The notes under the pieces are model-generated. The model was not told the origin of the DNA. It made no database searches and saw only the letters and a program-made list of their open reading frames with translations. 64,000 nucleotides of DNA from Euglena gracilis (Eukaryota). This document shows, piece by piece, positions 1-64,000 of the stretch. The position numbers were made by a program, and so were the translations under genes. The stretch covers positions 28,638,417-28,702,416 of the forward strand of contig CP154954.1 in the NCBI GenBank assembly GCA_039621445.1, in the 5' to 3' direction. How positions within the stretch are numbered: the stretch's first letter is position 1; each line of letters opens with the position of its first letter.

Positions 1-3000
1 AACGCCTTAAAATTTGAAAATTTACACCTTAAAAATATATCCCCTGGTCTACGGTTGTACAGGAAAGCCTGGGGGGGGGGGTCGAACCCCCCCCAACCAC
101 CACAGCACCTGCGCAGGGAAAAACTCCTTTGGCGCCGAAGGACAATTTCAACAAAAAATCAGCGCCCCTGGATATACAGGAAGGCCTGGTGGGGGGGGGG
201 GTCGGCCCCTCCCCAACCACCAGGAAGGGGGACTGTCGACCCCCCCCACCCACCACCCATAGGGTTGCGGGGATTCCCGCACAGCCCTGCCCTGGTTCAA
301 ACAAACAGACATGCAGCCAAGATGACCAACTTTTGGCCAAAATTTTTCCGAAACCCCAAAATCAACCCAGATGCCGTTTTGGGCACCTTTGGCAAACTTG
401 CGAAAATTTCCAAAATTATTTCGGTGCAAATCGCCTAAATAAAACTTGACCTTGGGGTGGGGTCCGGCCACAGCGGGGTCTGGCAGTCAAGAAGGGGTGA
501 TACCCTCCTTATGTAGAACCAAACCTCCACAGGGATTGATGGGAAGCCCGTCGGTATCGAATCAGGCAGTGGGGGGTTGCCGACCCTCCCCCCCTGGATG
601 TTGGGGTGTATCCAGACCCTCCTCGGCAGGTTTCAAAAATGGCAATTTTTTCCCGCGCTGCGCGCCGGAAAATGAACAAAAAAACAACTTCCTCCCTCAT
701 TTTTGAGCATATTGCCAATTTTTTTGATGGTTTGGTGTTTTCCGCATGAGGAGCGTTCAAAAAAATTCAAAAAATGAGCATTCTGTATTCATTTTTAAAG
801 CAAAATCAGGCATTTTTGAAGCGACCCCCAGAGGTCCGTGTCCCATCCCAGGGTCAGCCCGACCCCCCAGGATGGTCACCCCAGAATCCGCTCAAAGCCC
901 TCAGAAGGGGCTATTCCCTTCCGGGCCCAAGGGTTTTGGGGGGAGAGTCTGTCGTGAGATAACAGACAAAAATTTTGGGCTATTTCAGGAGTAGGGTCAG
1001 GGTAAGGATTTTAGCTTGACCCTGACTTCGATGCAAACACGTGTCCAGAACGCTGGTTCGGGCGGCAACCTGAACCGGCGTTCTGAGTGTTTGCCCGTCC
1101 TCAAAACCAAAAATTTCCGGGTCAATGTCAGTTTCGAGGTGCTTTTGCTCACCGACCGGGTTCCTACAACCCCGACGGGGGGGGGGGGCATACACACCCC
1201 CTGACCTGAAAAAACCCCTGTTTTCCTAAGGTCACCTACAACCCCGACCACGGGGGGCGGTCATGCACACCCCCTGATCTACAACCCCCGACCGGGGGTT
1301 AGGGGTGGTCGTTGGGCAAAGGGGGGGTACCCACCCTGTCCTCTTGTCCACCGACCACCCCTATATACCGACCATTGCTTAAGCCCCCGGCCGGGGGTGA
1401 CCATCTGGTCAGGCCATTGCTTAAGCCCCGGGAGGCAGGGGTCCACTGGCTAGCCATTTTGCTGGACACGGGAAAACAGCCACCAGCCAGCCCCCTGTGT
1501 GCACTGTGGCTGCCTTTTTGGTGCCCTTTACCCCTTCGTCCGACCTGGCCACCAGCCCCGGGGGGGGGGGGGTCCAGGGTCCCCCTGATGGTGTGTGCAC
1601 ACCATCACCACCGCCAATGCAGGGGGGGGGGGTAGTCAACCCCCCCCCCACACCACCACCCTGGCGGTTTGGCCGATTCCCGTTCTGCCCTAGGTTTGAC
1701 CCACCAATTTTCAGGTGTCCTATTATGCCCACTATTATTACTGTAAGACCTCCCCAAAAGGAAGCCCCCCCCCCCCCACTGGGCCGACAAAGAGAAAATC
1801 AAAAAAATCAAGACCCCCCGCCAATTCCAGACTCCCACTGACGGTGCAAAGACTCCCACTGACTCTGGAGATGAAAATTTTTCCTGGATTACAATTATTT
1901 GACACTTTTGAAGCACAACAACACTGGGGGAATTCAATTTATAACACACATGACACATGTTGTTGACACATGGCGTGGAGCACAGATGAAAAATTTTGGG
2001 TGTTTTTGGAAACCTGGAAAATGAGCTTTTTTGGGGCCTGGCCCAAATTTTGGGTCAGGTCTTATTTGGGGGACCACTTTCAGGCTCGCGGTGCCCTGGA
2101 GTGCCTCATCTGGCAAACACAACCCCCCCCACCCAGACCCATTCCGTGCGGTGTTGGGAAGTGTTTAATCACCATATCCCTAACATGTCGGACTATTGCT
2201 CTTTTGTTAATTCTGGTATACTCATTCTGCAAAATTCCTCTAGAAAATGCCCCAATTTTCTGAACGCTTTTGGAAAAAAAATTGATGGAACCCCTAAACG
2301 ACCGCCCTTTGGCCAGAGGGGCGTACTGCCTCACACTCGCATCCCACTGATGCAACGTTCCTTTTGTTTGTTTGTACTCAGTGCACTCGAGGAACTGGAC
2401 TCAAATGGTGTCAGTAATTAAAAGGATCAAAAAAAAGCATTTTTGGACACTTTGGCGATGATCCAAAGGTGCCAGGATCCCTTCCCCAATGAGGATTTGT
2501 TTTCCCGAGGAATTCTGAATTATGTTGCCCTATTTTTTCTGTTGGTTTCCAGTTGAATGTGCTGGCAGAGGTTTTTTTTTTCTTCATGAAAGAGCATCCC
2601 TGCCCCATCCTGGGGAGGTTCAGGTTCCCAGGGGGTACCCTTTCCAGGACACCTTTCCAGGAGGCATTTTTATCCTGTGGTGTTTCATGCTGGGCAAGCT
2701 ACAGCATTTAGGCATTTTCCCCAGAGAATTTGTCGGACACGTTTGAATCTTTGGAGTCCATCTTTGGAGTCCATCCGATTGGGGTGAGAAGTTTCACAGC
2801 ACAGGGGGGGGGGGACAACAACTGCCCAGGGGTAACATGTTGGGGCCCTCAGGGGTGCATAAAATACTTTTTTTTTCTGGCACACTGACACTCACAACCT
2901 CGGTATGAGGCCCTGCAGCAAATTTTTATTTGCAAATCTCAACACAGAATGCCTCACTGTTTTCAGCAACACGTTAGCACACCATGGCCGCATTATGCCC

Positions 3001-3487
3001 CACAGTGAGGCGGTGTTGAGCATAAACCCCCCAAATAATAAACCCCCCCTGAGGACCGATTTCGGCCGCCCAAATAATAAACCCCCCCCTCTGGCAGGTG
3101 TGAGGGCAAAGAAAAAAAGGGTCAAAAATTAGCAGAAATGTTGCAAAAAATCACAAAAATGGATCAAATTGGTGCAGAAAATATGCCAAAAAAGCACCCA
3201 TTTTTTTTTAAAAAAAGCCCAAAAATGCCAAAAAAAGTGACCATTGGAGCCTGTGGAGGGGTTTTCGGGTCAATTTTTGTCTTCGAAATTTTTGCCCAAA
3301 TAATAAACCCCCCCTGGACCCCAACTTTGGGTGCCCAAATAATAAACCAGGGGGGTTATTATTTGGGCGTGTTAATTGCATTTGCAAAGCCTCTGGAAAG
3401 AAAATGCAAAAAAGGACATCCAAAGGACATCCAATCACAGTGCAATCGCAATTGGAACCGCAGTGTAGGGACCTTCCGTCCAAAACC

Positions 3488-3928
3488 CGGGGGGGGGGAA
3501 TTGATATCGGAGGCCTTCGTAAAAATTGCGGAAAATTTGTGAAAATTGTGGAAAATTTGCGGAAAAATTGATATCGGGAATATACACATTTCTGCTTGAG
3601 GGGACTTAGAAATTTTTCAATTGTGAGGTTCAGAACACCACAACACCCACGTCGATGCAGGCGAGCACAAATCAACACGCTTGAAGGTCTTGCACAGGTA
3701 GGACGCACCCAATCCTGTGACCAGTGGTGCACTTGTGAGAAAGATTGGTAAACTGGGGGGAACAAAACATAATAGCACACCTGTTGATCCATTTGAAGAA
3801 TGGCTTGAACTCATCTTCCATCTTCGGTGGTGGGAAAAAAATTCTGCGAAAAAAAAAATGCAAAAAAACTGCGGAAAAATTGCGGAAAAATTGCGGAAAA
3901 ATTGCGGATATCAAATCCCCCCCCCCTG
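3488..3928 (+). mobile_element. MITE family A copy 1
   Basis: TIR C(A/G)G(n)..TTGATATC; subterminal AAAATTGCGG repeats; TSD CAAAACC; core shared with copies at 37391 and 51930. Confidence 0.9.
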
Positions 3929-4146
3929 CAAAACCAGCCCCACTTGGTGCCTGGGGAGGGGGAATTCTCAGGAGCAGTACATTTCTGTTGTGGCACACAC
4001 ACACACACACTCACACACACACAAACACCCACCCACCCACCCACACCCACACACATGCAGCCTTCCCCATCTGAGAGGGGCAGTCCGGTGAGAGGGGGCG
4101 ACGGAATGAGCGGACGCCATCAGGGGCAGATGGATAAGGATAGTGC

Positions 4147-4213
4147 TCAATTGTACCGCTGGGCCTTTGTCCGGCCGATGGAAAAGACATCAAAGCCGAT
4201 TTCCCGCAGGGCC
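4147..4213 (-). CDS. UGDH: UGDH exon 13, terminal ([21 protein letters not shown])
   Basis: Typical LRxIGFxVxxIG C-terminus; TGA at 4149-4147. Confidence 0.93.
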
Positions 4214-7200
4214 GGCTCCAGGCCGTGGCTTCTCCACGTAGCCGTGCGGGAAACTTCTGGAGAGGGCTGCCCCCCCCCCCAGGGTTTGATATAAAGGCGG
4301 GGGGGGGGGGTCGGACCTCCCCTCCGGTGCAGGAGGGGGGAGGTGGGGTGCCCCCCCACCTAAACAGTGGCGCAGTCCGGCTGACTGATTTTCGGCGAGC
4401 GCGAAGCGGCGGGCCAAAAAAAATTAACCCCAAATGGCAAACATGTCATTTTGGACACTTTTTGGGCGAAATTTGTCAAAATTTTCCAGCGCAAAGTGAA
4501 AAGTGTCAGAAGGAAAATTAAACTATGTTTTTTGATTTTTTGGGGGAGGGTTGGTCTGGAACCCCTCCCTTGGCAGGGGGAGGGTGTCCGACCCATACCA
4601 TTACTTGGCGACCCGGGGGGTCACTTTCCACTCTGAAAAAAACCGGTCAGTCACTTTTTCCGAAAAAGCAGTCAGTCACTTTACCCCCCGGGCGGGGGGG
4701 GGCACTCTTGAATATGCAATGAACATTTGCCAAGAAATCTCAAAAAATCCAAAAAAATTCCGGCGCCTTTGGTGCCAGGCCTGCCCCCCCCCCCGGGGGG
4801 TCTTGGCCAGAAAACCAGTCAGTTCCCTCTGAAAAAACCAATCAGTCACCCCCCGGGGGGGGGGGGGTAGTTGGACAGGTGTTAAGCAATGGCATGGTCC
4901 GACCCCCTGTTCCAGGAGGGGAGGCACCCCACCCCACCTAAACCCCGCATACCCTCTGTATATTGAACCTTGCCCCCCCAGCAATTGTCACACAACAATT
5001 TAGCCAGCAGATGTGGGGGGGGGGCTGACAAATTGGGGGACGGCAAAAAGGCAGGCAGAGGGGGTGACATTTGCCCACTGGGGTAGACGAATAATCAGTA
5101 ACCTTCCGATCTCTTGAAAACACTTTTGATCCCTTCAAGCACATTCTTGAGCATTCAAATCCCGAGTTCATGCGTACATCCAGAGATTGATCAACCAAAA
5201 CTTCCAAAGACTCCATCTTTTGGTGCATTTTTTGCCATTGGCAAATTGCCAAAAGTTGAGGGGGTGACAGTTGCCGCCGGGGAGGTATTACCATGCGGTC
5301 TGGACACAGAAGGGAGGTTCATCGTATCCCCCACCCGGAGCAATGGCCTGACCTTCAGGTCCAGGTACCCACGCCCATCAAACAGGAAGGCGGGCTTCGT
5401 CATCTCCTTGAAGATCTGCTGGTAATCCAGCGTCTTGAACTCGTCCCATTCGGTCTTCGGTAGGGAAGTTCAACCGTCCGGGTCAGCAAGCTTTACTGGG
5501 AGAGGGTTCAGCGCCGTCCTGGTGGGGACTCTGCGAAAGCTGAACAGAGAGAGAGAGAGTCAAATTTCCAGGGACAATCTTCAATCGGGGTCACAATCAA
5601 CCGTGGGAGCTGTTTGTCTGGGCCGACAACATGGCCCCCAAGCCAAACAAATCTATGGCCCCCAAGCCCAACAAATCTGACACAAAAAAAAACAACTGAT
5701 CAGTGGTGGTGAGGTGGCGATTTGCACTTCCCTCGCCAACACCACAATGGCGTGGGCATTCTTACACGCCTCCACGGCCGACTTCTCAATCCGGTAATTA
5801 GACTTTATTTGGTTCAGCAGGTGCTGGTTGCCCTCTGCCACCTCGTTCAGGTCTTGAAGCATTTGCTCCTCAGTGACCTTAGGGTCATGGCAGGGATAGG
5901 TGCCAAGGCTCGTGTAGCCCAGAGGTAAGAACTCCAGTTGGGAACGTCAAGGGTAACCGCCTTACCTGGCTTGTGGTCGTATGGGAAACCTTGGGGCAGG
6001 TTTTATTTTCACCAACCTGGGGGGGTGCATTGTGCTATGGTTGCCTGCCCATAACCAGGCATCATCATTTTTTAAGGTGTCTTTAAAAACGTTAAAATGC
6101 CTTAAAATGTGCCTTAAATTTTTGGGCCAAAATGCCTTGAAAGTCTTAGAATGCCTTGCACCAGGGTGGGCAGGCTTCTTTTTAAAAAAAACAAAAAAAA
6201 AAAAAAAAAAAAATTAATGAAAAAAAAAAAAAAAAAAAAAAAAAATAAAAAAAAAAACAAAAAAAATAAAAAAATTCCCCCTTCCCCCCCAGACGCGTCT
6301 GAGGCCATTTCCCAAAGAAAAAAACTTTCGGCGCTTTGCGCTGAAACCCATACCTTGTAGCAGCCCCGCGCTTCTATCGGGGGGGGGGGGGGAGGCTTCC
6401 GGCCATGGTCAACCATGGCCAAGCCATTGCATCACCCCCCCTTTAAAAGATTTTCATCCAGAGGTTGGCCCGACCCTTTGGTTGGCCCATGCGACATCTA
6501 TGCTTAGGTTTCGGAACCACCTTTGGCCAAAGTTTGTGTTGCATCAAAATTGTGATTGTATGAACAAAAAGTCCCAAAATCAAATGTATTTGTGGTTAAT
6601 TGAAGGAATAGGGTCAGGGACTCTATTCCAATTAGGGCGTCAATTCAGCCAAAGAGGGGGAGGCCAGCAGGGGCCCGTGCAAATGTGGAATCAGGGGATT
6701 TTTAAGACCGAGGGCGGGGTCCCCACCCCCTGGGGGGGGGGCCCGGGCCCGGGGGGGGGGGGGTCCCGGGGGGACCCACAAAAAAATGGTCGAAAAATCG
6801 CGAGAAATGCTAAAAATAGCATCTTTTCAAAAAATTTCGGCACCTTCAACGCCGAAAAGGAAATCCCACCCCCCTCCAGGGGCCCCCCCCCCCCCCCCCG
6901 GGGCCGGACCCATCCCCCCCTGCACTCCCCACACTTCTCCCCACCCCTACACCAATGCCCAAAAAGAGGAGGAATTTCATTTTATTTTTTTTCATCCTCA
7001 CACCTCCAACAAGAAAAAGGAAACAACAGGAAAAAACAATTTTGGCAGTCTCTGCCCCAGTCCCCCAAAAAAGATTCTTTTTTTGCCCCAACCCCCAATA
7101 AATTTTTTCCTCTCGGAACGTAGTTTTTTTTTTGCTTTTGGAGGTGCAAAATGGGCCAAAATAGACAAAAAAAAAAAAAAAAAAAAAAAAACAAAGAAAA

Positions 7201-10200
7201 AAAAAAAAAGGAAAAAATAGACAAAAGTGAGTCAGAGAATCGCCGGAGCCAGATTTTTTTTGTCCTCGTGTTTTTGCTTCCAATGAGCAAAAGAGTTCCC
7301 ACGCCGGTTGGAAAAGGCTACCGGTTGACCCCCTTGGGGTCCCCCGGCTGGAACTGGGTTCGGCTGGGGTCGAATCAAAAAATCGAAGTCCCTGGAAAAC
7401 AAATACAACTTGTTGATGAGATGGTCTGGGAAAAGGCTGCTGGCCAACTGGAGGCCCCCCCCGGGTCCACTGACAGGTCCAATGACAAAGAATATCCCCC
7501 AGAGGAAACGACCTGTCAGCGAAGGTGCCGAATATTTGCAGAATTTGCCACCAGAATATCTGCAATCTCCTGCTGGGGGATGGTCATACGACCAAAGTGC
7601 CAAAACCCCTGCTTCTGTAAAGCTTTTTTTTTAGGTAACCCAAACCCCTGGCCAGGGGGTGGGTGTCGCACGCACCCCCTGACCTAACCCCGACCAGGGG
7701 TGGTCAGTAAACAGGGGGGTTGGTGGGCAGGGGGGGGGGTTTAAAAAGAATCTTCGGAATAACAAAAAAAACAGGTGGTGACACAACTTGGCACCGTGTC
7801 CCTGGGTGTAGCAGTGGACCAGTGCTCCGTCATCCAGGAGCGAGCTGCACACTGGAATGGCGGAGCTCTCCCGCGTATCGCCCGTGTCCTTCTTGAAGGC
7901 AAAGCCCAACACTGCAATCTTCTTGTTGGTCACTGTGTCAAACATGGTCCGCACGATCATCTCCACAAAGCGCCGGCGTTGATAGTCATTCATCGCTGCT
8001 TCCACTCCTGCGCTGAAACAGGAAGTGGAACTCGGTGCACTTTCGATCCGTTTCAAAAAGGCTCAAAACTCCTGGACAACTTTGTGCTGTGGGGAAAAAG
8101 GTTGAAAAATGGGAAGCAGACTATTTCTTACCGACCAGAGGGAGGGGGGGGTGCTATAGGGTGGGGTGCGGGGGTGCTATAGCGTGCCTGCCCCTAGCAG
8201 GCACACCCCCCCCCGGGGGGATAGGGGTCCGGGGGGGGGGGACCCAGAAAATTTTCATTGAAAATGGCCTTTTCCGGGCCCCCGGCGCCAAAGGCGCCGG
8301 GGTCGGAGGGGGGTGCCTGCTAGGGGCAGGCACCCCCCAAAATCCTACTCCCCCCCCGGGGGGGTCAGCTCAGGTGCTATGGGGTGCCTGCCCCTAGCAC
8401 CCCTCCCCGTGGGGTAGGCACCCGACTAAGCACAAGCCTGGTGCCTGCCCCAGCACCCCCCCCCCCCGTGACCCCCCCCGTGGGGTCGGCACCTCACTTA
8501 AAAAGAAAAGCCTGATGGGAAGAAGAAAATTCAATTTTCTAGAATTGTTGACGGCCATGTTGTTGGAGGATCTGGCTGGCGAAGGAATTCCTGGCAATTG
8601 CCAGTGCAGTGAAAAAATGTCTCAGTGAAGGGGTGGTCACCACGCTGTACCAATAATCCCCCACCTCGTGCAGCCCCAAAGAATTGGATAGGTAGACCAG
8701 GTTCAGGATGTCCTTCTGAAAGCAGGAGCCACCAAATCCAACGGACGCCTTGAGAAACTTCCGGCCAGGCAGGTCCTGTGTTAAGATCCGGGGTTTCTGG
8801 CTTCTGGGTGCCTGTCCATGACAACGTTTCGGACAGCAGTCACTGGGATTTTGGGGTGGGCCCGTCACCTTTTTAAGAAGTAAACCCCGGAGCTTTTTAA
8901 ATTTTAATTTGTTGGGTAATCATGTCTCCTGTGGCAAATGTGTTGCAACTCTGGTGTGAACGCCCTTTTTGTGCAACACAAACCAACAAAACGACGGCGC
9001 GGTTTGCGTTGTAATGTAGTGTGGTGTGGTGTGGTGTGGTGTTTTGGGTTGAGTTGCCTTGTGTTGTGTTGTGTTGTATCGACAGCATCGGCCCGGTTGG
9101 GGCCAATGCGAGAGTCCCGGCCGATGGCGAACGCGACCTCGTCGATGTCCGCCCCGGTGGCCTCGCAGACGGCGGAGATGGAGTTGATGGAGGAGATGCG
9201 CTGCGCCAGAAACGCGTTGGCGGTGAGCTTGCTGAGCTCGCTGGACCACTGGTTGGTGGTCAGGATCCGCTCCCGCAGAGGCAGCTGACCTTGGGGGGAG
9301 GGGGACTGGCGCGCCCACTCAGGACCAGAATTGCAAAAAGAAAAATCCCGGCCATCATCAGATTGTCAGGGGCAGGGCCAGGGACGCATGGGAGGCCTTG
9401 AGGGGCGGGGGGGTCGGACTCCCTCCCTCCAACCTCGTCACTGAAATGGGACCATTTTTTTTTCAGTTTGTGGACGGGCAAAGGTACGGATACCAGTCCA
9501 AAATTGTTGGAAAATCCCTGATTCCATTTGAAAACAGACCAAACCCCCCCCCAAAAAATACGTTTGACCGTTTTTTTTATGTGGAAGACACCAAAACATC
9601 CAAAAATGGGTGGGCAATATGCTCAAAAGTGAGGAAGAAGGTGAAAATTATTCACTTTCCAGTGCAGTGCCGGAAGGAAAACAGCTATTTTATGGAACCT
9701 GCTGCACACCCCTCCAACAACGGGGGGGGGGGTCCGGACCCCCAACCACCTGCCTCAAAACCAAAGGGCTTCCCAACTATCCCTGGGCAGGGCTGCAGCA
9801 GGGTGTGCCACCACGAACGGAGCTCCCCTCCCGGGTTTGATATAATGGCAGGCACTGGGGGGAACCCCCCCCCTCCAGGCATCGCCCCCACTGTTTTTGT
9901 GGAGGGTCCGAATTACCGCCTTTCCAGCAAGAAGCACGAAGCACCGGAGAGAAATTTTTCCCGCGTAATTACACTCAGGGGGGGGGGAAATGCGCTCGCC
10001 CGGCCTCGGAAAAAATGTGCAAAAAAAATGCGCAAAAAATGCGCATTTTTGGAAAAAATGCGCAAAAATGTGCAAAATCCGAGGAAAAATGCGCAAAAAT
10101 CACGAAACTGCAAAAATTACCCAAAAACATGCAAAAATGGCACCAAATTTGAAGAAATTATGTAGAATAATGAGGGAAAAATGTACGTTTCAAAAAAGTC

Positions 10201-13200
10201 AAAAATTTCAAATTTTTGCAAAAAATTGCAAAAATGGTCAAAAAATGCGAAAATTTTGGAAAATCACAAAAAAGGGGACCTAGGATCAAAGAAACACACA
10301 AAACTGGAAACCATCAATGGATGGAAATGGAAGTTGAAATGAAACTATGTGCAACCAAAATCAGCTGTGCGGCACCCATCGTGCATAGACAGAGCAGAGG
10401 AGCTCACAGGCCTTCTGCCCGCTGGGTGTTTGAGACCCACCGATCAGCGCCAGGCATTATTATTATATATTATCATCATTAAAAGTACCTTGAAAAAGCC
10501 TTAAAATACCTTAAAATGCACCTTAAATTTTGGCCAGAATGCCTTAAAATGCGTTAAAATGACTTAAGAAATGAGACCAGCAGAATCTTCTCCGACCGAG
10601 CAAAAATGAAACGCAAAATCTCGGCAAAACAGGCCGAATTCGGGAAGAAAAATGATCTCTGGCATCGCTGAAACATTGTCTATCCAACCAAAACTCAAAA
10701 ACTGCGTTTTTCGACTTTCCTTGATTTTGGACCACGTGCGAAATCAAAACGTTGGTTAGATGCCCGGATCGCCCATGGACCACCCTGGAAAATTGTGCCT
10801 TAAAATTCCTTAGAATGCCTAAAAGTGTTGGAAAAAATTTGACCCTAAAATAAACATATATAATACATGATATATATATATATATATATTATATTGCATA
10901 TGTAAAAGATATATGCAAAATAATGCCTGATCAACACACGGTCGGGTTTCAGAAGATCCTCAATGGCTGTCCCCTCGGCAAGAAACTCGCCAGCACGTCA
11001 GCACTCAGACTGATGACACCGATGTGGTGTGTTGACTCTGACAAGGCATCTGTCGGTGGGAAAAAAATGGACCAGGATTGTCATGAACCAACTTTTGAGA
11101 AAAGGATGACCGGTGAAAAATGGTGGCGAAAAAAATGGGAGCACTGGTGTGCTCTGGGTTTGACAGTACTTCAAATGTGGCAGAGGTGTCAGCACCAGGG
11201 ATTGACAAGAACATAATTTGGGAGTCAAACACCCCATCAGTGGCACACAACAGTGACACAATGGAGCAAACCCATGGCCAATGGATGGGGTAACTCAACC
11301 CTCTGGGTATAGGGCAATCAAAAAAAATTATAACAAACAAACTTTCTGGGTGTTTTGGTAAAACACCCAGAAAATTTCCAGATGCTTCTTTGCCATAATT
11401 TCATATTCCTAATTCTGGAGTGATGTGCTGCTAAATTTGCCAACCTGCTTTCAAAATCCAGGTTTGGTTCTCAATATTTGTGATTTTTGTTGGACTTGAC
11501 ACGAAAGAGGGGTAATCAAGGAAAGTGGAGAGCATTTTTAATGCCCAAAACATGTGAACAGAGTATAGCCAATGATTACAGCCATGGGTCGTTGTGGGTC
11601 GTCAGGGTTGAATCAGAGAGGGTCATTGCCAGAGTGTGTCCTATGTGGGTCTATGGGTGTGTGTCCTATGTGGGTCCAGAGTGTGTCCTATGTGGGTCCA
11701 ATGTGTGACCTATGTGGGTCGCAGATAGGGGTTTTTTGAGGCAATCATCAAAAGAAAAGTCATGGAGGTTCCTTATGGTGCCCTCCTCTGCTTAGAAGCG
11801 GTCCATCCACTCGCATTTCATTTTCATGTGACTCAGCTTCCACACTCCCAGAGCTTCTTGCATGCAATAGGTGCAAAGTGGGGGGATCGTTACAAAAGGC
11901 AATTGTTCGAAACGGTGCGCGGTCGACCTCCTTACGTCAAACCCTGATCAGCACTGCATGCCTTCAAGACTCGCTCAATGGCAACGCTGCAGCGAACAGG
12001 CACTGTGGACTTCTCCACAACCACCTTGTTGCCAGACTTCACAGTCCTTGCAAGGAGGATTTAATCTTCAGAGGGGCCATGGATTGCCGACCAATTGTGC
12101 TCCCCCGGCTTCTTTTAAAGACCCCCCACCCAGCCCAGCAGGGGACCGCCTTGCCCAATTTTTTTCTGGTGCTTCTCTCCGGAACCCATGCCCAAGCTTC
12201 CGCAGGGACACCCCCCCCCCACATAAGGGACCGGACCATACCATTGTTTACCGACCCCCTTACTTACTTTCCACTTTCAAAAAACCAATCAGTCACTTTT
12301 CAAAAACCAGTCACCCACTTCCCACCTCCTTCCTGGGGGAGGGGGTTGGTCACTTTGGCTACTCGGCCAAAATTTGCCAAAAATCAAAACATTTTTAGTC
12401 AAAAAAAAAAATCCGGCGCCTTTGGCGCCAGGTGGCCACGTCGGCCAATCCTGACAACCCCCCCAGGGCAGAACGGGAAGGCCTGGTGGGGGGGGGGGTC
12501 GACCCCCCCACCCGGGAGGTGGGGGGGGGGTCGACCCCCCCCACCCACTACAGCGTTTTCACCGATTTCAGGAAAAAGGGGATATTGGCCGGGAAGATTT
12601 TTGAATTTTTTTTTTGAAAAATGAACCCAAAACACATGATTTTTTGATGGAAACCCACATTTTTTTCACAAAAAAATATCAAAAAATTTCAGGGTTAAAA
12701 TTGGTAGTTTTTAGGAGGGGGGTGAAAAAAACGAACGTCAAAAAAAGTGGACAAAATTTTGGCACAATCAAATTTTACTGCCATTTTTTCTCGTTGAAAA
12801 TTTTTGGACTTTCAATGGCATTTTTTCTGCTTCAAAACCTCTCAAAATCAACATTTTGAGAAAATGTTGAACTTTTGGAAGGTGTGAGAAAATGCGGTTT
12901 TTGGGTGTTTTTGGGGGGGACCCCCTATATGGGTCCCAAAACGGGTCAAAAAAACACCCGGCGCCGGAAAATTTTTTTCGGGTCCAAAAATTGGTGCTCC
13001 CGGAAATACGGGAAGAGGTGGTGGGGGGGGGTGGTCGACCCCCCCACCCACGGGGGGGGGGGGGGGGAGCTCGGCCGGACCCACCGGGGGTCCACAAGTT
13101 AAAAAAAACCCCTGGTGTCCTTCCAAGCTTACCTCCCCTCTTGAAAGGAGTTACCAATTTTGTCAGGCATATAGCGTACCACCAGGGGAAAGAATCCCCT

Positions 13201-16200
13201 GCCCCAATTGGTCAAACGTGCGGCTTGGGGCAATGCTGTGCAAAATATGTCTAAAATTCTAAAATACACTCTGCAAAGCACTGGAGGAAAAAAATATAAA
13301 AAATAATAACCTCTTGGGCATCTACCCCTCCCCGGGAAACTGTCAGCAAATACGGAGGTGAGTAACAGTTTCCCGGGGGGGGGGGTCAGAGGTAAAAAAG
13401 GAGAATTTTTAAATCCCCGGGGGGGGGGGGTTGGACAAGCGAAGCTGCGTGCCACACTTCGGTTTTTTTAAAAAAAGAAAAAAGAATTTTTTCAAAAACA
13501 CGACATTTTACACTTTTATTTTTCAAGGTTCAAAAAACATGTTCATTGAAAAGCTGGAAGGTCAACAAAATCGTTGGGGGCCAGTAAATATTTGGACAAT
13601 GTAGACCCCCAGGGTTTCATGCAAAGAGGGTGTGCAAATTTGGTCACTTGCTTGTTTAAAAAATGGATCCACTTCAGACCAGGATCAATTCCAGGTCGCC
13701 ACACTGTGTGGCTGAACCATCCTTGATCGTTGCAATACGACGGGCAGCACCTTCAATGTACTTCAGATCTGCCGCTCGCCCTTTGCCAATCCCATGCAAC
13801 TTGGTGGGTGTGAGCAGGGATCAGGCTTCTTTTTACCAACCCCGGGGGGGGGTGCCTTGTGCTATGGTGCCTGCTGTCCACAGCAGCACCCCCACCCCAG
13901 GGGGGGGGGGGGTTGGTTTCGGCACGTGGTGCCTGCTGACACAGGCAAATTTCCCTTGAAAACGGCCATTTTTAGCACTACCCACCCCAAAACCGGCTCC
14001 CGGGGGGGGGGGGGGGGTTGAAGGTACCCTACCCTCCTGCTGGCCCACAACCCCACAGGGGGTGGTGCAACTTTCCGAAACAAAAAGAAGCCTGGCAGGA
14101 ATCCATCAACTTTCTGCTGCACAAATTTCACCAATGCCCAAGATTGTATGCATGAATATTGATATTGATTTTGTTTTTTTCCGGTTTTTGTGCTTTTTCT
14201 TTTCTCTGGTTCATATGCCATTTTTTTCCATTTTTTGGGGGGATTTGGTAAGCCCACAGTTGTTGGAGGAACATGCAGGGGTGACCACCTCCATGAGCGG
14301 TGTGAAATGAAATTTCAATATTTGTACCAAAGCTACAGTTTAAAATGAAAAAAGTACACCTTAAATTTGAAAACAGTGCATAATAGTGTGTTCGGTGCAT
14401 AATATGCATAATCAGTCCAGAGGTTTCCATGAGGTTGCACCCATGTGTCTCCTCCTCACCCTCTCCTCAAAATGTCGGGGGGGGGGGGGCGGTGCACCTG
14501 GATGGGTGGATGGGGCAAGGCTGGTTATTGGATATCGCTCAATATCGCAAATATCGAAAATATCGCCAAGGGGTGCAATATCTCGCAAAAATATCGCAAT
14601 CCCTCTTTTTTGCCCTTCTACCGAAAATCCCTATTTTGTGCGTTTCCTCTGCGTCTGCGTTTCCTCCCCTCATATTGCACCAAATCACCAAATTCATAGG
14701 GGAAAACAAATAAAGAAATGGCAAGCAGATGTGACACAATTTTCAAATGACTTGGCTGAATTTCCTTAAAAAAAATACACGCGAAAAAAATGTGCTCCAG
14801 AAAAGAGTCGTTGACAGGGGGGGGGGGTGTCAACAACACGCTGTGTCTTGGACAAGGGGAGGAAGGGGGTATGTGATTTCTTGGGTCCCAGGAAATGTAA
14901 TCCTGACTTTTGGTTACCTGAGGCTTGTAGGCAGATGGAGCCTGGTCACCACGGAGGCTCTGTGGAGGCTCCGCGGAGCCTCCTCCAGGTGACCAATTTT
15001 GTGCAAAGCCATCTCGCACAAACAAATCACACCAGATCCCACTGTCCCACACCATAACACACCATATTTTGCAGCTTTCCACCATTTTCTTTACAATTTT
15101 TTTGCAATTTTTTTTTATATTTTGGGGCCTTTATAGAAGCTAACCCTTGACCCTACCGAGAGAGAAAATTGCAATACCACCACCACCCATCGGAGTCTTT
15201 TCACCAAAATGTGGTTGCCCACAGGTTGTCTGTATTCGGCCAGACTGGAAGAAACACTGTTCAGTTGTTCTTTGTTCCATCGTTCTCTTGGGGCAGTTCG
15301 GGGTTTGCCACACACACACACACACCATCATGCACATGCACCTGACAGGGTTTACACAGCGGCATTTACCTGTTGGCAACACCGTCCCAGTGGCATGTAC
15401 ACCACCCCAAACCCCCCTGCTGACTCTCCGTGTGACTTGTGGGGGGGATTCCCAAAAAGCCCACATCACCCTCCACCATCGGGGGGGGGGGGGGGTGGCT
15501 TTAGTCACACTTCTTTCACAATCATTCCAGCATTCTTCTCCCATTAATGCCACTCCCTGAATGTGTTCACAGACATAAACACGATGTCCGCTTCTTGGAG
15601 TTCCTCATCGAAGCTGGTGGTGAAGAAAAGGTTCTTGCCACGCTGCTGCTTTACAATCTCCTCCAGTCCCGGTTCATAGATTGGAAGTTGGTCTGAGTTC
15701 CAGGCATCAATCCGCGCCTGATTGATATCATGGATGGTCACCTTGACATCTGTCACAGGGCTTCCGATGAGAGGAACTGTTACCGCCTGTGCTCTCCCCA
15801 GGGGGAAGATAAAAAGAATAAAATAAATCTGCTGTCCCAGCACATTCAATGAAACCCCAGAGGAAGAATGGGCAAAAAAGAGCCAAATTTTGGCAAAAGC
15901 GGCTCGAATTCGGTAGAAAATGTGATTTCCGGCATCCTTGGACTATCGCCCATCCACCCAAAAGGTCGAAAAATGCATGTTTCGACCTTTTTGTTTTTGA
16001 GGAGGAGCCCACACCGCGGTTATCACCGCGGTTGCACCGCGGTCACACCGCGGTGTAACCGCAAGGTAATGGAGGTCAAAATTCTCTTTCAATTCACACG
16101 ATGATCTTGGTTTGGATTCCACCTGTCAACAATTTGGGATATTTGAGTTCCAAAAACAGGCTAAAAGATGAATTGAACCAATTTACGCGTATCGCGAAGC

Positions 16201-19200
16201 GCCGAAGGAAAACTTTTGGTGTTTCTGGGAACCTGGAAAATGATGTCTTTGGGCCGTTGGTAAAAAAAAAATCCAAAAATAAGATCCCCCAAAAATAAGA
16301 ACCCCTGCAGTTTTTAAGTAACGGACCCAAAAATCCCGGGTCTCATTTGGGTCTCATTTCCCCCCCTCCAACCCCAGCGGCATGAAGCACTGGACTGATA
16401 CTGATACCTTTGCTCTTGTTCTCACTGCGATTACACCGCGGTTACCTGGGCTCCTCCCGACCCGGTTCACGCCCCCCAGTTCTGCCCTTGGCAGACAGAC
16501 TCTTAGGCCTGAGGGCTTCAGGGCCGTCCTGAACAGGAAAAAAAAGAAAAATCTCGTCCCGTATGGACCACCCTGGCTCTCTCCATGCACCCTTGGGGGT
16601 CAGGGCCAAAGATGCTGTTCAAAACAAACACTTCAGACTGAGAAACATGTTTAACCCCCCAAAACCAACAAAAAAGCATGCATGAAACTTTTATTTGGCA
16701 AAACCATTGCCTTGTTGTACCCGCCCCCCCCCCCTTGTCTAACGACCGGGTTCCTACGACCCCCGACCGGGGGGGGGGGCGTACCCCCCCAACCTGCAAC
16801 CCCCGACCGGGGGGTGGTCTTACCACTAGGGGCAAAACAAAACCAAAAGCCAAAAAAGGTGCAATTTCATAACGGTAATATTTCTCCCCATGAGGTAAGG
16901 GACCAATAACCATAGCAGCAACAGAGGTGCTATCACTACGCTCAAACAAAACAGGACTCCCCGGAGGGAACACGAGGAACACTCAATGGACAGGAAACAC
17001 GGGAAAAAAGCTGGTCGACAAGCACATGAGAGGTAAAACATTTTGGTGGTCACCTGCAACCCCGACCGGGGGGTGGTCGTACCCCCCCCCCCCCAACCTG
17101 CAACCCCCGACCGGGGGGTGGTCGGTATGTAGGGGTGGTCGGTGGACAAGGGGACAAGGGGGGGGGGCGGGTACTATATCGAGAACTGTGTCCCAGACGC
17201 CGGTTCGGGCGGGAAACCTGTGCCTGGGACGCCGGTTCGGGCGGTAGCCCGAACGGGCCTCCCAGGCACAGCTTACCCGCCCGAACCGGCGTCTGGGACA
17301 CAGTTCTTGAAACCATGGCTAGGGGCTCCGTTTTCATGCCCGAACCGGCGGCTAGGGAATCACGGCCAATTTCGCCCAAAATACCCATGTTTGGGGCAGT
17401 TTTGGGCGATTTTGGCCCAAATGGGCCGCCGGTCAAAAATGGCAGATTCCACACTTATGAAGCCATGTTACCCATTAATCGAAAGCTCTTCTCAAGGGCT
17501 TTCGACAGATAATCACAGGATTCGGCCACAATGCACGCAGCGCTTATTTTCAGCGATCGTGTATTCCAAAATTTGACATCCTAATTTGTCAAATCCCACA
17601 GTTCAGGTTGCAAATTGCATATCAAACGAAAGGTCTCGCCAACACCTTTCGCTTGGTACCCACAGAACTCAGCCAGATTGCAAAGCGACCTCAAAATCAG
17701 CGATCGCATTTTTCCGCATTTTTCGGACCCCATTTGCATATCTGAAATTGCACTTTTCAGCTGCCATGTTACCCATCGATCGAAAGCTCTTCTCAAGGGC
17801 TTTCAGCAGATGGCCTTAGATTTCAGCCATGCTGTGTGGTATTCTATTTCAGAAATTCTCCAAAATTGGCCAAAAGGAAACTTTTCCTCAAAAACCCCCA
17901 ATTTTTGGCCCAAGACCACCCAAAAGCTGCGCAAATGTGATTACCACATGTCTACAAACCCTTTTGGACACTTTTTGGCACTTTTATTTTGGGTCCCCCA
18001 GACGCCGGTTTCCCGCCCGAACCGGCGTCTGGGACGCCGGTTCGGCGCAGAAATTTCCCGCCCGAACCGGCGCCCCAGACGCCGGTTCGGGCATGAAAAC
18101 GGAGCCCCCAGAGACGGTTTCAAAAACAGGTTGTTTTATTCTTGACATCCTTAATCAGAATTATACCGTTGCTCAGCAACACCCCCCGGGGGGGGGATCT
18201 GGAAAACCAATCACCCAACTCCCCAACCCCTCCAGGGTCGGTCTCAGGCTTCTTTTTAAGACCCCCGGGGGGGTCCCCCCCCACCCACCCAGGGTGGCGC
18301 GGGACCCCCCCGGGGGGGGGGGGGGGCGGGGACCCCCCCCCCAAAATCGGGCCCGTTAAAGGCAATTTCCAAAAATTTTCGGCGCTTTGCGCCGAAAAGG
18401 TATACCCAGCGCCTCCGGCGCGGGACCCCCCCCCCCAGGGGGGGTCCGGCCCGGACCCACCCACCCACCCCTCCCCCCGGGGGGGGGGGGGTCTGCTGAC
18501 TTAAAAAGAAGCCTGGTCGGTCTCTGGCCACTGGGACCAAAATGACTCAAAAATCAACACTTCCACTCTGGAAATAATGGTTCAGTCCAGGGGTTTCCTT
18601 AAAGACCCTGGGGGGGTTACCGCTAGGGAAAAAAAAGGTGCTGGCTGGAAAAGGGGTCTACCGGCAGCTGAACCGGGCTGGCACCTCGAAAACAGGCAAG
18701 AAAGCCCGAATCCAGCCCGAATCTCCGTTGACAAGTGCCTCTTTTTGAAGCCTGAAAATTTTTTGAGGGCTGCAGCCGGCTGTTCAGAAACGGGATAAAT
18801 TGGCCCCTACACGGTACCAGGTACCCCAAAGAGCCGCCCAACTGGGGTTAATGCACATGGGGGGACCCTCGCTTGGCGCCTCACTCAGGTCCCCCCATGT
18901 TTTTAACCCTAGTTGGGCGGCTCTTTGGGATTGCTGGGAACCTTGTAGAGACCAATCTAATAACGTTGGAGGCTAGGCGCGCCGCTCGGGGGGGTCCGGG
19001 CCCCCCCCCCTCCCCCCCCCCGCGCGGCCCCTGCGCGGCCGCCCGCGCGGCCGCTCGCCCCCCCCTGGACCCCCCCCCTCCCCCCCTGTGCCTAGCATAG
19101 CCAAGAAAAAAATTTTTGGTGAAAAAATCGTGATTTTTGAGGCCCAAAAATGACCAAAAATGACCATTTTTGGACACAAAATGGCTAATTTGAGGGCCGC

Positions 19201-20494
19201 ACGCTCTGCGCGCTGCCAAAAAAGCACTGTTTTGCTCAAAAATGGCCCAAAAAGGGCAAAAAATGACCACTTTTTGGACCCGAAAATCACAAACCGATTT
19301 TAGGATGCGTTCCGCCCGCGCGGGCCGCGCCTCGGACCCCCCTCCGGCCCACCGATTTTAGGATGCGTTCCGCCCGGCGCGGCGCGCTCGCGGACCCCCT
19401 CAGGCCCCCCCCCCCCCCCGGGCCTCACCCGCGCGGCGACACGCGCGGCCGCTCAGCCCCCCCCTCAGACACCCCCCCCCCGCTGTGCCTAGCCTCCGTT
19501 GAGCAGGAAATGTTCTGCTGTTTGCATAAGAATCATAACCCTAACCCAACTCATATAACCCTTCAAATAACGTCAGAAATTCTTTTTGGCCACGGGTTAA
19601 CGCCACCAGGAATTGTTTTGCAATGCCCCCTAGCTTATGGGTACCCTCACCCCCCCCCCCTATTTGGCTAATGGCCGGGCTCCTTCGGACCCCCAATTAG
19701 CCAATTTGGGAGGGGGGGACAATTGGGGGGGGGGGGGGGTAACCCCGGCCAATGGGCAATAAGCCCGACCCCCCCCCAATTGGCTAATGGACCGTCCAAC
19801 GGGACCCTCAATTAGGGGGGGGGGTGAGGGTATATGCAAAAATGGCCTTTTTATCCTTTTTATGTTCCGGGGTTTGGCCAAGGGTTTGGATGCTTTTGAA
19901 AAGGAAAACCATTGAGGTCGTTTCTACCGACCATATGTTCGGCCCGACCTCCAAATGGTCAGGCCGACCATATGGTCGGCAACTGCAACAGGTCGGGCCG
20001 ACCAGTCCTTTGAAAAGGGGGGGGGGTAATGCGGTACAGTGGCCATTTCTGTCGACCTCCAGAGGTCGATAACAGCATGGTTGGGCCTTGGGCCGTGCCG
20101 ACCTAGGTCGGCCCAACCTCCAGAGCAAGCATGGCCAACATCCGCCCGGGGCCCGAATCCAGTGGGTTGGAATTTTTCCGCCAAAATTTGGAACTGAAAG
20201 CTTAAAACCGAAATCCCTCAAATTGCCATGCCATTCTCACTCTTTTTTCAAAAAAATATTCAATCCAGCTTCGGCAGGCCATCCGGGGTGGCTGAACTTG
20301 CAGTGGTCCCATCTCGAGACCAAAACCAGGGGTTTCTTCAGCTGGAGGGGACCCAACCCCCAAGTCACGGTCTCCTCCTGTCTTTGCTGGAATGTGAAAC
20401 CCTGTCAGGGACATTTGAAAGCGATGACTGCCATCGTTGGACCACCAACGTACCCAGCGCCAATGCACAAAATCTTCACTTTGAAGTCAGCCAT
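4147..20494 (-). CDS. UGDH: UDP-glucose 6-dehydrogenase, 13 exons, 1428 nt spliced CDS, 475 aa
   Basis: Hand-joined exons give one uninterrupted frame [20 protein letters not shown]...[11 protein letters not shown]. Family motifs occur in order: GAGYVGG (Rossmann), [62 protein letters not shown] (catalytic Cys), [23 protein letters not shown]. Confidence 0.97.
4280..4972. mobile_element. MITE family B copy in UGDH intron 12, carrying a nested element
   Basis: CAGGGTTTGATATA ... TATATTGAACCTTG; poly-C flanks. Confidence 0.75.
4594..4896. mobile_element. MITE family C (TIR CATACCATT.CTT / AAGCAATGGCATG), hAT-like
   Basis: Perfect 8-bp TSD GTCCGACC at 4586-4593 and 4897-4904. Confidence 0.88.
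5354..5455 (-). CDS. UGDH: UGDH exon 12 ([34 protein letters not shown])
   Basis: TEWDEF and PAFxFDGR motifs. Confidence 0.95.
5738..5886 (-). CDS. UGDH: UGDH exon 11 (DPKVTEEQM...AHAIVVL)
   Basis: Completes YDP and AHAIVVLTEW across the junctions. Confidence 0.93.
7808..7997 (-). CDS. UGDH: UGDH exon 10 ([10 protein letters not shown]...[15 protein letters not shown]...VHCY)
   Basis: UDP-binding domain motif. Confidence 0.96.
8639..8760 (-). CDS. UGDH: UGDH exon 9 ([23 protein letters not shown]...YWYSVV)
   Basis: Catalytic GGSCFQKD. Confidence 0.96.
9099..9276 (-). CDS. UGDH: UGDH exon 8 ([32 protein letters not shown]...DSRIGP)
   Basis: Central helical domain motifs. Confidence 0.96.
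10371..10445 (-). CDS. UGDH: UGDH exon 7 ([25 protein letters not shown])
   Basis: Phases match both neighbours; YxxWVP motif. Confidence 0.92.
10933..10988 (-). CDS. UGDH: UGDH exon 6 ([19 protein letters not shown])
   Basis: EFLAEG and PDRV motifs. Confidence 0.93.
11155..11190 (-). CDS. UGDH: UGDH exon 5, 36-nt micro-exon ([12 protein letters not shown])
   Basis: Supplies the LSNP that precedes EFLAEG; acceptor ccCTGgtgct|. Confidence 0.9.
11633..11720 (+). repeat. Short tandem repeat of GTGTGTCCTATGTGGGTC-type units (4 copies)
   Basis: Seen directly in UGDH intron 4. Confidence 0.85.
11950..12046 (-). CDS. UGDH: UGDH exon 4 ([32 protein letters not shown])
   Basis: EKSTVP motif. Confidence 0.93.
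13729..13809 (-). CDS. UGDH: UGDH exon 3 ([27 protein letters not shown])
   Basis: Conserved peptide, not shown in the ORF track; 3' boundary uncertain by 1-2 nt. Confidence 0.93.
15563..15750 (-). CDS. UGDH: UGDH exon 2 ([29 protein letters not shown]...IVFMSVNT)
   Basis: Conserved UGDH peptide; flanks ccCTGtgaca| and |attCAGgga. Confidence 0.95.
20408..20494 (-). CDS. UGDH: UGDH exon 1 ([29 protein letters not shown])
   Basis: ATG at 20494; NAD-binding motif; followed by intron start tgaCAGgg. Confidence 0.95.
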
Positions 20495-20520
20495 TTTGTG
20501 CCCTGAAAAACAAAATTATT
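20495..20520 (-). promoter_or_regulatory. Probable spliced-leader trans-splice acceptor of UGDH
   Basis: Minus strand reads aataattttgtttttcAG|ggcacaaaATG: a pyrimidine tract plus AG (20504-20503) 8 nt before the start codon. Euglenozoan mRNAs are SL trans-spliced. A 5'-UTR cis-intron acceptor cannot be excluded. Confidence 0.65.
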
Positions 20521-20902
20521 GTGAGAGTCCTGCCATTCTACGCCAAACAAAGAAATAACTGTTTAAAATACCACTTGGAGGAGCCCAGATACCTGTAACT
20601 GCGGTGAAACACGATGAGAACCAGAATGAGGGAATTGTCCCAGGGGGTGAGGGTAATATGAGGCGGTTTCAATTTTGGGGCGAAGCTGTGAAGAATTTTT
20701 TTTTGAAATACCCTAATGCGTCCCGACTTTGGGCGACCTGGAGCCTTAAAAAGGAACCTGGGGGTACTTTCAATTACAATGTTGTAGGGAAGGTCCATCA
20801 ATTTGGGAGGGGGTGTTGGCCAACCATACATGGGGGCCAACCATGCAAAAATGACGGTACTTGTCTGTTATCGCACGACATCCCCCCCCCCTTTCGGTTA
20901 TC

Positions 20903-21120
20903 GCACGACACCCTTTTTTTGGGTTATTTAGGGTTATTTAAAGGAATAGGGTTAGGTGCGCACATGCCACGTTGCGCTACATGGCCACGTTGCGCTACAT
21001 GGCCATGTGGCGCAACGTGGCCATGTAGCGCAACGTGGCCATGTAGCGCAACATGGCATGTGCGCACCTAACCCTACTCCTTCAAATAACCCTATAAAAC
21101 CTAAAAATAAGGCGTCGTGC
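20903..21120. repeat. Fold-back palindromic element
   Basis: Arms TAGGGTTAGGTGCGCACATG...CATGTGCGCACCTAACCCTA with an internal 19-nt unit repeated in both orientations. Confidence 0.85.
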
Positions 21121-21132
21121 CTTATTTTTATA

Positions 21133-21458
21133 CCGTGCCCCCCCCCCCCCCGAGCTATTCACGTCCCCGGGACCCTTTACGGCCCAATGGGGAAAGTACG
21201 GGGGAGGAAACAGCTCGGGGGGGGGGATAGGTCCCCCCCCCCGATCTATTTCCATACCCGACCCTCGGGCAACCCAAAAGGGGTCATTTTTGGCAACTTT
21301 TTGGGATGTTTGCAAAAAATGGTCAATTTTGTGCACATTTGCCAAAAGGTGATTTTTGAAAATGGTCCAAAACGTCGATTTTTGACCACTTTCTTGGAAG
21401 TTCTTTATAAAAAGTGCTATGACAGTGAGGTATTCCCGTACCCCCAATGGGAATAGCT

Positions 21459-21492
<34 letters not shown>

Positions 21493-21494
21493 GG
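21133..21494. mobile_element. TA-flanked MITE (Tc1/mariner-pogo-like)
   Basis: TA|CCGTGCCC...GGGCACGG|TA; inverted homolog at 29775-30132. Confidence 0.75.
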
Positions 21495-22804
21495 TATTAA
21501 CCGAAAGGGGGGGGGTATGTCGTGCGATAACACAAAAGTACCAAAATGCCATTTGACCATGTGGTGGTTCAGGAAGCGGGGGGGGGGGGCACACGTTTTC
21601 TTTGACATCATTCAAATTTGTCTGTATTTTTTTGGCCAACGAAAAATGTGCCTCGTCAAAACATGGGCTGCCAGGTTTTGCATATCACTTGGGCCAGCCA
21701 CCAGTACCACACCTCTACCCCCCCCCCCCGGTCCAGCCAGCACCTTTTCCATTTTCCAAGCTCCCAAGCGCCCCCCGATGTCGTTGCTTGCACGAGCCAA
21801 AATGCCCCCTCCTAATTGGCTAGGTGGGTCCAAAGGGGAGCCCGGCCATCAGCCAAATGGGGGGGGTGGTGAGGGCAAGGAAAAAGGGGGGGTCCAGTGG
21901 GGGGTCGGCACGCCGTGGCGAGCCGTCCGGCTAGGGGGGGGGGTTTGGCGTGGCGAGGGGGTCCCGGATGGGGGGGGGAGGGGTGCGCGGGGGTTTTCCA
22001 AGAAAATTTTCTTTGGCGCGGCTGACATGGCGTGGCGAGGGGGTCTGAAAAGGGGGGGGGGGGTAAATGGCGTGGCGAGGGGGTCGGTGAGGGGGGGGGG
22101 GGGGGGGTGGGCCGACCCCCCAGGGGTGAGGCGGCCTCGAATATTCCATTGCGGACCTTCGAACGAACACACGGAAAATTCGGGGGGGGGCCTTCAAACA
22201 AAGATCACTACACCTAGCGTCTGAAATGTTTGCCCACGACCTGTCAAAATTTTGCCCAGCGCCCTCAAAAAATTGCCCAAAAGCCTCAAAATTTTTTGCA
22301 CTGCATCCCAAAAATGTTTGCACTTGTTTCGGAAAAAATTGCCCTCCGTCACTTTATGGAAAAAGATCCATTTCGATTGGAGTTTCAAAGGGCAACTGTG
22401 CAAAACATCCGATCCGAGCGCAAAAATTTTCGGGATTCAGTGCAAACATTTTTGAGATAAAGTGCAGACAAATTGTTGGCATGTGCAAACATTCTTGAGA
22501 TAAAATGCAAAAAAAATGACCGAAAGAACAAAATTAGAGGTGTGAAGTGTTAAAAACTCAGGTGTTAGGTGTAACATAAAATTTTTCAAGGTCAGGTTGC
22601 AAACAAAGGCACTAGACACAAAAGATGGTACACTCATTCCCTGGGCCAGAGGATTCTCTTTGTTTTGGCCTGTTGCCCAAGAGGTGATTGACCAACAAGG
22701 GCGGTCAGTAATTCTTCCTTCCCTCCAAACCCTCGTGGACTTTTTTTTTGAAAAAAAGATTGTTATAAATTCAAAAAAAAACACAAAAAGCAACCTCAAA
22801 AAAT

Positions 22805-23952
22805 CAGGGTTTCCCACTGATTCGTACTTGGGGACTCCCTTGCCCATTCGTACTTATTCGTGCTTATTCGTACTTATTTGTACTTATTCGCACTTATTCG
22901 TACTTCAAAAAAGGGCCATGTATATTCCTTGGGCACATCTTCAACGTTCTGAAACCGGGAAAAACAAGGAAAACAAGTCATTCACTTGAGAAACTATCTA
23001 AGTGAAAAAAAATCGCGCTGTGAGAAAAAAATACAAAACATTACAGGAAAAACACATTCCTTCTTTGCGACTGATGTTGTCCAGCATGCCATGCACGAAC
23101 AAATACTCAAAATGAAACGAGCGGATTGATTAACGGTGTGCAAAGCGTTCTTCGCAGTCACCATTGCAAAACATGCCAACAGCTGCTTGCCGAAGGTTAG
23201 ATGACATGTGTTGGCGGTTTTGACATCAATCAGTCCTGCCAAACTGAAAGACCATTCAGACCAGGGCAATTCAATTTTGTGAGCCACACTTTCTTCCCGC
23301 TCAAAGATTTCCTTATGCTCGCAATGTGTGTGGTATACACTCTGACCACTGACCGGTGCAAACTATTCCCCTCTTTCACACTGCCATGTACAGATGTGTA
23401 CTTTCGGATGAGTCCCCTGACGGATGGATGGTCTAACTTGTTGATGGGCAAACCTAAAAATCATTTTCTGAGGGAAAAGAGGACATGAGGCGTCCTGCAG
23501 CGTAAGATATGCTGCAGCGTAAGATGTGCATCACATACAGAGAAGTGTGAGGGGACCTTCAACTCAGTGCAATGGTGTAAAAAAATGTACCCCCCCCCCC
23601 CTTTATTTGAGCACACCCACGGGCCAACGGACCCCCCAAATGCTCAAATAAGGGGGGGGTCAAATAAGGGGGGGTCAAAAATTCCTTTAGAAATAGGGCA
23701 AAAAAAAATTTTCGGCGCCTTCGGCGCATGAAAAATTTTTTTTCCCGGACCCAAATGCTCAATTAAGGGGGGGGGGGTCAAATAAAGGGGGGGGGGGTAC
23801 CTTTTTCTACTTGGCAATTCGTACTTATTCGTAACTGGGGAATTCTTCATTCGCACTTATTCGTACTAATTCGTATTTTGGCAGACCTCGGCAATTCGTA
23901 CTTATTTGTACGTATTCGTACTTATTCGTGTACGAATCAGTGGGAAACCCTG
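22805..23952. mobile_element. 1.15-kb TIR element with CAG/CTG ends
   Basis: Perfect 23-bp TIR CAGGGTTTCCCACTGATTCGTAC; AAAAAAT on both flanks; subterminal TTATTCGTAC repeats. Confidence 0.85.
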
Positions 23953-24725
23953 AAAAAATACACGCCCAGTATGATCTTTCTCGAAATACTTCCACACAAA
24001 GGATTCTGCCATCGAAAAGACTGCGACATCGAAGTTGAAGTCCTCGGAGATCGGGCTTATGACAGTTCAAAGGTATTTTTGGCACAGTGGTATGATACCT
24101 GCCTCAAAGGGGCAAAAAAAAGCCAAAGAAAGTTTGATTCAGACTGAGGGTACTGTTTTTCTAAGTGGAAAGTTTAGGGTTGTTGAAGGAGTAGGGTTAG
24201 AAGTAGGCCGAAATTTAGGCCCACTTCAGCCTAACATCTTAAAAACAGCACCAAAGTTGGGGCCATCCTGGTGAAGCCAGGCTTAACGGAAAATTTTTTG
24301 ATGCAGATCGCTGAAAATGGTGTTTTTGAAGGTGTTCTGGGGATTTCGACCAGCATTCCGCCTTGGAAAAAGGTGCTGGCTGGCTCCCACGAGGCTTACA
24401 GCTGAAATACACAATTGTTGCATCCTTTTTGTTGGCCGCCACAAGGGAAAATTTCCTGCCCCCTTGTGCTGTTGGTAGTCAGCAAGATAGCGAAAGGGGA
24501 ACGAACGGCTCACGTTGAACATATGACGCAGGGGAACGAAGTGCTGCCGAATATATGCTGTAACGTTTTGGCGGCGCGGCTGGTCTGGTGAAGAGAGTTA
24601 GGAAAATACAATGCATCGCGCCAAGATTTCAACATATTCGCGTAGTTGGGTGGGTGTCCGCACTTGGACCCCAACCCCGAGAGCCAACGATTGCTCACCC
24701 CTGCTTCCTTCGCTTCCGCCTCTTG

Positions 24726-25165
24726 AAAAAACACGTCACAGCGGTGGTGGCAGACCCAGATATCACGTGCCACGGTGGACGGCGTGCTGAACCGAACCTT
24801 GCCGAGAGACCAGGCCCGCCTGATGGAACAGGCCCATGGTGTCGGTCATGGATGGATGGCAGTGGCACCCCACGAGGCCCTCTTTCACACGACGATTGAT
24901 GCTGAAGACTACCGCATCGGGCTGAAATGGTGGTTGGGGCTGCCACTGGCAGACTCAACCGGCACGTGCGCAGGATGCCAGAGCGTCACTGACGTCCACG
25001 GTGACCACGAGATGTGCTGCATCCGGAATAATTTTGCCAACAGACACAACGCCGTCCAGGACGCTTCATTCAACCTCTTGTCCACAAACGGCCAAAGTGT
25101 CCAGCGTGAGGTTCCGGTACCCAATCAACCAGACACCTCTCTACGGTCCGCCGACCTGCTGCTGG
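24726..25165 (+). mobile_element. Relic of an RLE-type (CRE/SLACS-like) non-LTR retrotransposon, C-terminal zinc-knuckle/endonuclease region
   Basis: DQARL...GWMAVAP...YRIGLKWWLGLPL...CAGC...DVHGDHEMCC...RHNAVQD...REVPVP...LRSADLLL matches the CxxC-H-C, RHN and RPAD layout of restriction-like-endonuclease retroelements. No RT domain seen. Confidence 0.8.
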
Positions 25166-25583
25166 CCACAGAGCTGTTTCACAGAGTACATGGGGGTATG
25201 TGCAGCCCATGGGGTGCAGCACGCCACGTTGGACGAATGTTTTTTTGGGGTGGGCACGCTGGTGTATTGATCCTCGGGAGTTGTACTCAACTCCTCAGTA
25301 GCAGTTGGCATGCGTTGCTGTACGTACAGAGAGGGTTGGCACCAATTTTCGTGTTCGTTCCATGCCAATTTCGTCCTTTCGTACGTACCTGAATTCCCTT
25401 GTGTTTGAATACAAGGTGTCAGATCGCAACGGCCCACCAATTGTGGCCTCCACCTAGCCTTCTTTGCCCCTCTGGCAGCGAAGGCTTTGGACGAGAAAGC
25501 TGCTGGATGGAAGGGACCCATTCTCCTTGTTGGTGATCATCCCTCTCACGGTCTCAGTAATCACACATTTTTTTCACATTTCA

Positions 25584-25962
25584 CAGTGAACACGGTTTTC
25601 CGGCAGAAAACCGTGTTTTCTGGCACGTGTACGGTGCCAGAAAACGTGTTTAGAACACGGTTTTCTCACAGAAAAACCTGAGCTCTTATCTGCTGAGAAA
25701 ATTCTCACAGAAAACCGTGTTCTGAACGCGTGTACGGTGTCAAAAACCGTGTTCAGAACACGGTTTTGTTCAGAACACGAGCTCTTATCCGCTGAGAAAA
25801 TTCTCACAGAAAACCGTGTTCTGAACGCGTGTACGGTGTCAAAAACCGTGTTCAGAACACGGTTTTTGGCACAGAAAACCGTGTTCGTCCACGTGCACGG
25901 CGTCAAAAAACGTGTTCAGAACACGTTTTTTGCTGTACACGTGAACTGAACACGGTTTTCCA
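25584..25962. repeat. Array of AACACGGTTTT / AAAACCGTGTT inverted units with a ~100-bp tandem duplication
   Basis: Seen directly; 25680-25770 is nearly identical to 25779-25868. Confidence 0.8.
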
Positions 25963-26220
25963 CGACGCTGTACATCGTGGACCCCCCCCCCCGCGTCCCC
26001 CCCGCGTCCCACTTTGGAACCAAAATTTTGTTCTCGAGACAGCCAAATTTAGAAGGCTGATTCCTAATTTCAGGCAAATTTGAGGTTGGTGATTCCTAAT
26101 TTTGAGGTTTTCCCCAAATTTGAGGTTGGTGATTCCTAATTTGGTGTGGGTGATTCCTAACGTGACCCCCCCCTGTATGTCACCAGGGTGTGACGTAGAG
26201 CTGAGCTCTTTGGGAGACCA

Positions 26221-26560
26221 CCCCGGCCCGGCCCGGCCTGCCATCGGCCCGGCGGCCTGGCCCGGCCCGGCCTGGCGGCCCGGCCCGCCGGCGGCCCGGC
26301 AGCCCGGCCCGGCCGGCAGCCCGGCGGCCCGGCCCGGCCCGGCCGGCGGCCCGGCGCCCGCCCGGCCGGCGCCGGCCCGGCCCGGCCGGTGGCCCGGCGG
26401 CCCGGCCCGGCCCGGCCCGGCCCGGCCCGGCGGCCTGGCGGCCCGGCGGCCTGGCGGCCCTCCCGGCGGCCTGGCGGCCCGGCGGCATGGGCGGCCCGGC
26501 CCGCCCTTCCCGGCCGCGGCCCGGCGGCCCGGCCTGGCCCGGCGGCCCGGCCGGCGGCCC
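26221..26560. repeat. Near-pure GC low-complexity tract (GGCCC/GGC units)
   Basis: Seen directly. Confidence 0.95.
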
Positions 26561-28804
26561 AAAACGGGGCGCTGGCGGATCGAAGAACGCTCATTTTTGG
26601 CACAAAAACCGTTTTTCTGGGTCCAGGAGGCCAAAAAACATCGTTGCCAAAAAATTTTTTCGATTTTTTTTCAACTTTTTCGACCCGGTTTTGACCCAAA
26701 GTCAATGGGTCGGCGGCCCAAAACGGGGCGCCGGCGGGTCGGAAAACGCTCGTTTTCGGCTCAAAAACAGTTTTTCTGGGTCCGGGAGGCCAAAAAACAT
26801 CGTTTCGGGCAAAAAAAAATTCGATTTTTTTTCGACTTTTTTGGCCGAAAATGGCTAAGTCAAACAGTGGAAAAGTGTACAAAATGGCCTAAAATAGCCT
26901 AAATTGGCCAAAAAAACGCCCGCATCTCGGGATGGGCGTGCAGTTGCGGGGAAACCAAAATCCCAGTGTAGAGCGTTCCAAGGGCTTCAATTTAGGTCTC
27001 CGGGACATTTCCTTTGATTTTGCATCATTTTCGAGAAATTTTGAAAACATCGATTTTTGACCCCCCACCCCCCAAAAACGGCTAAGTCGAACAGAGGGAA
27101 AAGTGTACAAAACGGCCATCCGGGCCGAAAACGGCCGTATCTCGAGCCAGGCGGGGAGTTGCGGGGAAATCAAAATACCGGTAGATGGGGCGTTCCAAGG
27201 ACTTCAAATCATTTCCTTTGACTTGGCTTCATTTTGGAGATATTTTGAAAATTGACATTTTTTTGACCGAAATGGCAGAGTCCAAAGGGGGGGGGGGCTT
27301 ACCCAGGGGGGGCGGGTAAATCCTACCGAGTTTGGACCCCTTCGCGCGTGAATAACTCGGGCCTGGCGGGGAGTTGGGGGTCAAACCCGGGTGATTCGGA
27401 AACTAGGAATCCAGTCACTCGCGACTGAAAAAAAATTCCAGGAACCGGGCCGGGATCATGGTGATAATCCGTCCGTTCCCGAGGTGGCCCCGACCCGGGG
27501 GGGGGGGGGGGGGGGGGGGGCGGGGGGGGGGGGGGGGGGGTCGAGGTGGGAGGTTTCGCCGGTGGTAAGCTTCGCTCTTACCCATAAAGGGATAAGAGCT
27601 CAGAATTTTTCTGATAAGATAATGTTCAGAACACGGTTTTCTCTGGGGTTAACCATGGACCATAGACAGGTAGGGTAAATTGAGTAACCCCCCCCCTAAT
27701 TGTCACCCCCCCTAATTGTCGCCAGGGGGGTCAAAACGCTCCCAGGGGGGTGCCATTTAGGGGGGGGTCACGTTAATTTGTGGTGGGTGATTCCTAATTT
27801 GGGGTGGGTTTGTCCTAATTTGTTGTGGTAGAATCCCAATTTGGCGAAAAATTTCTCGCAGCAAATTCCTAATTTCACCGTCACAGAAAATGGCGTCTCC
27901 CCCGCGTCCCCCCCCCCCCCCCCCCCCCCCCCCCCGCGTCCCCCCCGCGTCCCAGACACCCCCTCTGTTGCCTGGGGAAAAGTAATCATGGTTGGCTAGG
28001 GTATTCCAAGGGCTTCATTTTTACTCTCCGGACATTTTCTTTGATTTTGCTTCATTGTCGAGATATTTTGAAGAAAATCGATTTTTTTTTGACCGAAAAA
28101 CAGCCCAAAAACATCCCAAATGGCCGTTTTGGGCTGCAAAAGCGCGCCGGAACACGGGCCAGGCGTGTCGGCGGCCAAAACAGCGAACGGGGGTCAATAG
28201 AGGGCCTCCGGGGGTACATTTTGTCATACCGACATTTCCGGAGATGATGTACGTTTTCTCGAGATATTTTCGAAAAATCGATTTTTTGACTGATTTTTGG
28301 ACCCTGGCGAAATGGCAGAGTCGGAAGAGGGGGTGGCCAATCCTACCCAGTTTGGACCCCTTCACATGTGAATAACTCAGGCCTAGTGGGGAGTTAGGGG
28401 TCAAACGGAGGTGATTCAAAAACTAGAAATCCAGTCGCTCGCAATTGAAAAAAAAATTCCGAGAACGGAGCCGGGATCATGGTGATAATCCGCCGGTTCC
28501 CGAGGTGGCCCCGAGGGAGTGAGGGAGGGGGGGGGGCGGGGGAGAGGGGGGGGTTAGACCCTCCCTTTCCCCAGGTAAGCTTCGCTCTTACCCATAAAGC
28601 GATAAGAGCTTGGGAGGGGAGCGACAATTAGGGGGGGGTGACATACGGGCTGGGGTCACGTTAACCCTGGTTTATCGCTTGATGATTAATTTTCCAACTT
28701 TCTCAGCATTCTCCTTCTTGGCAGGGCACCAATGCTAAACTCCACTGGCTCGACATGGCTTTTCTCCTCCTGGTTTGGCTGGCGCCGAGGTTTCAGTCTT
28801 CATC

Positions 28805-31800
28805 ATGACGACATGGGTAAGTGCTGCAAATCAGAGAAGGAGAGTTTGTTGGCAAGCTCATTCCCATTGCTGGCGGCCGTTCTTACATCGTCAACACAGA
28901 TTCAGGTCTTCATTCAATCCTTCTCAACACATTTCTTTCCAGTAAACCCCCCCTCCCTAATAGAAGCACGGGTGCGTTTATAGCGGACTGTCGCCTCTGG
29001 CGGCGGGGGGTGTGCTTCTATTTGGACCCTGCCTGCCCGATTTTTGTCGATTTCCTTTAAAAATCTCATCAAAATGGGGGGTGCGCTTGTAGTGGACCGC
29101 CCTCTTCGACGGCGGGGGGGGTGCGCTTTTATTTGGACCCTGCGCTTTTAGCGGCCCCGCGCTTCTATTAGGGGGGGCGGGTTTACCCCTTTTTCACAGT
29201 GGGACCTCTCCATTGGACTCCCCTTTTCTCAATTAGTGGGGTTCAATTAAGGTCATTTTTGGACTTTCCGCAGAAAACTCCCCATTCTGGTGATTCTCTG
29301 AATAAAAATTGTGAGTATCACCCATATGCACATTATCACGTTATCCTCACCCCCCCCCATTTGGTTAATGCCCGGGCTCCATTTGCCAATTAGGGGGAGG
29401 GGCGAAAGTGTCCAAAAGGTTTGTCGACATGTGGTAATCATATCTGAGCAGCTTTTTGAGTGCCTTCGGCCAGAAATTGGTTGTTTTTAGGCAATCATTT
29501 CCCTTTGGCCAATTTTGGGGAATTTCTGAAATAGAACATCAGTAGCATAGCTGATATCTAAGGCCAGCTGCTGAAAGCCCTTGAACAGAGCTTTCAATTA
29601 AGGGGCAAAATGGCAGATGAGCAGTGGACTTTGGAATTTGTGAAGGCTGATTGGAACACGCTTTTCAGAGCGCTTTGCAGTGTGGAGTTCTGAGGGTTCG
29701 AAGCGAAAGGTATTGGTGAGAGCTTTCGATTGATATGCTAAATAGTATTTGAGCTGGGATTTAACAAATTAATACCATGCCCCCCCCCCCCGAGCTGTCC
29801 CCCCCCCCCCCGAGCTCCCATAGGGGGGACGGGAATAGCTCGCTGTCATAGCACTTTTTACAAACTTCCCAAAAAAGTGCTCAAGAATCGACGTTTTTGG
29901 GACGTTTTCAAAAATCGCTTTTTGACAAATGTGCACAAAATTGACCATTTTTTGCGAACATCCAAAAAAGTTGCCAAAAATGACCCCTTTTTGGGTTGCC
30001 CGAGGGTCGTGTATGGGAATAGCTCGGGGGGGGACCCAGGTCCCCCCCCCCCCCCGAGCTGTTCCCCCCGTACTGTTCCCATTGGGCCGTAAAGGGTCTC
30101 GGGGACGGGAATAGCTCGGGGGGTGGGCATGGTACGTCAATTTCTGGAATACAAGATTGCTGAAAATGAGAGCTCCATGCATTATAGTTAAATTCTGTGG
30201 CCATCTGTCAAAAGCCCTTCAGAAGAGCTTTTGATTGATGGGCAATATGGCAACAGAAGTGTGAAATCTACCAATTTTGCTCGGCGGCCAATTTGGGCCA
30301 AAGTCGCCCAAAAGTGTCCAAAACTTGGGTATTTGGGTCGAAATTGACCGTGATTCCTCAGACGCCGGTTCGGGCTGTGCCTGGGACACAGTTCTCGTTA
30401 TGGGTAATCTTGGACAGCCTGCTCGTGATCATCAGCACGTTATTTTGACACCCAAAAATCCTTGTAAATCGTGAACAAGCTGTTTACAAGTATCAGCGGT
30501 TATTTGGGGGGGGTCCAAGTATTGCCCTGCTAATCGTGAACCAGAAACCAACTCTGTAAAAATACCACAGCAGTATCCGGGATTGCGTTCAGGAAACCTG
30601 CTGGTCCTGGAAAAGGTGATATGGGCTTAAAGCCATGTTTTTGGGTAAGGAGGGCGTACATGGTTTAGGATGGGGGGTGTCCCCCCCCCCCCCCCCCCCC
30701 CCCCCTGGCCCGCAGGGGGCGGTCCGGACCACCCCCCCCACCTGCCAGGGGGGTCCGGACCGACCCTCGGGGGGGGGGGGGGTTCCCGGGACCCCCCCCC
30801 CAAGGGTCAATTTTTTCCTCCGGCGCTTTGCGCCGAAAATTTTTTGCATTTTTGGCACATTTTTGCCAAAAAAGTGCCCAAAATGGCACTTTTGGTCGTT
30901 TTGGGGGGGTCAAAAATTTTCGGCCCGGCGCTTTGCGCCGGGCCGAAATTTGGTAACCCAGACCGCACACCTGTTTAGGTGGGGGGGTCCCCCCCCCTCT
31001 CCTGGCCCGCAGGGCGGGGGGGTCCGGACTACCCCCCCACCTGTCCTTATATCGAACTCTGCCCCACCCCCCATTTTGAACCCCTGGCCACGCCAGTCCC
31101 CTATTTTACCCCCATCCCCCATTTCCAACCCCCTGGAGCTTCCCCAGTTTTTTTTGGCATTTTTCTTCGAAAAAGTCACCAAAACCGACAAAAATGCCCA
31201 AAGTTTGAAATTTCTAAATCGAAAAAAGCTACCATACAGTGCGGACAAAACTTACTGGAAACAAAAATTATGGAAAACCACACAATTTTCCCGTAATTTT
31301 TGTCCTGTAATTGTTGCCCAATAAACATTTACTTGGGGGATTCTAAGATCTAAAATCATTTCATTATCTGCATTTCGTTTTTAAAAGAAAAATCTTTGAA
31401 ACTTAACTTTGTTTCAACTCCTTTCCTTTTGGTGCAGCCCAAAGAGTTAGCATCTCTGTCCCATTTTGCTGCCAGCATGGACCATTTTCCCTGAACTTTT
31501 GAATTTTCATCACAAAGAATAAGATGGCTCTGGGTATAAGACAACAAAAGGAGCATTTTACCACCCCCCTCAAAAGTATTGCTTTCAAATTGTTTGTCCA
31601 TTGGCACCACAGCGGTCGGAAGTTCATGTCCATTGCACCTATGATAGTTTTTGGGGCTCGACAAACTGCGCATTAAAACACAATTGATTGCTGTTGACCT
31701 GCCGCTTGTGCCCACCGACCTTGCTCCAAAACCTGCACCCATTCCAACCGCTTTGCAGGGCCTGGCCCTGTGGAGGCAAAGTGTGGTCGACGGCTTCCTC

Positions 31801-34800
31801 CACCCCATCCAAGCCCGTACCGCGCCGGCAATCCAGCAGCTGCTGGCGCCCTGCGGGGCCCAGCTCCGGCACTGGTGTGCGCAGTCCCAGTTTGGCCGGC
31901 GGCCCGTCCAGCTGTCGTTGCTGCTGGTCCTTCCTTGGGCTTTCTCACTGTGGTTTCCGGCCATGGTGTTGGGGCTCGTCTTGCCCATGCCCGGGCGCTT
32001 GCCTCGTCGTGTGGAGTGGTTGATTGAGGCTCCACGGTTGTTCTCTTTCTAATAAGAGTCATGTCCAACGAACTTGTTTGAACGAGCAGGGAAACCAAGG
32101 GCCAATGAACGAGCCAAGTTTTCATGGAGAACAACGAAGGGATTTTGGGTCAGTCTTTTGTTTGTTTGTTTGTTTGTTTTGAAAGCCTCAAACCCGTCTG
32201 AGACTTGACCATAACTATGATATTTTCATTTTTTGAGGGTTTTCAAGGTTGACATGTTCTCCCCTGTGTTACCAATAATTTTTTCCCCCAATGATGCCCC
32301 CCCGACCAGGGAAATCTTCGACCCTGAAGGAGGTTCGGCCCCCCCCCCCCCCGGGTCCAACCCCCACCACGGCACGGCAAAATGGGCACCCCCCTCCCCC
32401 CCCGGTGGCCGAGCGTCCTCGTCAGACGTGCCGCGCCTCCGAATCTGAGCCACGAGGAATAAGGGGTTTCATGTCACAGAGACAAGAGAACCTTGAAATT
32501 TTTTCTCTTCCCCCCATATTTGCTCATCTTACCTGCATTTTTATTTTTATTTCCCCATTTTCGCGTGCATCGATGCAAATATATTTTGTCTTTGTGATAC
32601 AATTCTAATTGCATTTTCAGCATGCCTTGTTCAGTCCCCGTTGTAGTCCAGCCTTTTCCAATCTGGGTTGTTTGATTCCAACTCTTGCGAACACACAGGC
32701 CCAAGAGGATGCACGGACACAAGCAAGGTCCCGCATGCTTCAAGCCCTTGGAGCTGCAAATGCAGCTACCGTTGACTTCAAATTCACCAGCCTGCAAAAG
32801 CACTGTGCATTGTCGAGATAACCTATTCCTTGAAAATCCAAAATAACCCCAAGAAGCTCTCTTTCTCCAGTATTTTGTTTGTACTTTGCTTTTTTTTTGG
32901 ATTGACATATAAAAATCATTCTGAATAACAATAGATTTTTCATTTCTTTCTTTGGGCTTCTTTTCAAAAAATGAACGAAAATAATTCCTAATTGATATGC
33001 AACAACAAGGCAAAAATTATTGTGAAAGTATGGCAAAATAGTTACCTTCTTGTTTTTTTTGTACCTTTGCTATTATTTTCAAAAAAATAACAAAAAAAGC
33101 TATTGGAACGGAAATGTGTGCCTTTGATTTCGGCTTAATTGAACCAATGAAAATGTGGCAATCATTTATGATATGAGTTTTTTTTTGATTTTTGATTTGA
33201 TTTTTTGAAAATCCCCCCAGCCCGGACCAACCATTTCGTCAAGGGCTGGCTGGACCCAACTGGGTCCAGCCAGCCAGGGAATTTCTTCAGCCGGATCCCA
33301 CCCCGTCCGGGGGGGGGTGCAGCCAACCAGCACCTTTTTTTTTCTAGCCAGCACCCCCCCCCTTGTGTATACGTGCGTGCGTGCGCGCGTGCGCGCGCAT
33401 GTGTGTGTGTGGACCCCCCCCTGGGGGTCGAGTGGTACCCCCCCCCTATTGCCCCCCTCTTTGTTCCTGAGCCCCGGCCAACAGAGGATTTTTGACCGGG
33501 CCAATGGAATTCCTTTGCACATTCAAATTGCCTTCTGGGAGCAGGTTGTTGGGACAACAGGGGGGGAGTGGTTATGGAGATCTCACAGCCCGGCAAAGCC
33601 GGGCTGGACCAATCTTTTTTGAAAAAGGGGGGGGGTCAACAAACGGCCAAAAAACGGCTGCTTTTGGTATTGGATTTTCACCTCAATGGCTGAAACAAAT
33701 GCCAACCCAGCTGGATTTGGGATTTTTTTACATCTCTTTTTGGGTGCCAGCGGGGTCCAGCCTGGCAGCCAGCAGGAACCTCCCTGGACCCACCCTTGGG
33801 GGGGGGGAGGGTCCAGCTAGCACCTTTTTTTCCAGCTGGCCAGCTGGGGGGTCCTTAAGAAACACAATCCGCAATCATCACTTTGCAATGAAATGCAATC
33901 CTGCAATCAGCACCTTTCTTTTGTAGATGGCAGCCCCCCCAGGGTGTCCTTCTGAACAATGTTGCTCGGGCATGCTGCTGTCTCTGCCTCTCACCGCACC
34001 TTGTGCGATGGCGTGTGCCTTGTGGTGGGCGGTGCCTAAGGTTGTTCGCGTGTGCAGCATGAGGAAGCCCCCGCGTGTGCTTGCTCCTTAGGGTTTTCGC
34101 CCACAGCTGGCGTGGGGTCTATCACGTTGCCTTTTCCCTTTCCTCTGTGGAGGTGTATTAACCCCCCAATTAGAATCTCCCCCAAATAACAACCCCCCTC
34201 GGGTTTCTATATCTATTTCCATATCTTTTTGTATCTATGTCTACATTGATATCTATATCTATATCTATATCTCTATCTATATCTATATCTATATCTATAT
34301 CTATATCTATATCTATATCTATATCTATATCTATATCTATATCTATATCTATATCTATATCTATATCTATATCTATATCTATATCTATATCTATATCTAT
34401 ATCTCTATCTATATCTATATCTATATCTATATCTATATCTATATCAATATTTATATATATATCTGTATCTATATCTATATCCATAACTATGTCTATATCT
34501 ATATCTATATCTGGACACCCTCATTATTGAAGGTATAGGGTTAGGCGCGCACATGATAATTTGCGCTAATTGGCTGTGTTGCGCTAATTGGCTATGTTGC
34601 GCAACATAGCCAATTAGCGCAACATAGCCAATTAGCGCAAATTAGCATGTGCGCACCTAACCCTATACCTTCAAATAAAGGGTGTCCATCGCGGGGTGAA
34701 ATTTAGGACCCCCCGGGGGGGGGGTCTTATAGTTCCCACCTGCCATATATATACACACACACATACATATGATATGCAGACATAATAGATGCAGACATAT

Positions 34801-37800
34801 ACATAGATATTTTTATAGATATAGACATAGATATATAGATATAGATATAGATATAGATATAGATATAGACATAGATATAGATATAGGCATAGATATAGAT
34901 ATAGATATAGATATGGATATAGATATAGTTATAGATATAGATATAGATATAGATATAGATATAGATATAGATATAGATATAGATATAGATATAGATATAG
35001 ATATAGATATAGATATAGATATAGATATAGATATAGATATAGATATAGATATAGATATAGATATAGATATAGATATAGATATAGTTTAGGACCCCCCCCC
35101 TGGGGGGTCTTATAGTTTCCACCTTCTATATATATGTATATATATATACTCATACGTGCATGTATATCCCCAAAGGGGTCCAAAATTTCTTTGCGTTATT
35201 GAGAAGTGGGGGTTAGGGTTTGGAGTTCGGCCTAACTTGTACACCTGACACCCGTCTATAAGTCAGGCCAAGTTAGGCCCGACGCCCACCCCTTACCCTA
35301 TTCCATCTTTAACCCAAAGTTTGACCCCCCCCTGGAGATTTTACTTGGCCCCCCCCGGGGGGGGGGAGTAAAATCTTGCTGCCATATATATGTATATATA
35401 TGTATATATGTATATATATACATATATATATACATATATATATATATTATTTTTTTTTGTAAATGGAATGTCAGCCTGCTTTTTGTTTTTGGTTCATTTC
35501 CTTGGAGCTTTTCATTGTTCATTCTTTGGAGCAGATGCCGTTCCTCTGGTGAGAGAGAAACAGCCTGCATTGAAGGAACTCAACCCCAGACAGTTTTTTT
35601 CTTGATTCCAGAATGGCACAGATGACCACATTCCCCCACTGCGTTGCCACCGTTTACCTCGTTGTTGAGGCATTCCATTTTTTTTTTCACTTCACAAAAA
35701 TCCAATGGCTGGTCCCCAGGGCTTGGTAGGAAGTCGGAAAGGATTTTGAATGTGTGCATTGACATTGATGGCGCTTCTGAAAGGGGGCTCTGGTCTTGGT
35801 TTCTTTTGGCCTGGTCACCTGGAAGCCAGGCAATCCAAAATGGAAAACAGTGACTGCATCAAAAAAACAAGTCAAAGGATCAACCCAACAAATAGCGAAA
35901 TAAACATATTGATGAAATGGTTGGCCGCTGGTGCTGATAGAACCAAATTTTTTTTGCAAAGTAGTGCACGTGTGCGGAGGTGTCTTTGCGCCAAATTCTG
36001 CTTGCAAATTACCATTAAAGGTGGGTTTTTTCCTGCCTTTGGCCCACCTGGCCTTCCCATACAGCTCTGTCACCCCCCCCCAGGGTTTGATATAAGGAGG
36101 GCGTACATGGTTTAGGTGGGGGGTGTCCCCCCCAACCCCCCCCCCCCTCCTGGCCCGCAGGGGGGGTCCGGACCCCCCCCCCCACCTGCCAGGGGGGTCC
36201 AGACCGACCCTGGGGGGGGGTACCCGGGACCCCCCAAAAAGGGTTCATTTTTTTTCCTCCAGCGCTTTGCGCCGAAATTTTTTTTGCATTTTGGTAATTT
36301 TTTTGCCCCAAGAGTGCCCAAAATGGCACTTTTGGTCGTTTTGGGGCTTCGCGCCGGGCCGAAATTCGGTCACCCGGACCGCGCCACTGTTTAGGTGGGG
36401 GGGGTGTCCCCCCCCCCCCACCCCCCCCCCCCCCTCAGGGGTGGGGGTCCGGTCCCCCCCCCCACCTGTCCTTATATCGAACCCTGCCCCCCCCCCTCCA
36501 GTCCTGATGACCTTGGGACAAAATGGAGTGGCATATGGAAGCTTCGAAACGCTTTCAGTACCCTCCATCATTTATACTCTGTTGACTGCAGCTGCCTTGC
36601 TTGGGCAATGGTGCATTATTGCAACAATTTTTCTGCAGAAGTTTGTTTTTGAACCTTCAATTCTGAGAAATGGAAAGCGGACAAAAAATAAACCCAGCAA
36701 AAAATAATCATCTGTATTGAGTTAACATGTGCCATGCCAATGATTACCCCCCGATTGGCCCTCCGACCAAGACGAGGGCCAATCATGCAATCATGGGGGG
36801 TCAATTAGGGGGGGTCCCCCCAAAGCCCCCCAAAAACGTCAGCAGATGAAAATCCAGATCTCGAGGGTCAAATATGGGGGGAGGCGATCAAGGGGGGGGG
36901 CATGTGTGTTTGAGAATTACAATTTGCAGCCCCTACTACTTTCCTTGGGCATAACGCTGAGATGGTGGGAGGCCTGTTCATACCAGTGGGATAGGGTTTC
37001 ATGTCCCCAACATTTTAATGCCCAGGACTTTGGGAGGGTATGCAGATCTAATCCTCTTTTCTTGTCGTTATGGGATTATGACAAAAGAACGTGGGTTGAG
37101 ATATTGGACTGGCAAGGAATGATTGGCACCAAAGTAAAACTTTGACCTGAAATTTTCTCTCCTGGAAAAACGGGAAGGCCAAAGGCCAGGACAAGACCTT
37201 TCAGGAGTTTTTCTGGCTGATGTTTTGTGGTTTGGGTGGGTTAGTGGGTGGGATGGTTTTCTAAAGAAAATGAGTACAAGTATGATCTGGAGAAAAGTGC
37301 ACCGGAGGTCATTGAAGGTCAGCGAATCTGTGGTGAAGGTTCTGGTGTGCCACTGAGATCATCTGAGGAAAGGCCACAATTCTTATTGTTCAGGGGGGGG
37401 GAAAAATTGATATCCGCAATTTTTCCACAATTTCCGCAATTTTCCGCAATTTCCGCAATTTTCCGCAATTTTCCGCAATTTTTCCGCAATTTCCGCAATT
37501 TTTCCGCAATTTTTTCCCATTTTTTTTCCGCAGAATTTTTTTCTCACCACCGAAGATGGAAGATGCAATGAGTTCAAGCCATTCTTCAAATGGATCAATA
37601 GGTGTGCTATTGTGTTTTGTTGTTTTTTCCCCCTAGCTTACCAATTTTTCTCACAGGTGCACCACTGGTTACAGAATTGGGTGCGTCCCACCTGTGCAAA
37701 AAACATCAAGCGTGTTGATTTGTGCTCGCCTGCATCGACGTGGGTGTTGCGGTGTCCTGAACCTCACAATTGAAAAATTTCTAAGTCGCCTCAGACAGAA

Positions 37801-40800
37801 ATGTGTATACCCGATATCAATTTTTCCGCAATTTTTCCGCAATTTCCGCAATTTTTCCGCAATTTTTCCGCAATTTTTCCGAAGGCCTCCGATATCAATT
37901 ATTCCCCCCCCTGTATTATTTCCATTTGACAAAAAATTGAATAATTTGAAAACAACACTCCAAGAAATTCTTGCACCTTTGTCCATCTCCAGGTCGACGA
38001 TTGAACTCGGGATGTGGGACCCATATGTGTGTGGCTTCCTGCGTCAGCCTTTCGAAAGCCTCGTGCAGGAACCTTCGCTGAGTTGCAGCGAGGTTCGCAA
38101 TGCAACCTCACACCAAACGCCCTTGCCCGAGCAGCAAAAACAATAAATCCCAACTCCCCAACCTGATGCATGCCAAATCTCTGAAAACCTCACCCACCGT
38201 TCCCAGACAAGCCAGGATGAGGACCACCTGCCCCACCTGGCCCAACGTCAAACCCTGGCGGGAGCGGCCTCCCACGGGTCCTTGCATTGGGTGGTGCCCA
38301 TACCAACGTTTGCCTTCCGTCCGAATGCACAGTTGTGGACCCCATTTTTTTTGGACCTTTGGATGTCCTGGCGGGGAGTTCGACCCACCTTTTCCCCGGT
38401 GGTAAGCTTCGCTCTTGCTCAACAGAGATAAGAGCTCAGCGACCCCCTCCCCCTATTTGCCCCACCCCCCAAATTGGCCAGAGCCCAGTTGGCCAATTGG
38501 GGCAGGGGTTAGGGGCCTCGGGTGGTCCGCACACCACCGTCTGACCTGAAGACAGGGAAGAGAACCTTTGTTGGCTGACCTCCCAATGGCGCCCGGCCCG
38601 GGCCACGATGGGAGGGGTGCCTGGGCGGCCAACCTGGGGGCCCGGTTCACAGGTGGCGGATTTTGAGGGGGGGCATGGACAAAATAAACCAAGAGAGGGC
38701 AGTGCCACGGGTGATATATGGGCGATTGTCAAACACGGATGATGCTTACAACTCGGAGTGTTGTTAATTCCATGCGCACATCTCGCACAATGAAATGGAC
38801 CCAGTGCTGCTTCGGCTGCTTCGGCAAGTTGAGAAAATGTGGCCCTCACATGTTTCCCTTTCCCTCTGCCTCTCCACCCGTCCCCCTAACCCAGGATTAG
38901 GGGGTACTTTTTTCAGGTGTAAGTTTTCAATTTTTTTTTTTCAGGAGCCTTCAACAATACCCCCTGCTTCAGGCCCTCCGCATACCTATCTCCCGTGATG
39001 GTGCGCCAGCAGCGCTGCTCCTAGTAGGGGGCCTGCCGTTGGCCCCCGATCCCCCCTTTCCCTCCCGGCAGAGAGGGAACTGGTCCCACCTGTGCCCGCG
39101 TCGGTGTGTTTCTGGTGCAAAATTCTCATTAGTTGGACGACCGTTGGCCGAAAAAATGGCCGTAACTCTGGCTCCACGAAGAGTCGGGGAAAAAGTCAAG
39201 CATGGTTGGTGGTGATTTTTGGTCCTCCTTTGATTTTGCTTCATTGTCGAGATATTTTGAAAAAATCGATTTTTGACCGAAAAAAAAACAGCCCCAAAAC
39301 ACCCCAAAATGGCTGTTTTGGGCCGCAAAACTGAGCCATATGGGGCGGCGATAGCGGGTCTCCAGGGGCACATTTTGTGTGAACGACACTTGCGGAAATG
39401 CGCCCGCCCATCCCCGTTCCCTTTCAAGCCCGCCCACGGCCCGACCACTTCATCCCCACTCGCCCCAGTCGCTTCGGGTGCCTTGCCCTTGCCCTTGCCC
39501 CCTCCGGCCAGCTTGCCTCCTGGGGGTGCCCCCCGCCGGGGGTGCCCTTGGGGCCTTCAGCATCCCCTGGCTGGGGAGGCAGGGGCGGCGCACCTCTATA
39601 TGGGCTGGGTGGCCGCGGCTTGTCTTCACAGCACAGTCAGCGAAGTTAGGCAGGGCACAGCTAGCCACGGAGCTCCCTGCAAGCACTCCCTGCACGTTTC
39701 AACCGCTTCAATCGTCTAAAGACTGAAATTGGAGCTTTCCCACCAATTTATTTTGATTTTTTTTCTTCAATGTGCAACTGATTCCTTGTTTGATACATAG
39801 TTCCAGAACTACCAGGTGTTTTTGCTTGCTTCCCCCCCCCCCCCCCGAAGGCACCTAGTAACATGCTTGTTTGAATTGAATTCTTTTCTGAATTCGATAA
39901 TCACGATGCCCAAGCACCGAAGTGGGGCTGATGAGAAAAAATATACCTGGTGTTTACACTCCTTCCCAATGGAGTGCTTCCCACCACCGAAATAAGCATT
40001 CTAGAATTGTCATCAATCATCAATGTATATCGTTTCTCTTCTTCTTCTTCTTCTTCTTCTTCTTCTTCTTCTTCTTCTTCTTCTTCTTCTTCTTCTTCTT
40101 CTTCTTCTTCTTCTTCTTCTTCTTCTTCTTCTTCTTCTTCTTCTTCTTCTTCTTCTTCTTCTTCTTCTTCTTCTTCTTCTTCTTCTTGCAATCGCCCAGA
40201 GTGTTGCCCGGCTGAGGTGTGCCCTGGACAGACTCACAGGACGATGGCCATCCACCTCTTGGCATTGCCATCCTTGACGCCCTGGCAGTGTGCACGTTAG
40301 GTCTCCTGCCGGGGCCTCAGCAAGCGTGTTGCTGGGGGGCCTCACCAGGCACCTCCAGTGAATGTTCAATGAATGACATATCTTGATGAATCCTGACAGG
40401 TGATTCCTTATGCCACCCTATCTTGTTTGGGGGTCCAGCCAGCTAGCACCTTTTTTTCCAGCCAGAAGCTCCCAGCCGGGCTGCGGACCCCCCCCCCCCC
40501 AGGGTCGGTGTTAACAAAGCCCGGCAAAGCTGGGCTTGACATAAAATTTTTCATCGAAAGTTTTTGGAAAAAGGGATCAAAAATGGACATTTTTGAGGGT
40601 TTTTTTTGGAGGGGGATTACCTCAAAAAACTTGGCTGGATTTGGGCTTTTTTTCTGATGCCAGTCAGGTCCAGCCTGGCAGCCAGTGGGATCCACCCCCT
40701 CTGCACCCCCCACCTGGGGGTTTTTTGGCTAGCCTGCACCTTTTTTTCCAGCCGGCTGCCCCCCCCCCCCGGTTTCTGAGAAATCTCCTGATCCCAACAA

Positions 40801-43800
40801 TCTTCACAACAATATCCGCAATATTTTGGCCCGTAGGGTGCACACATGGGTTTTCCCAAATCCGTATGTGCCTGGAGGTGCGTGGGTTCCACCGCCCCCA
40901 GAATGACTCCCCTCCATGGTTCCAGGAATTCAGCTGGAGTGAGCTGTGGCGTCAGTCTCCTGTTCGCTCTCTTTGAGGGGGGATTTGGTACTCCATCTTG
41001 AACTGGTTCACACCGGAAAGAATAATCCAGCCTTTCAAGCTAACGACTAAACCTTTGTGAACATTTTGCCATGTTTGCCATTTTTGCCAGATTTTACTGT
41101 TTTCTTTGCAGTTGTTGAAAGCAATCCATTAATTGCTTTATGTGAATTCAAACCTCTTCCTGGGGGAGTCCAAAAAGAACTTACTTTTGGGCTCAAGATC
41201 ATAACATTGCTCAACACCGTCCCACCCCACCCCCGGGGGGGGGGGTTGACTGACTGTTTTTCCGGCCAAGACTCCTCCCCCGGGGTGGGGTCCCTGAAAA
41301 TGAAAAGTGTCTGGCCTGGCGCCGAAGGCACCGGAAATTTTTTGGGATTTTTTTGAGACTTTTTGGCAAGTGTTCATTGCCTCCTGAAGAGTGGCCAATC
41401 CCCCCCCCCCCGGGGGGGGTGAAGTGACTGACTGGTTTTTTGGGAAAAAGTGACTGACTGGTTTTTTCCGAGTGGAAAGTGACCCCCCCCCCCCCGGGAT
41501 CGCTAAGCAATGGTATGCTCAAGATCCCGCCAAGGATGTTTCGCTCAAAAAACGGCCCATAATTCCTTGCACCAAATGAGTTAAAGAATGTTCAAGATCT
41601 TTTGAACCGTTTTCCGGGTCGCTTGAATGACCGACCCCCGAGGGGTCAGTGGCTTACTGGTTCCCCAAAAGCCCCCTATTTCAAAGTGGAAGCAGACATA
41701 CTGTCACCAGGGGATGGTGGCACCCCCCTTTATCAGATCTCACCAACCTGGCTGTAACCCCAAATAAAGTTGGTCCAGAAAACCAGGTAATGCAAAGTGT
41801 CGAGCCGTGAAGCAAAACTGGTAGAAATATTTTGCAAAAGTCCAAATGGCAACCATGAGAGCTGAATTTGTATTCTTAAACCCACAGGGTGGTGGGTGGG
41901 TGTCGACACTGTCCCCCACCCTATCTTTGGTGGGTGGGGTGTATCCCATCCACACCCCCACCACCCTGGCCCGTTTTCCCAAGCCCAAAGTTTTTGTTTG
42001 GCTTTTTTTTGTGCGAAACAATGTTTTTTCAGGAGAAACACACACCTTTTTCTTTTGTTTTTTAACAATTTTTTTAATTGTTTTGAACTCAACCCCTCAA
42101 TCGAAAAAGGCGTGTTATTGGAAAAATTGAAAAAAATGCTCAAAATAAGCAAAAATGCAAACCGCATTTCCCCCCTCCAAAATCTGGAGGGGAGTTTGAG
42201 TAGGCTTAGGCTTCTGTTCGGCACTGTGTGCTAAATCCGAGAGGCTTCTTCTGTCGAGGAGGGAGTTTCAAATAGGGACATGGTGGTTTTCTCAGCGCAT
42301 TTTTTTGCTCTTTGACGCATTTTTTTTTCGTGATTTGCCCTATTTTTTCGCATTTTTGACCATTTTCACAATGTTTTGCATTTTTTATTTTGATTTTTTT
42401 TCAAATTGGTATACATCTCTTAAATCCATATAATTTTTGAAAATTTGGTGGCATTTTTACATATTTTTGTGTAATTTCTGCAGTTTTGTCATGCTTGTGC
42501 TTATTCTTTCAGGCTTTTGCACATGTTGTGCACCTTCTTCCATGCGCAAATTTTTGCGCATTTTTGCGATATTTTTGCGACATCAGGCTGGCGCCCGTAG
42601 CGCATCCCCCCCTTCCCCTGGGTTTTGACCAAACTGCATAGAAAACGAGCTTGTTGGGTTTTTTGTTTTTTCCCCTGCTTTTTTTTTGTGTTCTGCTGGC
42701 ACCATTTTTGACTTTGAAGACTTCAGCATTTTGTTTAAATAATAATTAAAGCTTATAATTATAAGCTTTCTGTGTCACCAAACCTTTTCCGCATTTTTTT
42801 TGGGATTGTGCAAGAATTTGCATGTAGAATCAGTCGTTTTATTTTTTTTGTTTCCCCTGGATGTAGGCTTAATGTCCATTTTTTTTTCATTTTCGGGATT
42901 CTTTTTAATAGATTAAAATCAGGCAAAAAAAGCTCTCTCTCATTAAAACTCCCATTTCCACCTCGGTATGCAGCCGGAGGAATCTTTTCCGGGCGGGGAA
43001 CCCCTGCCTTTCCCCCTGGGGGGGGGGAGGCTAGCCCAGTGTGTCTAGTGAAATGGCCAGCCATTGGACCCCTGGTGTCCTTTAGCAAAAGCCTGCCTGA
43101 AAACCTTAAAATTCATTTACATCGAAGTTTCGTTTTTTTTTTGCGTTGTGTTTTTCGTGCTGTTTTTTTTTTCTATTGTTGTATTGATTGTGTTTTCCAT
43201 TGTTTTCAAGGCTCCATGTTGCACCCTAACCTTGTGCATGGTCATCCCCGACTGAGGCTTTTTTGATATCCCACTGATTTGGTCGGAAAAATTCCAACTC
43301 AGATGTATTTATATGTTCTCTCCTGGGATGTTGGGAATCGGCCCAACCCAATTGGCCGCTGGCTGGACTGCCCTTCGCAAACCTCCGGGGAGGGGGGAGG
43401 GGTGCTTTTCCATGCCTGCCTTTCCCAGCAGGCTAACGGGCCAAGTTATGTTCAGATTCAGAGGGGGTTCACACTGCCCCGGTGCCCGGTGGGTTCAATG
43501 CCAGACGCTCTCCCCCTGCCCTAAGCTGCCCTGTGATGACCATCAGCACGGCGGGCGACTGTGACGTTGCTCACCGTGTCGCTGACGCCCCCCCCCCCCC
43601 TCACCAAGACACACACCTTGACTTCGACCCGCACCACACCGTGGCCTGGACGTGTTTGACCTTCCAATCATTGGCATCCTCACGCAGTCACACAGCAGGC
43701 GAACATCCTTCACGGCCAGCAAATGGTGCTGGACATTATGTGTTTTTATTGGCACAGGAACCCAGCTTGAGCAAAATTTCTTGAATCCTGAATTTCCTGT

Positions 43801-46800
43801 CACGCCTTGAGGTTTTTTTTTCAGTTTCGTGACTGGGGAGGAGGGGGTGGGGGGCTGGGTCCTGGGGGGTCGGACCGAGTGGGTTCCTTGCCAGAGGTGT
43901 GTCCTCTATTTCCGGCGGAAGCGCCAAAATTTTTTGGACCCAAAGTTGACCCCTCAAAAGTGGGTCCCCTGACCCCCCAGGAGGGGCAGGGTGGGTGGGT
44001 CCGCACCTCCGGGTCCTAAAAGAAACGTCTGCACCCCCCCCCAAACAAACTTCGCCCTTGCTTAGCTAATGGACCATCTATTTTTTTTTTGGCCCAGGCC
44101 GTGCAAAGGTATTTGGGAAATACCCAAACCCAAACCATTGATGGATGGATGGACGACTTTTCTTAAAGCGTCACACAACCTTACACATCAATTCATCGGA
44201 CAACATTACGTATACATTTACGGATACATTACGAACATTACAGATGATTCTACATTTGGATGATTTTTTTTTTGCGCACCACCTCCTCCTTTTTCAAAAA
44301 GGTGCACGTTCCTCACGTATTATTTTTCTTCCACAGCTGGAAAGCCTTCCCCTTTGCAAAGACATTTGGTTGCAAAGTCATTTGGAAGAGGGGGTTTTAC
44401 ATCCATTTGGGGGAGGGGGGCAGTGGACATTCATCAGGGGGGGGGGGAATGCAACTTGCATAATTTGCATTTTTTTTGCATTTTTTTGCATTTTTTTGCA
44501 TAAAATATTTTTCCCGGAAAAATTTTTGTAGGGTTGCCATATGTTTGAAATTTTTTGCATATTTTTGCATTTTCTACATAAAATATTTTGCCCTGGAAAA
44601 AAATTTTGTTGTTGGTTGCCATATTTATGGATTTTTTTGCATTTTTTTGCATTTTTTTGCATAAAATATTTTGCCCTGGAAATTTTTTTTGATCTTAGGC
44701 AGCAAAGCTCTGTTATATTCCAGCTTTTTCTCAGGTTTTCCATGCAAGTTGCATTTTTTTTTGCATTTTTTTTGCTTTTTTTTGCATTTTTTTTGCATTT
44801 TTTTGACTTGCATAATTTGAAGGGCCCAGTTGCATTTCCCCCCTCCCCCTGCATTCATTTGCCAAACAAACTGTGGTGGTTCAGGTCTGCAGGGAAACGA
44901 TGGGTTAGATACATCTTCACACAGGTAAAGGGAATACATGTCAGGTTTCAAGGTTTCATGCCAAGGCCTCCAAAGTCAGCCTCCCAGCTTTGATTTCATC
45001 AAAGCCTGGGCCAAAGCGCCGGGGGGGGGGTGAGGTCTGAGAGAGGCCAGAACTCTCAGGACCATTTCGCATTCTCGTGCCTCACACTTCACCGCGCCTG
45101 ATGTCACCCAGGGGGTTTGTGAGTTGATGGAGTCCCGCAAACACGTCTGGCCCATTGCGGTGTGGCCCGCAAGTCTGGACATCTTCCCGTTCCCCTTACC
45201 CGTTGAACACGAGGCGTGCAGTTGGATGTGATGGCTCATTTCTGTTTCAGTCTTTCGCTGTGATGATTGGTCTCATCCCACGCGTGATATATGGTCTCGG
45301 CCTCCAAAACTTCAGTTCTTTTTTAGGACCTGCCAAGGTCTTTGCCTGTGAACTTGCCTTTCCCATGCAGGCGGCCCAATCACAACCGTTAATTCGTGGT
45401 TCTTTCCATGGGGAGAGGGGGTGGGGGGATGGGTCTGGGCCTTGTCCCCAGGGCGGTTTGGCTCAGCCAAAGTTTTCACAGGAAACAATTTTTTGAGGAG
45501 TTTTCATGTCCCGAATGAAAAAAACCCTGAATTTTTTTTCAGAAAAAGTGAAGCCTAAAAAGTGAAACTGATGTTCTTTGTTAGATGTGTCTTCGCGCTT
45601 CAGCTTTTTAGGGTTTCTTTGTGCAATCACACAAACGAAGAGACATTTTTATGCCTTCTCGTCGCAAAAAGTGAGATTCACCCCCTGTTTTTCTTCCCAG
45701 CGGGGGCGTTGTGGGCTGGTTTTTTAGCGACCCAGAGAGATGTCCCAAATCTCCTTTTTTTCAATTTTTTTTTGTTTTCGGCGATCGACAGAGACGATGT
45801 TTTGAAGCTTGAGTATCACAAAAAACATGTGAAAAAAAATTCGAACGGAGCCGATTGGCAGTTCCTGAAACCACTGGCAGTTTCTGGAACTTTTTTTCCC
45901 TTGGTACTAGCAGCCTCGGAGCGTGCCCAAAACCTTGTGAAAAAAGGCCCACCATTTTTTTCAGTCCAGAAAAAACCTCATGAAAGATATTTCTGAAAAG
46001 CCCCATTTTGGCTTCCTCTGCACAGACTTGGACCAGGTGATGTGGACCAGGGGAGACAGTCCGGAGAAAGTCTTGACCGGCCAGCGGGGAAGGGCTCTGG
46101 GAGATGGTGGTGGAGGACGTGCAGAAGGATCTTTTTCAGGGTTTTTCATCTGAGGGATTTTCTTGTGAAAAAAATAAGAAACAATGGTACATTGCCGCTG
46201 AATGGGATATTGAAACAGTGTAAGTGTAAGTGTAAGCTCTTGCGCAATTGCACAAAGAAGTTAGTGTGCCCAGTTTTACCCCAAAAATGCATGTTTGGAA
46301 CGGTTTGTTCGCTCCGCAGAATTTTGCTTTTTTTATGACCAATTCCCCGAGATAGCACCAGGCATTACACCTCCTTTGGAATTCACGTGGGATATCAAGA
46401 CTTCAACCAGTTGTTCCGGAACTGGGACAACCGGAACCCATAAATAGACTGAATGATAATACAGATATTTTGGGAACAGGAGCCAAATGCTTGAAAGGGT
46501 GGAAGAAGAAGGGAGAGGGTATAACTTTTTTTCGTTTTGGAACCAAGTTTTTTGGTGCCTGTGATGATCAGAAAAGTTTACGGACTGGAATGTGTGGTCG
46601 GGGATCATCTTTGGGAAACTTGTTGAGTTTGCCCCGAATGGAGATGCTACAGAACAACGTACCCCGCACTGTGCAACCAGCGCTCTCTGTCAGGCGCAAG
46701 AAGCTCAAGATTCAACATGTCAACACAGCTGCCCATTTCGCTGTTACCTCGGCCACGTCTGTCCCATTGGGAAACTGTTCGAGTCGTCGACCGCTCACAA

Positions 46801-48236
46801 TCGCCATTTTGGGCAAATCAAGGCACCGAGTGCCCTGGTGCGCTTCCCGCCAGCTGGCACTTGGCACTCCCTGAACGCCTTCCTCAGACCTTGCCACATG
46901 TGCCAGCCACCTTGTGTGTGCGAGGCAGCCAGGGCCACCATGACGTGAGGGCTGCCCGATGGACCTCCACCTGCTGCCCCACTTCGCCGACGGGAAGTTT
47001 GATGTGCGGCTGCCGACCTACGCGGCCCGGCCGGGATTTACCGCACCGAGGAGGCTGTCTCTCTCACGCCAGATCCAAGCAGGCTGCAAATATGAACAAA
47101 ACGGATAGTATTTATCATGAAAAGAATATTTCATATTGAACTTAAAATTTATATGTGTTTTGATTAATGTTAAATCTTTTATCAAATTGTATATTTCATT
47201 TCGTTTTGTGTTTTTTTAATGTTGGTTTTGTTCCATAATATATTATTAAGCATTTGTTTTACAGAATTATCATTTGTTTTAATCTAATGGAATTTTTTTT
47301 TGCTTTCTGTGCGATTTTCCAATTTCCCGCCATTCCATTTGCCGCCATACCTCCCCCATCCAGTTCACCGTGCGTCGCGCCCCGGGCCTGGCCCATCACG
47401 CTCCATGGGCGGCAGGTGGAGCTGCCCTCCTCGTTCAGCCCCCCGCTGGAGCACGACCTGGCGGGGATGCTGCAGGCCCGCTGCCTGACCTCCGACCGCC
47501 AGCCCGCCGCTGCCGATGGGCGGCTGCCATCTCACAAGAGGGCGAAACGACCCCCGGTGTCCCGTTTGGGTTGCAGGGAACCAATGCATGGATGCCTTGC
47601 CGATGATCCTCACAATGCATTATCACATTTTTTTTTAATTTCCCCCCAAACCCTGCTTTTTTTCGAGCGTTGTAAAGCGTGGATTTTGCGTGCATTTTTT
47701 TTCATTGTTATGCTTTATTGTGCGCTTTTTTGATTTCTAGGTTTGCATATTTTGATGTTTCGCATTTTTTTTATTTTCCTGGGGTTTCCATACTTTCAAA
47801 TTTGATGTTTTCAAGTGAAAAAGATTCTGCGCTCCAAGGCCAAGGAAGGAAGACACTGTTCAGGTTCTCTAAAGGACAACGTGAGAGCCTGAGAGTTTTA
47901 GATTGGATTTTTCACCATTTCTTCTCTCATAAATACATGCAAAGTGCTAAAAATACATTGGCATGCAACTCCAAATGGAGCCCGTTGGCTTGGAGACGGT
48001 TGAAAACTTCCCTCAAATATTCCTGAGTGCAGTTTTAGGCACAAGAATGAGATCAGACCAAGAATCAAGTAGAACCTTGATTTAGACCAGTTTACACGTG
48101 GCACAAAGCGCCGAAGGAAAATTTTTCTGTTTTTTGGGAAGCCTAAAAGTGATGATTTTTTGGAGCCTCAGCCAGCAAAGAATCTAAATACTTGACGGGT
48201 TCACTGCGCCAAGCGCCCTCGTGTGTCCCAACGTTC

Positions 48237-48267
<31 letters not shown>

Positions 48268-48839
48268 ATCCGCCTCACGCCGAAGGGTGTTGAAGGCGGA
48301 AAAGGAGGAGGGCTGCCGAAGATTTGGATTCTTCCGCGACGTTCTCTGAGACGTCGCTCCAGCAGTCCCCTAACAATGACCCAGATGGTGACGCACTGGA
48401 GGCGGGCTCCGACCAGGCACGCTGCAGCCTTGCCAGAGCACGATCCTTGCTATCCTCTTCAGGGCGGTCCGTAAGGGATGGTGTTTTTTTTAAAGGAGGG
48501 GACCGGCCCCTCAAGGACCGCCCGCCCCCCTCCCCTCAATAACAGAAAGGCCCCTACACCACCGGTGTTTTTCAACACCTGCCAAGTGGGCATAGGAACC
48601 GATCTCCTACCCTTGGACCCACTGATCTGTCTCCTTTTTTTTTATTTACATTTTCCATATTTGTTGAAGTACGACATATTTCCCGAGTTAAAAAGGATTG
48701 CGGACAAATATTTGGAAAAAAAATTTTCCGATTTTTTTCGTCTGCAAGTGGGCCGAAAATGCTATATCCCCCCTCATTGTCCTCTGATCCTGTACTCGCT
48801 GACCTGTCCTCGTCGGGGCCTGCCTCCAAGGCACGTTGA
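28805..48839 (+). CDS. Unidentified multi-exon protein-coding gene (structure only partly resolved)
   Basis: Protein-like, repeat-free islands at ~28805-28899, 31707-31985, 32680-32800, 37960-38100, 39460-39700, 40220-40350, 40860-40970, 43540-43720, 46800-47024, 47395-47496, 48321-48456 and 48811-48839. Several are bounded by CAG(+4)/CTG(-8) ends. No family recognised, and this may be more than one gene. Confidence 0.4.
29775..30132. mobile_element. TA-flanked MITE, second copy
   Basis: TA|CCATGCCC...GGGCATGG|TA; interrupts a repeat whose uninterrupted inverted homolog lies at ~17350-17880. Confidence 0.75.
31707..31985 (+). CDS. Candidate exon ([35 protein letters not shown]...LLLVLPWAF)
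   Basis: gacCTGccgct| can pair with |attCAGgtc at 28900; GC3-biased frame; 3' end uncertain. Confidence 0.5.
34249..34511 (+). repeat. (ATCTAT)n microsatellite
   Basis: Seen directly. Confidence 0.97.
34512..34688. repeat. Fold-back palindromic element, same family as 20903-21120
   Basis: TGGACACCCT...AGGGTGTCCA ends and the same TAGGGTTAGG(T/C)GCGCACATG arms. Confidence 0.85.
34815..35083 (+). repeat. (ATAGAT)n microsatellite, reverse complement of the preceding tract
   Basis: Seen directly. Confidence 0.97.
36081..36486 (+). mobile_element. MITE family B (TIR CAGGGTTTGATATAAGG / CCTTATATCGAACCCTG)
   Basis: Imperfect 17-bp TIR, poly-C on both flanks; related sequence at 4280-4972, ~30645-31061 and from 53807. 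Confidence 0.85.
37391..37913 (-). mobile_element. MITE family A copy 2 (inverted)
   Basis: CAGGGG...CCCCTG ends; flanks TATTGTT/TATTATT; core is the reverse complement of copy 1. Confidence 0.9.
40037..40188 (+). repeat. (CTT)n microsatellite, about 50 units
   Basis: Seen directly. Confidence 0.98.
41200..41517. mobile_element. MITE family C copy
   Basis: CATAACATTGCT ... AGCAATGGTATG; perfect 8-bp TSD CTCAAGAT; internal sequence is the reverse complement of 4594-4896. Confidence 0.88.
46960..47024 (+). CDS. Candidate exon ([21 protein letters not shown])
   Basis: High GC3; CTG at -8 upstream, CGG at +4 downstream. Confidence 0.55.
47395..47496 (+). CDS. Candidate exon ([34 protein letters not shown])
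   Basis: High GC3; donor |cgcCAGccc pairs with gggCTGccgaa| at 48320 in phase 0. Confidence 0.6.
48321..48456 (+). CDS. Candidate exon ([45 protein letters not shown])
   Basis: Nonconventional ends on both sides; can join 48811-48839 (SSGPASKAR*). Confidence 0.55.
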
Positions 48840-51631
48840 CTACCAGTTGGATTTGGGCGATCTTTTTTTGGATCCATTTTTGGATTTTGGGGGGTCGACC
48901 CCCCCCACCACCTCTTCCCGTATTTCCGGTAACACCAATTTTTGGATCCCAAAAAATTTTCCCGGCGCCTTCGGCGCTGGGTGTATTTTTGACCTATTTT
49001 GGGACCCGTATAGGGGGTCCCCCCAAAAACCCCCCCAAACCCCATTTTTTTCACACCTTCCAAAATTTCAACATTGCTCAAAATTTTGATTTTGAGAGGT
49101 TATTGAAGCGAAAAATACCACCAAAAATCCAAAAATTTCCAAAGAGAAAAACTCTCAGTAAAATTCGAATGTTCCAAGATTTCGTCCCATTTTCTTGACC
49201 TGCATTTTTTGACCTCCTCCTAAAAAGTAATAATTTTCAACCCTAAAATTTTGAGATTTTTTTGGGAAAAAATGTGGGTTTCCATCAAAAAATCATGTAT
49301 TTTGGGTTCATTTTTCAAAATAATTTTCAAAAATTTTCCCCGGCTAAAATCCCTGTTTTCCCTGAATTGGTGAAAATCTGTGGTGGGTGGGGGGTCACCC
49401 CCCCACCTCCCAGGTGGGGGTCGACCCCCCCCCCCACCAGTCAATCACTTAGTCACTCGTCGACCCCCCCGGGGGGGGGGGAGGTGGTTGACTGGTTTTT
49501 TCAGAGTGACTGACTGGTTTTTGGCCCGGACCCCCTATTTGGCTTAGGCGGCGTAAATTGCCCATGAAAAAAATTGACTGGGCGCATTGGAAATCAACCC
49601 GAAAATAGCAACAAAGAAACCCCCCAAAATTTTTGGGTGCCAGAGTTGACTTGAAAGTTTTGGAGGTTTTTAATGGTGTAGGAGGGGAAGCGGGAATCTG
49701 CTTCCTTTTTGGGGGAAGCGAAAAAACGCTTCCCCCTGAACTTTTTGAAATAGCTAAAAGTGTACATATTTTTTTGAATTTTGACATCGGCGGAAGCGGA
49801 TTACCGCTTCGTGTGAAACTTTTTATAGGGAAGCAGTTTTCCGCTTCCTCCATTGCATATCACAACAAGTAGGCACCTTTAAGACTGGCATCAACCTCAT
49901 CAACATAAGACATCATCCAAAGTCTTAACCACATTAAAAAAAATTGTCACGAAAAGAAGCCTTATAACAGCAATCATCCGCTGGAAAACACAAGGCAGGG
50001 GAAGCGTGTTTCCGCTTCCTATGGGTGGGCCAGATAAAGTAGTTGCATGTGGGGAGCAGGTTCGGCGATGGCTGTTCTCGCCCTACACCACTTATATTGG
50101 GGACTGATATTGGTGACGACTTCAGTGCCCATCCACTGTTGTCCAACCCCTGGGTCAGTTATGGCTTCACGAGAGGTCTCCAGCGGCTTAATGGTGGCTG
50201 CCTGAATTGTGCTTGAAATGTGCCTGGACTCAGGCTGATTGTGGTGGTGCCATCTCGGATGGTTCTGAGAGCGGATGGGTGGTGTGTTTACATGGAACTG
50301 ATTGGGAAACCAAGGCAAAAAGGCCTCAATACAGGGATGTTGGTGATGACTTTGAGTGGGCTGTTTTGCTGTGAGTTGCTGGATGCCGTGTTTTGAGGCT
50401 CCTTTGAGAGGGAAAGTTGCCAGGTATGGATTAGTTTGCATGAGGCTGACACTGTGTCTACAGCAACAATGTGTTTCCACCAAGGCCACGGAGTTGTCTT
50501 GTTCAAGAAGGGAGGTGGCATAGAGCTGGACAATGGGTCAGGCACAATTGAGGGGGCTGAGGATCACTAAAGATTGGAACCAATCTCCTTAAACCCTGTG
50601 AAACCATTTTCCAGGTACATTCAGTGCTTAAACACAGTGTCCTGGATTAGGTTCTGTCATTGGTATGTGAAGGTGCCCCCAAATACCTGGTGTGCGGGGG
50701 TGGGAGTGATGTGCCAGAATCAAATTGTTGAATGCACCTGGGATTATGGGCGGCAGTGGAATCCGATAAACACTTCACACAAAAGTTGAATGAATGAAAA
50801 TGAAGCGGAAACCAGTTTCGTCAGGGAGGAAGCGGAATCCCGCTTCCTCCCTGTGCGGGAAGCGGTTTTGCGCTTTCTCTTTGGAAAGTGGTCCCCTGCT
50901 ACCCACAGGTGGTAGAGACAGCAGAAATGGGACGTGCAGAGACTGATTAGGCTGCCTGTGTGTCTCCGTGAGCCTTCTGGGAGTACGGTGAGTGTGCAGT
51001 TCACCAAGCCATGTGCGGCTGAGAGTCGTCGGTGGGCCTTGAGGACAAAGACAGCTCTCCGGAGCCCCTCTCCTGACCAGTAGGCGGAGGTGGGCCATGA
51101 ACATGGCCTGGGAGGAACAAATGGACGAAACCTCACGGATAAGACCCACCTGCCTGCGCTTTCGCCAGGGAAGAAAGGATTTGAGAGGGGGTTTGGGACA
51201 CAATTCCACATAGCTGGATATTTTTGGAGGGATTTGCATTGTCGGTCGGTGCTTAAGCAATTGCCTGTTCCAGGCAGGGCAGAATGGGAAGGCCTGGTGG
51301 GGGCACACAATTTTTTACCGACCCGGGGGGGAGGGGGGTCACTCCACTTTTCGAGAAACCAGTCAGTCACTACCCCTCCCCTCCCGGGGAGGTCGGCCAC
51401 TCTGGAATTTAAAGGAAATTTGACCCAAAACATGAAAAAAAGGGGCAAACTTAGGCGGCGTAAATTGCCCAAAAATTTTGGACTGTTTGAAGTGGAAAGT
51501 GGAAGAGGAGGAAGCGGAAAAACGCTTCGTCCGAACCCCCAAAATTTTTAGCTTTTCTTGGAAGAGGCTGTATTTGGGCCATTTCTGCCGGTGTTTTGGC
51601 TTGGAGTAACGAACCTCTATAGCAGACTGAA

Positions 51632-54600
51632 ATGAGCGAAAAGGGGTATGAATTTTTGAGTGCAAGCCGAAATCGGCAAAAAGTGCACAAAATTTTCAAA
51701 TGAAGCGAAAAACTGCTTCGTCACTGCCCAGTTCTACTGCACTCCGAGGCACCGAAACCCAAAGTGACCCAAACGGGGCCTCACGAGGACAGAGAAGAGA
51801 AGAGGAAGCGATTGTTACCAAAAACTGCTTCCTTATTTGACGTCAATCAGCGGAAATGAAGGGTAGGCGCTGGTTCGGAGAATGCATACAGCAGAAACCC
51901 CCTGAAATTTTCATAGTGGCCAGGAGGAACAGGGGGGGGGGGATTGATATCGGAGGCCTTTGGAAAAATTGCGGAAAAATTGCGGAAAAATTGCGGAAAT
52001 TGCGGAAAAATTGCGGAAAAATTGATATCGGGTATACACATTTCTGCTTGGGGGACTTAGAAAATTTTCAATTGTGAGGTTCAGAACACCGCAACACCCA
52101 CGTCGATGCAGGCGAGCACAAATCAACACGCTTGATGTTCTTTGCACAGGTGGGACGCACCCAATCCTGTGACCAGTGGTGCACCTGTGAGAAAAATTGG
52201 TAAACTGGGGGGGGAACAACAAAACACAATAGCACACCTGTTGATCCATTTGAAGAATGGCTTGAACTCATTGCATCTTCCATCTTCGGTGGTGGGGAAA
52301 AAATTCTTCAAAAAATGGTGAAAAATTGCGGAAAATTTGCGGAAATTGCGGAAAAATTGCGGAAAATTGCGGAAAATTGCGGAAATTGCGGAAAATTGCA
52401 GAAATTGCGGAAAATTGCGGATATCAATTTCCCCCCCCTGGAGGAAGCGGAATCACGCTTCCTCCTGACGATTTTAATTTTTTGCGGCCATGACTTCGAA
52501 GGCCTGAGTGGTCTGAAGGAGCACGAAAACAAGGGGGAGATGAAGTCGGAGCCCGCAGCCTACATCTGGCACATACACAATTCAACCTAGGCCGTATGTG
52601 ATGGAGTTTCGGGTGTTGGTGAGTGGACAAAGGCTTAGCTTGTGCTGTGATGGAACCTGCATCTTCTTGAGTCGTAGAACATGCCCAAATGGTCCGGATA
52701 GGACCTTGCAAAAAATCTGGGCCATTTCCCCATTAAACAGTCCCCCCCCCCCCCCCCGGGGTGGGTGACTGGTTTTTTTCAGAGTGACTGACTGGTTTTT
52801 GGCCCGGACCCCCTCCCCCCCCCCCCGGGGGGGTCGGCCAGGAGTGGGCAAAAGTGGTTTGAGTGACCCCGGCGCCGAAGGCGCCAGAAAACTTTTTTGG
52901 GTCTAAAATGGCCTAAAGTGACTGGAAAGTGGCCGTTTTTCTGAGTGGCCGACCCCCCCCCCCCCCCGGGGGGGGGAGTGACTGGCTGGTTTTTTGAAAA
53001 TGAGTGACTGACTGGTTTTTAAAAAAGTGGAGTGACCCCCCCCCCCCGGGGGTCGGTAAGCAATTGTATTGTCTGGAATCCTCCCAAAGGGAATCCTTAA
53101 GGAAACCCCTGCTGCAAGCCCAGATATTTCCAGAGCAGGGCAAATCATGCATTACTTACCAGTCTGCCAACCTAAGCATTAAGGTTATTTGCCACCGTAG
53201 GGGGCACTTCCCATTGCGGAGTGGACGAAGAGTGACACCTGCATGTCAAAAATCCTTATTTTTCAGTTGAAGCGTATTGGGGCAGGAATTTTAGGTTAGG
53301 GACCGTCCTGATCCTGTTTGCATCTTTTCTCAATCTGCTTTTTTGTTTCTTATTACCATTAGTTGTTGTTGTTGTTGTCGTCGTCGTCATCGTCGTCGCC
53401 ATCATCGTCGTCGTCGTCGTCGTCGCCATCGTCGTCGTCGTCGTCGTCGTTGTAGTCGTCGTCGTCGTCATCATCATCATCATCGTCGTCGTCGTCGTCG
53501 TCGTCGTCATCATCATCATCATCATGATCATCATCATTATCATTTCATTATCATTATCATCACCATCATCATCATCATTATCATTGTGATTACTCCTTTT
53601 GTTGTTGTTGTTGTTGCTGTTGTTGTTGTTGTCGTCGTCGTCGTCGTCGTCGTCGTTGTTTTTTTTTTTAAATGACTCTGCCACAAGTTTTCCTTCGCAG
53701 CAAGAATTTGTACCACGTGTTTTATTGCTCCCACAGGAGGAGGAGGACCTGACTTTCGAGAAGGAGCTACCTCCCAGCATAGACGCCCAGGCCACTGCGC
53801 CAACATCAGGCTTCGACATAAGGAGGGCGCACGGGGTTTAGGTGGGGGGTGCCCCCCCCCCCTGGCCGGAGGGGGGGTTCGGCCCATGCAATCGTTCAGT
53901 CACTGGCTGACCCTCCCCCCGGGGGGTGGGCGACTGTTTTTTTTTCTTCAGAGTGACTGACTGGTTTTTGGACTCCCTCCCCCTGGAGGGGGTCTGCAAA
54001 AAACCATTGAACCGAAGGCACTGGAAAAAAATTGGCCTTTTTTGTGCTTTTCGTCAAGTTTTGACAGTGACTGACTGGTTTTCCAGAAAGAAAAAGTGAC
54101 TGGCTGGTTTTTGGGAGAGTGGAAGTCACTGGAGAGTGACCCGGGGGGGGGGTTGGAAAAAAATTTTATGGTTCGACCCCACCCCCCACCTGCCAGGGGG
54201 GTCTGGACCGACCCCCCGGGCGGGGAACCCGGGACCCCCTAGAAGGACAAACATTTTTCTTCAGGCACCTTGTGCCGAGATTTTTTTTTGCATTTTTGAC
54301 AAGTTTTTGCCCTAAAAGTACCCAAAATGGCACTTTTGGCCGTTTGGGGGGGTCCAACTTTTTCGGCCCGGCAAATCGGTCTCCCAGAAAACCGGTCACC
54401 CAGACCGCGGTCATATGTCCCTCAAACTGGAACCTGATTGGAGGTTCCCGTTAAGATCCCCGGGGTAGGTGTTCCAGTGTGTCCCGTCGGATTTGTGCGC
54501 ACGGGACACACGCATATGGCTGTCATAAAATTCTGCAAATACTGAAAGAATTTGGATGGGTGTTTGAGGACCTCAAATGAAGGTACCCCCCTCCTGGACC

Positions 54601-57600
54601 GGATGGGGGGTTCCGACCCCCACCTGCTGCCTGGGGTGGGTGGGTCTGGGGCCGGACCCCCACTCCCCCCGGGAGGGGGGGTCCAGGAAGTAGACCTGCG
54701 GATGGGTTTCGGCTCAAACTGCCTGATTTTTTTGGGAAATAAATGCACTTTTACAGCCCATTTTTTGGGGGGGGGTCCCTTGGGAGGTCCCTCGCTGGGC
54801 TGGGTGGGTTGGTAGGACCCCCTCCCTCCCCCCTTGGTCTTACATGCGCCTGTTTCAGGGCCAAAGCAACAGTGCCCTGTCGGAGACTCGTGTGTCGGGG
54901 GCATCACAGAGGCCCTCGCCCAGTGCCTGACGTACCGCGTGCGGATGCAGCAGCTGCGGACAGGGCGAAATGGGACCCCAGAAACCGTCTGGGCGGCCAG
55001 ACCCCATCCCGTCCCCATCCGGTGGGGGGGTCCGACCCGGTTCAGGTTGGTGTGGTTTCGAGAGTGGGGGGCACTGCTCTGGTGTGGGCTGCGCCAAAGG
55101 TCAGTCTGGCCCAGTCGATTTCCCCCCAAAGTTTTCAGCTCATTTTGGTTGTTTGGTGGGCGTGTGGGTCGACCCCTTCGGGGGAGGGGGGGCGGGGGGT
55201 CATGTGTGAATGTTCAAAAGAAGCAGGCGGGTGGGTTTGGCCCAGGCATTTGCTTAAGGACCCCGGGGGGGTGCTGGCTAGCCAATCGGCTAGACACTGG
55301 AAAAAATGGACTAGCTAGAACCCCCCCTCCCCCCGGGGGGGGGGGGTCCGGAGGTCCCCAGGACTGGAAAAATTTCTTAATAGGTTTTGGGCTGTTTTGG
55401 GCTGATTTTGTTCCAAAAATTCCCAAAAATGGCCAAAAACGGGCATTTTTGGCCATTTTTGGGGGTCCCAAAATTTTTTTGGCGCTTCGCACCGGTCACT
55501 GGGAAAAAATTTTCCACTAGCTAGCCCTGCCAGCAGACCCCCCCCCCGGGGGGGGTCTGCTAGAAATCCCACTAGCCAAATTTAGACTAGCTGCAGTCCA
55601 GCCCCCCCCGGGGGGGGGTACTGCAATCCCTTAAGCAAATGCCTGGTTTGGTCCCCGGGACACAAGTTTCCCCTGGGCCGTCACTCATAAGTGAACTCTG
55701 TGACCCAACCCCCGGGCTTTCCCGTGCCGCCGTGGCAGCGGGTGTTCGTCCCCTGCACCGCCCCGGGCGACGGCAGCCCGCTGCTCCACAAGCTGCACGT
55801 CGCGGTGCCGGAGATGGCGCGGGCGCCGGACGTCATCGTGCTCGCGCTGCAGCAGCTGCAGGGCGAGCAGGCGAACGTGGCGCCGGAGCAGCGGCTCTTC
55901 TTCCACACCAACCCCAACTTCTACCGGCTGCGGGTGGCGGAGGTGTGCGGCGCGGCGAATGGGTTGGCCGGTTTTTTTTGTTGGCTAAAACCCCCCTTGA
56001 CGGCCGCCTTTCCAAGTTTGAATATGTCCGTTGAAAAGGAGAATGCAGGTAGTGTGACCTGCCATGATAAAAATCAGAGCATGGGGGGGGTGGATTAAAA
56101 AGGACTCGCTGTACAGAAGCAGGCGGTGGCCAGCGATGGTCACTGCCACGTGACCCCCCCACCCCCCAACAATTTAAACAACGCAGGTTTCAGCCCGCTC
56201 AAGGGGTTGTTTAAAATTCGGGGTTGCTGAAACTTGGGTTTCATCGTACCTGATGAGGGGTTGCTTAAATTCGGACCACATGGTCAACAGAGAAAAGTCT
56301 ATCCTTGTCCAATTGAAGGACGAGGCCTTTTTTCAGAGCGAAAATGCACGCATGCAGCCTCAACCGGTTTCCGCAGAAATTCAGCTTTTATTTGTTTGTT
56401 TAAGCTTTGCTTTCATATTTCCTATATTTGCCCCTTCCTTTTGCCTCAATTTCAGGGGTTGCTTGAATTTGGAATTTTCATCTGGATTGCATAAATTTGG
56501 GGGGGTTTCCTCCCCCTTTTCAGATCCCTTTTGCGCTTTGCCACCCGAAACAGAGCCCCTCCCCACCGGCCCGGAACCACTTTCTCTCTGTTACTTTGCG
56601 TTGGAGGTGGAGGTCACATGTGAGCGGTGTTTCGCTGGCGCGCACCGTTCCACCACGTCTTGCCGTGGGGGTCTTCCAACCTGCGCCGGTGCCCGCCTTG
56701 CTGCAGGACGACACCGGGACCATCGAGGAGGACGTCCCGGCGCTGGACTGGAACTCCAAGGTCAACCGCCTGGACACGCTGGTCATGTGCTGCAGCGACG
56801 GCAGCGAGAGCGGGTGTCCGCCCCCGGACCCAGGGGACCCCCCCCCCCCCCCTGCCCCAGGGGAGGGGTGCCTGACTGGTTTTGACCCAAACCCCCTCCC
56901 CCGGGAGGGGGGTGGTCGGCGAAAAACCACCGAAGTGACTCGCCGCCGAAGGCACTGTATGATTTATTTATTTGTTTATTTTTATATTATTTTCTCACGT
57001 TTGTAGTCGAATTTTTTTTACTGGATCCCAGGCAGGCATGTGCTTAGTCGGGTGCCCACCCCACGGGGCGGGGGGGGGGGGCTAGGGGCAGGCACCACAT
57101 AGCACCCAATCCGACCCCCCGGGGGGGGGGTAGGTTTTGGGGGGTGCCTGCCCCTAGCAGGCACCCCTCCGACCCTGGCGCCGAAGGCGCCAGGGGCCTG
57201 GAAAAGGCCATTTTCAATGAAAATTTTCTGGGTCCCCCCGGCCCCCCCCCCCCCCCCCCGGGGTGTGCCTGCTAGGGGCAGGCACCCTCCCCCCCCCTGG
57301 TCAGTAAGCACAAGCATGATCCCAGGGAGCCAAAATGACTGACTGGCTTTCTGAAAAAAAGTGATTGACTGGAAGAGTGGAAGTGATCCCTCTAGGGGGG
57401 GGGAGTCGGAAGCAGGGCCATTTTTTTTTTTTAAGCCTGAGGAACTCTTCCTCTGGGTCCAGCCCAGCCAGGCTGTGACGCCCCTCTGCCCTCTGCTGAA
57501 ATAAAGTTGGGGCCAGCCCAGGCCCGACTGATAGTTTTGAGGAAAAAGGGTCGAGAATGGCCATGAGCACCCCCCCCCCCCCAGGAGGGACCCGTAGCCG

Positions 57601-60600
57601 CGCAGGCCGGCAGCCCCCCCCCCCAGGTCTGGGGCAACCAGCTCTCAGTTGGACTTCAGATCCAGGGTTTTTTTTCGTCTTGGACCCCCGGGGGGGGTAA
57701 GGTTAGGGTGGGTGGGTCTAGCCGAGCCCCCCCCCCCCCTGGGGGACCCCCGGGGATATACTTTTTGGCGCCGAAGGCGCCGCTATTTTTAGCATTTTCG
57801 CGATTTTTTTGCCATTTTCGGGGAAATGAGAGTAGGTCCCCCGGGACACCCCCCGGGGGCCGGCCCCCAGGGGATGGGTGGGTGGGGAACCCCCCTCCCC
57901 CCCAGTCTTAAATCAAACAATTGGCTGAGAACTCCCATGGCTTTCGGCGAGGGAACCTGAAACCTTTCATACTGGTTCTTTATTTTATTTATTTGCTCCA
58001 TCCTGCAGTTATGCAAACTCTTTCCATTATTCTTGAGCTGAATATCCAAGCACTTTTCTCCGGCACCTTCCTTGACCAGTGGCTCTGCACTTGTCCAGTG
58101 GTTTCCTTTTAGAAAACGTTTGCTACCTCAAACCAGAAACCAGAGAACCGGTCGACCATTTTCAAATCCCGCAACGCTTCATTTCCCTCGGTCCTCCAGG
58201 TCCAGCCGGGACCCCATCCAGCCGGCCCGCAAGACGCTGGAGGACCTCACCTTCTTCGTCAACTATGTGCGGCAGAGCCGCACGACGCGCCGCCGCCTCT
58301 CCCTACCCCCTGACGTCCTGTACCGGGACTTGTTGGCGTTGGTCTGCGAGAAGCTGAACCGTGACCCGAAGAAGCACCAAATCAAACTGGTCTATCTGCT
58401 GCGCAGGGTCTGGAAAACCCAACACCATTTTTATTATTTTTGAAGTCCCAATGCCGCATTTCTTGCTTGCATTCACTGGGAGAATGCCATTGTTTCTGTC
58501 TTTTTTTTTTTGAGTTGAATATGATCATATTGCTACTGTCTAGAGGGAGAAAATGACGTGTCTTTGATATAGCCCTTCCTTTTTTTTTTTTTACTGCACT
58601 CAAGTGTCTGGCCGGACACTGATGGCTGACCCTCCCCCCCCCTGGGGGTCTCAGGGCTGGAAATAGGCCCAAACTGGGGCTGAACCGGGCACCCCAAAAA
58701 ATCAACACCGCAAACTTGTCTAAAAAATCCGCCAATCGTGATACAAGTTGGCATTTGACCCAAAATTTGCCCTGGCCAGCCCAGTTCAGACGCAAAAAAA
58801 TTGTTGCCGTCCAGCCGACCCTTCAGGCGGCTGCAAAATAATCCAAACTCGTGGATGGGGGGAGGGGGGTCCAGGGATGGAAAAGGGCTGCTGGCCAGAA
58901 AAAGGCTGCTGGTTGGATGAACCCCCAAGGGGCGGGGTTAATCTTTTAATTAACCGTGATCTCAACCAAAATGGTGGTAAGAACACATCCGATACCCGCC
59001 CAATCGCCCCACACAAGTGGACCCCCTCCCTGGGTCATACCACTGGAACCCCTCCCCGGGGGGGGGGGGCAGAGCTTTCTGCTGCCATCTATCGAACGGG
59101 GTTTTCAACCCCGTTCGGCTCGAGTCTCAGGCCGGCCGTTGGCCAGCCCTCTTTCTGGGCAGCCCTTAAGGAGCGGTCCTTTTGTTAAAAAAAAACCCCA
59201 TTCCTTAAGAACCAGCAGCCTTTTCCATGTGGTTATTAAGCCACACTCTGATCAGGGCAAGGAGTTCTGTTTTAAGGACTTTTAGACCAAATCTCAGCGT
59301 TTTCAACCTTTTTTTTCCAAGGTGAGGCTTATTTTTAGGCTTATAACCCCTAACCCTAACCCTTAGGCGGCGCATCTCGCACTTAAGGGTTTTTTGGTCG
59401 ATTTGCGCATTTGCGCAAACCGACCATTTTTTTTCAATTTGGCGCCAGCGTTGCAAGGGGGAAGAGCACGAGGCGACAGGTGGACGACGAATCCGACAAA
59501 ATTTACATTTTTGGCCCCGGCGGTCCCACAAATTACGTGTTCTTGACAGTTTTTTTGTGGTCGGCATGCCACGAAAACCCCCGGACCTACCCCCCCACAA
59601 TTGGAAAAACAGCGACCAAAACACCAAAACCCCGGTACCGCCTCCCCCCTTTTTGTGCGATGCAGCTCTCCTCGCCGGTTGTTGGCGACCCGGCTCCCTC
59701 CGGGGGTTTTGGCGCACTTTTTTTTGTTTTTGCTGGCCTTGGAGTTGTGTTCTTGTGCGTTTGCCAGAGCGCAGGGAAGAAGCATGGGGGGTTAGGGTGG
59801 GTCCAATCACGCCGCCGGCCAAGAGCGCAGAAACGAAGGCGTGCCTGGGGATTTTGTGAAGGCCCGTGCAGGGTGAAGGGAAAGTGGTTTGAAGGGGAGG
59901 GAGGCGTCGCGAGTCCCCACCGAACTTGCAGTGGGGATTCGTCCGGCTAAATTGTGTAGCGCTGAAACGAGAGAGGGGATCACACAAATGGCACTGGAAT
60001 GACGTATTGCAGCCATGTTTTGAACAAATAAAGAGTGTCGATGTGCGCAATTTCGCACATCGACCATTGTGCAGTTCCCCCGAAGAACGGCCATAAATAC
60101 CCCAGAAGTCACACTTCTGAAATTGATGAGACAAATACCATGAGTTTGGGACAGAAGATGAGGTCGGTTTGCGCAAATGCGCACATCGACCACGTGTGTG
60201 CATTTGCGCAAACCGACCTCATGTTCATTTGTGAAAAGGGACGCGATCAAATATCATGGAACGTAAACGGACCTCACTGCCTTGAGCCTTTTGACACAAC
60301 AATAATTGGAAGAGCTTACAACGCAGCTTTGCTCCGAAAACAGACATAAATGCATTGAAAAGCACATGCACCAAGCTCCAGGTCGGAATGAAAAAAGTGG
60401 TCGGTTTGCGCAAATGCGCACATGGTCGGCGTTTACACACTTTCAAACACCGACCACGTGCATAAAGATGGACGTCGCCAGAGTGCAAAAATGGGCACAC
60501 CATGACGATGTGCGCATTTGCGCACACCGACCACAATAGTGATTTTATATAGCGCAATTCAAACACGACCCCAAACACCACCTGCAATGGCTCCTTCGGT

Positions 60601-63142
60601 GTGCAATTTACTCAGCTGCCAAACACTCTCCTCAACCATGGGGCTTTTTTTAGGGAAAAAAGTGACTAAGTGACAGGCCTAGGTCCATGTGGAGACCGTA
60701 GACCTCTAATAGGTGGCCCGCCGCTGGCACGTCGCCGGCACACGTGAAGCCGCGCCCTTGGGCATGGGGTGGCTTTCGAAAAATCCCACCACTTGCCCCC
60801 TGGTTTGTGTTTTGCTGCAACGGTGATGATAGGGGTTGCACTTAAGCTTTCACAAGGCCGTCATTAACCCCCCGGTTCAGCAGCAGCCACCGAGGTGGCA
60901 TTGTTGTCCCCCACAACTGGGACGGCAGATTGGGGAGGCGGGCATGCTGCTGGTCCATGGAAACAATGGAAAATCGGAGCGTCTTAAACGTGGCCACACA
61001 ACTTACTGTTTTGGAGGGAGAGAATATTTGATGTTTATCCCTGGTTGGGTTGCGTGAAAGTACTGCGACTCAGCACCCTGATATTGTGCACAAAAACTGG
61101 TGCGTTGCATGTTTTTTGAGGAGAAAACGAGGCATCATTGTGGTAAAAACAGAATAATGATTCCGGGTTGGGGAAACAGGAGGATTACACACATGTAATT
61201 TTGAATCTCTGGAAGTCGTTGTTTAAGAAATGTGTCCAGCAATCACCGGGGTTTACGTGTCATCAATTCCTCCTGTGCAACTCCCAAACTGATGACGCGA
61301 AAACGATCGGTTGTACAGGTTAGAGATAAGACGTGCAAAACTTGTGCTTGGAAAGAACAAATTTTCTCCTGTCATATAGTGTGTTCTACTGCGTGTTTCG
61401 CATAATATAAAAACCAAAATTTCGTCTCCACACAATGGCTTCAAAAGTTTTGCGTCCCTGATGGTCGGTGTGCGCAAGTGCGCACATCAACGGTTAAGGA
61501 TGAAGAGCACTCCATGATACGGAGGTCAAACAAAGGTATATTTCCAAGCCACCGTTCTTTGGTACACATTGCAACGGTACCCATTCAAAATCCTTGGACA
61601 AACTTTACTTCTGAAACCAAGAAAAGGCAGGACTTGTGTTTCATGTGGTATTATGTGGAGTATATTTCCCAAGTTTCACGTGGTCGGTTTGCGCAAATGC
61701 GCACATCAACCATTCACATATTTTCGCACACCAATCACATGTGTATTTTGTGTAAGTGGTTGATGTGCGCATTTGCGCACATCGACCACTTATCTATTTG
61801 TTGATGGTTGGTGTACGCATTTGCGCACATCGACCATCAACAAATGGCACAGAGGGTCGATGTGCGCAAATGCGCACACCAACCACCAACACAAAATACA
61901 CACGTGGTCGGTGTGTGCATTTGCGCACATCGACCCTCACTTCATAAAAATGTGTCATGTGAGTGTTCCATCGCTTGACACACGTTTCAATCCGTCTGAT
62001 GGCAGCAGAGTTCTGAAGTTTTTTTATGCCACAATCGTCGCCTAATTTACCATGACATCACGTTGTCCAAATGGTGGATAGTCGGCCCCCTTCAAACAGG
62101 TTTGCAACACCCAGTCAATTCAGGCAGCACGGACACACCAGTACCCATCGACGCAACAGCCAGGGTGTACAACCCACCTGTTTCACACACGACAACACCA
62201 ATCTGTCGCTCCCGACGCATCAGAAACGTTCGTTAGGATGATGGCTTGAAACCTTTGTGTTTCCTAACCTGTATTGTGAGGTGTGAACGTCATATATTGC
62301 TGTTTCACCAGGCACAGTCGGCGCTACAAGAGTTTCACAAAAAATGTCGATTTGCGCAATTGCGCACATCGACAAAGAAAAAACCCTTAAGTGCGAGATG
62401 CGCCGCCTAAGTAACCCCATCCATTCGTTGTTATTTATTATTTTTCCATAACCCTAACCCCATTCCAAACCCCAACCCTGACCTTATTCCTCACATCTAA
62501 CATGGTTCAGTTGGAATCGGGGCGAGTCCCACTTGTAACTGAGAAATGCCAAACCTTCACCCATTTTCTTGTGGATCTTTATTTGAATGTGCTGGAATTT
62601 TTGATAAGCGCCCGCCCACCTCCATATTTTTTTGGTGCTAGACTTTTTTTTTCAACTCACAAGTCAAGTCCGTCTGTCCAGCCCCCCCCCCCCCCCCCCC
62701 GCCGTAACCGATCCAGCATGGTTTCCATTTTCCTTGTCGTTGTTGTCCTTGTCGTTTTTTTGTTGCTGTCGCCGTTGCTCTTGGGGAAACGCCCTTGCCT
62801 CTTCAGGTCCTCGGCGGGGTGTACCGCACCAGCCTCTCAGACGGCAGCCTGCCCACGGAGAAGACCCTCACCACCCTGTACCATGGCCGGGCCCCCGCTG
62901 GGTCGGCATTCGATTCCGCCCGGAACAGTGGTCGCCGTGTCGGGTGCCGCGCAGCGTTGCCCCCCCATCTTTGGCGTTTATGGAGGCGGCGGCCTGTGGG
63001 CACATTTGCGGTTCACGAGTTCGCGCTGGAGCCGCTGGGGCCAGAAGCGGAGGAGGAGGAGGACGACGAGGTGGACGCTGCCCCGGAGGAGGACGACGGC
63101 CGAGGCGTACTGTACACGGAGTACGATGCCTCGAAGTACCAG
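51632..63142 (+). CDS. SIN1: SIN1/Avo1-like TORC2 subunit (CRIM + Ras-binding-like domain; PH domain expected downstream), multi-exon, runs off the window end
   Basis: Joined exons give RVFVP...VAVPEMARAPDVIVLALQQL...NPNFYRLRVAE|DDTGTIEEDVPALDWNSKVNRLDTLVMC, resembling from memory the SIN1 CRIM pattern (Y-L-IAEDDGEVD-DFP-LD). A ubiquitin-fold-like exon and ...YTEYDASKYQ follow. The 5' exons (51632-51673, ~52489-52567, ~53081-53126) are tentative. Confidence 0.7.
51930..52440 (+). mobile_element. MITE family A copy 3
   Basis: CAGGGG...CCCCTG ends; GAGGAA on both flanks. Confidence 0.9.
53362..53660 (+). repeat. Compound trinucleotide microsatellite (GTT/GTC/ATC)
   Basis: Seen directly. Confidence 0.95.
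53686..53803 (+). CDS. SIN1-like exon (QQEFVPRVLLLPQEEEDLTFEKELPPSIDAQATAP)
   Basis: Protein-like frame. Start is either 53686 (CTG at -8) or 53701 (cgcag|). Followed by catCAGgc. Confidence 0.55.
54858..54957 (+). CDS. SIN1-like exon (PKQQCPVGDSCVGGITEALAQCLTYRVRMQQL)
   Basis: GC3-rich frame between gcCTGtttca| and |ggaCAGgg; boundaries +/-1-2 nt. Confidence 0.6.
55706..55942 (+). CDS. SIN1: SIN1-like exon, CRIM N-half
   Basis: Very high GC3; ends GAG|gtgtgc (GT donor). Confidence 0.85.
56707..56813 (+). CDS. SIN1: SIN1-like exon, CRIM C-half (DDTGTIEEDVPALDWNSKVNRLDTLVMCCSDGSESG)
   Basis: Acceptor ttgctgcag| in phase 0; donor GG|gtgtcc in phase 2. Confidence 0.85.
58200..58407 (+). CDS. 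SIN1: SIN1-like exon, RBD-like (DLTFFVNYVRQSRTTRRRLSLPPDVLYRDLLALVCEKLNRDPKKHQIKLVY)
   Basis: Acceptor tcctccag| matches phase 2; donor AGG|gtctgg; strand-strand-helix-strand pattern consistent with a ubiquitin-like fold. Confidence 0.8.
59362..62411. mobile_element. 3.05-kb TIR DNA element inside a SIN1 intron
   Basis: 34-bp perfect TIR CTTAGGCGGCGCATCTCGCACTTAAGGGTTTTTT; TAACC on both flanks; many internal copies of the quasi-palindrome GGTCGGTTTGCGCAAATGCGCACATCGACC; no recognisable transposase. Confidence 0.85.
62807..63142 (+). CDS. SIN1: SIN1-like exon(s) (VLGGVYRTSLSDG...EEEEDDEV...YTEYDASKYQ), probably split by an intron at 62885-63001
   Basis: Acceptor ctcttcag| in phase 0; donor CAG|gtgttg; GC3-rich coding at both ends. 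Confidence 0.75.
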
Positions 63143-64000
63143 GTGTTGTGTGTGTGTGCGTGTGTGTGTGCACACGTGTGCGTTTGCATCTGCTCACATG
63201 TGCCTGCCTGCATGTGCGTGCGTGCGTGGTGTGTGCATGCGCGCGCGTGTGTGTGGATTCAGATGCACATATATAGCGTTCATGTGTGCCTGTCGGTGTC
63301 TTTCTTAAGCCGGAGGGGACCTGGCAGGCTGGTAGAACCATCCCTTGATGCTGTTGGCGAACAGAATTGGGAAGCAGAGCCCCCCCCCCCTTAGTCAAGT
63401 TTCCGGGCTCAGTCAAGTTTCAAGCATTCCCTGGCTTGGATCTGTTGGTACCGGAACAACTCCCCGCCAGGTGTGAAAATGGTGCCAGAGGATGAAGAAG
63501 AACGTTGCAAAAAAGAATGAAAATAGCACAAGGAGCAACTTACTGAAGGTGGAAGCAGGATATTTGTACAAGGCAGCAGCTGTGTATGCAGCCGCACACT
63601 CAGCAAAACACACAACTCGAGACACACATGCACACACACACAAACACACGCAGACATGCAAACACACACACAAATGCACAAAAGAACACAATTTATCATC
63701 CACACCACACTGGCACATGCACACACACACACACACACTAACACACCCACGCACATAACCACCCACCTACCCACCCACACATCTGGGCGCACCCACGCAC
63801 CTACGCACCTACAAGATGTGTATGTACGCATGCACAAGAATGTAAGCTGGTACAGACCAATATTACACCTTCCCATGATGCTTGCTCTTCCCTTTGAGGG
63901 CCCAGAGTGTTTTTCTACAGGCAGCGATGATGTGAGCAGGCTCTGTGGCTGCGGGCCAGCAAGTTTCATCTCGTGTTTCAATTCTTCATTGCGTCTCGCC

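Follow-up and report, generated by a model that had tools for sequence, protein, structure and literature searches.

Nonconventional introns of euglenids were described in individual genes (tubA, tubB, gapC, hsp90 and rbcS) and, genome-wide, in Euglena gracilis and E. agilis, where they account for 57% (16,151 of 28,337) and 71.8% of the introns, respectively; pairing between their termini has likewise been reported on a genome-wide scale. Their splicing code has been given as N3-CDG/CH'G-N5-6|R (Nomura et al., 2025). Knock-in mutagenesis showed that this code and the helix are both necessary for splicing: splicing was lost when CAG or CTG carried single changes, a 3' spacer of 4 nt yielded only ~20% of the wild-type transcript, and introns of the CGG-CTG type were shown to splice (Nomura et al., 2025). 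The code is present in 61.2% of the E. agilis nonconventional introns, with the other 38.8% left unexplained by the authors (Nomura et al., 2025), and therefore does not define the class as a whole. Those parts of the literature that deal with processing describe the nonconventional introns as being removed after the conventional ones and released as full-length circles. In assigning no particular machinery to their excision, the papers from 2024 and 2025 agree with the preliminary description of the locus considered here.

Against this background, we analyzed a gene in a 64,000-nucleotide stretch of DNA, referred to below as the window. Our own analysis comprises the gene model, the position of the junctions at the protein level, the absence of GT-AG borders, terminal pairing, repeats at the junctions and the purine with which the downstream exons begin.

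Gene model and transcript support

The region is very probably a nuclear, expressed UDP-glucose 6-dehydrogenase (UGDH) gene of Euglena gracilis with 13 coding exons, in which at least 11 of the 12 introns are of the euglenid nonconventional type. When joined in a script, the exons (20494-4147, minus strand; all features below lie on this strand and are given as window positions) form a single open reading frame, 475 codons long and free of internal stops. The UGDH identity proposed in the preliminary description is borne out by three Pfam domains and by the colinearity of the 475-aa frame with known UGDH proteins. The domains follow each other in the expected order, i.e., N-terminal NAD-binding, central and C-terminal UDP-binding (PF03721, PF00984 and PF03720), with matches for three of the four exon peptides tested: exon 2 (15563..15750; UDPG_MGDP_dh_N, E = 7.2e-18), exon 8 (9099..9276; UDPG_MGDP_dh central domain, E = 5.6e-16) and exon 10 (7808..7997; UDPG_MGDP_dh_C, E = 7.1e-10). 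The peptide of exon 11 (5738..5886; 49 aa), searched alone against Pfam, gave zero matches. The NAD-binding motif GAGYVGG in exon 1 (coding part, 20408..20494), which opens the frame with the ATG at 20494, lines up with its counterparts in homologs, and the C-terminus (...GRTKAQRYN), encoded by exon 13 (coding part including the stop codon, 4147..4213), lines up with euglenid homologs. Over ~462 residues, the protein is 64% identical to Branchiostoma UGDH and 59% identical to Otolemur UGDH, and its alignment is gap-free for 8 of 12 homologs, one of which is a 475-aa protein aligned across residues 1-475. Two UGDH motifs, of 17 and 10 residues, are conserved in the homolog alignment, with the shorter one located in exon 9 (8639..8760) and containing a Cys that we take to be the catalytic residue. 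The reading frame, the homolog alignment and the transcript protein introduced below jointly place exon 3 (13729..13809), exon 4 (11950..12046), the 36-nt exon 5 (11155..11190), exon 6 (10933..10988) and exon 7 (10371..10445), while exon 12 (5354..5455) is placed by the frame and the homolog alignment.

A transcript-derived Euglena gracilis protein, EG_transcript_14324, aligns gap-free with the window protein, agrees with it at 419 of 420 residues (99.8%) and extends across the junctions of introns 1 to 11 (I1-I11), 11 of the 12. The EG_transcript_ naming is that used for the E. gracilis transcriptome. Judged from this protein match, the host is Euglena gracilis; the next-best full-length protein matches include Eutreptiella gymnastica. 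The only mismatch concerns residue 412 in exon 11, which is K in the window and R in the transcript protein, so that EG_transcript_14324 may belong to a different allele or strain or to a nearly identical copy. The junctions are fixed at the protein level, each up to its own slide ambiguity. The introns appear to be removed from the mature mRNA, with 11 of the 12 junctions spanned gap-free by the transcript protein and that of intron 12 (I12) supported by homolog spacing only. All 18 words sampled from exon 10 were present in 18 sequencing runs from eight studies.

Intron borders and terminal pairing

All 24 boundary strings listed in the preliminary description were recovered on the minus strand inside positions 4000-20600, where 22 of them are unique; gagCAC and gacCACccct occur seven and three times, respectively, with one copy of each fitting the gene model. 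The introns bounded by these strings measure 4657, 1753, 1682, 759, 166, 487, 1094, 338, 641, 1921, 282 and 1140 nt (I1 to I12), in keeping with the length range of 166 to 4657 nt originally given. Among the nucleotide-equivalent slid placements of the 12 introns, and among the placements within ±30 nt that leave the protein the same, none has GT-AG ends, and 11 introns lack any GT/GC-AG placement that preserves the protein. The statement that all 12 introns are non-GT-AG thus holds with respect to protein-preserving GT-AG placements, but I11 turns into a GC-AG intron when slid by +1, which leaves its type ambiguous. Together with I2, which is AT-AC as written, and I12, for which a GT-AG alternative adds one residue, it makes up the three near-canonical cases. 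Nine of the 12 introns are slidable. The direct repeats at the junctions add up to 28 nt, compared with 8.5 nt expected, a total reached by a fraction of 0.00015 of 20,000 random sets. In the register of the preliminary description, the downstream exon starts with a purine in all 12 cases, and the first intron base is a purine in 11.

The published code fits seven of the introns, six with CAG-CTG and one with CGG-CTG. The former comprise I1 (15751..20407; tga-CAG...CTG-tgaca), which is unslidable; I2 (13810..15562; att-CAG...CTG-ctcac), which slides from -3 to +1; I4 (11191..11949; gat-CAG...CTG-gtgct), which has a 7-nt junction direct repeat, GTGCTGA; I6 (10446..10932; gat-CAG...CTG-gcgct) and I7 (9277..10370; gca-CAG...CTG-cctct), with terminal helices of 11-12 and 13 bp, respectively; and I12 (4214..5353; ggt-CAG...CTG-gagcc), which lies beyond the end of EG_transcript_14324. 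The CGG-CTG derivative is found in I8 (8761..9098; aac-CGG...CTG-gccgg). The remaining five introns are off the code in every slid placement. The third pair is A-T in I3 (12047..13728; gat-CAA...TTG-caag) and C-G in both I5 (10989..11154; gag-CAC...GTG-ctggc) and the unslidable I9 (7998..8638; gac-CAC...GTG-gaagc); the likewise unslidable I10 (5887..7807; acc-CAG...CTG-ccat) shares a 4-nt 3' spacer with I3; and I11 (5456..5737; ggc-GAG...CTA-ccgaa) carries GAG/CTA.

The terminal pairing of the 12 introns is real and above chance. In nine of them, the register that pairs +4 with -6 provides 3-13 contiguous base pairs. The +4..+6/-8..-6 architecture, whose attribution to euglenid nonconventional introns agrees with the published catalogs, applies to 10 of the 12 introns, but not to I3 and I10, which pair +4..+6 with -5..-7 and are thus one base off (+4 with -5), with a 4-nt 3' spacer. 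In I11, the first of the three register pairs is a G·A mismatch, followed by eight pairs. The best terminal helix has a mean length of 7.7 bp, compared with 4.2 bp for 20,000 random position pairs at equal spacings, and the mean of 12 random draws reached or exceeded the observed one in a fraction of 0.00075 of 20,000 trials. Folding the intron ends together, a check suggested at the outset, gave a corresponding result, with a mean of -20.8 kcal/mol for the duplex of the first and last 30 nt (RNAduplex) as opposed to -11.0 kcal/mol (sd 5.8) for 3,000 random pairs; the most stable end duplex of the set is that of I10 (-31.8 kcal/mol). Taken one by one, the introns range only from the 0.7th to the 28th percentile of the random duplexes and are not significant individually, so that the pairing signal is a property of the set and not of each intron. 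In mismatched combinations, in which the 5' end of one intron faced the 3' end of another, contiguous helices had a mean length of 2.25 bp, compared with 5.1 bp for the true partners, so that the pairing beyond CAG/CTG is intron-specific.

Weighing of alternative readings

The notion that composition alone made the intron ends complementary by chance, with boundaries picked to show it, can practically be dismissed. It could draw on the lack of significance of single introns against the random duplexes and on the richness of the window in G runs, C runs and repeats, but the protein fixes the boundaries independently, the set-level statistics lie far outside the controls, and the helix starts at an equal distance from the junctions in all 12 introns, within one base. 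We also consider it very improbable that the locus is a silent copy, i.e., a pseudogene or unexpressed paralog whose introns are never spliced, with the transcript originating from another locus. While the K412R exchange, the single amino-acid mismatch to the transcript protein, would be compatible with such a copy, all 13 exons are intact, without a stop or frameshift across the 475 codons, the identity to the transcript protein reaches 99.8%, and decay is unlikely to have spared the frame together with 12 paired, code-conforming junctions. For I12, a placement shifted by +1 at the 5' and by -2 at the 3' boundary is in frame, has GT...AG ends and would lengthen the protein to 476 aa by one proline (…YLDLKPALRE…). 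No transcript-derived protein of E. gracilis other than EG_transcript_14324 was found, and this one ends short of the junction, a search with the exon 12 peptide returned no E. gracilis protein that reaches it, and the closest other species has P in place of K (…YLDLPALRD…). However, the spacing between FDGR and GF amounts to 11 residues in 195 of 234 homologs, to 13 in 19 and to 12 in none (20 are without the motif), the 5' site GTCAGG deviates from the GTGTG consensus of E. gracilis (Gao et al., 2024), and pyrimidines make up only 8 of the 20 bases at the 3' end of the intron. The original placement, by comparison, is an exact fit to the nonconventional code and has a 7-bp helix. The homolog spacing thus favors it, and we regard a GT-AG nature of I12 as unlikely.

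The assignment of I11 is considerably more balanced. It is a serious possibility that the U2 spliceosome excises it as a GC-AG intron of the conventional or hybrid type, in which case the gene would mix both types, even if we lean slightly against this reading. When slid by one base, with an identical mRNA, I11 starts with GCGAG, placing a G at +5, and ends with CTTCCCTACCGAAG, and the AG is preceded by the C-rich tract CTTCCCTACC. In E. gracilis, according to Gao et al. (2024), G is prominent at +5 of GC-AG introns, and the polypyrimidine tract of conventional introns is rich in C. In addition, I11 has GAG/CTA in place of a CDG/CH'G motif and would be classed as conventional under the GT/C-AG rule that Nomura et al. 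(2025) apply. On the other hand, its ends pair over 8 bp (AGGGAAGT/ACTTCCCT) in the register of nonconventional introns, its end duplex of -24.4 kcal/mol lies at the 2.6th percentile of the random control, and hybrid introns, which make up 0.8% of all introns, were suggested to be processed by the noncanonical machinery (Nomura et al., 2025). I11 is therefore better called hybrid or ambiguous. The view that UGDH is built entirely of nonconventional introns consequently stands for at least 11 of the 12, based on their ends, helix and exon purine, with I11 as the ambiguous case.

Proposed excision and relation to known introns

In the pre-mRNA, a short helix between positions from about +4 onward and about -6 backward, separated from the 5' junction by 3 nt and from the 3' junction by 4-5 nt, may draw both junctions together. 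A machinery probably distinct from the U2 spliceosome, which, according to the literature, would read the helix and the spacers, could then cut at fixed distances and join the exons. To the extent that published accounts of the class apply, the nonconventional introns of UGDH would leave the transcript later than conventional ones and in circular form. Their interiors are probably unconstrained filler expanded by dispersed repeats. Such repeats are contained in the interior of I1, and I3 includes one of 577 nt; none of the seven pairs of dispersed repeats examined has a CAG/CTG inverted repeat at its ends.

Introners and MITE-like introns, as found in Micromonas, dinoflagellates and others, share short terminal inverted repeats and TSD-like junction repeats with the UGDH introns. 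As a rule, introners outside the euglenids are spliceosomal, with GT-AG or near-canonical splice sites. Unlike introners, the 12 UGDH introns have no common sequence beyond a few terminal bases, and their dispersed repeats are situated inside the introns and not at their ends. For the euglenid nonconventional introns, a MITE origin has been proposed. I2 as written shares its AT start and AC end with U12-type AT-AC introns, but differs from them in its 5' end (ATTCAGGG), in that its ends slide over five positions and in its exact fit to the nonconventional code. Measured against the U12 5' splice site and branch-site consensus, a U12-type reading was rejected: the 5' end (ATTCAGGGAG) has no U12 5' site, and the last 30 nt contain no branch-site-like box. 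I11 resembles the intermediate or hybrid introns (Milanowski et al., 2016; 'Both' class of Nomura et al., 2025) in combining a stable terminal helix with borders that become GC-AG when shifted by 1 nt, whereas it has no CDG/CH'G motif, the defining feature of the 'Both' class, and only 1 of the 12 UGDH introns qualifies as a hybrid.

The closest correspondence is with the euglenid nonconventional introns themselves. The UGDH introns share with them non-canonical, partly slidable borders, CAG/CTG or derivatives paired at +4..+6/-8..-6, spacers of 3 nt on the 5' and 5 nt on the 3' side, a downstream exon that begins with a purine, junction repeats resembling TSDs, lengths ranging from tens to thousands of nucleotides and a euglenid host. 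The features off the 2025 code (CAA/TTG, CAC/GTG twice, GAG/CTA and the 4-nt 3' spacer twice) do not amount to a difference of kind, with the 5 of 12 introns concerned being comparable to the 38.8% that its authors left unexplained. Because nonconventional introns are the majority class, a gene containing only such introns is to be expected now and then, and the weight initially attached to UGDH as a "clean test set" is not warranted, as the gene offers no test material that is missing from the genome-wide catalogs. UGDH is a correct but ordinary case of an already known type of Euglena intron.

Gene model and support for the junctions

The preliminary description placed a UDP-glucose 6-dehydrogenase gene (UGDH) on the minus strand, with 13 exons separated by 12 introns, here called I1 to I12 in the order of transcription. 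All 24 of its boundary strings were found on the minus strand in the interval 4000-20600, where 22 are single-copy, and the two others, both short, occur seven and three times, with one copy of each fitting the model. As had been stated, these strings mark off 12 introns of 166 to 4657 nt. When joined by script, the 13 exons form a single open frame of 475 codons, starting with the ATG at 20494 and ending with a stop codon whose last base is at 4147. Three of the four exon peptides tested gave Pfam matches, to the N-terminal, central and C-terminal domains of UDP-glucose/GDP-mannose dehydrogenases, and the peptide of exon 11 (49 aa) was without a match. Upstream of the start codon, at about 20503-20520 on the minus strand, a T-rich run ends in AG 8 bases 5' of the ATG (TTTTGTTTTTCAG|GGCACAAA ATG); judging by its sequence, it looks like a spliced-leader trans-splicing acceptor.

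A protein search with exon 10 retrieved P0005, a transcript-derived protein called EG_transcript_14324 in EukProt, a form of name that, according to the source text available, is that of the Euglena gracilis transcriptome. Its 420 residues align with residues 21-440 of the spliced model with 419 identities and no gaps, and therefore span the junctions of I1 to I11 at the protein level. The sole mismatch, K412R, lies within exon 11 (5738-5886) and away from the junctions: the codon for residue 412 is AAG (K) in the window, whereas EG_transcript_14324 has R, and this single difference in 420 residues could stem from allelic or strain variation or from a second copy. Eight of the 12 homologues compared also align without gaps, including a 475-aa protein that matches residues 1-475. 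A metagenome scan with P0005 yielded at least 80 loci, with relatives that are 59-65% identical and no euglenid cDNA or genomic locus among the matches listed. All 18 words sampled from exon 10 were present in 18 sequencing runs from eight studies, most of which are only guessed to be RNA; such matches indicate presence rather than splicing and were not counted as evidence of expression.

Intron ends and terminal pairing

We enumerated all intron placements that give an identical mRNA, as well as all those within 30 nt on either side, at both ends, that give an identical protein. Among these, none has GT-AG ends for any of the 12 introns. Every intron does have in-frame canonical alternatives, but these alter the protein, and for I1 to I11 they are ruled out by the gap-free identity with P0005. 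The junction of I12 lies past the end of that protein, and with the exon 12 peptide as query no E. gracilis protein extending to this junction was retrieved, the best matches (79-88% identical) coming from other organisms. Its placement is based instead on the spacing between the FDGR motif and the following GF, which, among 234 fetched homologues, is 11 residues in 195, 13 in 19 and 12 in none, the motif being absent in 20. The only plausible GT-AG alternative for I12 leads to a spacing of 12, and the remaining canonical ones would replace the conserved YLD. As written, I2 has AT-AC ends; its assignment to the U12 class was rejected in view of its 5' end (ATTCAGGG) and of ends that can slide over five positions.

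A different situation is found for I11. After a slide by one base, that is, a shift of both ends that leaves the mRNA identical, this intron has GC-AG ends, with G in position +5 and a tract rich in C, all of which the available text of Gao et al. (2024) gives for conventional introns in E. gracilis. In addition, its ends can form a helix of 8 bp in the register of nonconventional introns, and we therefore treat it as a hybrid or ambiguous intron. The claim that all 12 introns are nonconventional consequently holds in the sense that none has GT-AG ends, whereas the term itself is safe for 11, with I11 as the exception.

Base pairing between the intron ends, starting with +4 opposite -6, had been described for the whole set. 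Contiguous pairs, 3 to 13 in number, are indeed present in this register in nine introns, whereas in I3 and I10 the pairing is offset by one base on the 3' side and in I11 a mismatch precedes the eight pairs, so that the register was slightly overstated. The best terminal helix measures 7.7 bp on average, compared to 4.2 bp for random position pairs, and the mean of 12 random draws equalled or exceeded the observed value in a fraction of 0.00075 of 20,000 trials. Similarly, the end-to-end duplex energy averages -20.8 kcal/mol, as against -11.0 kcal/mol for random pairs (sd 5.8), with individual introns reaching only the 0.7th to 28th percentile of the random control. Contiguous pairs average 5.1 for true partners and 2.25 when a 5' end is set against the 3' end of a different intron. 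Chance pairing was thus rejected as an explanation of the terminal helices by both the random and the cross-intron controls.

The junctions themselves carry further signals. Direct repeats add up to 28 nt, compared to 8.5 nt expected, a total reached by a fraction of 0.00015 of 20,000 random sets, and nine of the 12 introns are slidable. The first base is a purine in all 12 downstream exons and in 11 of the introns. Non-canonical ends, terminal pairing, repeats at the junctions and a purine at the start of the exon are hallmarks of euglenid nonconventional introns. The observations of the preliminary description are thus borne out; it named the right kind of intron and went slightly too far in their count and register. 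In the register it adopted, five introns are in phase 0, seven in phase 2 and none in phase 1, the phase of the nine slidable introns not being fixed.

Intron interiors and surroundings

Apart from their tips, the introns have no sequence in common, the one exception being a 79-nt match that links I10 with I6. Inside the introns there are dispersed repeats with 73-85% identity to other copies elsewhere in the window, mostly inverted. Inverted pairs with 82-85% identity are found in I3 (12483-13044 and 48889-49440), I9 (8184-8440 and 57033-57285), I12 (4615-4781 and 41313-41488) and I1 (17338-17974 and 29405-30375, with a short middle segment at 78%). Being internal to the introns, these four repeats account for part of their length. 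An origin of the introns as MITEs was considered and rejected, as none of the seven repeat pairs examined has CAG/CTG inverted repeats at its ends. The repeat in I9 starts with a perfect small hairpin (8184-8204; GTGCCTGC...GCAGGCAC), whose start motif recurs at 8441-8451, just past the repeat end, which suggests, as a reading of the sequence, that copies abut in tandem. Homopolymer and short tandem tracts are also present in the interiors. I10 contains A runs of 91 nt (6184-6274) and 51 nt (7167-7217) on the plus strand, and a (CACA)n microsatellite lies at 4000-4055 (plus strand), shortly after the stop codon and presumably within the 3' UTR.

Neither an Rfam search at gathering thresholds nor a tRNA scan gave a match in the whole window, so that no known RNA gene is hosted by the introns. 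Of ten long ORFs, three lie antisense within UGDH and seven outside it (24727-25389 and 62415-63305 on the plus strand, 59208-60218 on the minus strand and four more; 221-337 aa); none matched a Pfam family at E<=0.01, and they are probably open by chance, the DNA being rich in repeats. This crude combination of ORF and Pfam searches revealed no second recognisable gene in the window.

Relation to the published intron code

Nonconventional introns have been catalogued genome-wide and mutagenised, and we draw here on the available portions of these studies. Milanowski et al. (2016) described pairing of +4, +5 and +6 with -8, -7 and -6, with CAG/CTG in most cases, and Gao et al. (2024) assigned 16,151 of 28,337 E. 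gracilis introns to this class, again with terminal pairing. In E. agilis, nonconventional introns number about 466,000; according to Nomura et al. (2025), they represent 71.8% of its introns, E. gracilis having a comparable proportion, and 84.4% of all introns are slidable. Late removal has already been published, as has release as circles (Guminska et al., 2021, according to passages citing it), and the excision machinery is still described as unidentified by Gao et al. (2024) and Nomura et al. (2025). For UGDH in E. gracilis, a literature search found nothing on its introns, the genome-wide supplementary tables of 2024 and 2025 lying outside that search.

The weight initially placed on a gene built entirely of such introns was much overstated, because they are the majority class in this organism. 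From the published shares and assuming independence, we calculate that 12 of 12 introns would be nonconventional with a chance of about 0.57^12 to 0.72^12, or 0.1-2%, which implies many such genes genome-wide. Beyond annotation, the result carries little weight.

Knock-in mutagenesis led Nomura et al. (2025) to the code N3-CDG/CH'G-N5-6|R (R being the first base of the downstream exon), which was obeyed by synthetic introns and, in the text available, is present in 61.2% of nonconventional introns. With every slide allowed, seven of the 12 UGDH introns (58%) fit this code, close to the authors' value: I1, I2, I4, I6, I7 and I12 with CAG-CTG and I8 with CGG-CTG. The five others comprise I3 (CAA/TTG) and I10 (CAG/CTG), both with a 3' spacer of 4 nt, I5 and I9 (CAC/GTG), and I11 (GAG/CTA). 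Complementarity at the third pair (+6/-8) is seen in all 12 introns, but the identity of this pair is altered in three, to A-T in I3 and to C-G in I5 and I9, a natural covariation at positions where the published code requires G and C. As far as the published account available goes, compensatory changes were made at the second motif position only, and the reporter with a 4-nt 3' spacer yielded roughly 20% of the wild-type transcript.

The splicing of I3 and I10 despite their short spacer, together with the covariation of the third pair, could point to a rule based on structure. On the basis of the five off-code introns in this housekeeping gene, it is conceivable, albeit rather doubtful, that the nonconventional machinery recognises a helix whose distance from the junctions is measured, instead of the letters CAG/CTG. 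If so, the 2025 code would cover only part of a broader rule defined by structure. I5 (166 nt, CAC/GTG) is a handy natural candidate for deciding whether the machinery reads the third motif pair by its sequence or by its structure. The value of UGDH is modest, lying in a compact, well-anchored set of seven on-code and five off-code introns within one highly conserved protein. The gene is correctly resolved and exemplifies a mode of splicing that truly stands apart among eukaryotes, although it has already been catalogued genome-wide.

Follow-up and report, generated by a model that had tools for sequence, protein, structure and literature searches.

Introns of known or proposed transposon origin in euglenids and other eukaryotes

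The nonconventional (NC) introns of euglenids lack GT-AG ends and carry a CAG at +4 to +6 that pairs with a CTG at -8 to -6, which leaves spacers of 3 nt and 5 nt; further known features are an acceptor exon that starts with a purine, direct repeats along which the borders can slide and a proposed MITE origin (Milanowski et al., 2014; Milanowski et al., 2016; Euglena agilis splicing code, PNAS 2025). In knock-in tests, the 3-nt spacer is described as strict and the 5-nt spacer as preferred, together with a purine at the start of the acceptor exon (PMC12501133), and a newly gained NC intron bordered by eight-nucleotide direct repeats is described as absent in other E. agilis strains (PMC4770533). 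MITE origin and repeats resembling target site duplications (TSDs) are already in print for these introns, and the idea has less novelty than the initial annotation of the DNA analysed here assumed.

An analogous arrangement is described for the introners of Micromonas, Aureococcus and dinoflagellates, in which a small DNA transposon with inverted ends plus one copy of the target duplication is removed and the exon is restored (PMC11282704). However, introner duplications are given as 3 nt (3-5 nt in Amoebophrya), removal is by the spliceosome, and element and duplication supply one splice site each (PMC11282704). In the Euglena introns analysed here, in contrast, the duplication is of 8 bp and the cut sites are measured from the RNA helix of the element's own ends. 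In maize, the hAT element Dissociation was reportedly removed from a transcript as a new intron when it lay in an exon (Giroux et al., 1994); this is reported to be a single case of imprecise spliceosomal removal through cryptic sites, and not a dedicated system for the exact removal of element and duplication. Typical hAT traits are 8-bp TSDs and YARNG termini (PMC3014272), and the target consensus reported for Hermes is nTnnnnAn (PMC2803484).

Nonconventional introns of the UGDH and SIN1-like genes

All counts of introns, elements and flanks given below come from one 64-kb window, which is the whole stretch of DNA analysed and is Euglena gracilis-like and nuclear. It contains a UDP-glucose 6-dehydrogenase (UGDH) gene that was rebuilt from P0007 ('EG_transcript_14324'), a Euglena gracilis transcript protein to which the UGDH exon 7817-7990 is 100% identical. 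Exons were mapped by tblastn and all protein-compatible junctions were enumerated; the exact NC splice points are those inferred from proteins, with the I12 and J2 junctions placed by homologues from another species. The features of the gene are as follows, with flank repeats read on the minus strand.

4147-20494, minus: UGDH gene, 13 exons and 12 NC introns
15751-20407, minus: NC intron I1, ends CAGGGTTTCACA / CAGGGCTTCCGA (3' arm as reverse complement), 9/12; spacer sum 8; flank repeat 1/8
13810-15562, minus: NC intron I2, CAGGGA...TCCCTG; spacer sum 8; flank repeat 4/8 (CACA)
12047-13728, minus: NC intron I3, CAAGGA...TCCTTG; spacer sum 7; flank repeat CAACGAT / CAAGGAC, 5/7
11191-11949, minus: NC intron I4, CAGGGTTTGACG / CAGGGATTGACA, 10/12; spacer sum 8; flank repeat GTGCTGAT / GTGCTGAC, 7/8
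10989-11154, minus: NC intron I5, CAC...GTG at canonical places; spacer sum 8 in that register; flank repeat 3/8
10446-10932, minus: NC intron I6, MITE-like element plus 8 nt, perfect 11-nt inverted ends CAGGCATTATT; flank repeat GTGTTGAT / GCGCTGAT, 6/8
9277-10370, minus: NC intron I7, CAGCTGA...TCAGCTG; spacer sum 8; flank repeat 3/8
8761-9098, minus: NC intron I8, CGGGC...GCCTG (G.U pair); spacer sum 8; flank repeat GCCCCAAC / GCCGGAAG, 5/8
7998-8638, minus: NC intron I9, CAC...GTG; spacer sum 8; flank repeat 3/8
5887-7807, minus: NC intron I10, CAGGGA...TCCCTG; spacer sum 7; flank repeat 3/7; nested partial copies from two MITE families
5456-5737, minus: NC intron I11, (G)AGGGAAGTGCA / (T)AGGGAAGTTCA, 10/12; spacer sum 8; flank repeat 3/8
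4214-5353, minus: NC intron I12, ends CAGGCCATTGCT / CAGGCCGTGGCT, 10/12; spacer sum 8; flank repeat 3/8 (register not fixed by the data, as either K or P would fit at the junction)

Splicing in the 3-nt/5-nt register yields a full-length protein of 475 aa without a stop. None of the 12 introns has GT-AG ends, and a CAG-like triplet at +4 together with a CTG-like triplet at -8 is found in 10 of them in the protein-allowed register. The UGDH introns belong to the known NC class of euglenids, with its CAG at +4 and its CTG at -8, and the sequence features given above for that class are all found in the NC introns analysed here. The interval singled out by the initial annotation runs between two of their ends, as 10446 is the 3' end of I6 and 13728 the 5' end of I3, both in the 3-nt/5-nt register. 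A second, SIN1-like gene contributes further introns.

48417-53736, plus: J1, conventional GC-AG intron, encloses 48457-48810
54958-55739, plus: J3, NC intron, CAGGGCG...CGCCGTG; spacer sum 8; flank repeat GCTGCGGA / GCAGCGGG, 6/8
62885-63001, plus: J7, NC intron, CGGGCC...GGCCTG; spacer sum 8; flank repeat 0/8

The stretch 48457-48810, previously proposed as a candidate intron, was rejected as a separate intron, since it sits within J1.

Spacer arithmetic and direct repeats at the intron borders

When the length of the CAG...CTG element is subtracted from that of the intron, 8 nt remain in ten of the 12 UGDH introns and 7 in the other two, as well as 8 in both measurable NC introns of the second gene. 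Element plus 8 nt is what is removed in 12 of the 14 measurable NC introns, which agrees with the geometry that the initial annotation had deduced from CAG at +4 and CTG at -8. The direct repeats it had listed for I4, I6 and I8 are present as written, on the minus strand. Its 7-mers for introns one base short of the register hold for I3; those at 48457-48810 exist as well, but in a stretch inside J1.

The border repeats were compared at an offset, the intron length, that is set by the protein. In the inter-stem window of the 12 UGDH introns, positions x and x + intron length match in 46 of 94 cases, while the same comparison shifted by -24, -16, -8, +8, +16 and +24 nt gives 26, 29, 22, 21, 35 and 24 matches of 94, respectively (22-37%). 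Derangement of left and right flanks among these introns reaches the observed 44/96 in 63 of 36,774 cases. With the three NC introns of the second gene added, 54 of 120 positions match (null 37.5 +/- 4.45), and 12 of 50,000 derangements reach this total, which bears out for the 15 introns of this window the earlier expectation that flanks resemble each other more than re-paired controls do. The direct-repeat excess, confined to the eight inter-stem positions, is real and beyond chance.

The signal is carried by I4, I6, J3, I8, I3 and I2. Eight of the 15 NC introns have at most 3/8 flank matches, no better than re-paired flanks, and I1, I7, I9, I11 and I12, for which little or no repeat had been noted, indeed show 1-3 of 8. 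A terminal inverted repeat of 7-11 of 12 nt is found in all 15. The prediction that flank identity rises with stem perfection failed, both for end complementarity (15 introns; rho -0.02, p 0.94) and for stem length (rho -0.12); I10, I11 and I12, for example, keep 8-10/12 end matches and only 3 flank matches.

Non-intron elements with similar termini

Besides the introns, the window has elements whose inverted ends are of the CAGG... or CAT... type; they are given here without strand.

18245-18515: MITE nested in I1, 14/14 inverted ends CAGGCTTCTTTTTA, exact 8-bp duplication GTCGGTCT
13822-14094: MITE of the same family, nested and adjoining the I2 3' stem, duplication GCAGGGAT / GCAGGAAT, 7/8
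41200-41517: MITE, ends CATAACATTGCT / CATACCATTGCT, exact 8-bp duplication CTCAAGAT at 41192 and 41518
4594-4896: MITE of the 41200-41517 family (75% across 270 nt), lying within both I12 and element 4280-4972, exact 8-bp duplication GTCCGACC at 4586 and 4897
55243-55645: MITE nested in J3, 14/14 inverted ends CAGGCATTTGCTTA, duplication GTTTGGCC / GTTTGGTC, 7/8
48460-53310: 4851-bp element inside J1, ends CAGGGCGGTCCGTA / CAGGACGGTCCCTA (12/14), duplication ATCCTCTT / ATCCTGTT (7/8); the former candidate intron starts at its left end
22805-23952: 1148-bp element, 20-nt perfect inverted ends CAGGGTTTCCCACTGATTCG, 7-bp duplication AAAAAAT at 22798 and 23953
36081-36486: MITE, ends CAGGGTTTGATATA / CAGGGTTCGATATA, with relatives at 30646-31061 and 4280-4972; its duplication is uninformative because it lies in a poly-C run
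3481 and 3929: CAAAACC direct repeat, the 7-bp repeat of a 'free MITE'

All four repeats previously ascribed to free MITEs (GTCCGACC, CTCAAGAT, CAAAACC and AAAAAAT) are present. In the six informative elements the flank match peaks at k = 8 (8/8, 7/8, 8/8, 8/8, 7/8 and 7/8), with 0-3 matches at k = 7; for two further elements the peak is k = 7 (7/7), and another two lie in poly-C. A scan of inverted pairs found at least 7/8 flank identity in 7 of 329 CA...TG pairs, where about 0.2 would be expected by our own arithmetic.

The ends of these elements resemble those of I1, I4, I6 and I12, and the sharing of termini between introns and 8-bp-duplicating elements that had been anticipated is found with CAGG..-type ends. 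At 1410 lies an element end that matches the I12 end CAGGCCATTGCT in 12/12 positions, and the CATACCATTGCT and CAGGCATTTGCT families come close to this I12 end as well. The I4 end CAGGGTTTGACG recurs without mismatch (12/12) in an end at 38257, and a single position separates I1 CAGGGTTTCACA from element CAGGGTTTCCCA. I6 and a partial copy within I10 (approximately 6056-6157) align over about 100 nt at 78%, both start with CAGGCAT, and the GCCTTAAAATGC-type subterminal repeats of I6 occur in that copy too.

Origin of the introns

A good part of these NC introns, at least, probably began as MITE insertions, the element being spliced out with one copy of the 8-bp duplication. In this model, small non-autonomous cut-and-paste transposons with CAG...CTG-type inverted ends would insert into exons and duplicate 8 bp of target, and their inverted ends would pair in the pre-mRNA. 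NC splicing would cut 3 nt upstream of CAG and 5 nt downstream of CTG, and therefore remove the element and exactly 8 nt, one duplication copy, restoring the original exon. The 3 nt and 5 nt of the duplication that lie within the intron would then drift freely, while the stems would be retained by selection for splicing. The spacer arithmetic, the local direct-repeat excess and the 8-bp-duplicating elements with like termini are observed here; we infer that insertion came first and that the transposase was of the hAT kind. The transposon-plus-TSD reading is well supported locally and is a refinement of the published idea of origin, to which it adds 8-bp-duplicating element families beside the introns and the correspondence of 3 + 5 with the duplication length. 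The equation of 3 + 5 with an 8-bp, hAT-like TSD was not found in print, and the PNAS 2025 Euglena agilis splicing-code paper uses neither 'target site duplication' nor 'hAT'.

The hAT-like introner model proposed earlier is supported in part, namely in its geometry, repeat excess and 8-bp elements, and the eight-nucleotide repeats described at a newly gained NC intron (PMC4770533) also speak for it; its hAT identity is putative. With non-autonomous hAT elements, the local ones share 8-bp duplications and short inverted ends beginning with CAG; some ends fit YARNG, and the UGDH target 8-mers fit nTnnnnAn. Among ten exon-junction 8-mers of UGDH, seven carry T at position 2 (null 0.22), six carry A at position 7 (null 0.23) and six begin with GT (null 0.058). 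No T2/A7 bias is seen in the second gene (0/3 and 1/3), and the splicing code, with its purine rule, may account for part of the bias in UGDH. The putative hAT label stands on three sequence traits, namely TSD length, partial agreement with YARNG and the target-site bias of one gene. It is possible, if rather unlikely, that the introns derive from transposons mobilised by a transposase of a non-hAT or undescribed superfamily that makes 8-bp, and sometimes 7-bp, duplications. P and Merlin elements also make duplications of 8-9 bp, the CAGGC.. and CATAA.. families depart from YARNG at one position, only 6 of 15 NC intron 5' ends fit it, two elements (with 7-bp duplications) and two introns point to 7 instead of 8, and neither a transposase nor any Pfam family was found in the 30 long ORFs analysed, out of 165 in the window that passed the filter. 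However, the CAGGG.. termini do fit YARNG, the 8-bp TSD is a stated hallmark of hAT (PMC3014272), and the UGDH target 8-mers GTGCTGAC, GTGTTGAC and GTGTTGAT resemble GTGTGAAC and GTGTCAAC among the Hermes targets listed in PMC2803484.

Repair of staggered double-strand breaks with capture of filler DNA, which would make the junction repeats repair scars, is how the 8-nt repeat at the recently gained gapC intron was read by its authors, by analogy with Daphnia (PMC4770533), and was posed again as an open question (PMC6221363). For the introns analysed here it is improbable, as scar length should vary, whereas six independent non-intron elements peak at exactly 8, and the inserted DNA has long inverted ends, membership in repeat families and termini common to introns.

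Still less probable is that junction repeats and exon consensus merely reflect what the NC splicing machinery demands at both cut sites, and say nothing of origin. The purine described as required at the acceptor exon start (PMC12501133) is present in 15/15 introns, and re-paired flanks already match in 2.55/8 positions (32%), above 25%. Nevertheless, synthetic introns with random spacers are reported to splice (PMC12501133); the repeats are therefore not needed for splicing and their presence requires another cause. Moreover, the derangement test retains the shared consensus and the observed excess persists, and elements nested in other introns, which are not spliced alone, carry perfect 8-bp repeats.

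The reversed direction, in which the RNA circles of excised introns return to DNA as copies and the MITE-like elements are mobilised introns, is hardly credible despite reports that NC introns exit as full-length circles (cited in PMC11282704 and PMC12501133), since a circle of element plus 8 nt would keep the 8 nt inside the copy and no fresh target duplication would be expected, whereas the duplications GTCGGTCT, CTCAAGAT and GTCCGACC all differ and the elements stop exactly at CAG/CTG and include neither the 3-nt nor the 5-nt spacer.

Gene models and intron borders

The UGDH gene (UDP-glucose 6-dehydrogenase) lies on the minus strand and contains an exon at 7817-7990 (-) whose 58-aa translation shows 100% identity to the 420-aa UGDH "EG_transcript_14324" of EukProt and 83% identity to the Eutreptiella gymnastica enzyme, which marks the window as nuclear DNA of Euglena gracilis or a very close relative. 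Segments of the transcript protein were mapped by tblastn to the minus strand from 20434 to 5395, and the first exon (ATG at 20494) and the last one (stop near 4150) were added from relatives. For each pair of neighbouring exons, all donor/acceptor pairs that reproduce the protein were listed, the splice points being thus protein-derived. None of the 12 introns, I1-I12, has GT-AG ends in any protein-compatible register. They are euglenid nonconventional (NC) introns, 10 of the 12 with a CAG-like triplet at +4..+6 that pairs with a CTG-like one at -8..-6. Each is drawn here as 3 nt, a CAG...CTG element and 5 nt, shortened to 4 nt for I3 and I10, and splicing in this 3-nt/5-nt register yields 1428 nt that encode a complete 475-aa enzyme. 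The genome-encoded enzyme differs from the transcript protein P0007 by a single residue, K for R at ~5760 (-) (CKNAH vs CRNAH), a change that may reflect another allele or strain. The I12 junction lies past the end of the transcript protein, and homologues from other species fit both K and P there.

The second gene, SIN1-like, was located by a coding-potential scan and protein search at 48312-63148 (+), continues past the window end, and was mapped using a relative of 88% identity that has Pfam PF16979 and PF16978. Its seven introns (J1-J7) mix both kinds in one transcript unit: J2, J3 and J7 are nonconventional and the other four are GT/GC-AG introns. Euglenid NC introns are reported to leave later than conventional ones, in the form of full-length circles and through machinery other than the spliceosome.

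Conventional introns of the SIN1-like gene
48417-53736 (+), J1, GC-AG
55943-56706 (+), GT-AG
56814-58199 (+), GT-AG
58390-62806 (+), GT-AG

The initial annotation had placed a candidate intron at 48457-48810. This is not an intron and lies inside J1, over which the homologue aligns directly, from ...GSDQ (~48416) to EEEDLTFEKE (53737). The CAGGGCGG at 48460 is instead the left end of a 4851-bp element, and its partner at 53310 gives the pair ATCCTCTT / ATCCTGTT.

Geometry and flanking repeats of the nonconventional introns

Subtracting the CAG...CTG element from the intron length leaves 8 nt in 10 of the 12 UGDH introns and in J3 and J7, and 5 or 8 nt in J2; from I3 and I10 the element plus 7 nt is removed, against the 8-nt rule. 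All 15 NC introns have a terminal inverted repeat, with 7-11 of the 12 end bases paired, and all 15 acceptor exons begin with a purine. Such stems are too short to be detected de novo by a 12-nt inverted-repeat scan of the window, and the simple repeats of the 34.2-35.1 kb and 59.4-62.4 kb regions dominate the unrestricted scan.

If an NC intron is a transposon plus one copy of its target-site duplication (TSD), as initially proposed, a direct repeat is expected just outside the stems. The offset between the would-be TSD copies is not free: it has to be the intron length, as set by the protein. At this offset the UGDH flanks match between stems at 46/94 positions, compared with 21-35/94 when slid by 8, 16 or 24 nt in both directions, and the observed sum is reached by just 63 of 36,774 left-right derangements of the 12 introns. 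Extended to all 15 NC introns, 54 of 120 flank positions match, against a null of 37.5 +/- 4.45 (12 of 50,000 derangements reach 54). The direct-repeat excess is real, confined to 8 positions and borne by about half of the NC introns. An element with one duplication copy is clear in I4 (7/8), I6 (6/8) and J3 (6/8), weaker in I8, I3 and I2, and absent from the rest, with J2 at 4/8 (length uncertain) and J7 at 0/8. The 8- and 7-mers first described at I4, I6, I8 and I3 were found exactly as given, and so were the poor repeats of I1, I7, I9, I11 and I12. The expectation that repeat identity rises with stem perfection was not borne out among the 15 NC introns, a small sample in which flank identity was related neither to end complementarity (rho -0.02) nor to stem length (rho -0.12); it could be rescued only if selection holds the stems but lets the parts of the duplication on the intron side drift.

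Mobile elements of the window and their duplications

Pairs of CA...TG inverted ends (11-nt arms, at most 1 mismatch) number 329, of which seven have at least 7/8 flank matches, where ~0.2 would be expected by our own arithmetic. Duplication length was read by comparing the last k left bases with the first k right bases for k = 4 to 12. The match peaks sharply at k = 8 in six informative elements and at k = 7 in two; two more lie in poly-C and are uninformative. [quoted passage not shown]

Elements with an informative duplication length
18245-18515, peak at k = 8, CAGGCTTCTTTTTA ends
13822-14094, peak at k = 8, CAGGCTTCTTTTTA ends
41200-41517, peak at k = 8, CATAACATTGCT-type ends
4594-4896, peak at k = 8, CATAACATTGCT-type ends
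55243-55645, peak at k = 8, CAGGCATTTGCTTA ends
48460-53310, 4851 bp, peak at k = 8
22805-23952, peak at k = 7, 20-nt perfect ends
3488-3928, peak at k = 7

BLAST places these elements in families, of which the window contains additional partial copies. They are mostly nested in introns (I1, I2, I10, I12, J1 and J3) and are therefore not spliced by themselves. The nesting can be layered, as at 4280-4972, where a CAGGGTTTGATA-type element in I12 contains the MITE 4594-4896 with an exact GTCCGACC duplication, and copies can abut, as at 6056-6171, where the beginning of a CAGGCTTCTTTT-type copy comes immediately after a partial I6-type one. A MITE at 13814-14102 landed beside the 3' stem of I2, and the stem itself was duplicated: its CAGGGA is contained in the duplicated 8-mer GCAGGGAT, whose far copy now reads GCAGGAAT, so that pairing is still possible only for the exon-near copy.

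Several introns share their ends with these elements. The 12 nt at the 5' end of I12 recur unchanged as an element end at 1410 and come close to two element families. The corresponding 12 nt of I4 recur unchanged as an end at 38257, and a single base separates the end of I1 from those of 22805-23952. I6 is itself element-like (479 nt, 11-nt perfect inverted ends, AT-rich subterminal repeats of GCCTTAAAATGC type). An introner family would supply introns to unrelated genes as many near-identical copies; here, with two genes in view, I6 has partial relatives inside other introns, namely a partial copy in I10 with the same CAGGCAT start and a 73% related core in I1. By our own count, CAGGGTTT and its complement together have 14 occurrences, against ~2 expected. 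Two further pairs were set aside: 46137-47655 (6/8 flanks, 8/12 ends) is probably a chance pair, as a likely upstream exon of the SIN1-like gene would fall inside it, and 1410-5350 combines two separate things, an element end and I12.

Relation to hAT transposons

The typical hAT traits given in a study of lizard transposons are 8-bp duplications and YARNG termini, with CAGGGGTCCCCAAAC among the ends listed (PMC3014272), and the Hermes target pattern is described as nTnnnnAn, with examples that include GTGTGAAC (PMC2803484). Six of the local elements match the 8-bp duplication, whereas two show 7. YARNG fits the CAGGG.. families and 6 of the 15 NC intron 5' ends, but the CAGGC.. and CATAA.. 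families break it. The exon 8-mers rejoined at UGDH junctions (5 + 3), e.g., GTGCTGAC, GTGTTGAC, GTGTTGAT and GTCCCGAT, have T at position 2 in 7/10 (P = 0.0016; 0.22 in coding sequence) and A at position 7 in 6/10 (P = 0.012; 0.23 in coding sequence), a possible target bias that partly overlaps the purine rule of the acceptor exon; GT stands at positions 1-2 in 6/10, against 0.058 in coding sequence. The T2/A7 bias is absent from the three NC introns of the SIN1-like gene (0/3 and 1/3), and the six element duplications have T2 in five and A7 in two.

The hAT assignment made from the sequence alone thus stands in part: the 8-bp duplications and the CAGGG.. ends agree with it, but none of 30 long ORFs compared with Pfam, including those in the 4851-bp element, matches a transposase or any Pfam family. 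Among these ORFs of one 64-kb window, no autonomous copy with a BED-finger, DDE or hAT-dimerisation transposase between the same ends was found. The term "hAT-like" is a fair description of the anatomy of the elements and does not establish their membership.

Origin of nonconventional introns

The general idea of a transposon origin is already published. The CAG/CTG positions were described in 2013 together with a proposed MITE origin (PMC3935182), and a 2024 review mentions TSD-like sequences at NC intron junctions (PMC11282704). In a 2025 E. agilis study, in which NC introns make up ~72% of introns, knock-ins showed a strictly 3-nt 5' spacer, a 3' spacer that is best at 5 nt and an acceptor exon that starts with a purine; MITE-like sources are again suggested and the origin is called unclear (PMC12501133). 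Intron 4 of gapC in E. agilis ACOI 323, found in one strain only, was reported to carry eight-nucleotide direct repeats, from which its authors infer double-strand-break repair (PMC4770533, 2016). The literature consulted offers two origins, MITE insertion, argued from the inverted ends, and break repair, argued from the 8-nt repeat. No publication was found that joins Euglena, hAT, target-site duplication and introns, and the equation of 3 + 5 nt with an 8-bp duplication was not found in print. Supplementary tables of PMC3935182 and PMC4770533 and the sliding-distance histogram of PMC12501133 may, however, already contain an 8-nt limit.

Insertion of a transposon with one duplication copy agrees with the spacer arithmetic, with the local repeat excess and with the presence of elements that duplicate 8 bp, although 8 of the 15 NC introns have flank matches of 3/8 or less. 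As an explanation it ranks first for introns that retain the repeat and is reasonable for those that do not. Two things are new here, the 8-bp arithmetic and the presence in this window of element families whose ends are shared with the introns: these families have CAGG.. ends like those of the introns and 8-bp duplications equal to the 3 + 5 nt removed beside the helix. We tentatively suggest that the NC splicing code, which counts 3 nt and 5 nt from the CAG/CTG helix, could fit the 8-bp duplication that a resident superfamily of hAT-like MITEs makes. An exonic insertion whose target position 6 is a purine would then be an intron that can be spliced out exactly from its first generation on. 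This "instant intron" fit, if true, would account for most Euglena introns being nonconventional. Should the link between these element families, their 8-bp duplications and the introns hold genome-wide, the kind of transposon would be named, the odd asymmetric register explained, and the question of origin would become one of counts, which available assemblies together with the published knock-in assay could decide.

Other repeats and open reading frames

A repeat family with copies at 12483-13044 and 48889-49440 (82% over 575 nt, opposite orientation) was considered as a CAG..CTG element and rejected, since both ends are G-run/TCGAC/C-run palindromes of a different family; the motif also occurs as short fragments throughout the window. 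A large inverted repeat at 34208-35084 has arms of ~280 nt that are ~90% complementary and ~290 nt apart, made of TATAGA/TATATC-type hexamer tandem repeats. Dense short palindromic units of TTGCGCAAATGCGCACATCG type fill 59400-62400 in both orientations, and the long ORFs through this array have no Pfam match. A stretch of A/T bases, well over 100 long, occupies 40038-40235, and a long GTT/GTC/ATC trinucleotide microsatellite (53362-53600) lies immediately to the right of the 4851-bp element. Finally, a 221-aa ORF at 24727-25389 (+), with no Pfam match, has a cysteine/histidine-rich tail that, as an impression only, resembles the terminus of non-LTR retroelement proteins.

Follow-up and report, generated by a model that had tools for sequence, protein, structure and literature searches.

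The question raised by this locus is whether intron 4 of UGDH, a gene encoded on the minus strand of the 64-kb Euglena gracilis-like window (the whole stretch of DNA that was analysed), is a mobile element turned intron and, if so, how the gene could have survived its arrival. The origin of euglenid nonconventional introns was still called unclear in 2025, in the study that defined their code (PMC12501133). Descent from MITEs had been put forward as a hypothesis in 2013, in a paper according to which euglenid genomes had so far yielded no identified transposable elements. We consider it likely that intron 4 is a 751-bp non-autonomous DNA transposon that was inserted in a coding exon and is excised under the nonconventional code.

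The exon boundaries of UGDH are fixed by the transcript-derived protein P0002, which is 100% identical and spans exactly the junction between exon 3 (12045..11950, minus strand, 32 protein letters) and exon 4 (11190..11152, minus strand, 13 protein letters). Across this junction the product aligns without gaps to its closest relatives, P0003 (85% identical) and P0053 (71%), and the claim of the sequence-only reading that the boundaries are secure is thereby confirmed. On the basis of the database protein P0002 alone, intron 4 appears to be removed from the mRNA. Nine equivalent splice positions yield the same protein, each removing 759 nt and eight of them arising from identical nucleotides; GT/GC...AG borders are absent at all nine, one of which is GT...TG. 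The nonconventional code of euglenids has been given as 5'-N3CDG-/-CH'GN5-6|R (Nomura et al. 2025, PMC12501133) and, as far as the available text of that paper goes, its spacers of 3 nt and 5 nt are length-sensitive and experimentally defined, and pairing of the ends is needed for splicing. Just one of the nine positions, 11949..11191, which reads GAT CAG...CTG GTGCT|G, conforms to N3-CAG...CTG-N5|R, and this is presumably where the exact cuts fall among the positions that give the same protein.

Spliced in this manner, intron 4 (11949..11191, minus strand) comprises 759 nt, namely GAT, the element and GTGCT, so that its length equals that of a 751-bp transposon-like unit with CAGGG...CCCTG termini (11946..11196, minus strand) plus 8 nt. 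On the minus strand the 5' end reads gcagtgct|GAT CAGGGTTTGACGTAAGGAGG..., with CAGGG starting at +4, and the 3' end reads ...CTTGTCAATCCCTG GTGCT|gacacc. The reverse complement of the latter, CAGGGATTGAC, agrees with the 5' sequence CAGGGTTTGAC at 10 of 11 positions, the 3' terminal inverted repeat being GTCAATCCCTG on the minus strand (11196..11206), compared to 13–14 of 14 for the window's clean MITEs. The resulting terminal stem is seen in the MFE fold and in the centroid fold alike; it alone is meaningful, the fold energy of the whole intron showing no significant departure from shuffles (z = -0.22). An inverted repeat is in itself no evidence of a transposon, because nonconventional splicing requires paired termini anyway (PMC12501133, available text). 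The flanks carry a second feature: the upstream copy of an 8-bp duplication, GTGCTGAT (11954..11947, minus strand; first 5 nt exonic, last 3 intronic), and the downstream copy, GTGCTGAC (11195..11188, minus strand; first 5 nt intronic, last 3 exonic), differ at a single position: in the 8-base register 7/8 bases agree, for which the chance probability is ~4e-4, and no base agrees when the flanks are compared at n=7 (0/7) or n=9 (0/9). Inverted termini together with a duplication confined to the 8-base register give intron 4 the build of an inserted DNA transposon, and this is a supported result. Its interior contains a tandem repeat (11629..11725, unstranded) of a 22-nt unit in ~4 copies and has no similarity to any other sequence in the 64-kb window, family B (below) included; mobile elements being characteristically repetitive, this single-copy interior in 64 kb counts against the transposon reading of the 751-bp unit.

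Family B is a MITE family with several copies in the window. The reference copy (36081..36486, plus strand, 406 bp) has the ends CAGGGTTTGATATAAGGAGG (36081-36100) and CAGGGTTCGATATAAGGACA and is flanked by C8/C8; a second copy (30646..31061, plus strand) shows 80% identity over 428 aligned columns and has a truncated left end, and another, at 4280-4972, has flanks that are 7/8 C, the copies being mutually 76-80% alike. The 5' terminal 20 nt of intron 4 (11946..11927, minus strand) match the reference terminus at 18 of 20 positions, and 20/23 in a local alignment, a divergence about the same as that among the other family-B ends. When searched with up to 3 mismatches this 20-mer occurs 6 times in the window where chance predicts 0.04, and none of 100 shuffles gave as many as 6; the first 80 nt of the intron align to the left end of the reference MITE with a local score of 31, the best of 300 shuffles with CAGGG fixed being 26. 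Comparison of the letters supports homology of one terminus of intron 4 to a MITE family that is represented elsewhere in the window. The 3' end follows the degenerate family-B core at 11 of its first 12 positions (counted by eye) and then diverges, its score against family B being not above shuffles. The sequence-only reading had claimed a 7/8 duplication, the pairing of the opposite ends and an 18/20 match with the MITE end, all of which are confirmed letter for letter; of its wider claim, that intron 4 is element-derived, the transposon anatomy and one family-B-like terminus stand, the 3' end does not exceed shuffles against family B and the interior is unlike it. Its description of the element as young would be conjectural, the flanking repeat having a mismatch and the inverted repeat being far shorter than that of the clean MITEs. 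The family is not independently informative on duplication length, because its scorable copies (36081-36486 and 4280-4972) sit in C-runs, targets that look unlike GTGCTGAC. Matches to the 20-nt terminus in metagenomes, on 4 contigs, turned out to be one bacterial-looking locus in which the motif and a ribosome-binding site ahead of an ATG overlap, and were discarded as irrelevant.

These observations could in principle be accommodated by an ordinary, possibly old, nonconventional intron whose ends are kept by splicing, the likeness to the MITE and the flank repeat being due to chance or convergence. Indeed, as CAG/CTG and paired ends are required (PMC12501133, available text), part of the 20-mer is constrained; according to the same source short direct repeats are found at 84.4% of E. 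agilis introns, and within this window the interior of intron 4 is unique and a match to the 12-nt core occurs by chance inside exon 4 (11154-11165). However, with CAGGG held constant the 15 other bases still show 13 matches (p ~9e-7 per comparison) and 0/300 CAGGG-keeping shuffles reach the observed score, and the 7/8 repeat is found just in the 8-base register, as around clean MITEs. Moreover, splicing does not explain the direct repeat, because the spacers of the code are given as N in the published text available (PMC12501133). An ordinary intron is thus an unlikely account of this locus.

The same 8-base register recurs elsewhere in the window. MITE C1, which lies inside UGDH intron 1 (18245..18515, plus strand, 271 bp), has a 14/14 inverted repeat, CAGGCTTCTTTTTA, and an 8/8 duplication, GTCGGTCT; MITE C2, nested in UGDH intron 2 (13822..14094, plus strand, 273 bp), has a 7/8 duplication, GCAGGGAT/GCAGGAAT, and is separated by 2 nt from the intron's 3' terminus, the CAGGG of which it duplicated; MITE D (55243..55645, plus strand, 403 bp) combines a 14/14 inverted repeat, CAGGCATTTGCTTA, with a 7/8 duplication, GTTTGGCC/GTTTGGTC. 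UGDH intron 6 (10932..10446, minus strand), which reads GAT CAGGCATTATT...AATAATGCCTG GCGCT|G and has the same anatomy as intron 4, shows a perfect terminal inverted repeat of 11 nt and flanks, GTGTTGAT/GCGCTGAT, that match 6/8 at n=8 only, so that the 8-bp register is common to C1 (8/8), C2 (7/8), D (7/8) and intron 6 (6/8). C1 and C2 have 29-nt ends in common and are overall just 64% alike; because of this, identical ends with a different interior are to be regarded as normal in this window. A census of the window gave 80 CAG..CTG pairs whose ends form inverted repeats matching in 10/12 positions or more, among which 6 have flanks matching at 6/8 or better at n=8, one of the six being low-complexity (18290-19067); control counts with the flanks shifted outward were 2, 0, 1, 0 and 0 pairs. 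For UGDH introns 1, 2, 4, 6, 7 and 8, anchored by eye, the flank matches out of 8 are 1, 4, 7, 6, 3 and 5, which sum to 26/48 against 12 expected by chance. Some look-alike elements of the window carry 7-bp repeats, and the spacers of some UGDH introns sum to 7.

We propose that a 751-bp CAGGG...CCCTG element entered a formerly continuous UGDH exon, with GTGCTGAC as its target, and left these 8 bp in duplicate; this insertion event would be the origin of intron 4. In the UGDH pre-mRNA the inverted termini of the element would pair, and the nonconventional pathway would then cut 3 nt before CAG and 5 nt after CTG, so that the RNA would lose the element and just one of the two duplicated 8-mers, and the frame existing before the insertion, ...KACSA|DTSATF..., would be restored. 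The loss of exactly one copy, and with it the recovery of the frame, would follow from the sum of the two spacers, 3+5 = 8. The element may have been mobilised by a transposase that it shares with family B; a duplication of 8 bp together with CAGGG ends suggests that this was probably a hAT-like enzyme. The hAT elements (Ac/Ds) make 8-bp duplications and have CAGGG-type ends, and the window units are similar to non-autonomous hAT elements in being small and non-coding, with an 8-bp duplication and short CAGGG inverted termini. They differ in that some look-alikes in the window have 7-bp repeats and that no transposase was found among 20 ORFs scanned with Pfam. These were 10 of the longest and 10 around the loose MITEs, taken from 124 ORFs of at least 130 aa in the window; none of the 20 gave a Pfam hit and hence any sign of a coding context, including those overlapping or neighbouring the MITE at 36081-36486. 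The hAT target consensus was set aside as evidence, the few duplications in the window fitting it only half the time.

A direct repeat of this length may also arise by repair of a staggered double-strand break, where fill-in would produce the 8-nt repeat and filler DNA would be captured, as Milanowski et al. 2016 proposed for E. agilis gapC. There, a nonconventional intron that is strain-specific and has direct repeats of eight nucleotides has been ascribed to break repair (PMC4770533, available text), and the unique interior of intron 4 would suit filler DNA. Nevertheless, filler DNA is not expected to have inverted termini that abut the repeat, nor a 20-nt terminus belonging to a MITE family, and the occurrence in the window of non-genic elements with similar termini and the same 8-bp repeat fits integration by a transposase; we regard break repair as improbable, slightly more so than an ordinary intron. 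Equally improbable is that an older intron gained its family-B terminus secondarily, by a nested MITE or by recombination near the 5' end, that end alone being transposon-derived: the similarity to family B is one-sided and a nested insertion beside a terminus is known in UGDH (MITE C2, intron 2), but the 7/8 repeat brackets the entire 751-bp unit rather than a sub-part, and intron 4 contains neither a second family-B end (allowing up to 4 mismatches over 17 nt) nor an internal pair of termini with its own duplication.

An origin of intron 4 by transposon insertion relates to several known systems. Transposon-derived introners are reportedly the subject of Huff et al. 2016, and a Ds-derived intron in maize is said to have been described by Giroux et al. 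in 1994. Similarly to introners of Micromonas, Aureococcus and dinoflagellates, as treated in the available text of a 2024 review (PMC11282704), intron 4 would be a DNA transposon, bounded by inverted termini and flanked by a duplication, that became an intron and whose removal restores the frame. In introners, however, the spliceosome acts at GT-AG-type sites made up by the element and the duplication, whereas UGDH intron 4 has no GT/GC-AG option and conforms instead to the nonconventional code. With the euglenid nonconventional introns (PMC12501133, available text; Milanowski et al. 2014, PMC3935182) it shares the lack of GT-AG borders, CAG at +4..+6, CTG at -8..-6, termini that pair and a following exon that begins with a purine; the splicing anatomy is identical, and what intron 4 adds is a terminus found in extragenic MITEs and a near-intact 8-bp repeat. 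Release of nonconventional introns as circular RNA has been reported (PMC11282704, available text). The gapC intron 4 of E. agilis ACOI 323 (Milanowski et al. 2016, PMC4770533, available text) is likewise nonconventional and has eight-nucleotide direct repeats; it is known to be recent from its absence in other strains and was ascribed to break repair, whereas in UGDH intron 4 a connection with a MITE terminus is seen. Merlin transposons of E. gracilis are, in the available text of their description (PMC8101967), DNA transposons of this same species with a duplication of 8-9 bp, a length that fits, and with termini ending in a conserved 5'-GG-3'. Judged by that description, Merlin identity was rejected, as the window termini start with CAGG and have CA/TG inside the inverted repeat.

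A more general proposition, which we rate as evenly balanced, is that the nonconventional splice code mirrors, at the level of RNA, a single superfamily of DNA transposons still persisting as loose MITEs, most nonconventional introns being decayed insertions. Elements of the CAG...CTG type would insert with an 8-bp duplication and the 3+5 cut would remove each exon insertion plus one copy of the duplication; a gene would survive any insertion into an exon, because the element and one duplication copy would be spliced away together. The 7-bp-duplication elements found beside UGDH introns whose spacers sum to 7 suggest that the rule may track the duplication length of each element class. In E. 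agilis 71.8% of introns are nonconventional (PMC12501133, available text).

UGDH intron 4 is a concrete new example of a kind already known. A recently gained intron bracketed by an 8-nt repeat had appeared in print already in 2016 (PMC4770533) and TSD-like repeats are mentioned in a 2024 review (PMC11282704), both as seen in the available texts. Within the literature searched and the passages covered, no paper was found that ties a nonconventional intron to a named family of free elements, and none that equates the 3+5 spacers with the duplication length. One 64-kb stretch here unites CAGG...CCTG MITEs that lie outside recognisable coding sequence and have clean 8-bp duplications, a UGDH intron 4 with a 20-nt MITE-family terminus and a retained 7/8 duplication, and experimentally defined spacers of 3 nt and 5 nt that equal the duplication length. 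With the loose MITEs, intron 4 and the sum 3+5=8 found in one stretch, the hypothesis of a MITE origin becomes testable genome-wide and by the published knock-in assay.

As a separate observation on the region around intron 4, from which nothing is inferred, 14 DNA-type runs among the 24 runs listed contained 0.82-0.92 of the sampled words of 10300-12100, and the runs guessed to be RNA 0.05-0.17.

Alignment of P0002, the transcript-derived UDP-glucose dehydrogenase (UGDH) protein (EG_transcript_14324 in the source's naming; 420 aa; three UDP-glucose dehydrogenase Pfam domains), with the window by tblastn resolves twelve minus-strand exon blocks spanning 20434 to 5395, the exon at 15762..15562 being 100% identical to the protein. 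The genomic reading frame extends upstream of the matched blocks to a start near 20494, and because it does so the numbering used in the sequence-only reading, which had called the interval 11949..11191 intron 4, holds. Within the exon at 5740-5886 the genome encodes ...EACKNAH... where P0002 has ...EACRNAH..., a one-residue difference of allelic, strain or paralogue origin. At 5290-5454 the UGDH reading runs past the end of P0002, and at least one further UGDH intron and exon lie below 5395.

We enumerated, for each UGDH junction, all donor/acceptor pairs that reproduce P0002. The junction of exon 3 (…LKACSA) with exon 4 (DTSATF…) can be placed at nine equivalent splice positions, each removing 759 nt, and the spliced protein aligns here with its nearest relatives without a gap. 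The splice code that Nomura et al. 2025 (PMC12501133) derived from knock-in mutagenesis has the signature 5'-N3CDG-/-CH'GN5-6|R; according to that paper, splicing is lost when the length of the 5' spacer is altered by 1 bp, and the 3' spacer tolerates small changes only. Among the nine positions the code is fitted only at 11949..11191, as GAT-CAG…CTG-GTGCT|G, the minus strand reading gcagtgct|GAT CAGGGTTTGACGTAAGGAGG … CTTGTCAATCCCTG GTGCT|gacacc. The 8-mers abutting the terminal CAGGG and CCCTG are GTGCTGAT and GTGCTGAC. The 5' spacer coincides with the final 3 nt of the upstream duplicate and the 3' spacer with the initial 5 nt of the downstream one, so that the RNA loses the element and exactly 8 nt. 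Intron 4 is probably a transposon insertion, with nonconventional splicing subsequently removing the element together with one 8-bp duplicate. The terminal stem of the intron is present in both the minimum free energy and the centroid folds, the intron as a whole has an unremarkable folding energy (z = -0.22), and the interior contains a 22-nt tandem repeat.

The four sequence statements made for this intron in the sequence-only reading are all correct. The 20 nt from +4, said to match the terminal inverted repeat (TIR) of the family-B MITE at 18/20, indeed show two differences from the MITE end at 36081-36100; the opposite end pairs with the 5' end as described, being complementary over 10/11 bases; and the target-site duplication (TSD) of 7/8 is borne out by the flanking 8-mers. 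This repeat is specific to its register, with 7/8 matches at a flank length of n=8 and 0/7 and 0/9 at n=7 and n=9, respectively. The resemblance of the 5' end to family B likewise stands above chance within the window: local alignment of the first 80 nt with the reference MITE's left end pairs 20/23 bases with a score of 31, the best of 300 shuffles with CAGGG held fixed reaching 26. Allowing up to 3 mismatches, the window contains 6 occurrences of the 20-mer terminus where 0.04 would be expected, and 0/100 shuffles gave as many; the 12-nt core of the terminus occurs 15 times against 2.96 expected. One of the core occurrences sits inside exon 4 and is a coincidence. The observation made on intron 4 is real and non-random.

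Assignment of the intron to family B proper is less straightforward. The window contains three relatives of the reference element (36081-36486, 406 bp): a left-truncated copy at 30646-31061 (80% identity over 428 aligned columns), a partial copy from 53807 with about 45 nt in common at the left end, and a degenerate relative at 4280-4972 (693 bp). Intron 4 matches family B at its 5' end (18/20), but its interior shows no alignment to any of these copies or to any other part of the 64-kb window, and its 3' end does not outscore shuffles against any family-B end. Strict membership does not hold for the interior, and at the 3' end it is ambiguous. The objection from the interior is however weakened by MITEs C1 (18245-18515) and C2 (13822-14094), which have 29-nt ends in common and are only 64% alike overall: common ends with different interiors are usual in this window. 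Where scorable, family B sits in C-runs (C8/C8 and 7/8 C), which makes its own duplication length uninformative. None of the 10 ORFs overlapping or adjoining family-B elements has a Pfam match, and a Pfam scan of 20 ORFs of the window revealed no transposase. Family-B-like solo ends occur at 9831-9847 and 13610-13629, in UGDH introns 7 and 3, and at 38241-38257; the initial 13 nt at 38257 are identical to the 5' end of intron 4. For none of these three was a partner end found. The exact 20-nt family-B terminus in four metagenome contigs (L001-L004) is a chance identity within the same bacterial-looking locus in all four, where the 20-mer overlaps TAAGGAGG, followed by ATG.

The 8-bp register recurs elsewhere in the window. 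An unbiased scan for exact 10-nt inverted repeats with a spacing of 80-3000 nt was carried out excluding the repeat cluster at 59-62 kb, where densely clustered short palindromes of the TTGCGCA/TGCGCAA type (59400-61900) generate many spurious inverted-repeat and flank matches. Besides a poly-A case (2437-3228), the pairs with adjacent 8-mers matching at 7/8 or better were three clean elements, namely C1 (duplication GTCGGTCT, 8/8), C2 (GCAGGGAT/GCAGGAAT, 7/8) and MITE D (55243-55645, 7/8), all three starting with CAGGC and ending with GCCTG. In a census anchored on CAG..CTG, 80 pairs had inverted repeats matching at 10/12 or better, and 6 of them, one of low complexity, matched at 6/8 or better at n=8, compared with 2, 0, 1, 0 and 0 in five controls with flanks shifted outward; UGDH introns 4 and 6 are both among the 6. 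In the region 13814-14102, C2 lies within UGDH intron 2 at 2 nt from the intron's 3' terminus, and the C2 duplication copies the intron's own terminal CAGGG, leaving two candidate 3' ends, of which the distal one is now CAGGA.

Flanks of the UGDH introns were scored anchored on their CAG-type and CTG termini. Introns 1, 2, 4, 6, 7 and 8 have a spacer sum of 8, with 1, 4, 7, 6, 3 and 5 matches of 8 at n=8, which pool to 26/48 against 12 expected by chance, and to 19/40 without intron 4. The termini of intron 6 (10446-10932) form a perfect 11-nt inverted repeat, CAGGCATTATT/AATAATGCCTG, and its flanks GTGTTGAT and GCGCTGAT match at 6/8 at n=8 only; it is the second transposon-shaped intron of the gene. 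In introns 3 (13728..12047; flanks 5/7 at n=7) and 10 (7807..5887) the spacer sum is 7; the 3' spacer of the published code is 5-6 nt, not 4 (PMC12501133). A second, non-genic CAGGG...CCCTG class (22805-23952, 44435-44851 and 37391-37913) has 7-bp flank repeats of 7/7, 7/7 and 6/7. Introns 5 and 9 are atypical, and a GC-AG solution exists for intron 11.

A MITE origin of nonconventional introns was proposed in 2013 from their inverted ends (PMC3935182), a strain-specific E. agilis gapC intron with eight-nucleotide direct repeats was ascribed in 2016 to break repair (PMC4770533), and a 2024 review mentions TIRs and TSD-like repeats (PMC11282704). The 2025 code paper reports that 84.4% of E. agilis introns are accompanied by short direct repeats and describes intron origins as still unclear (PMC12501133). 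Merlin elements reported from E. gracilis also make 8-bp duplications, their termini being described as ending in GG (PMC8101967). Our literature search found no paper that connects a nonconventional intron with a named family of free elements and none equating 3+5 with the duplication length. This kind of intron has been anticipated in print, and UGDH intron 4 is a clear new example of it; the locus points to a more precise version of the hypothesis that can be tested.

Other repeats in the window include a large inverted repeat at 34148-35084, with arms of about 280 nt that are 90-96% complementary and composed of 12-nt tandem units, and a long GC-only tract of the (CGGCC)n type at 26180-26560.
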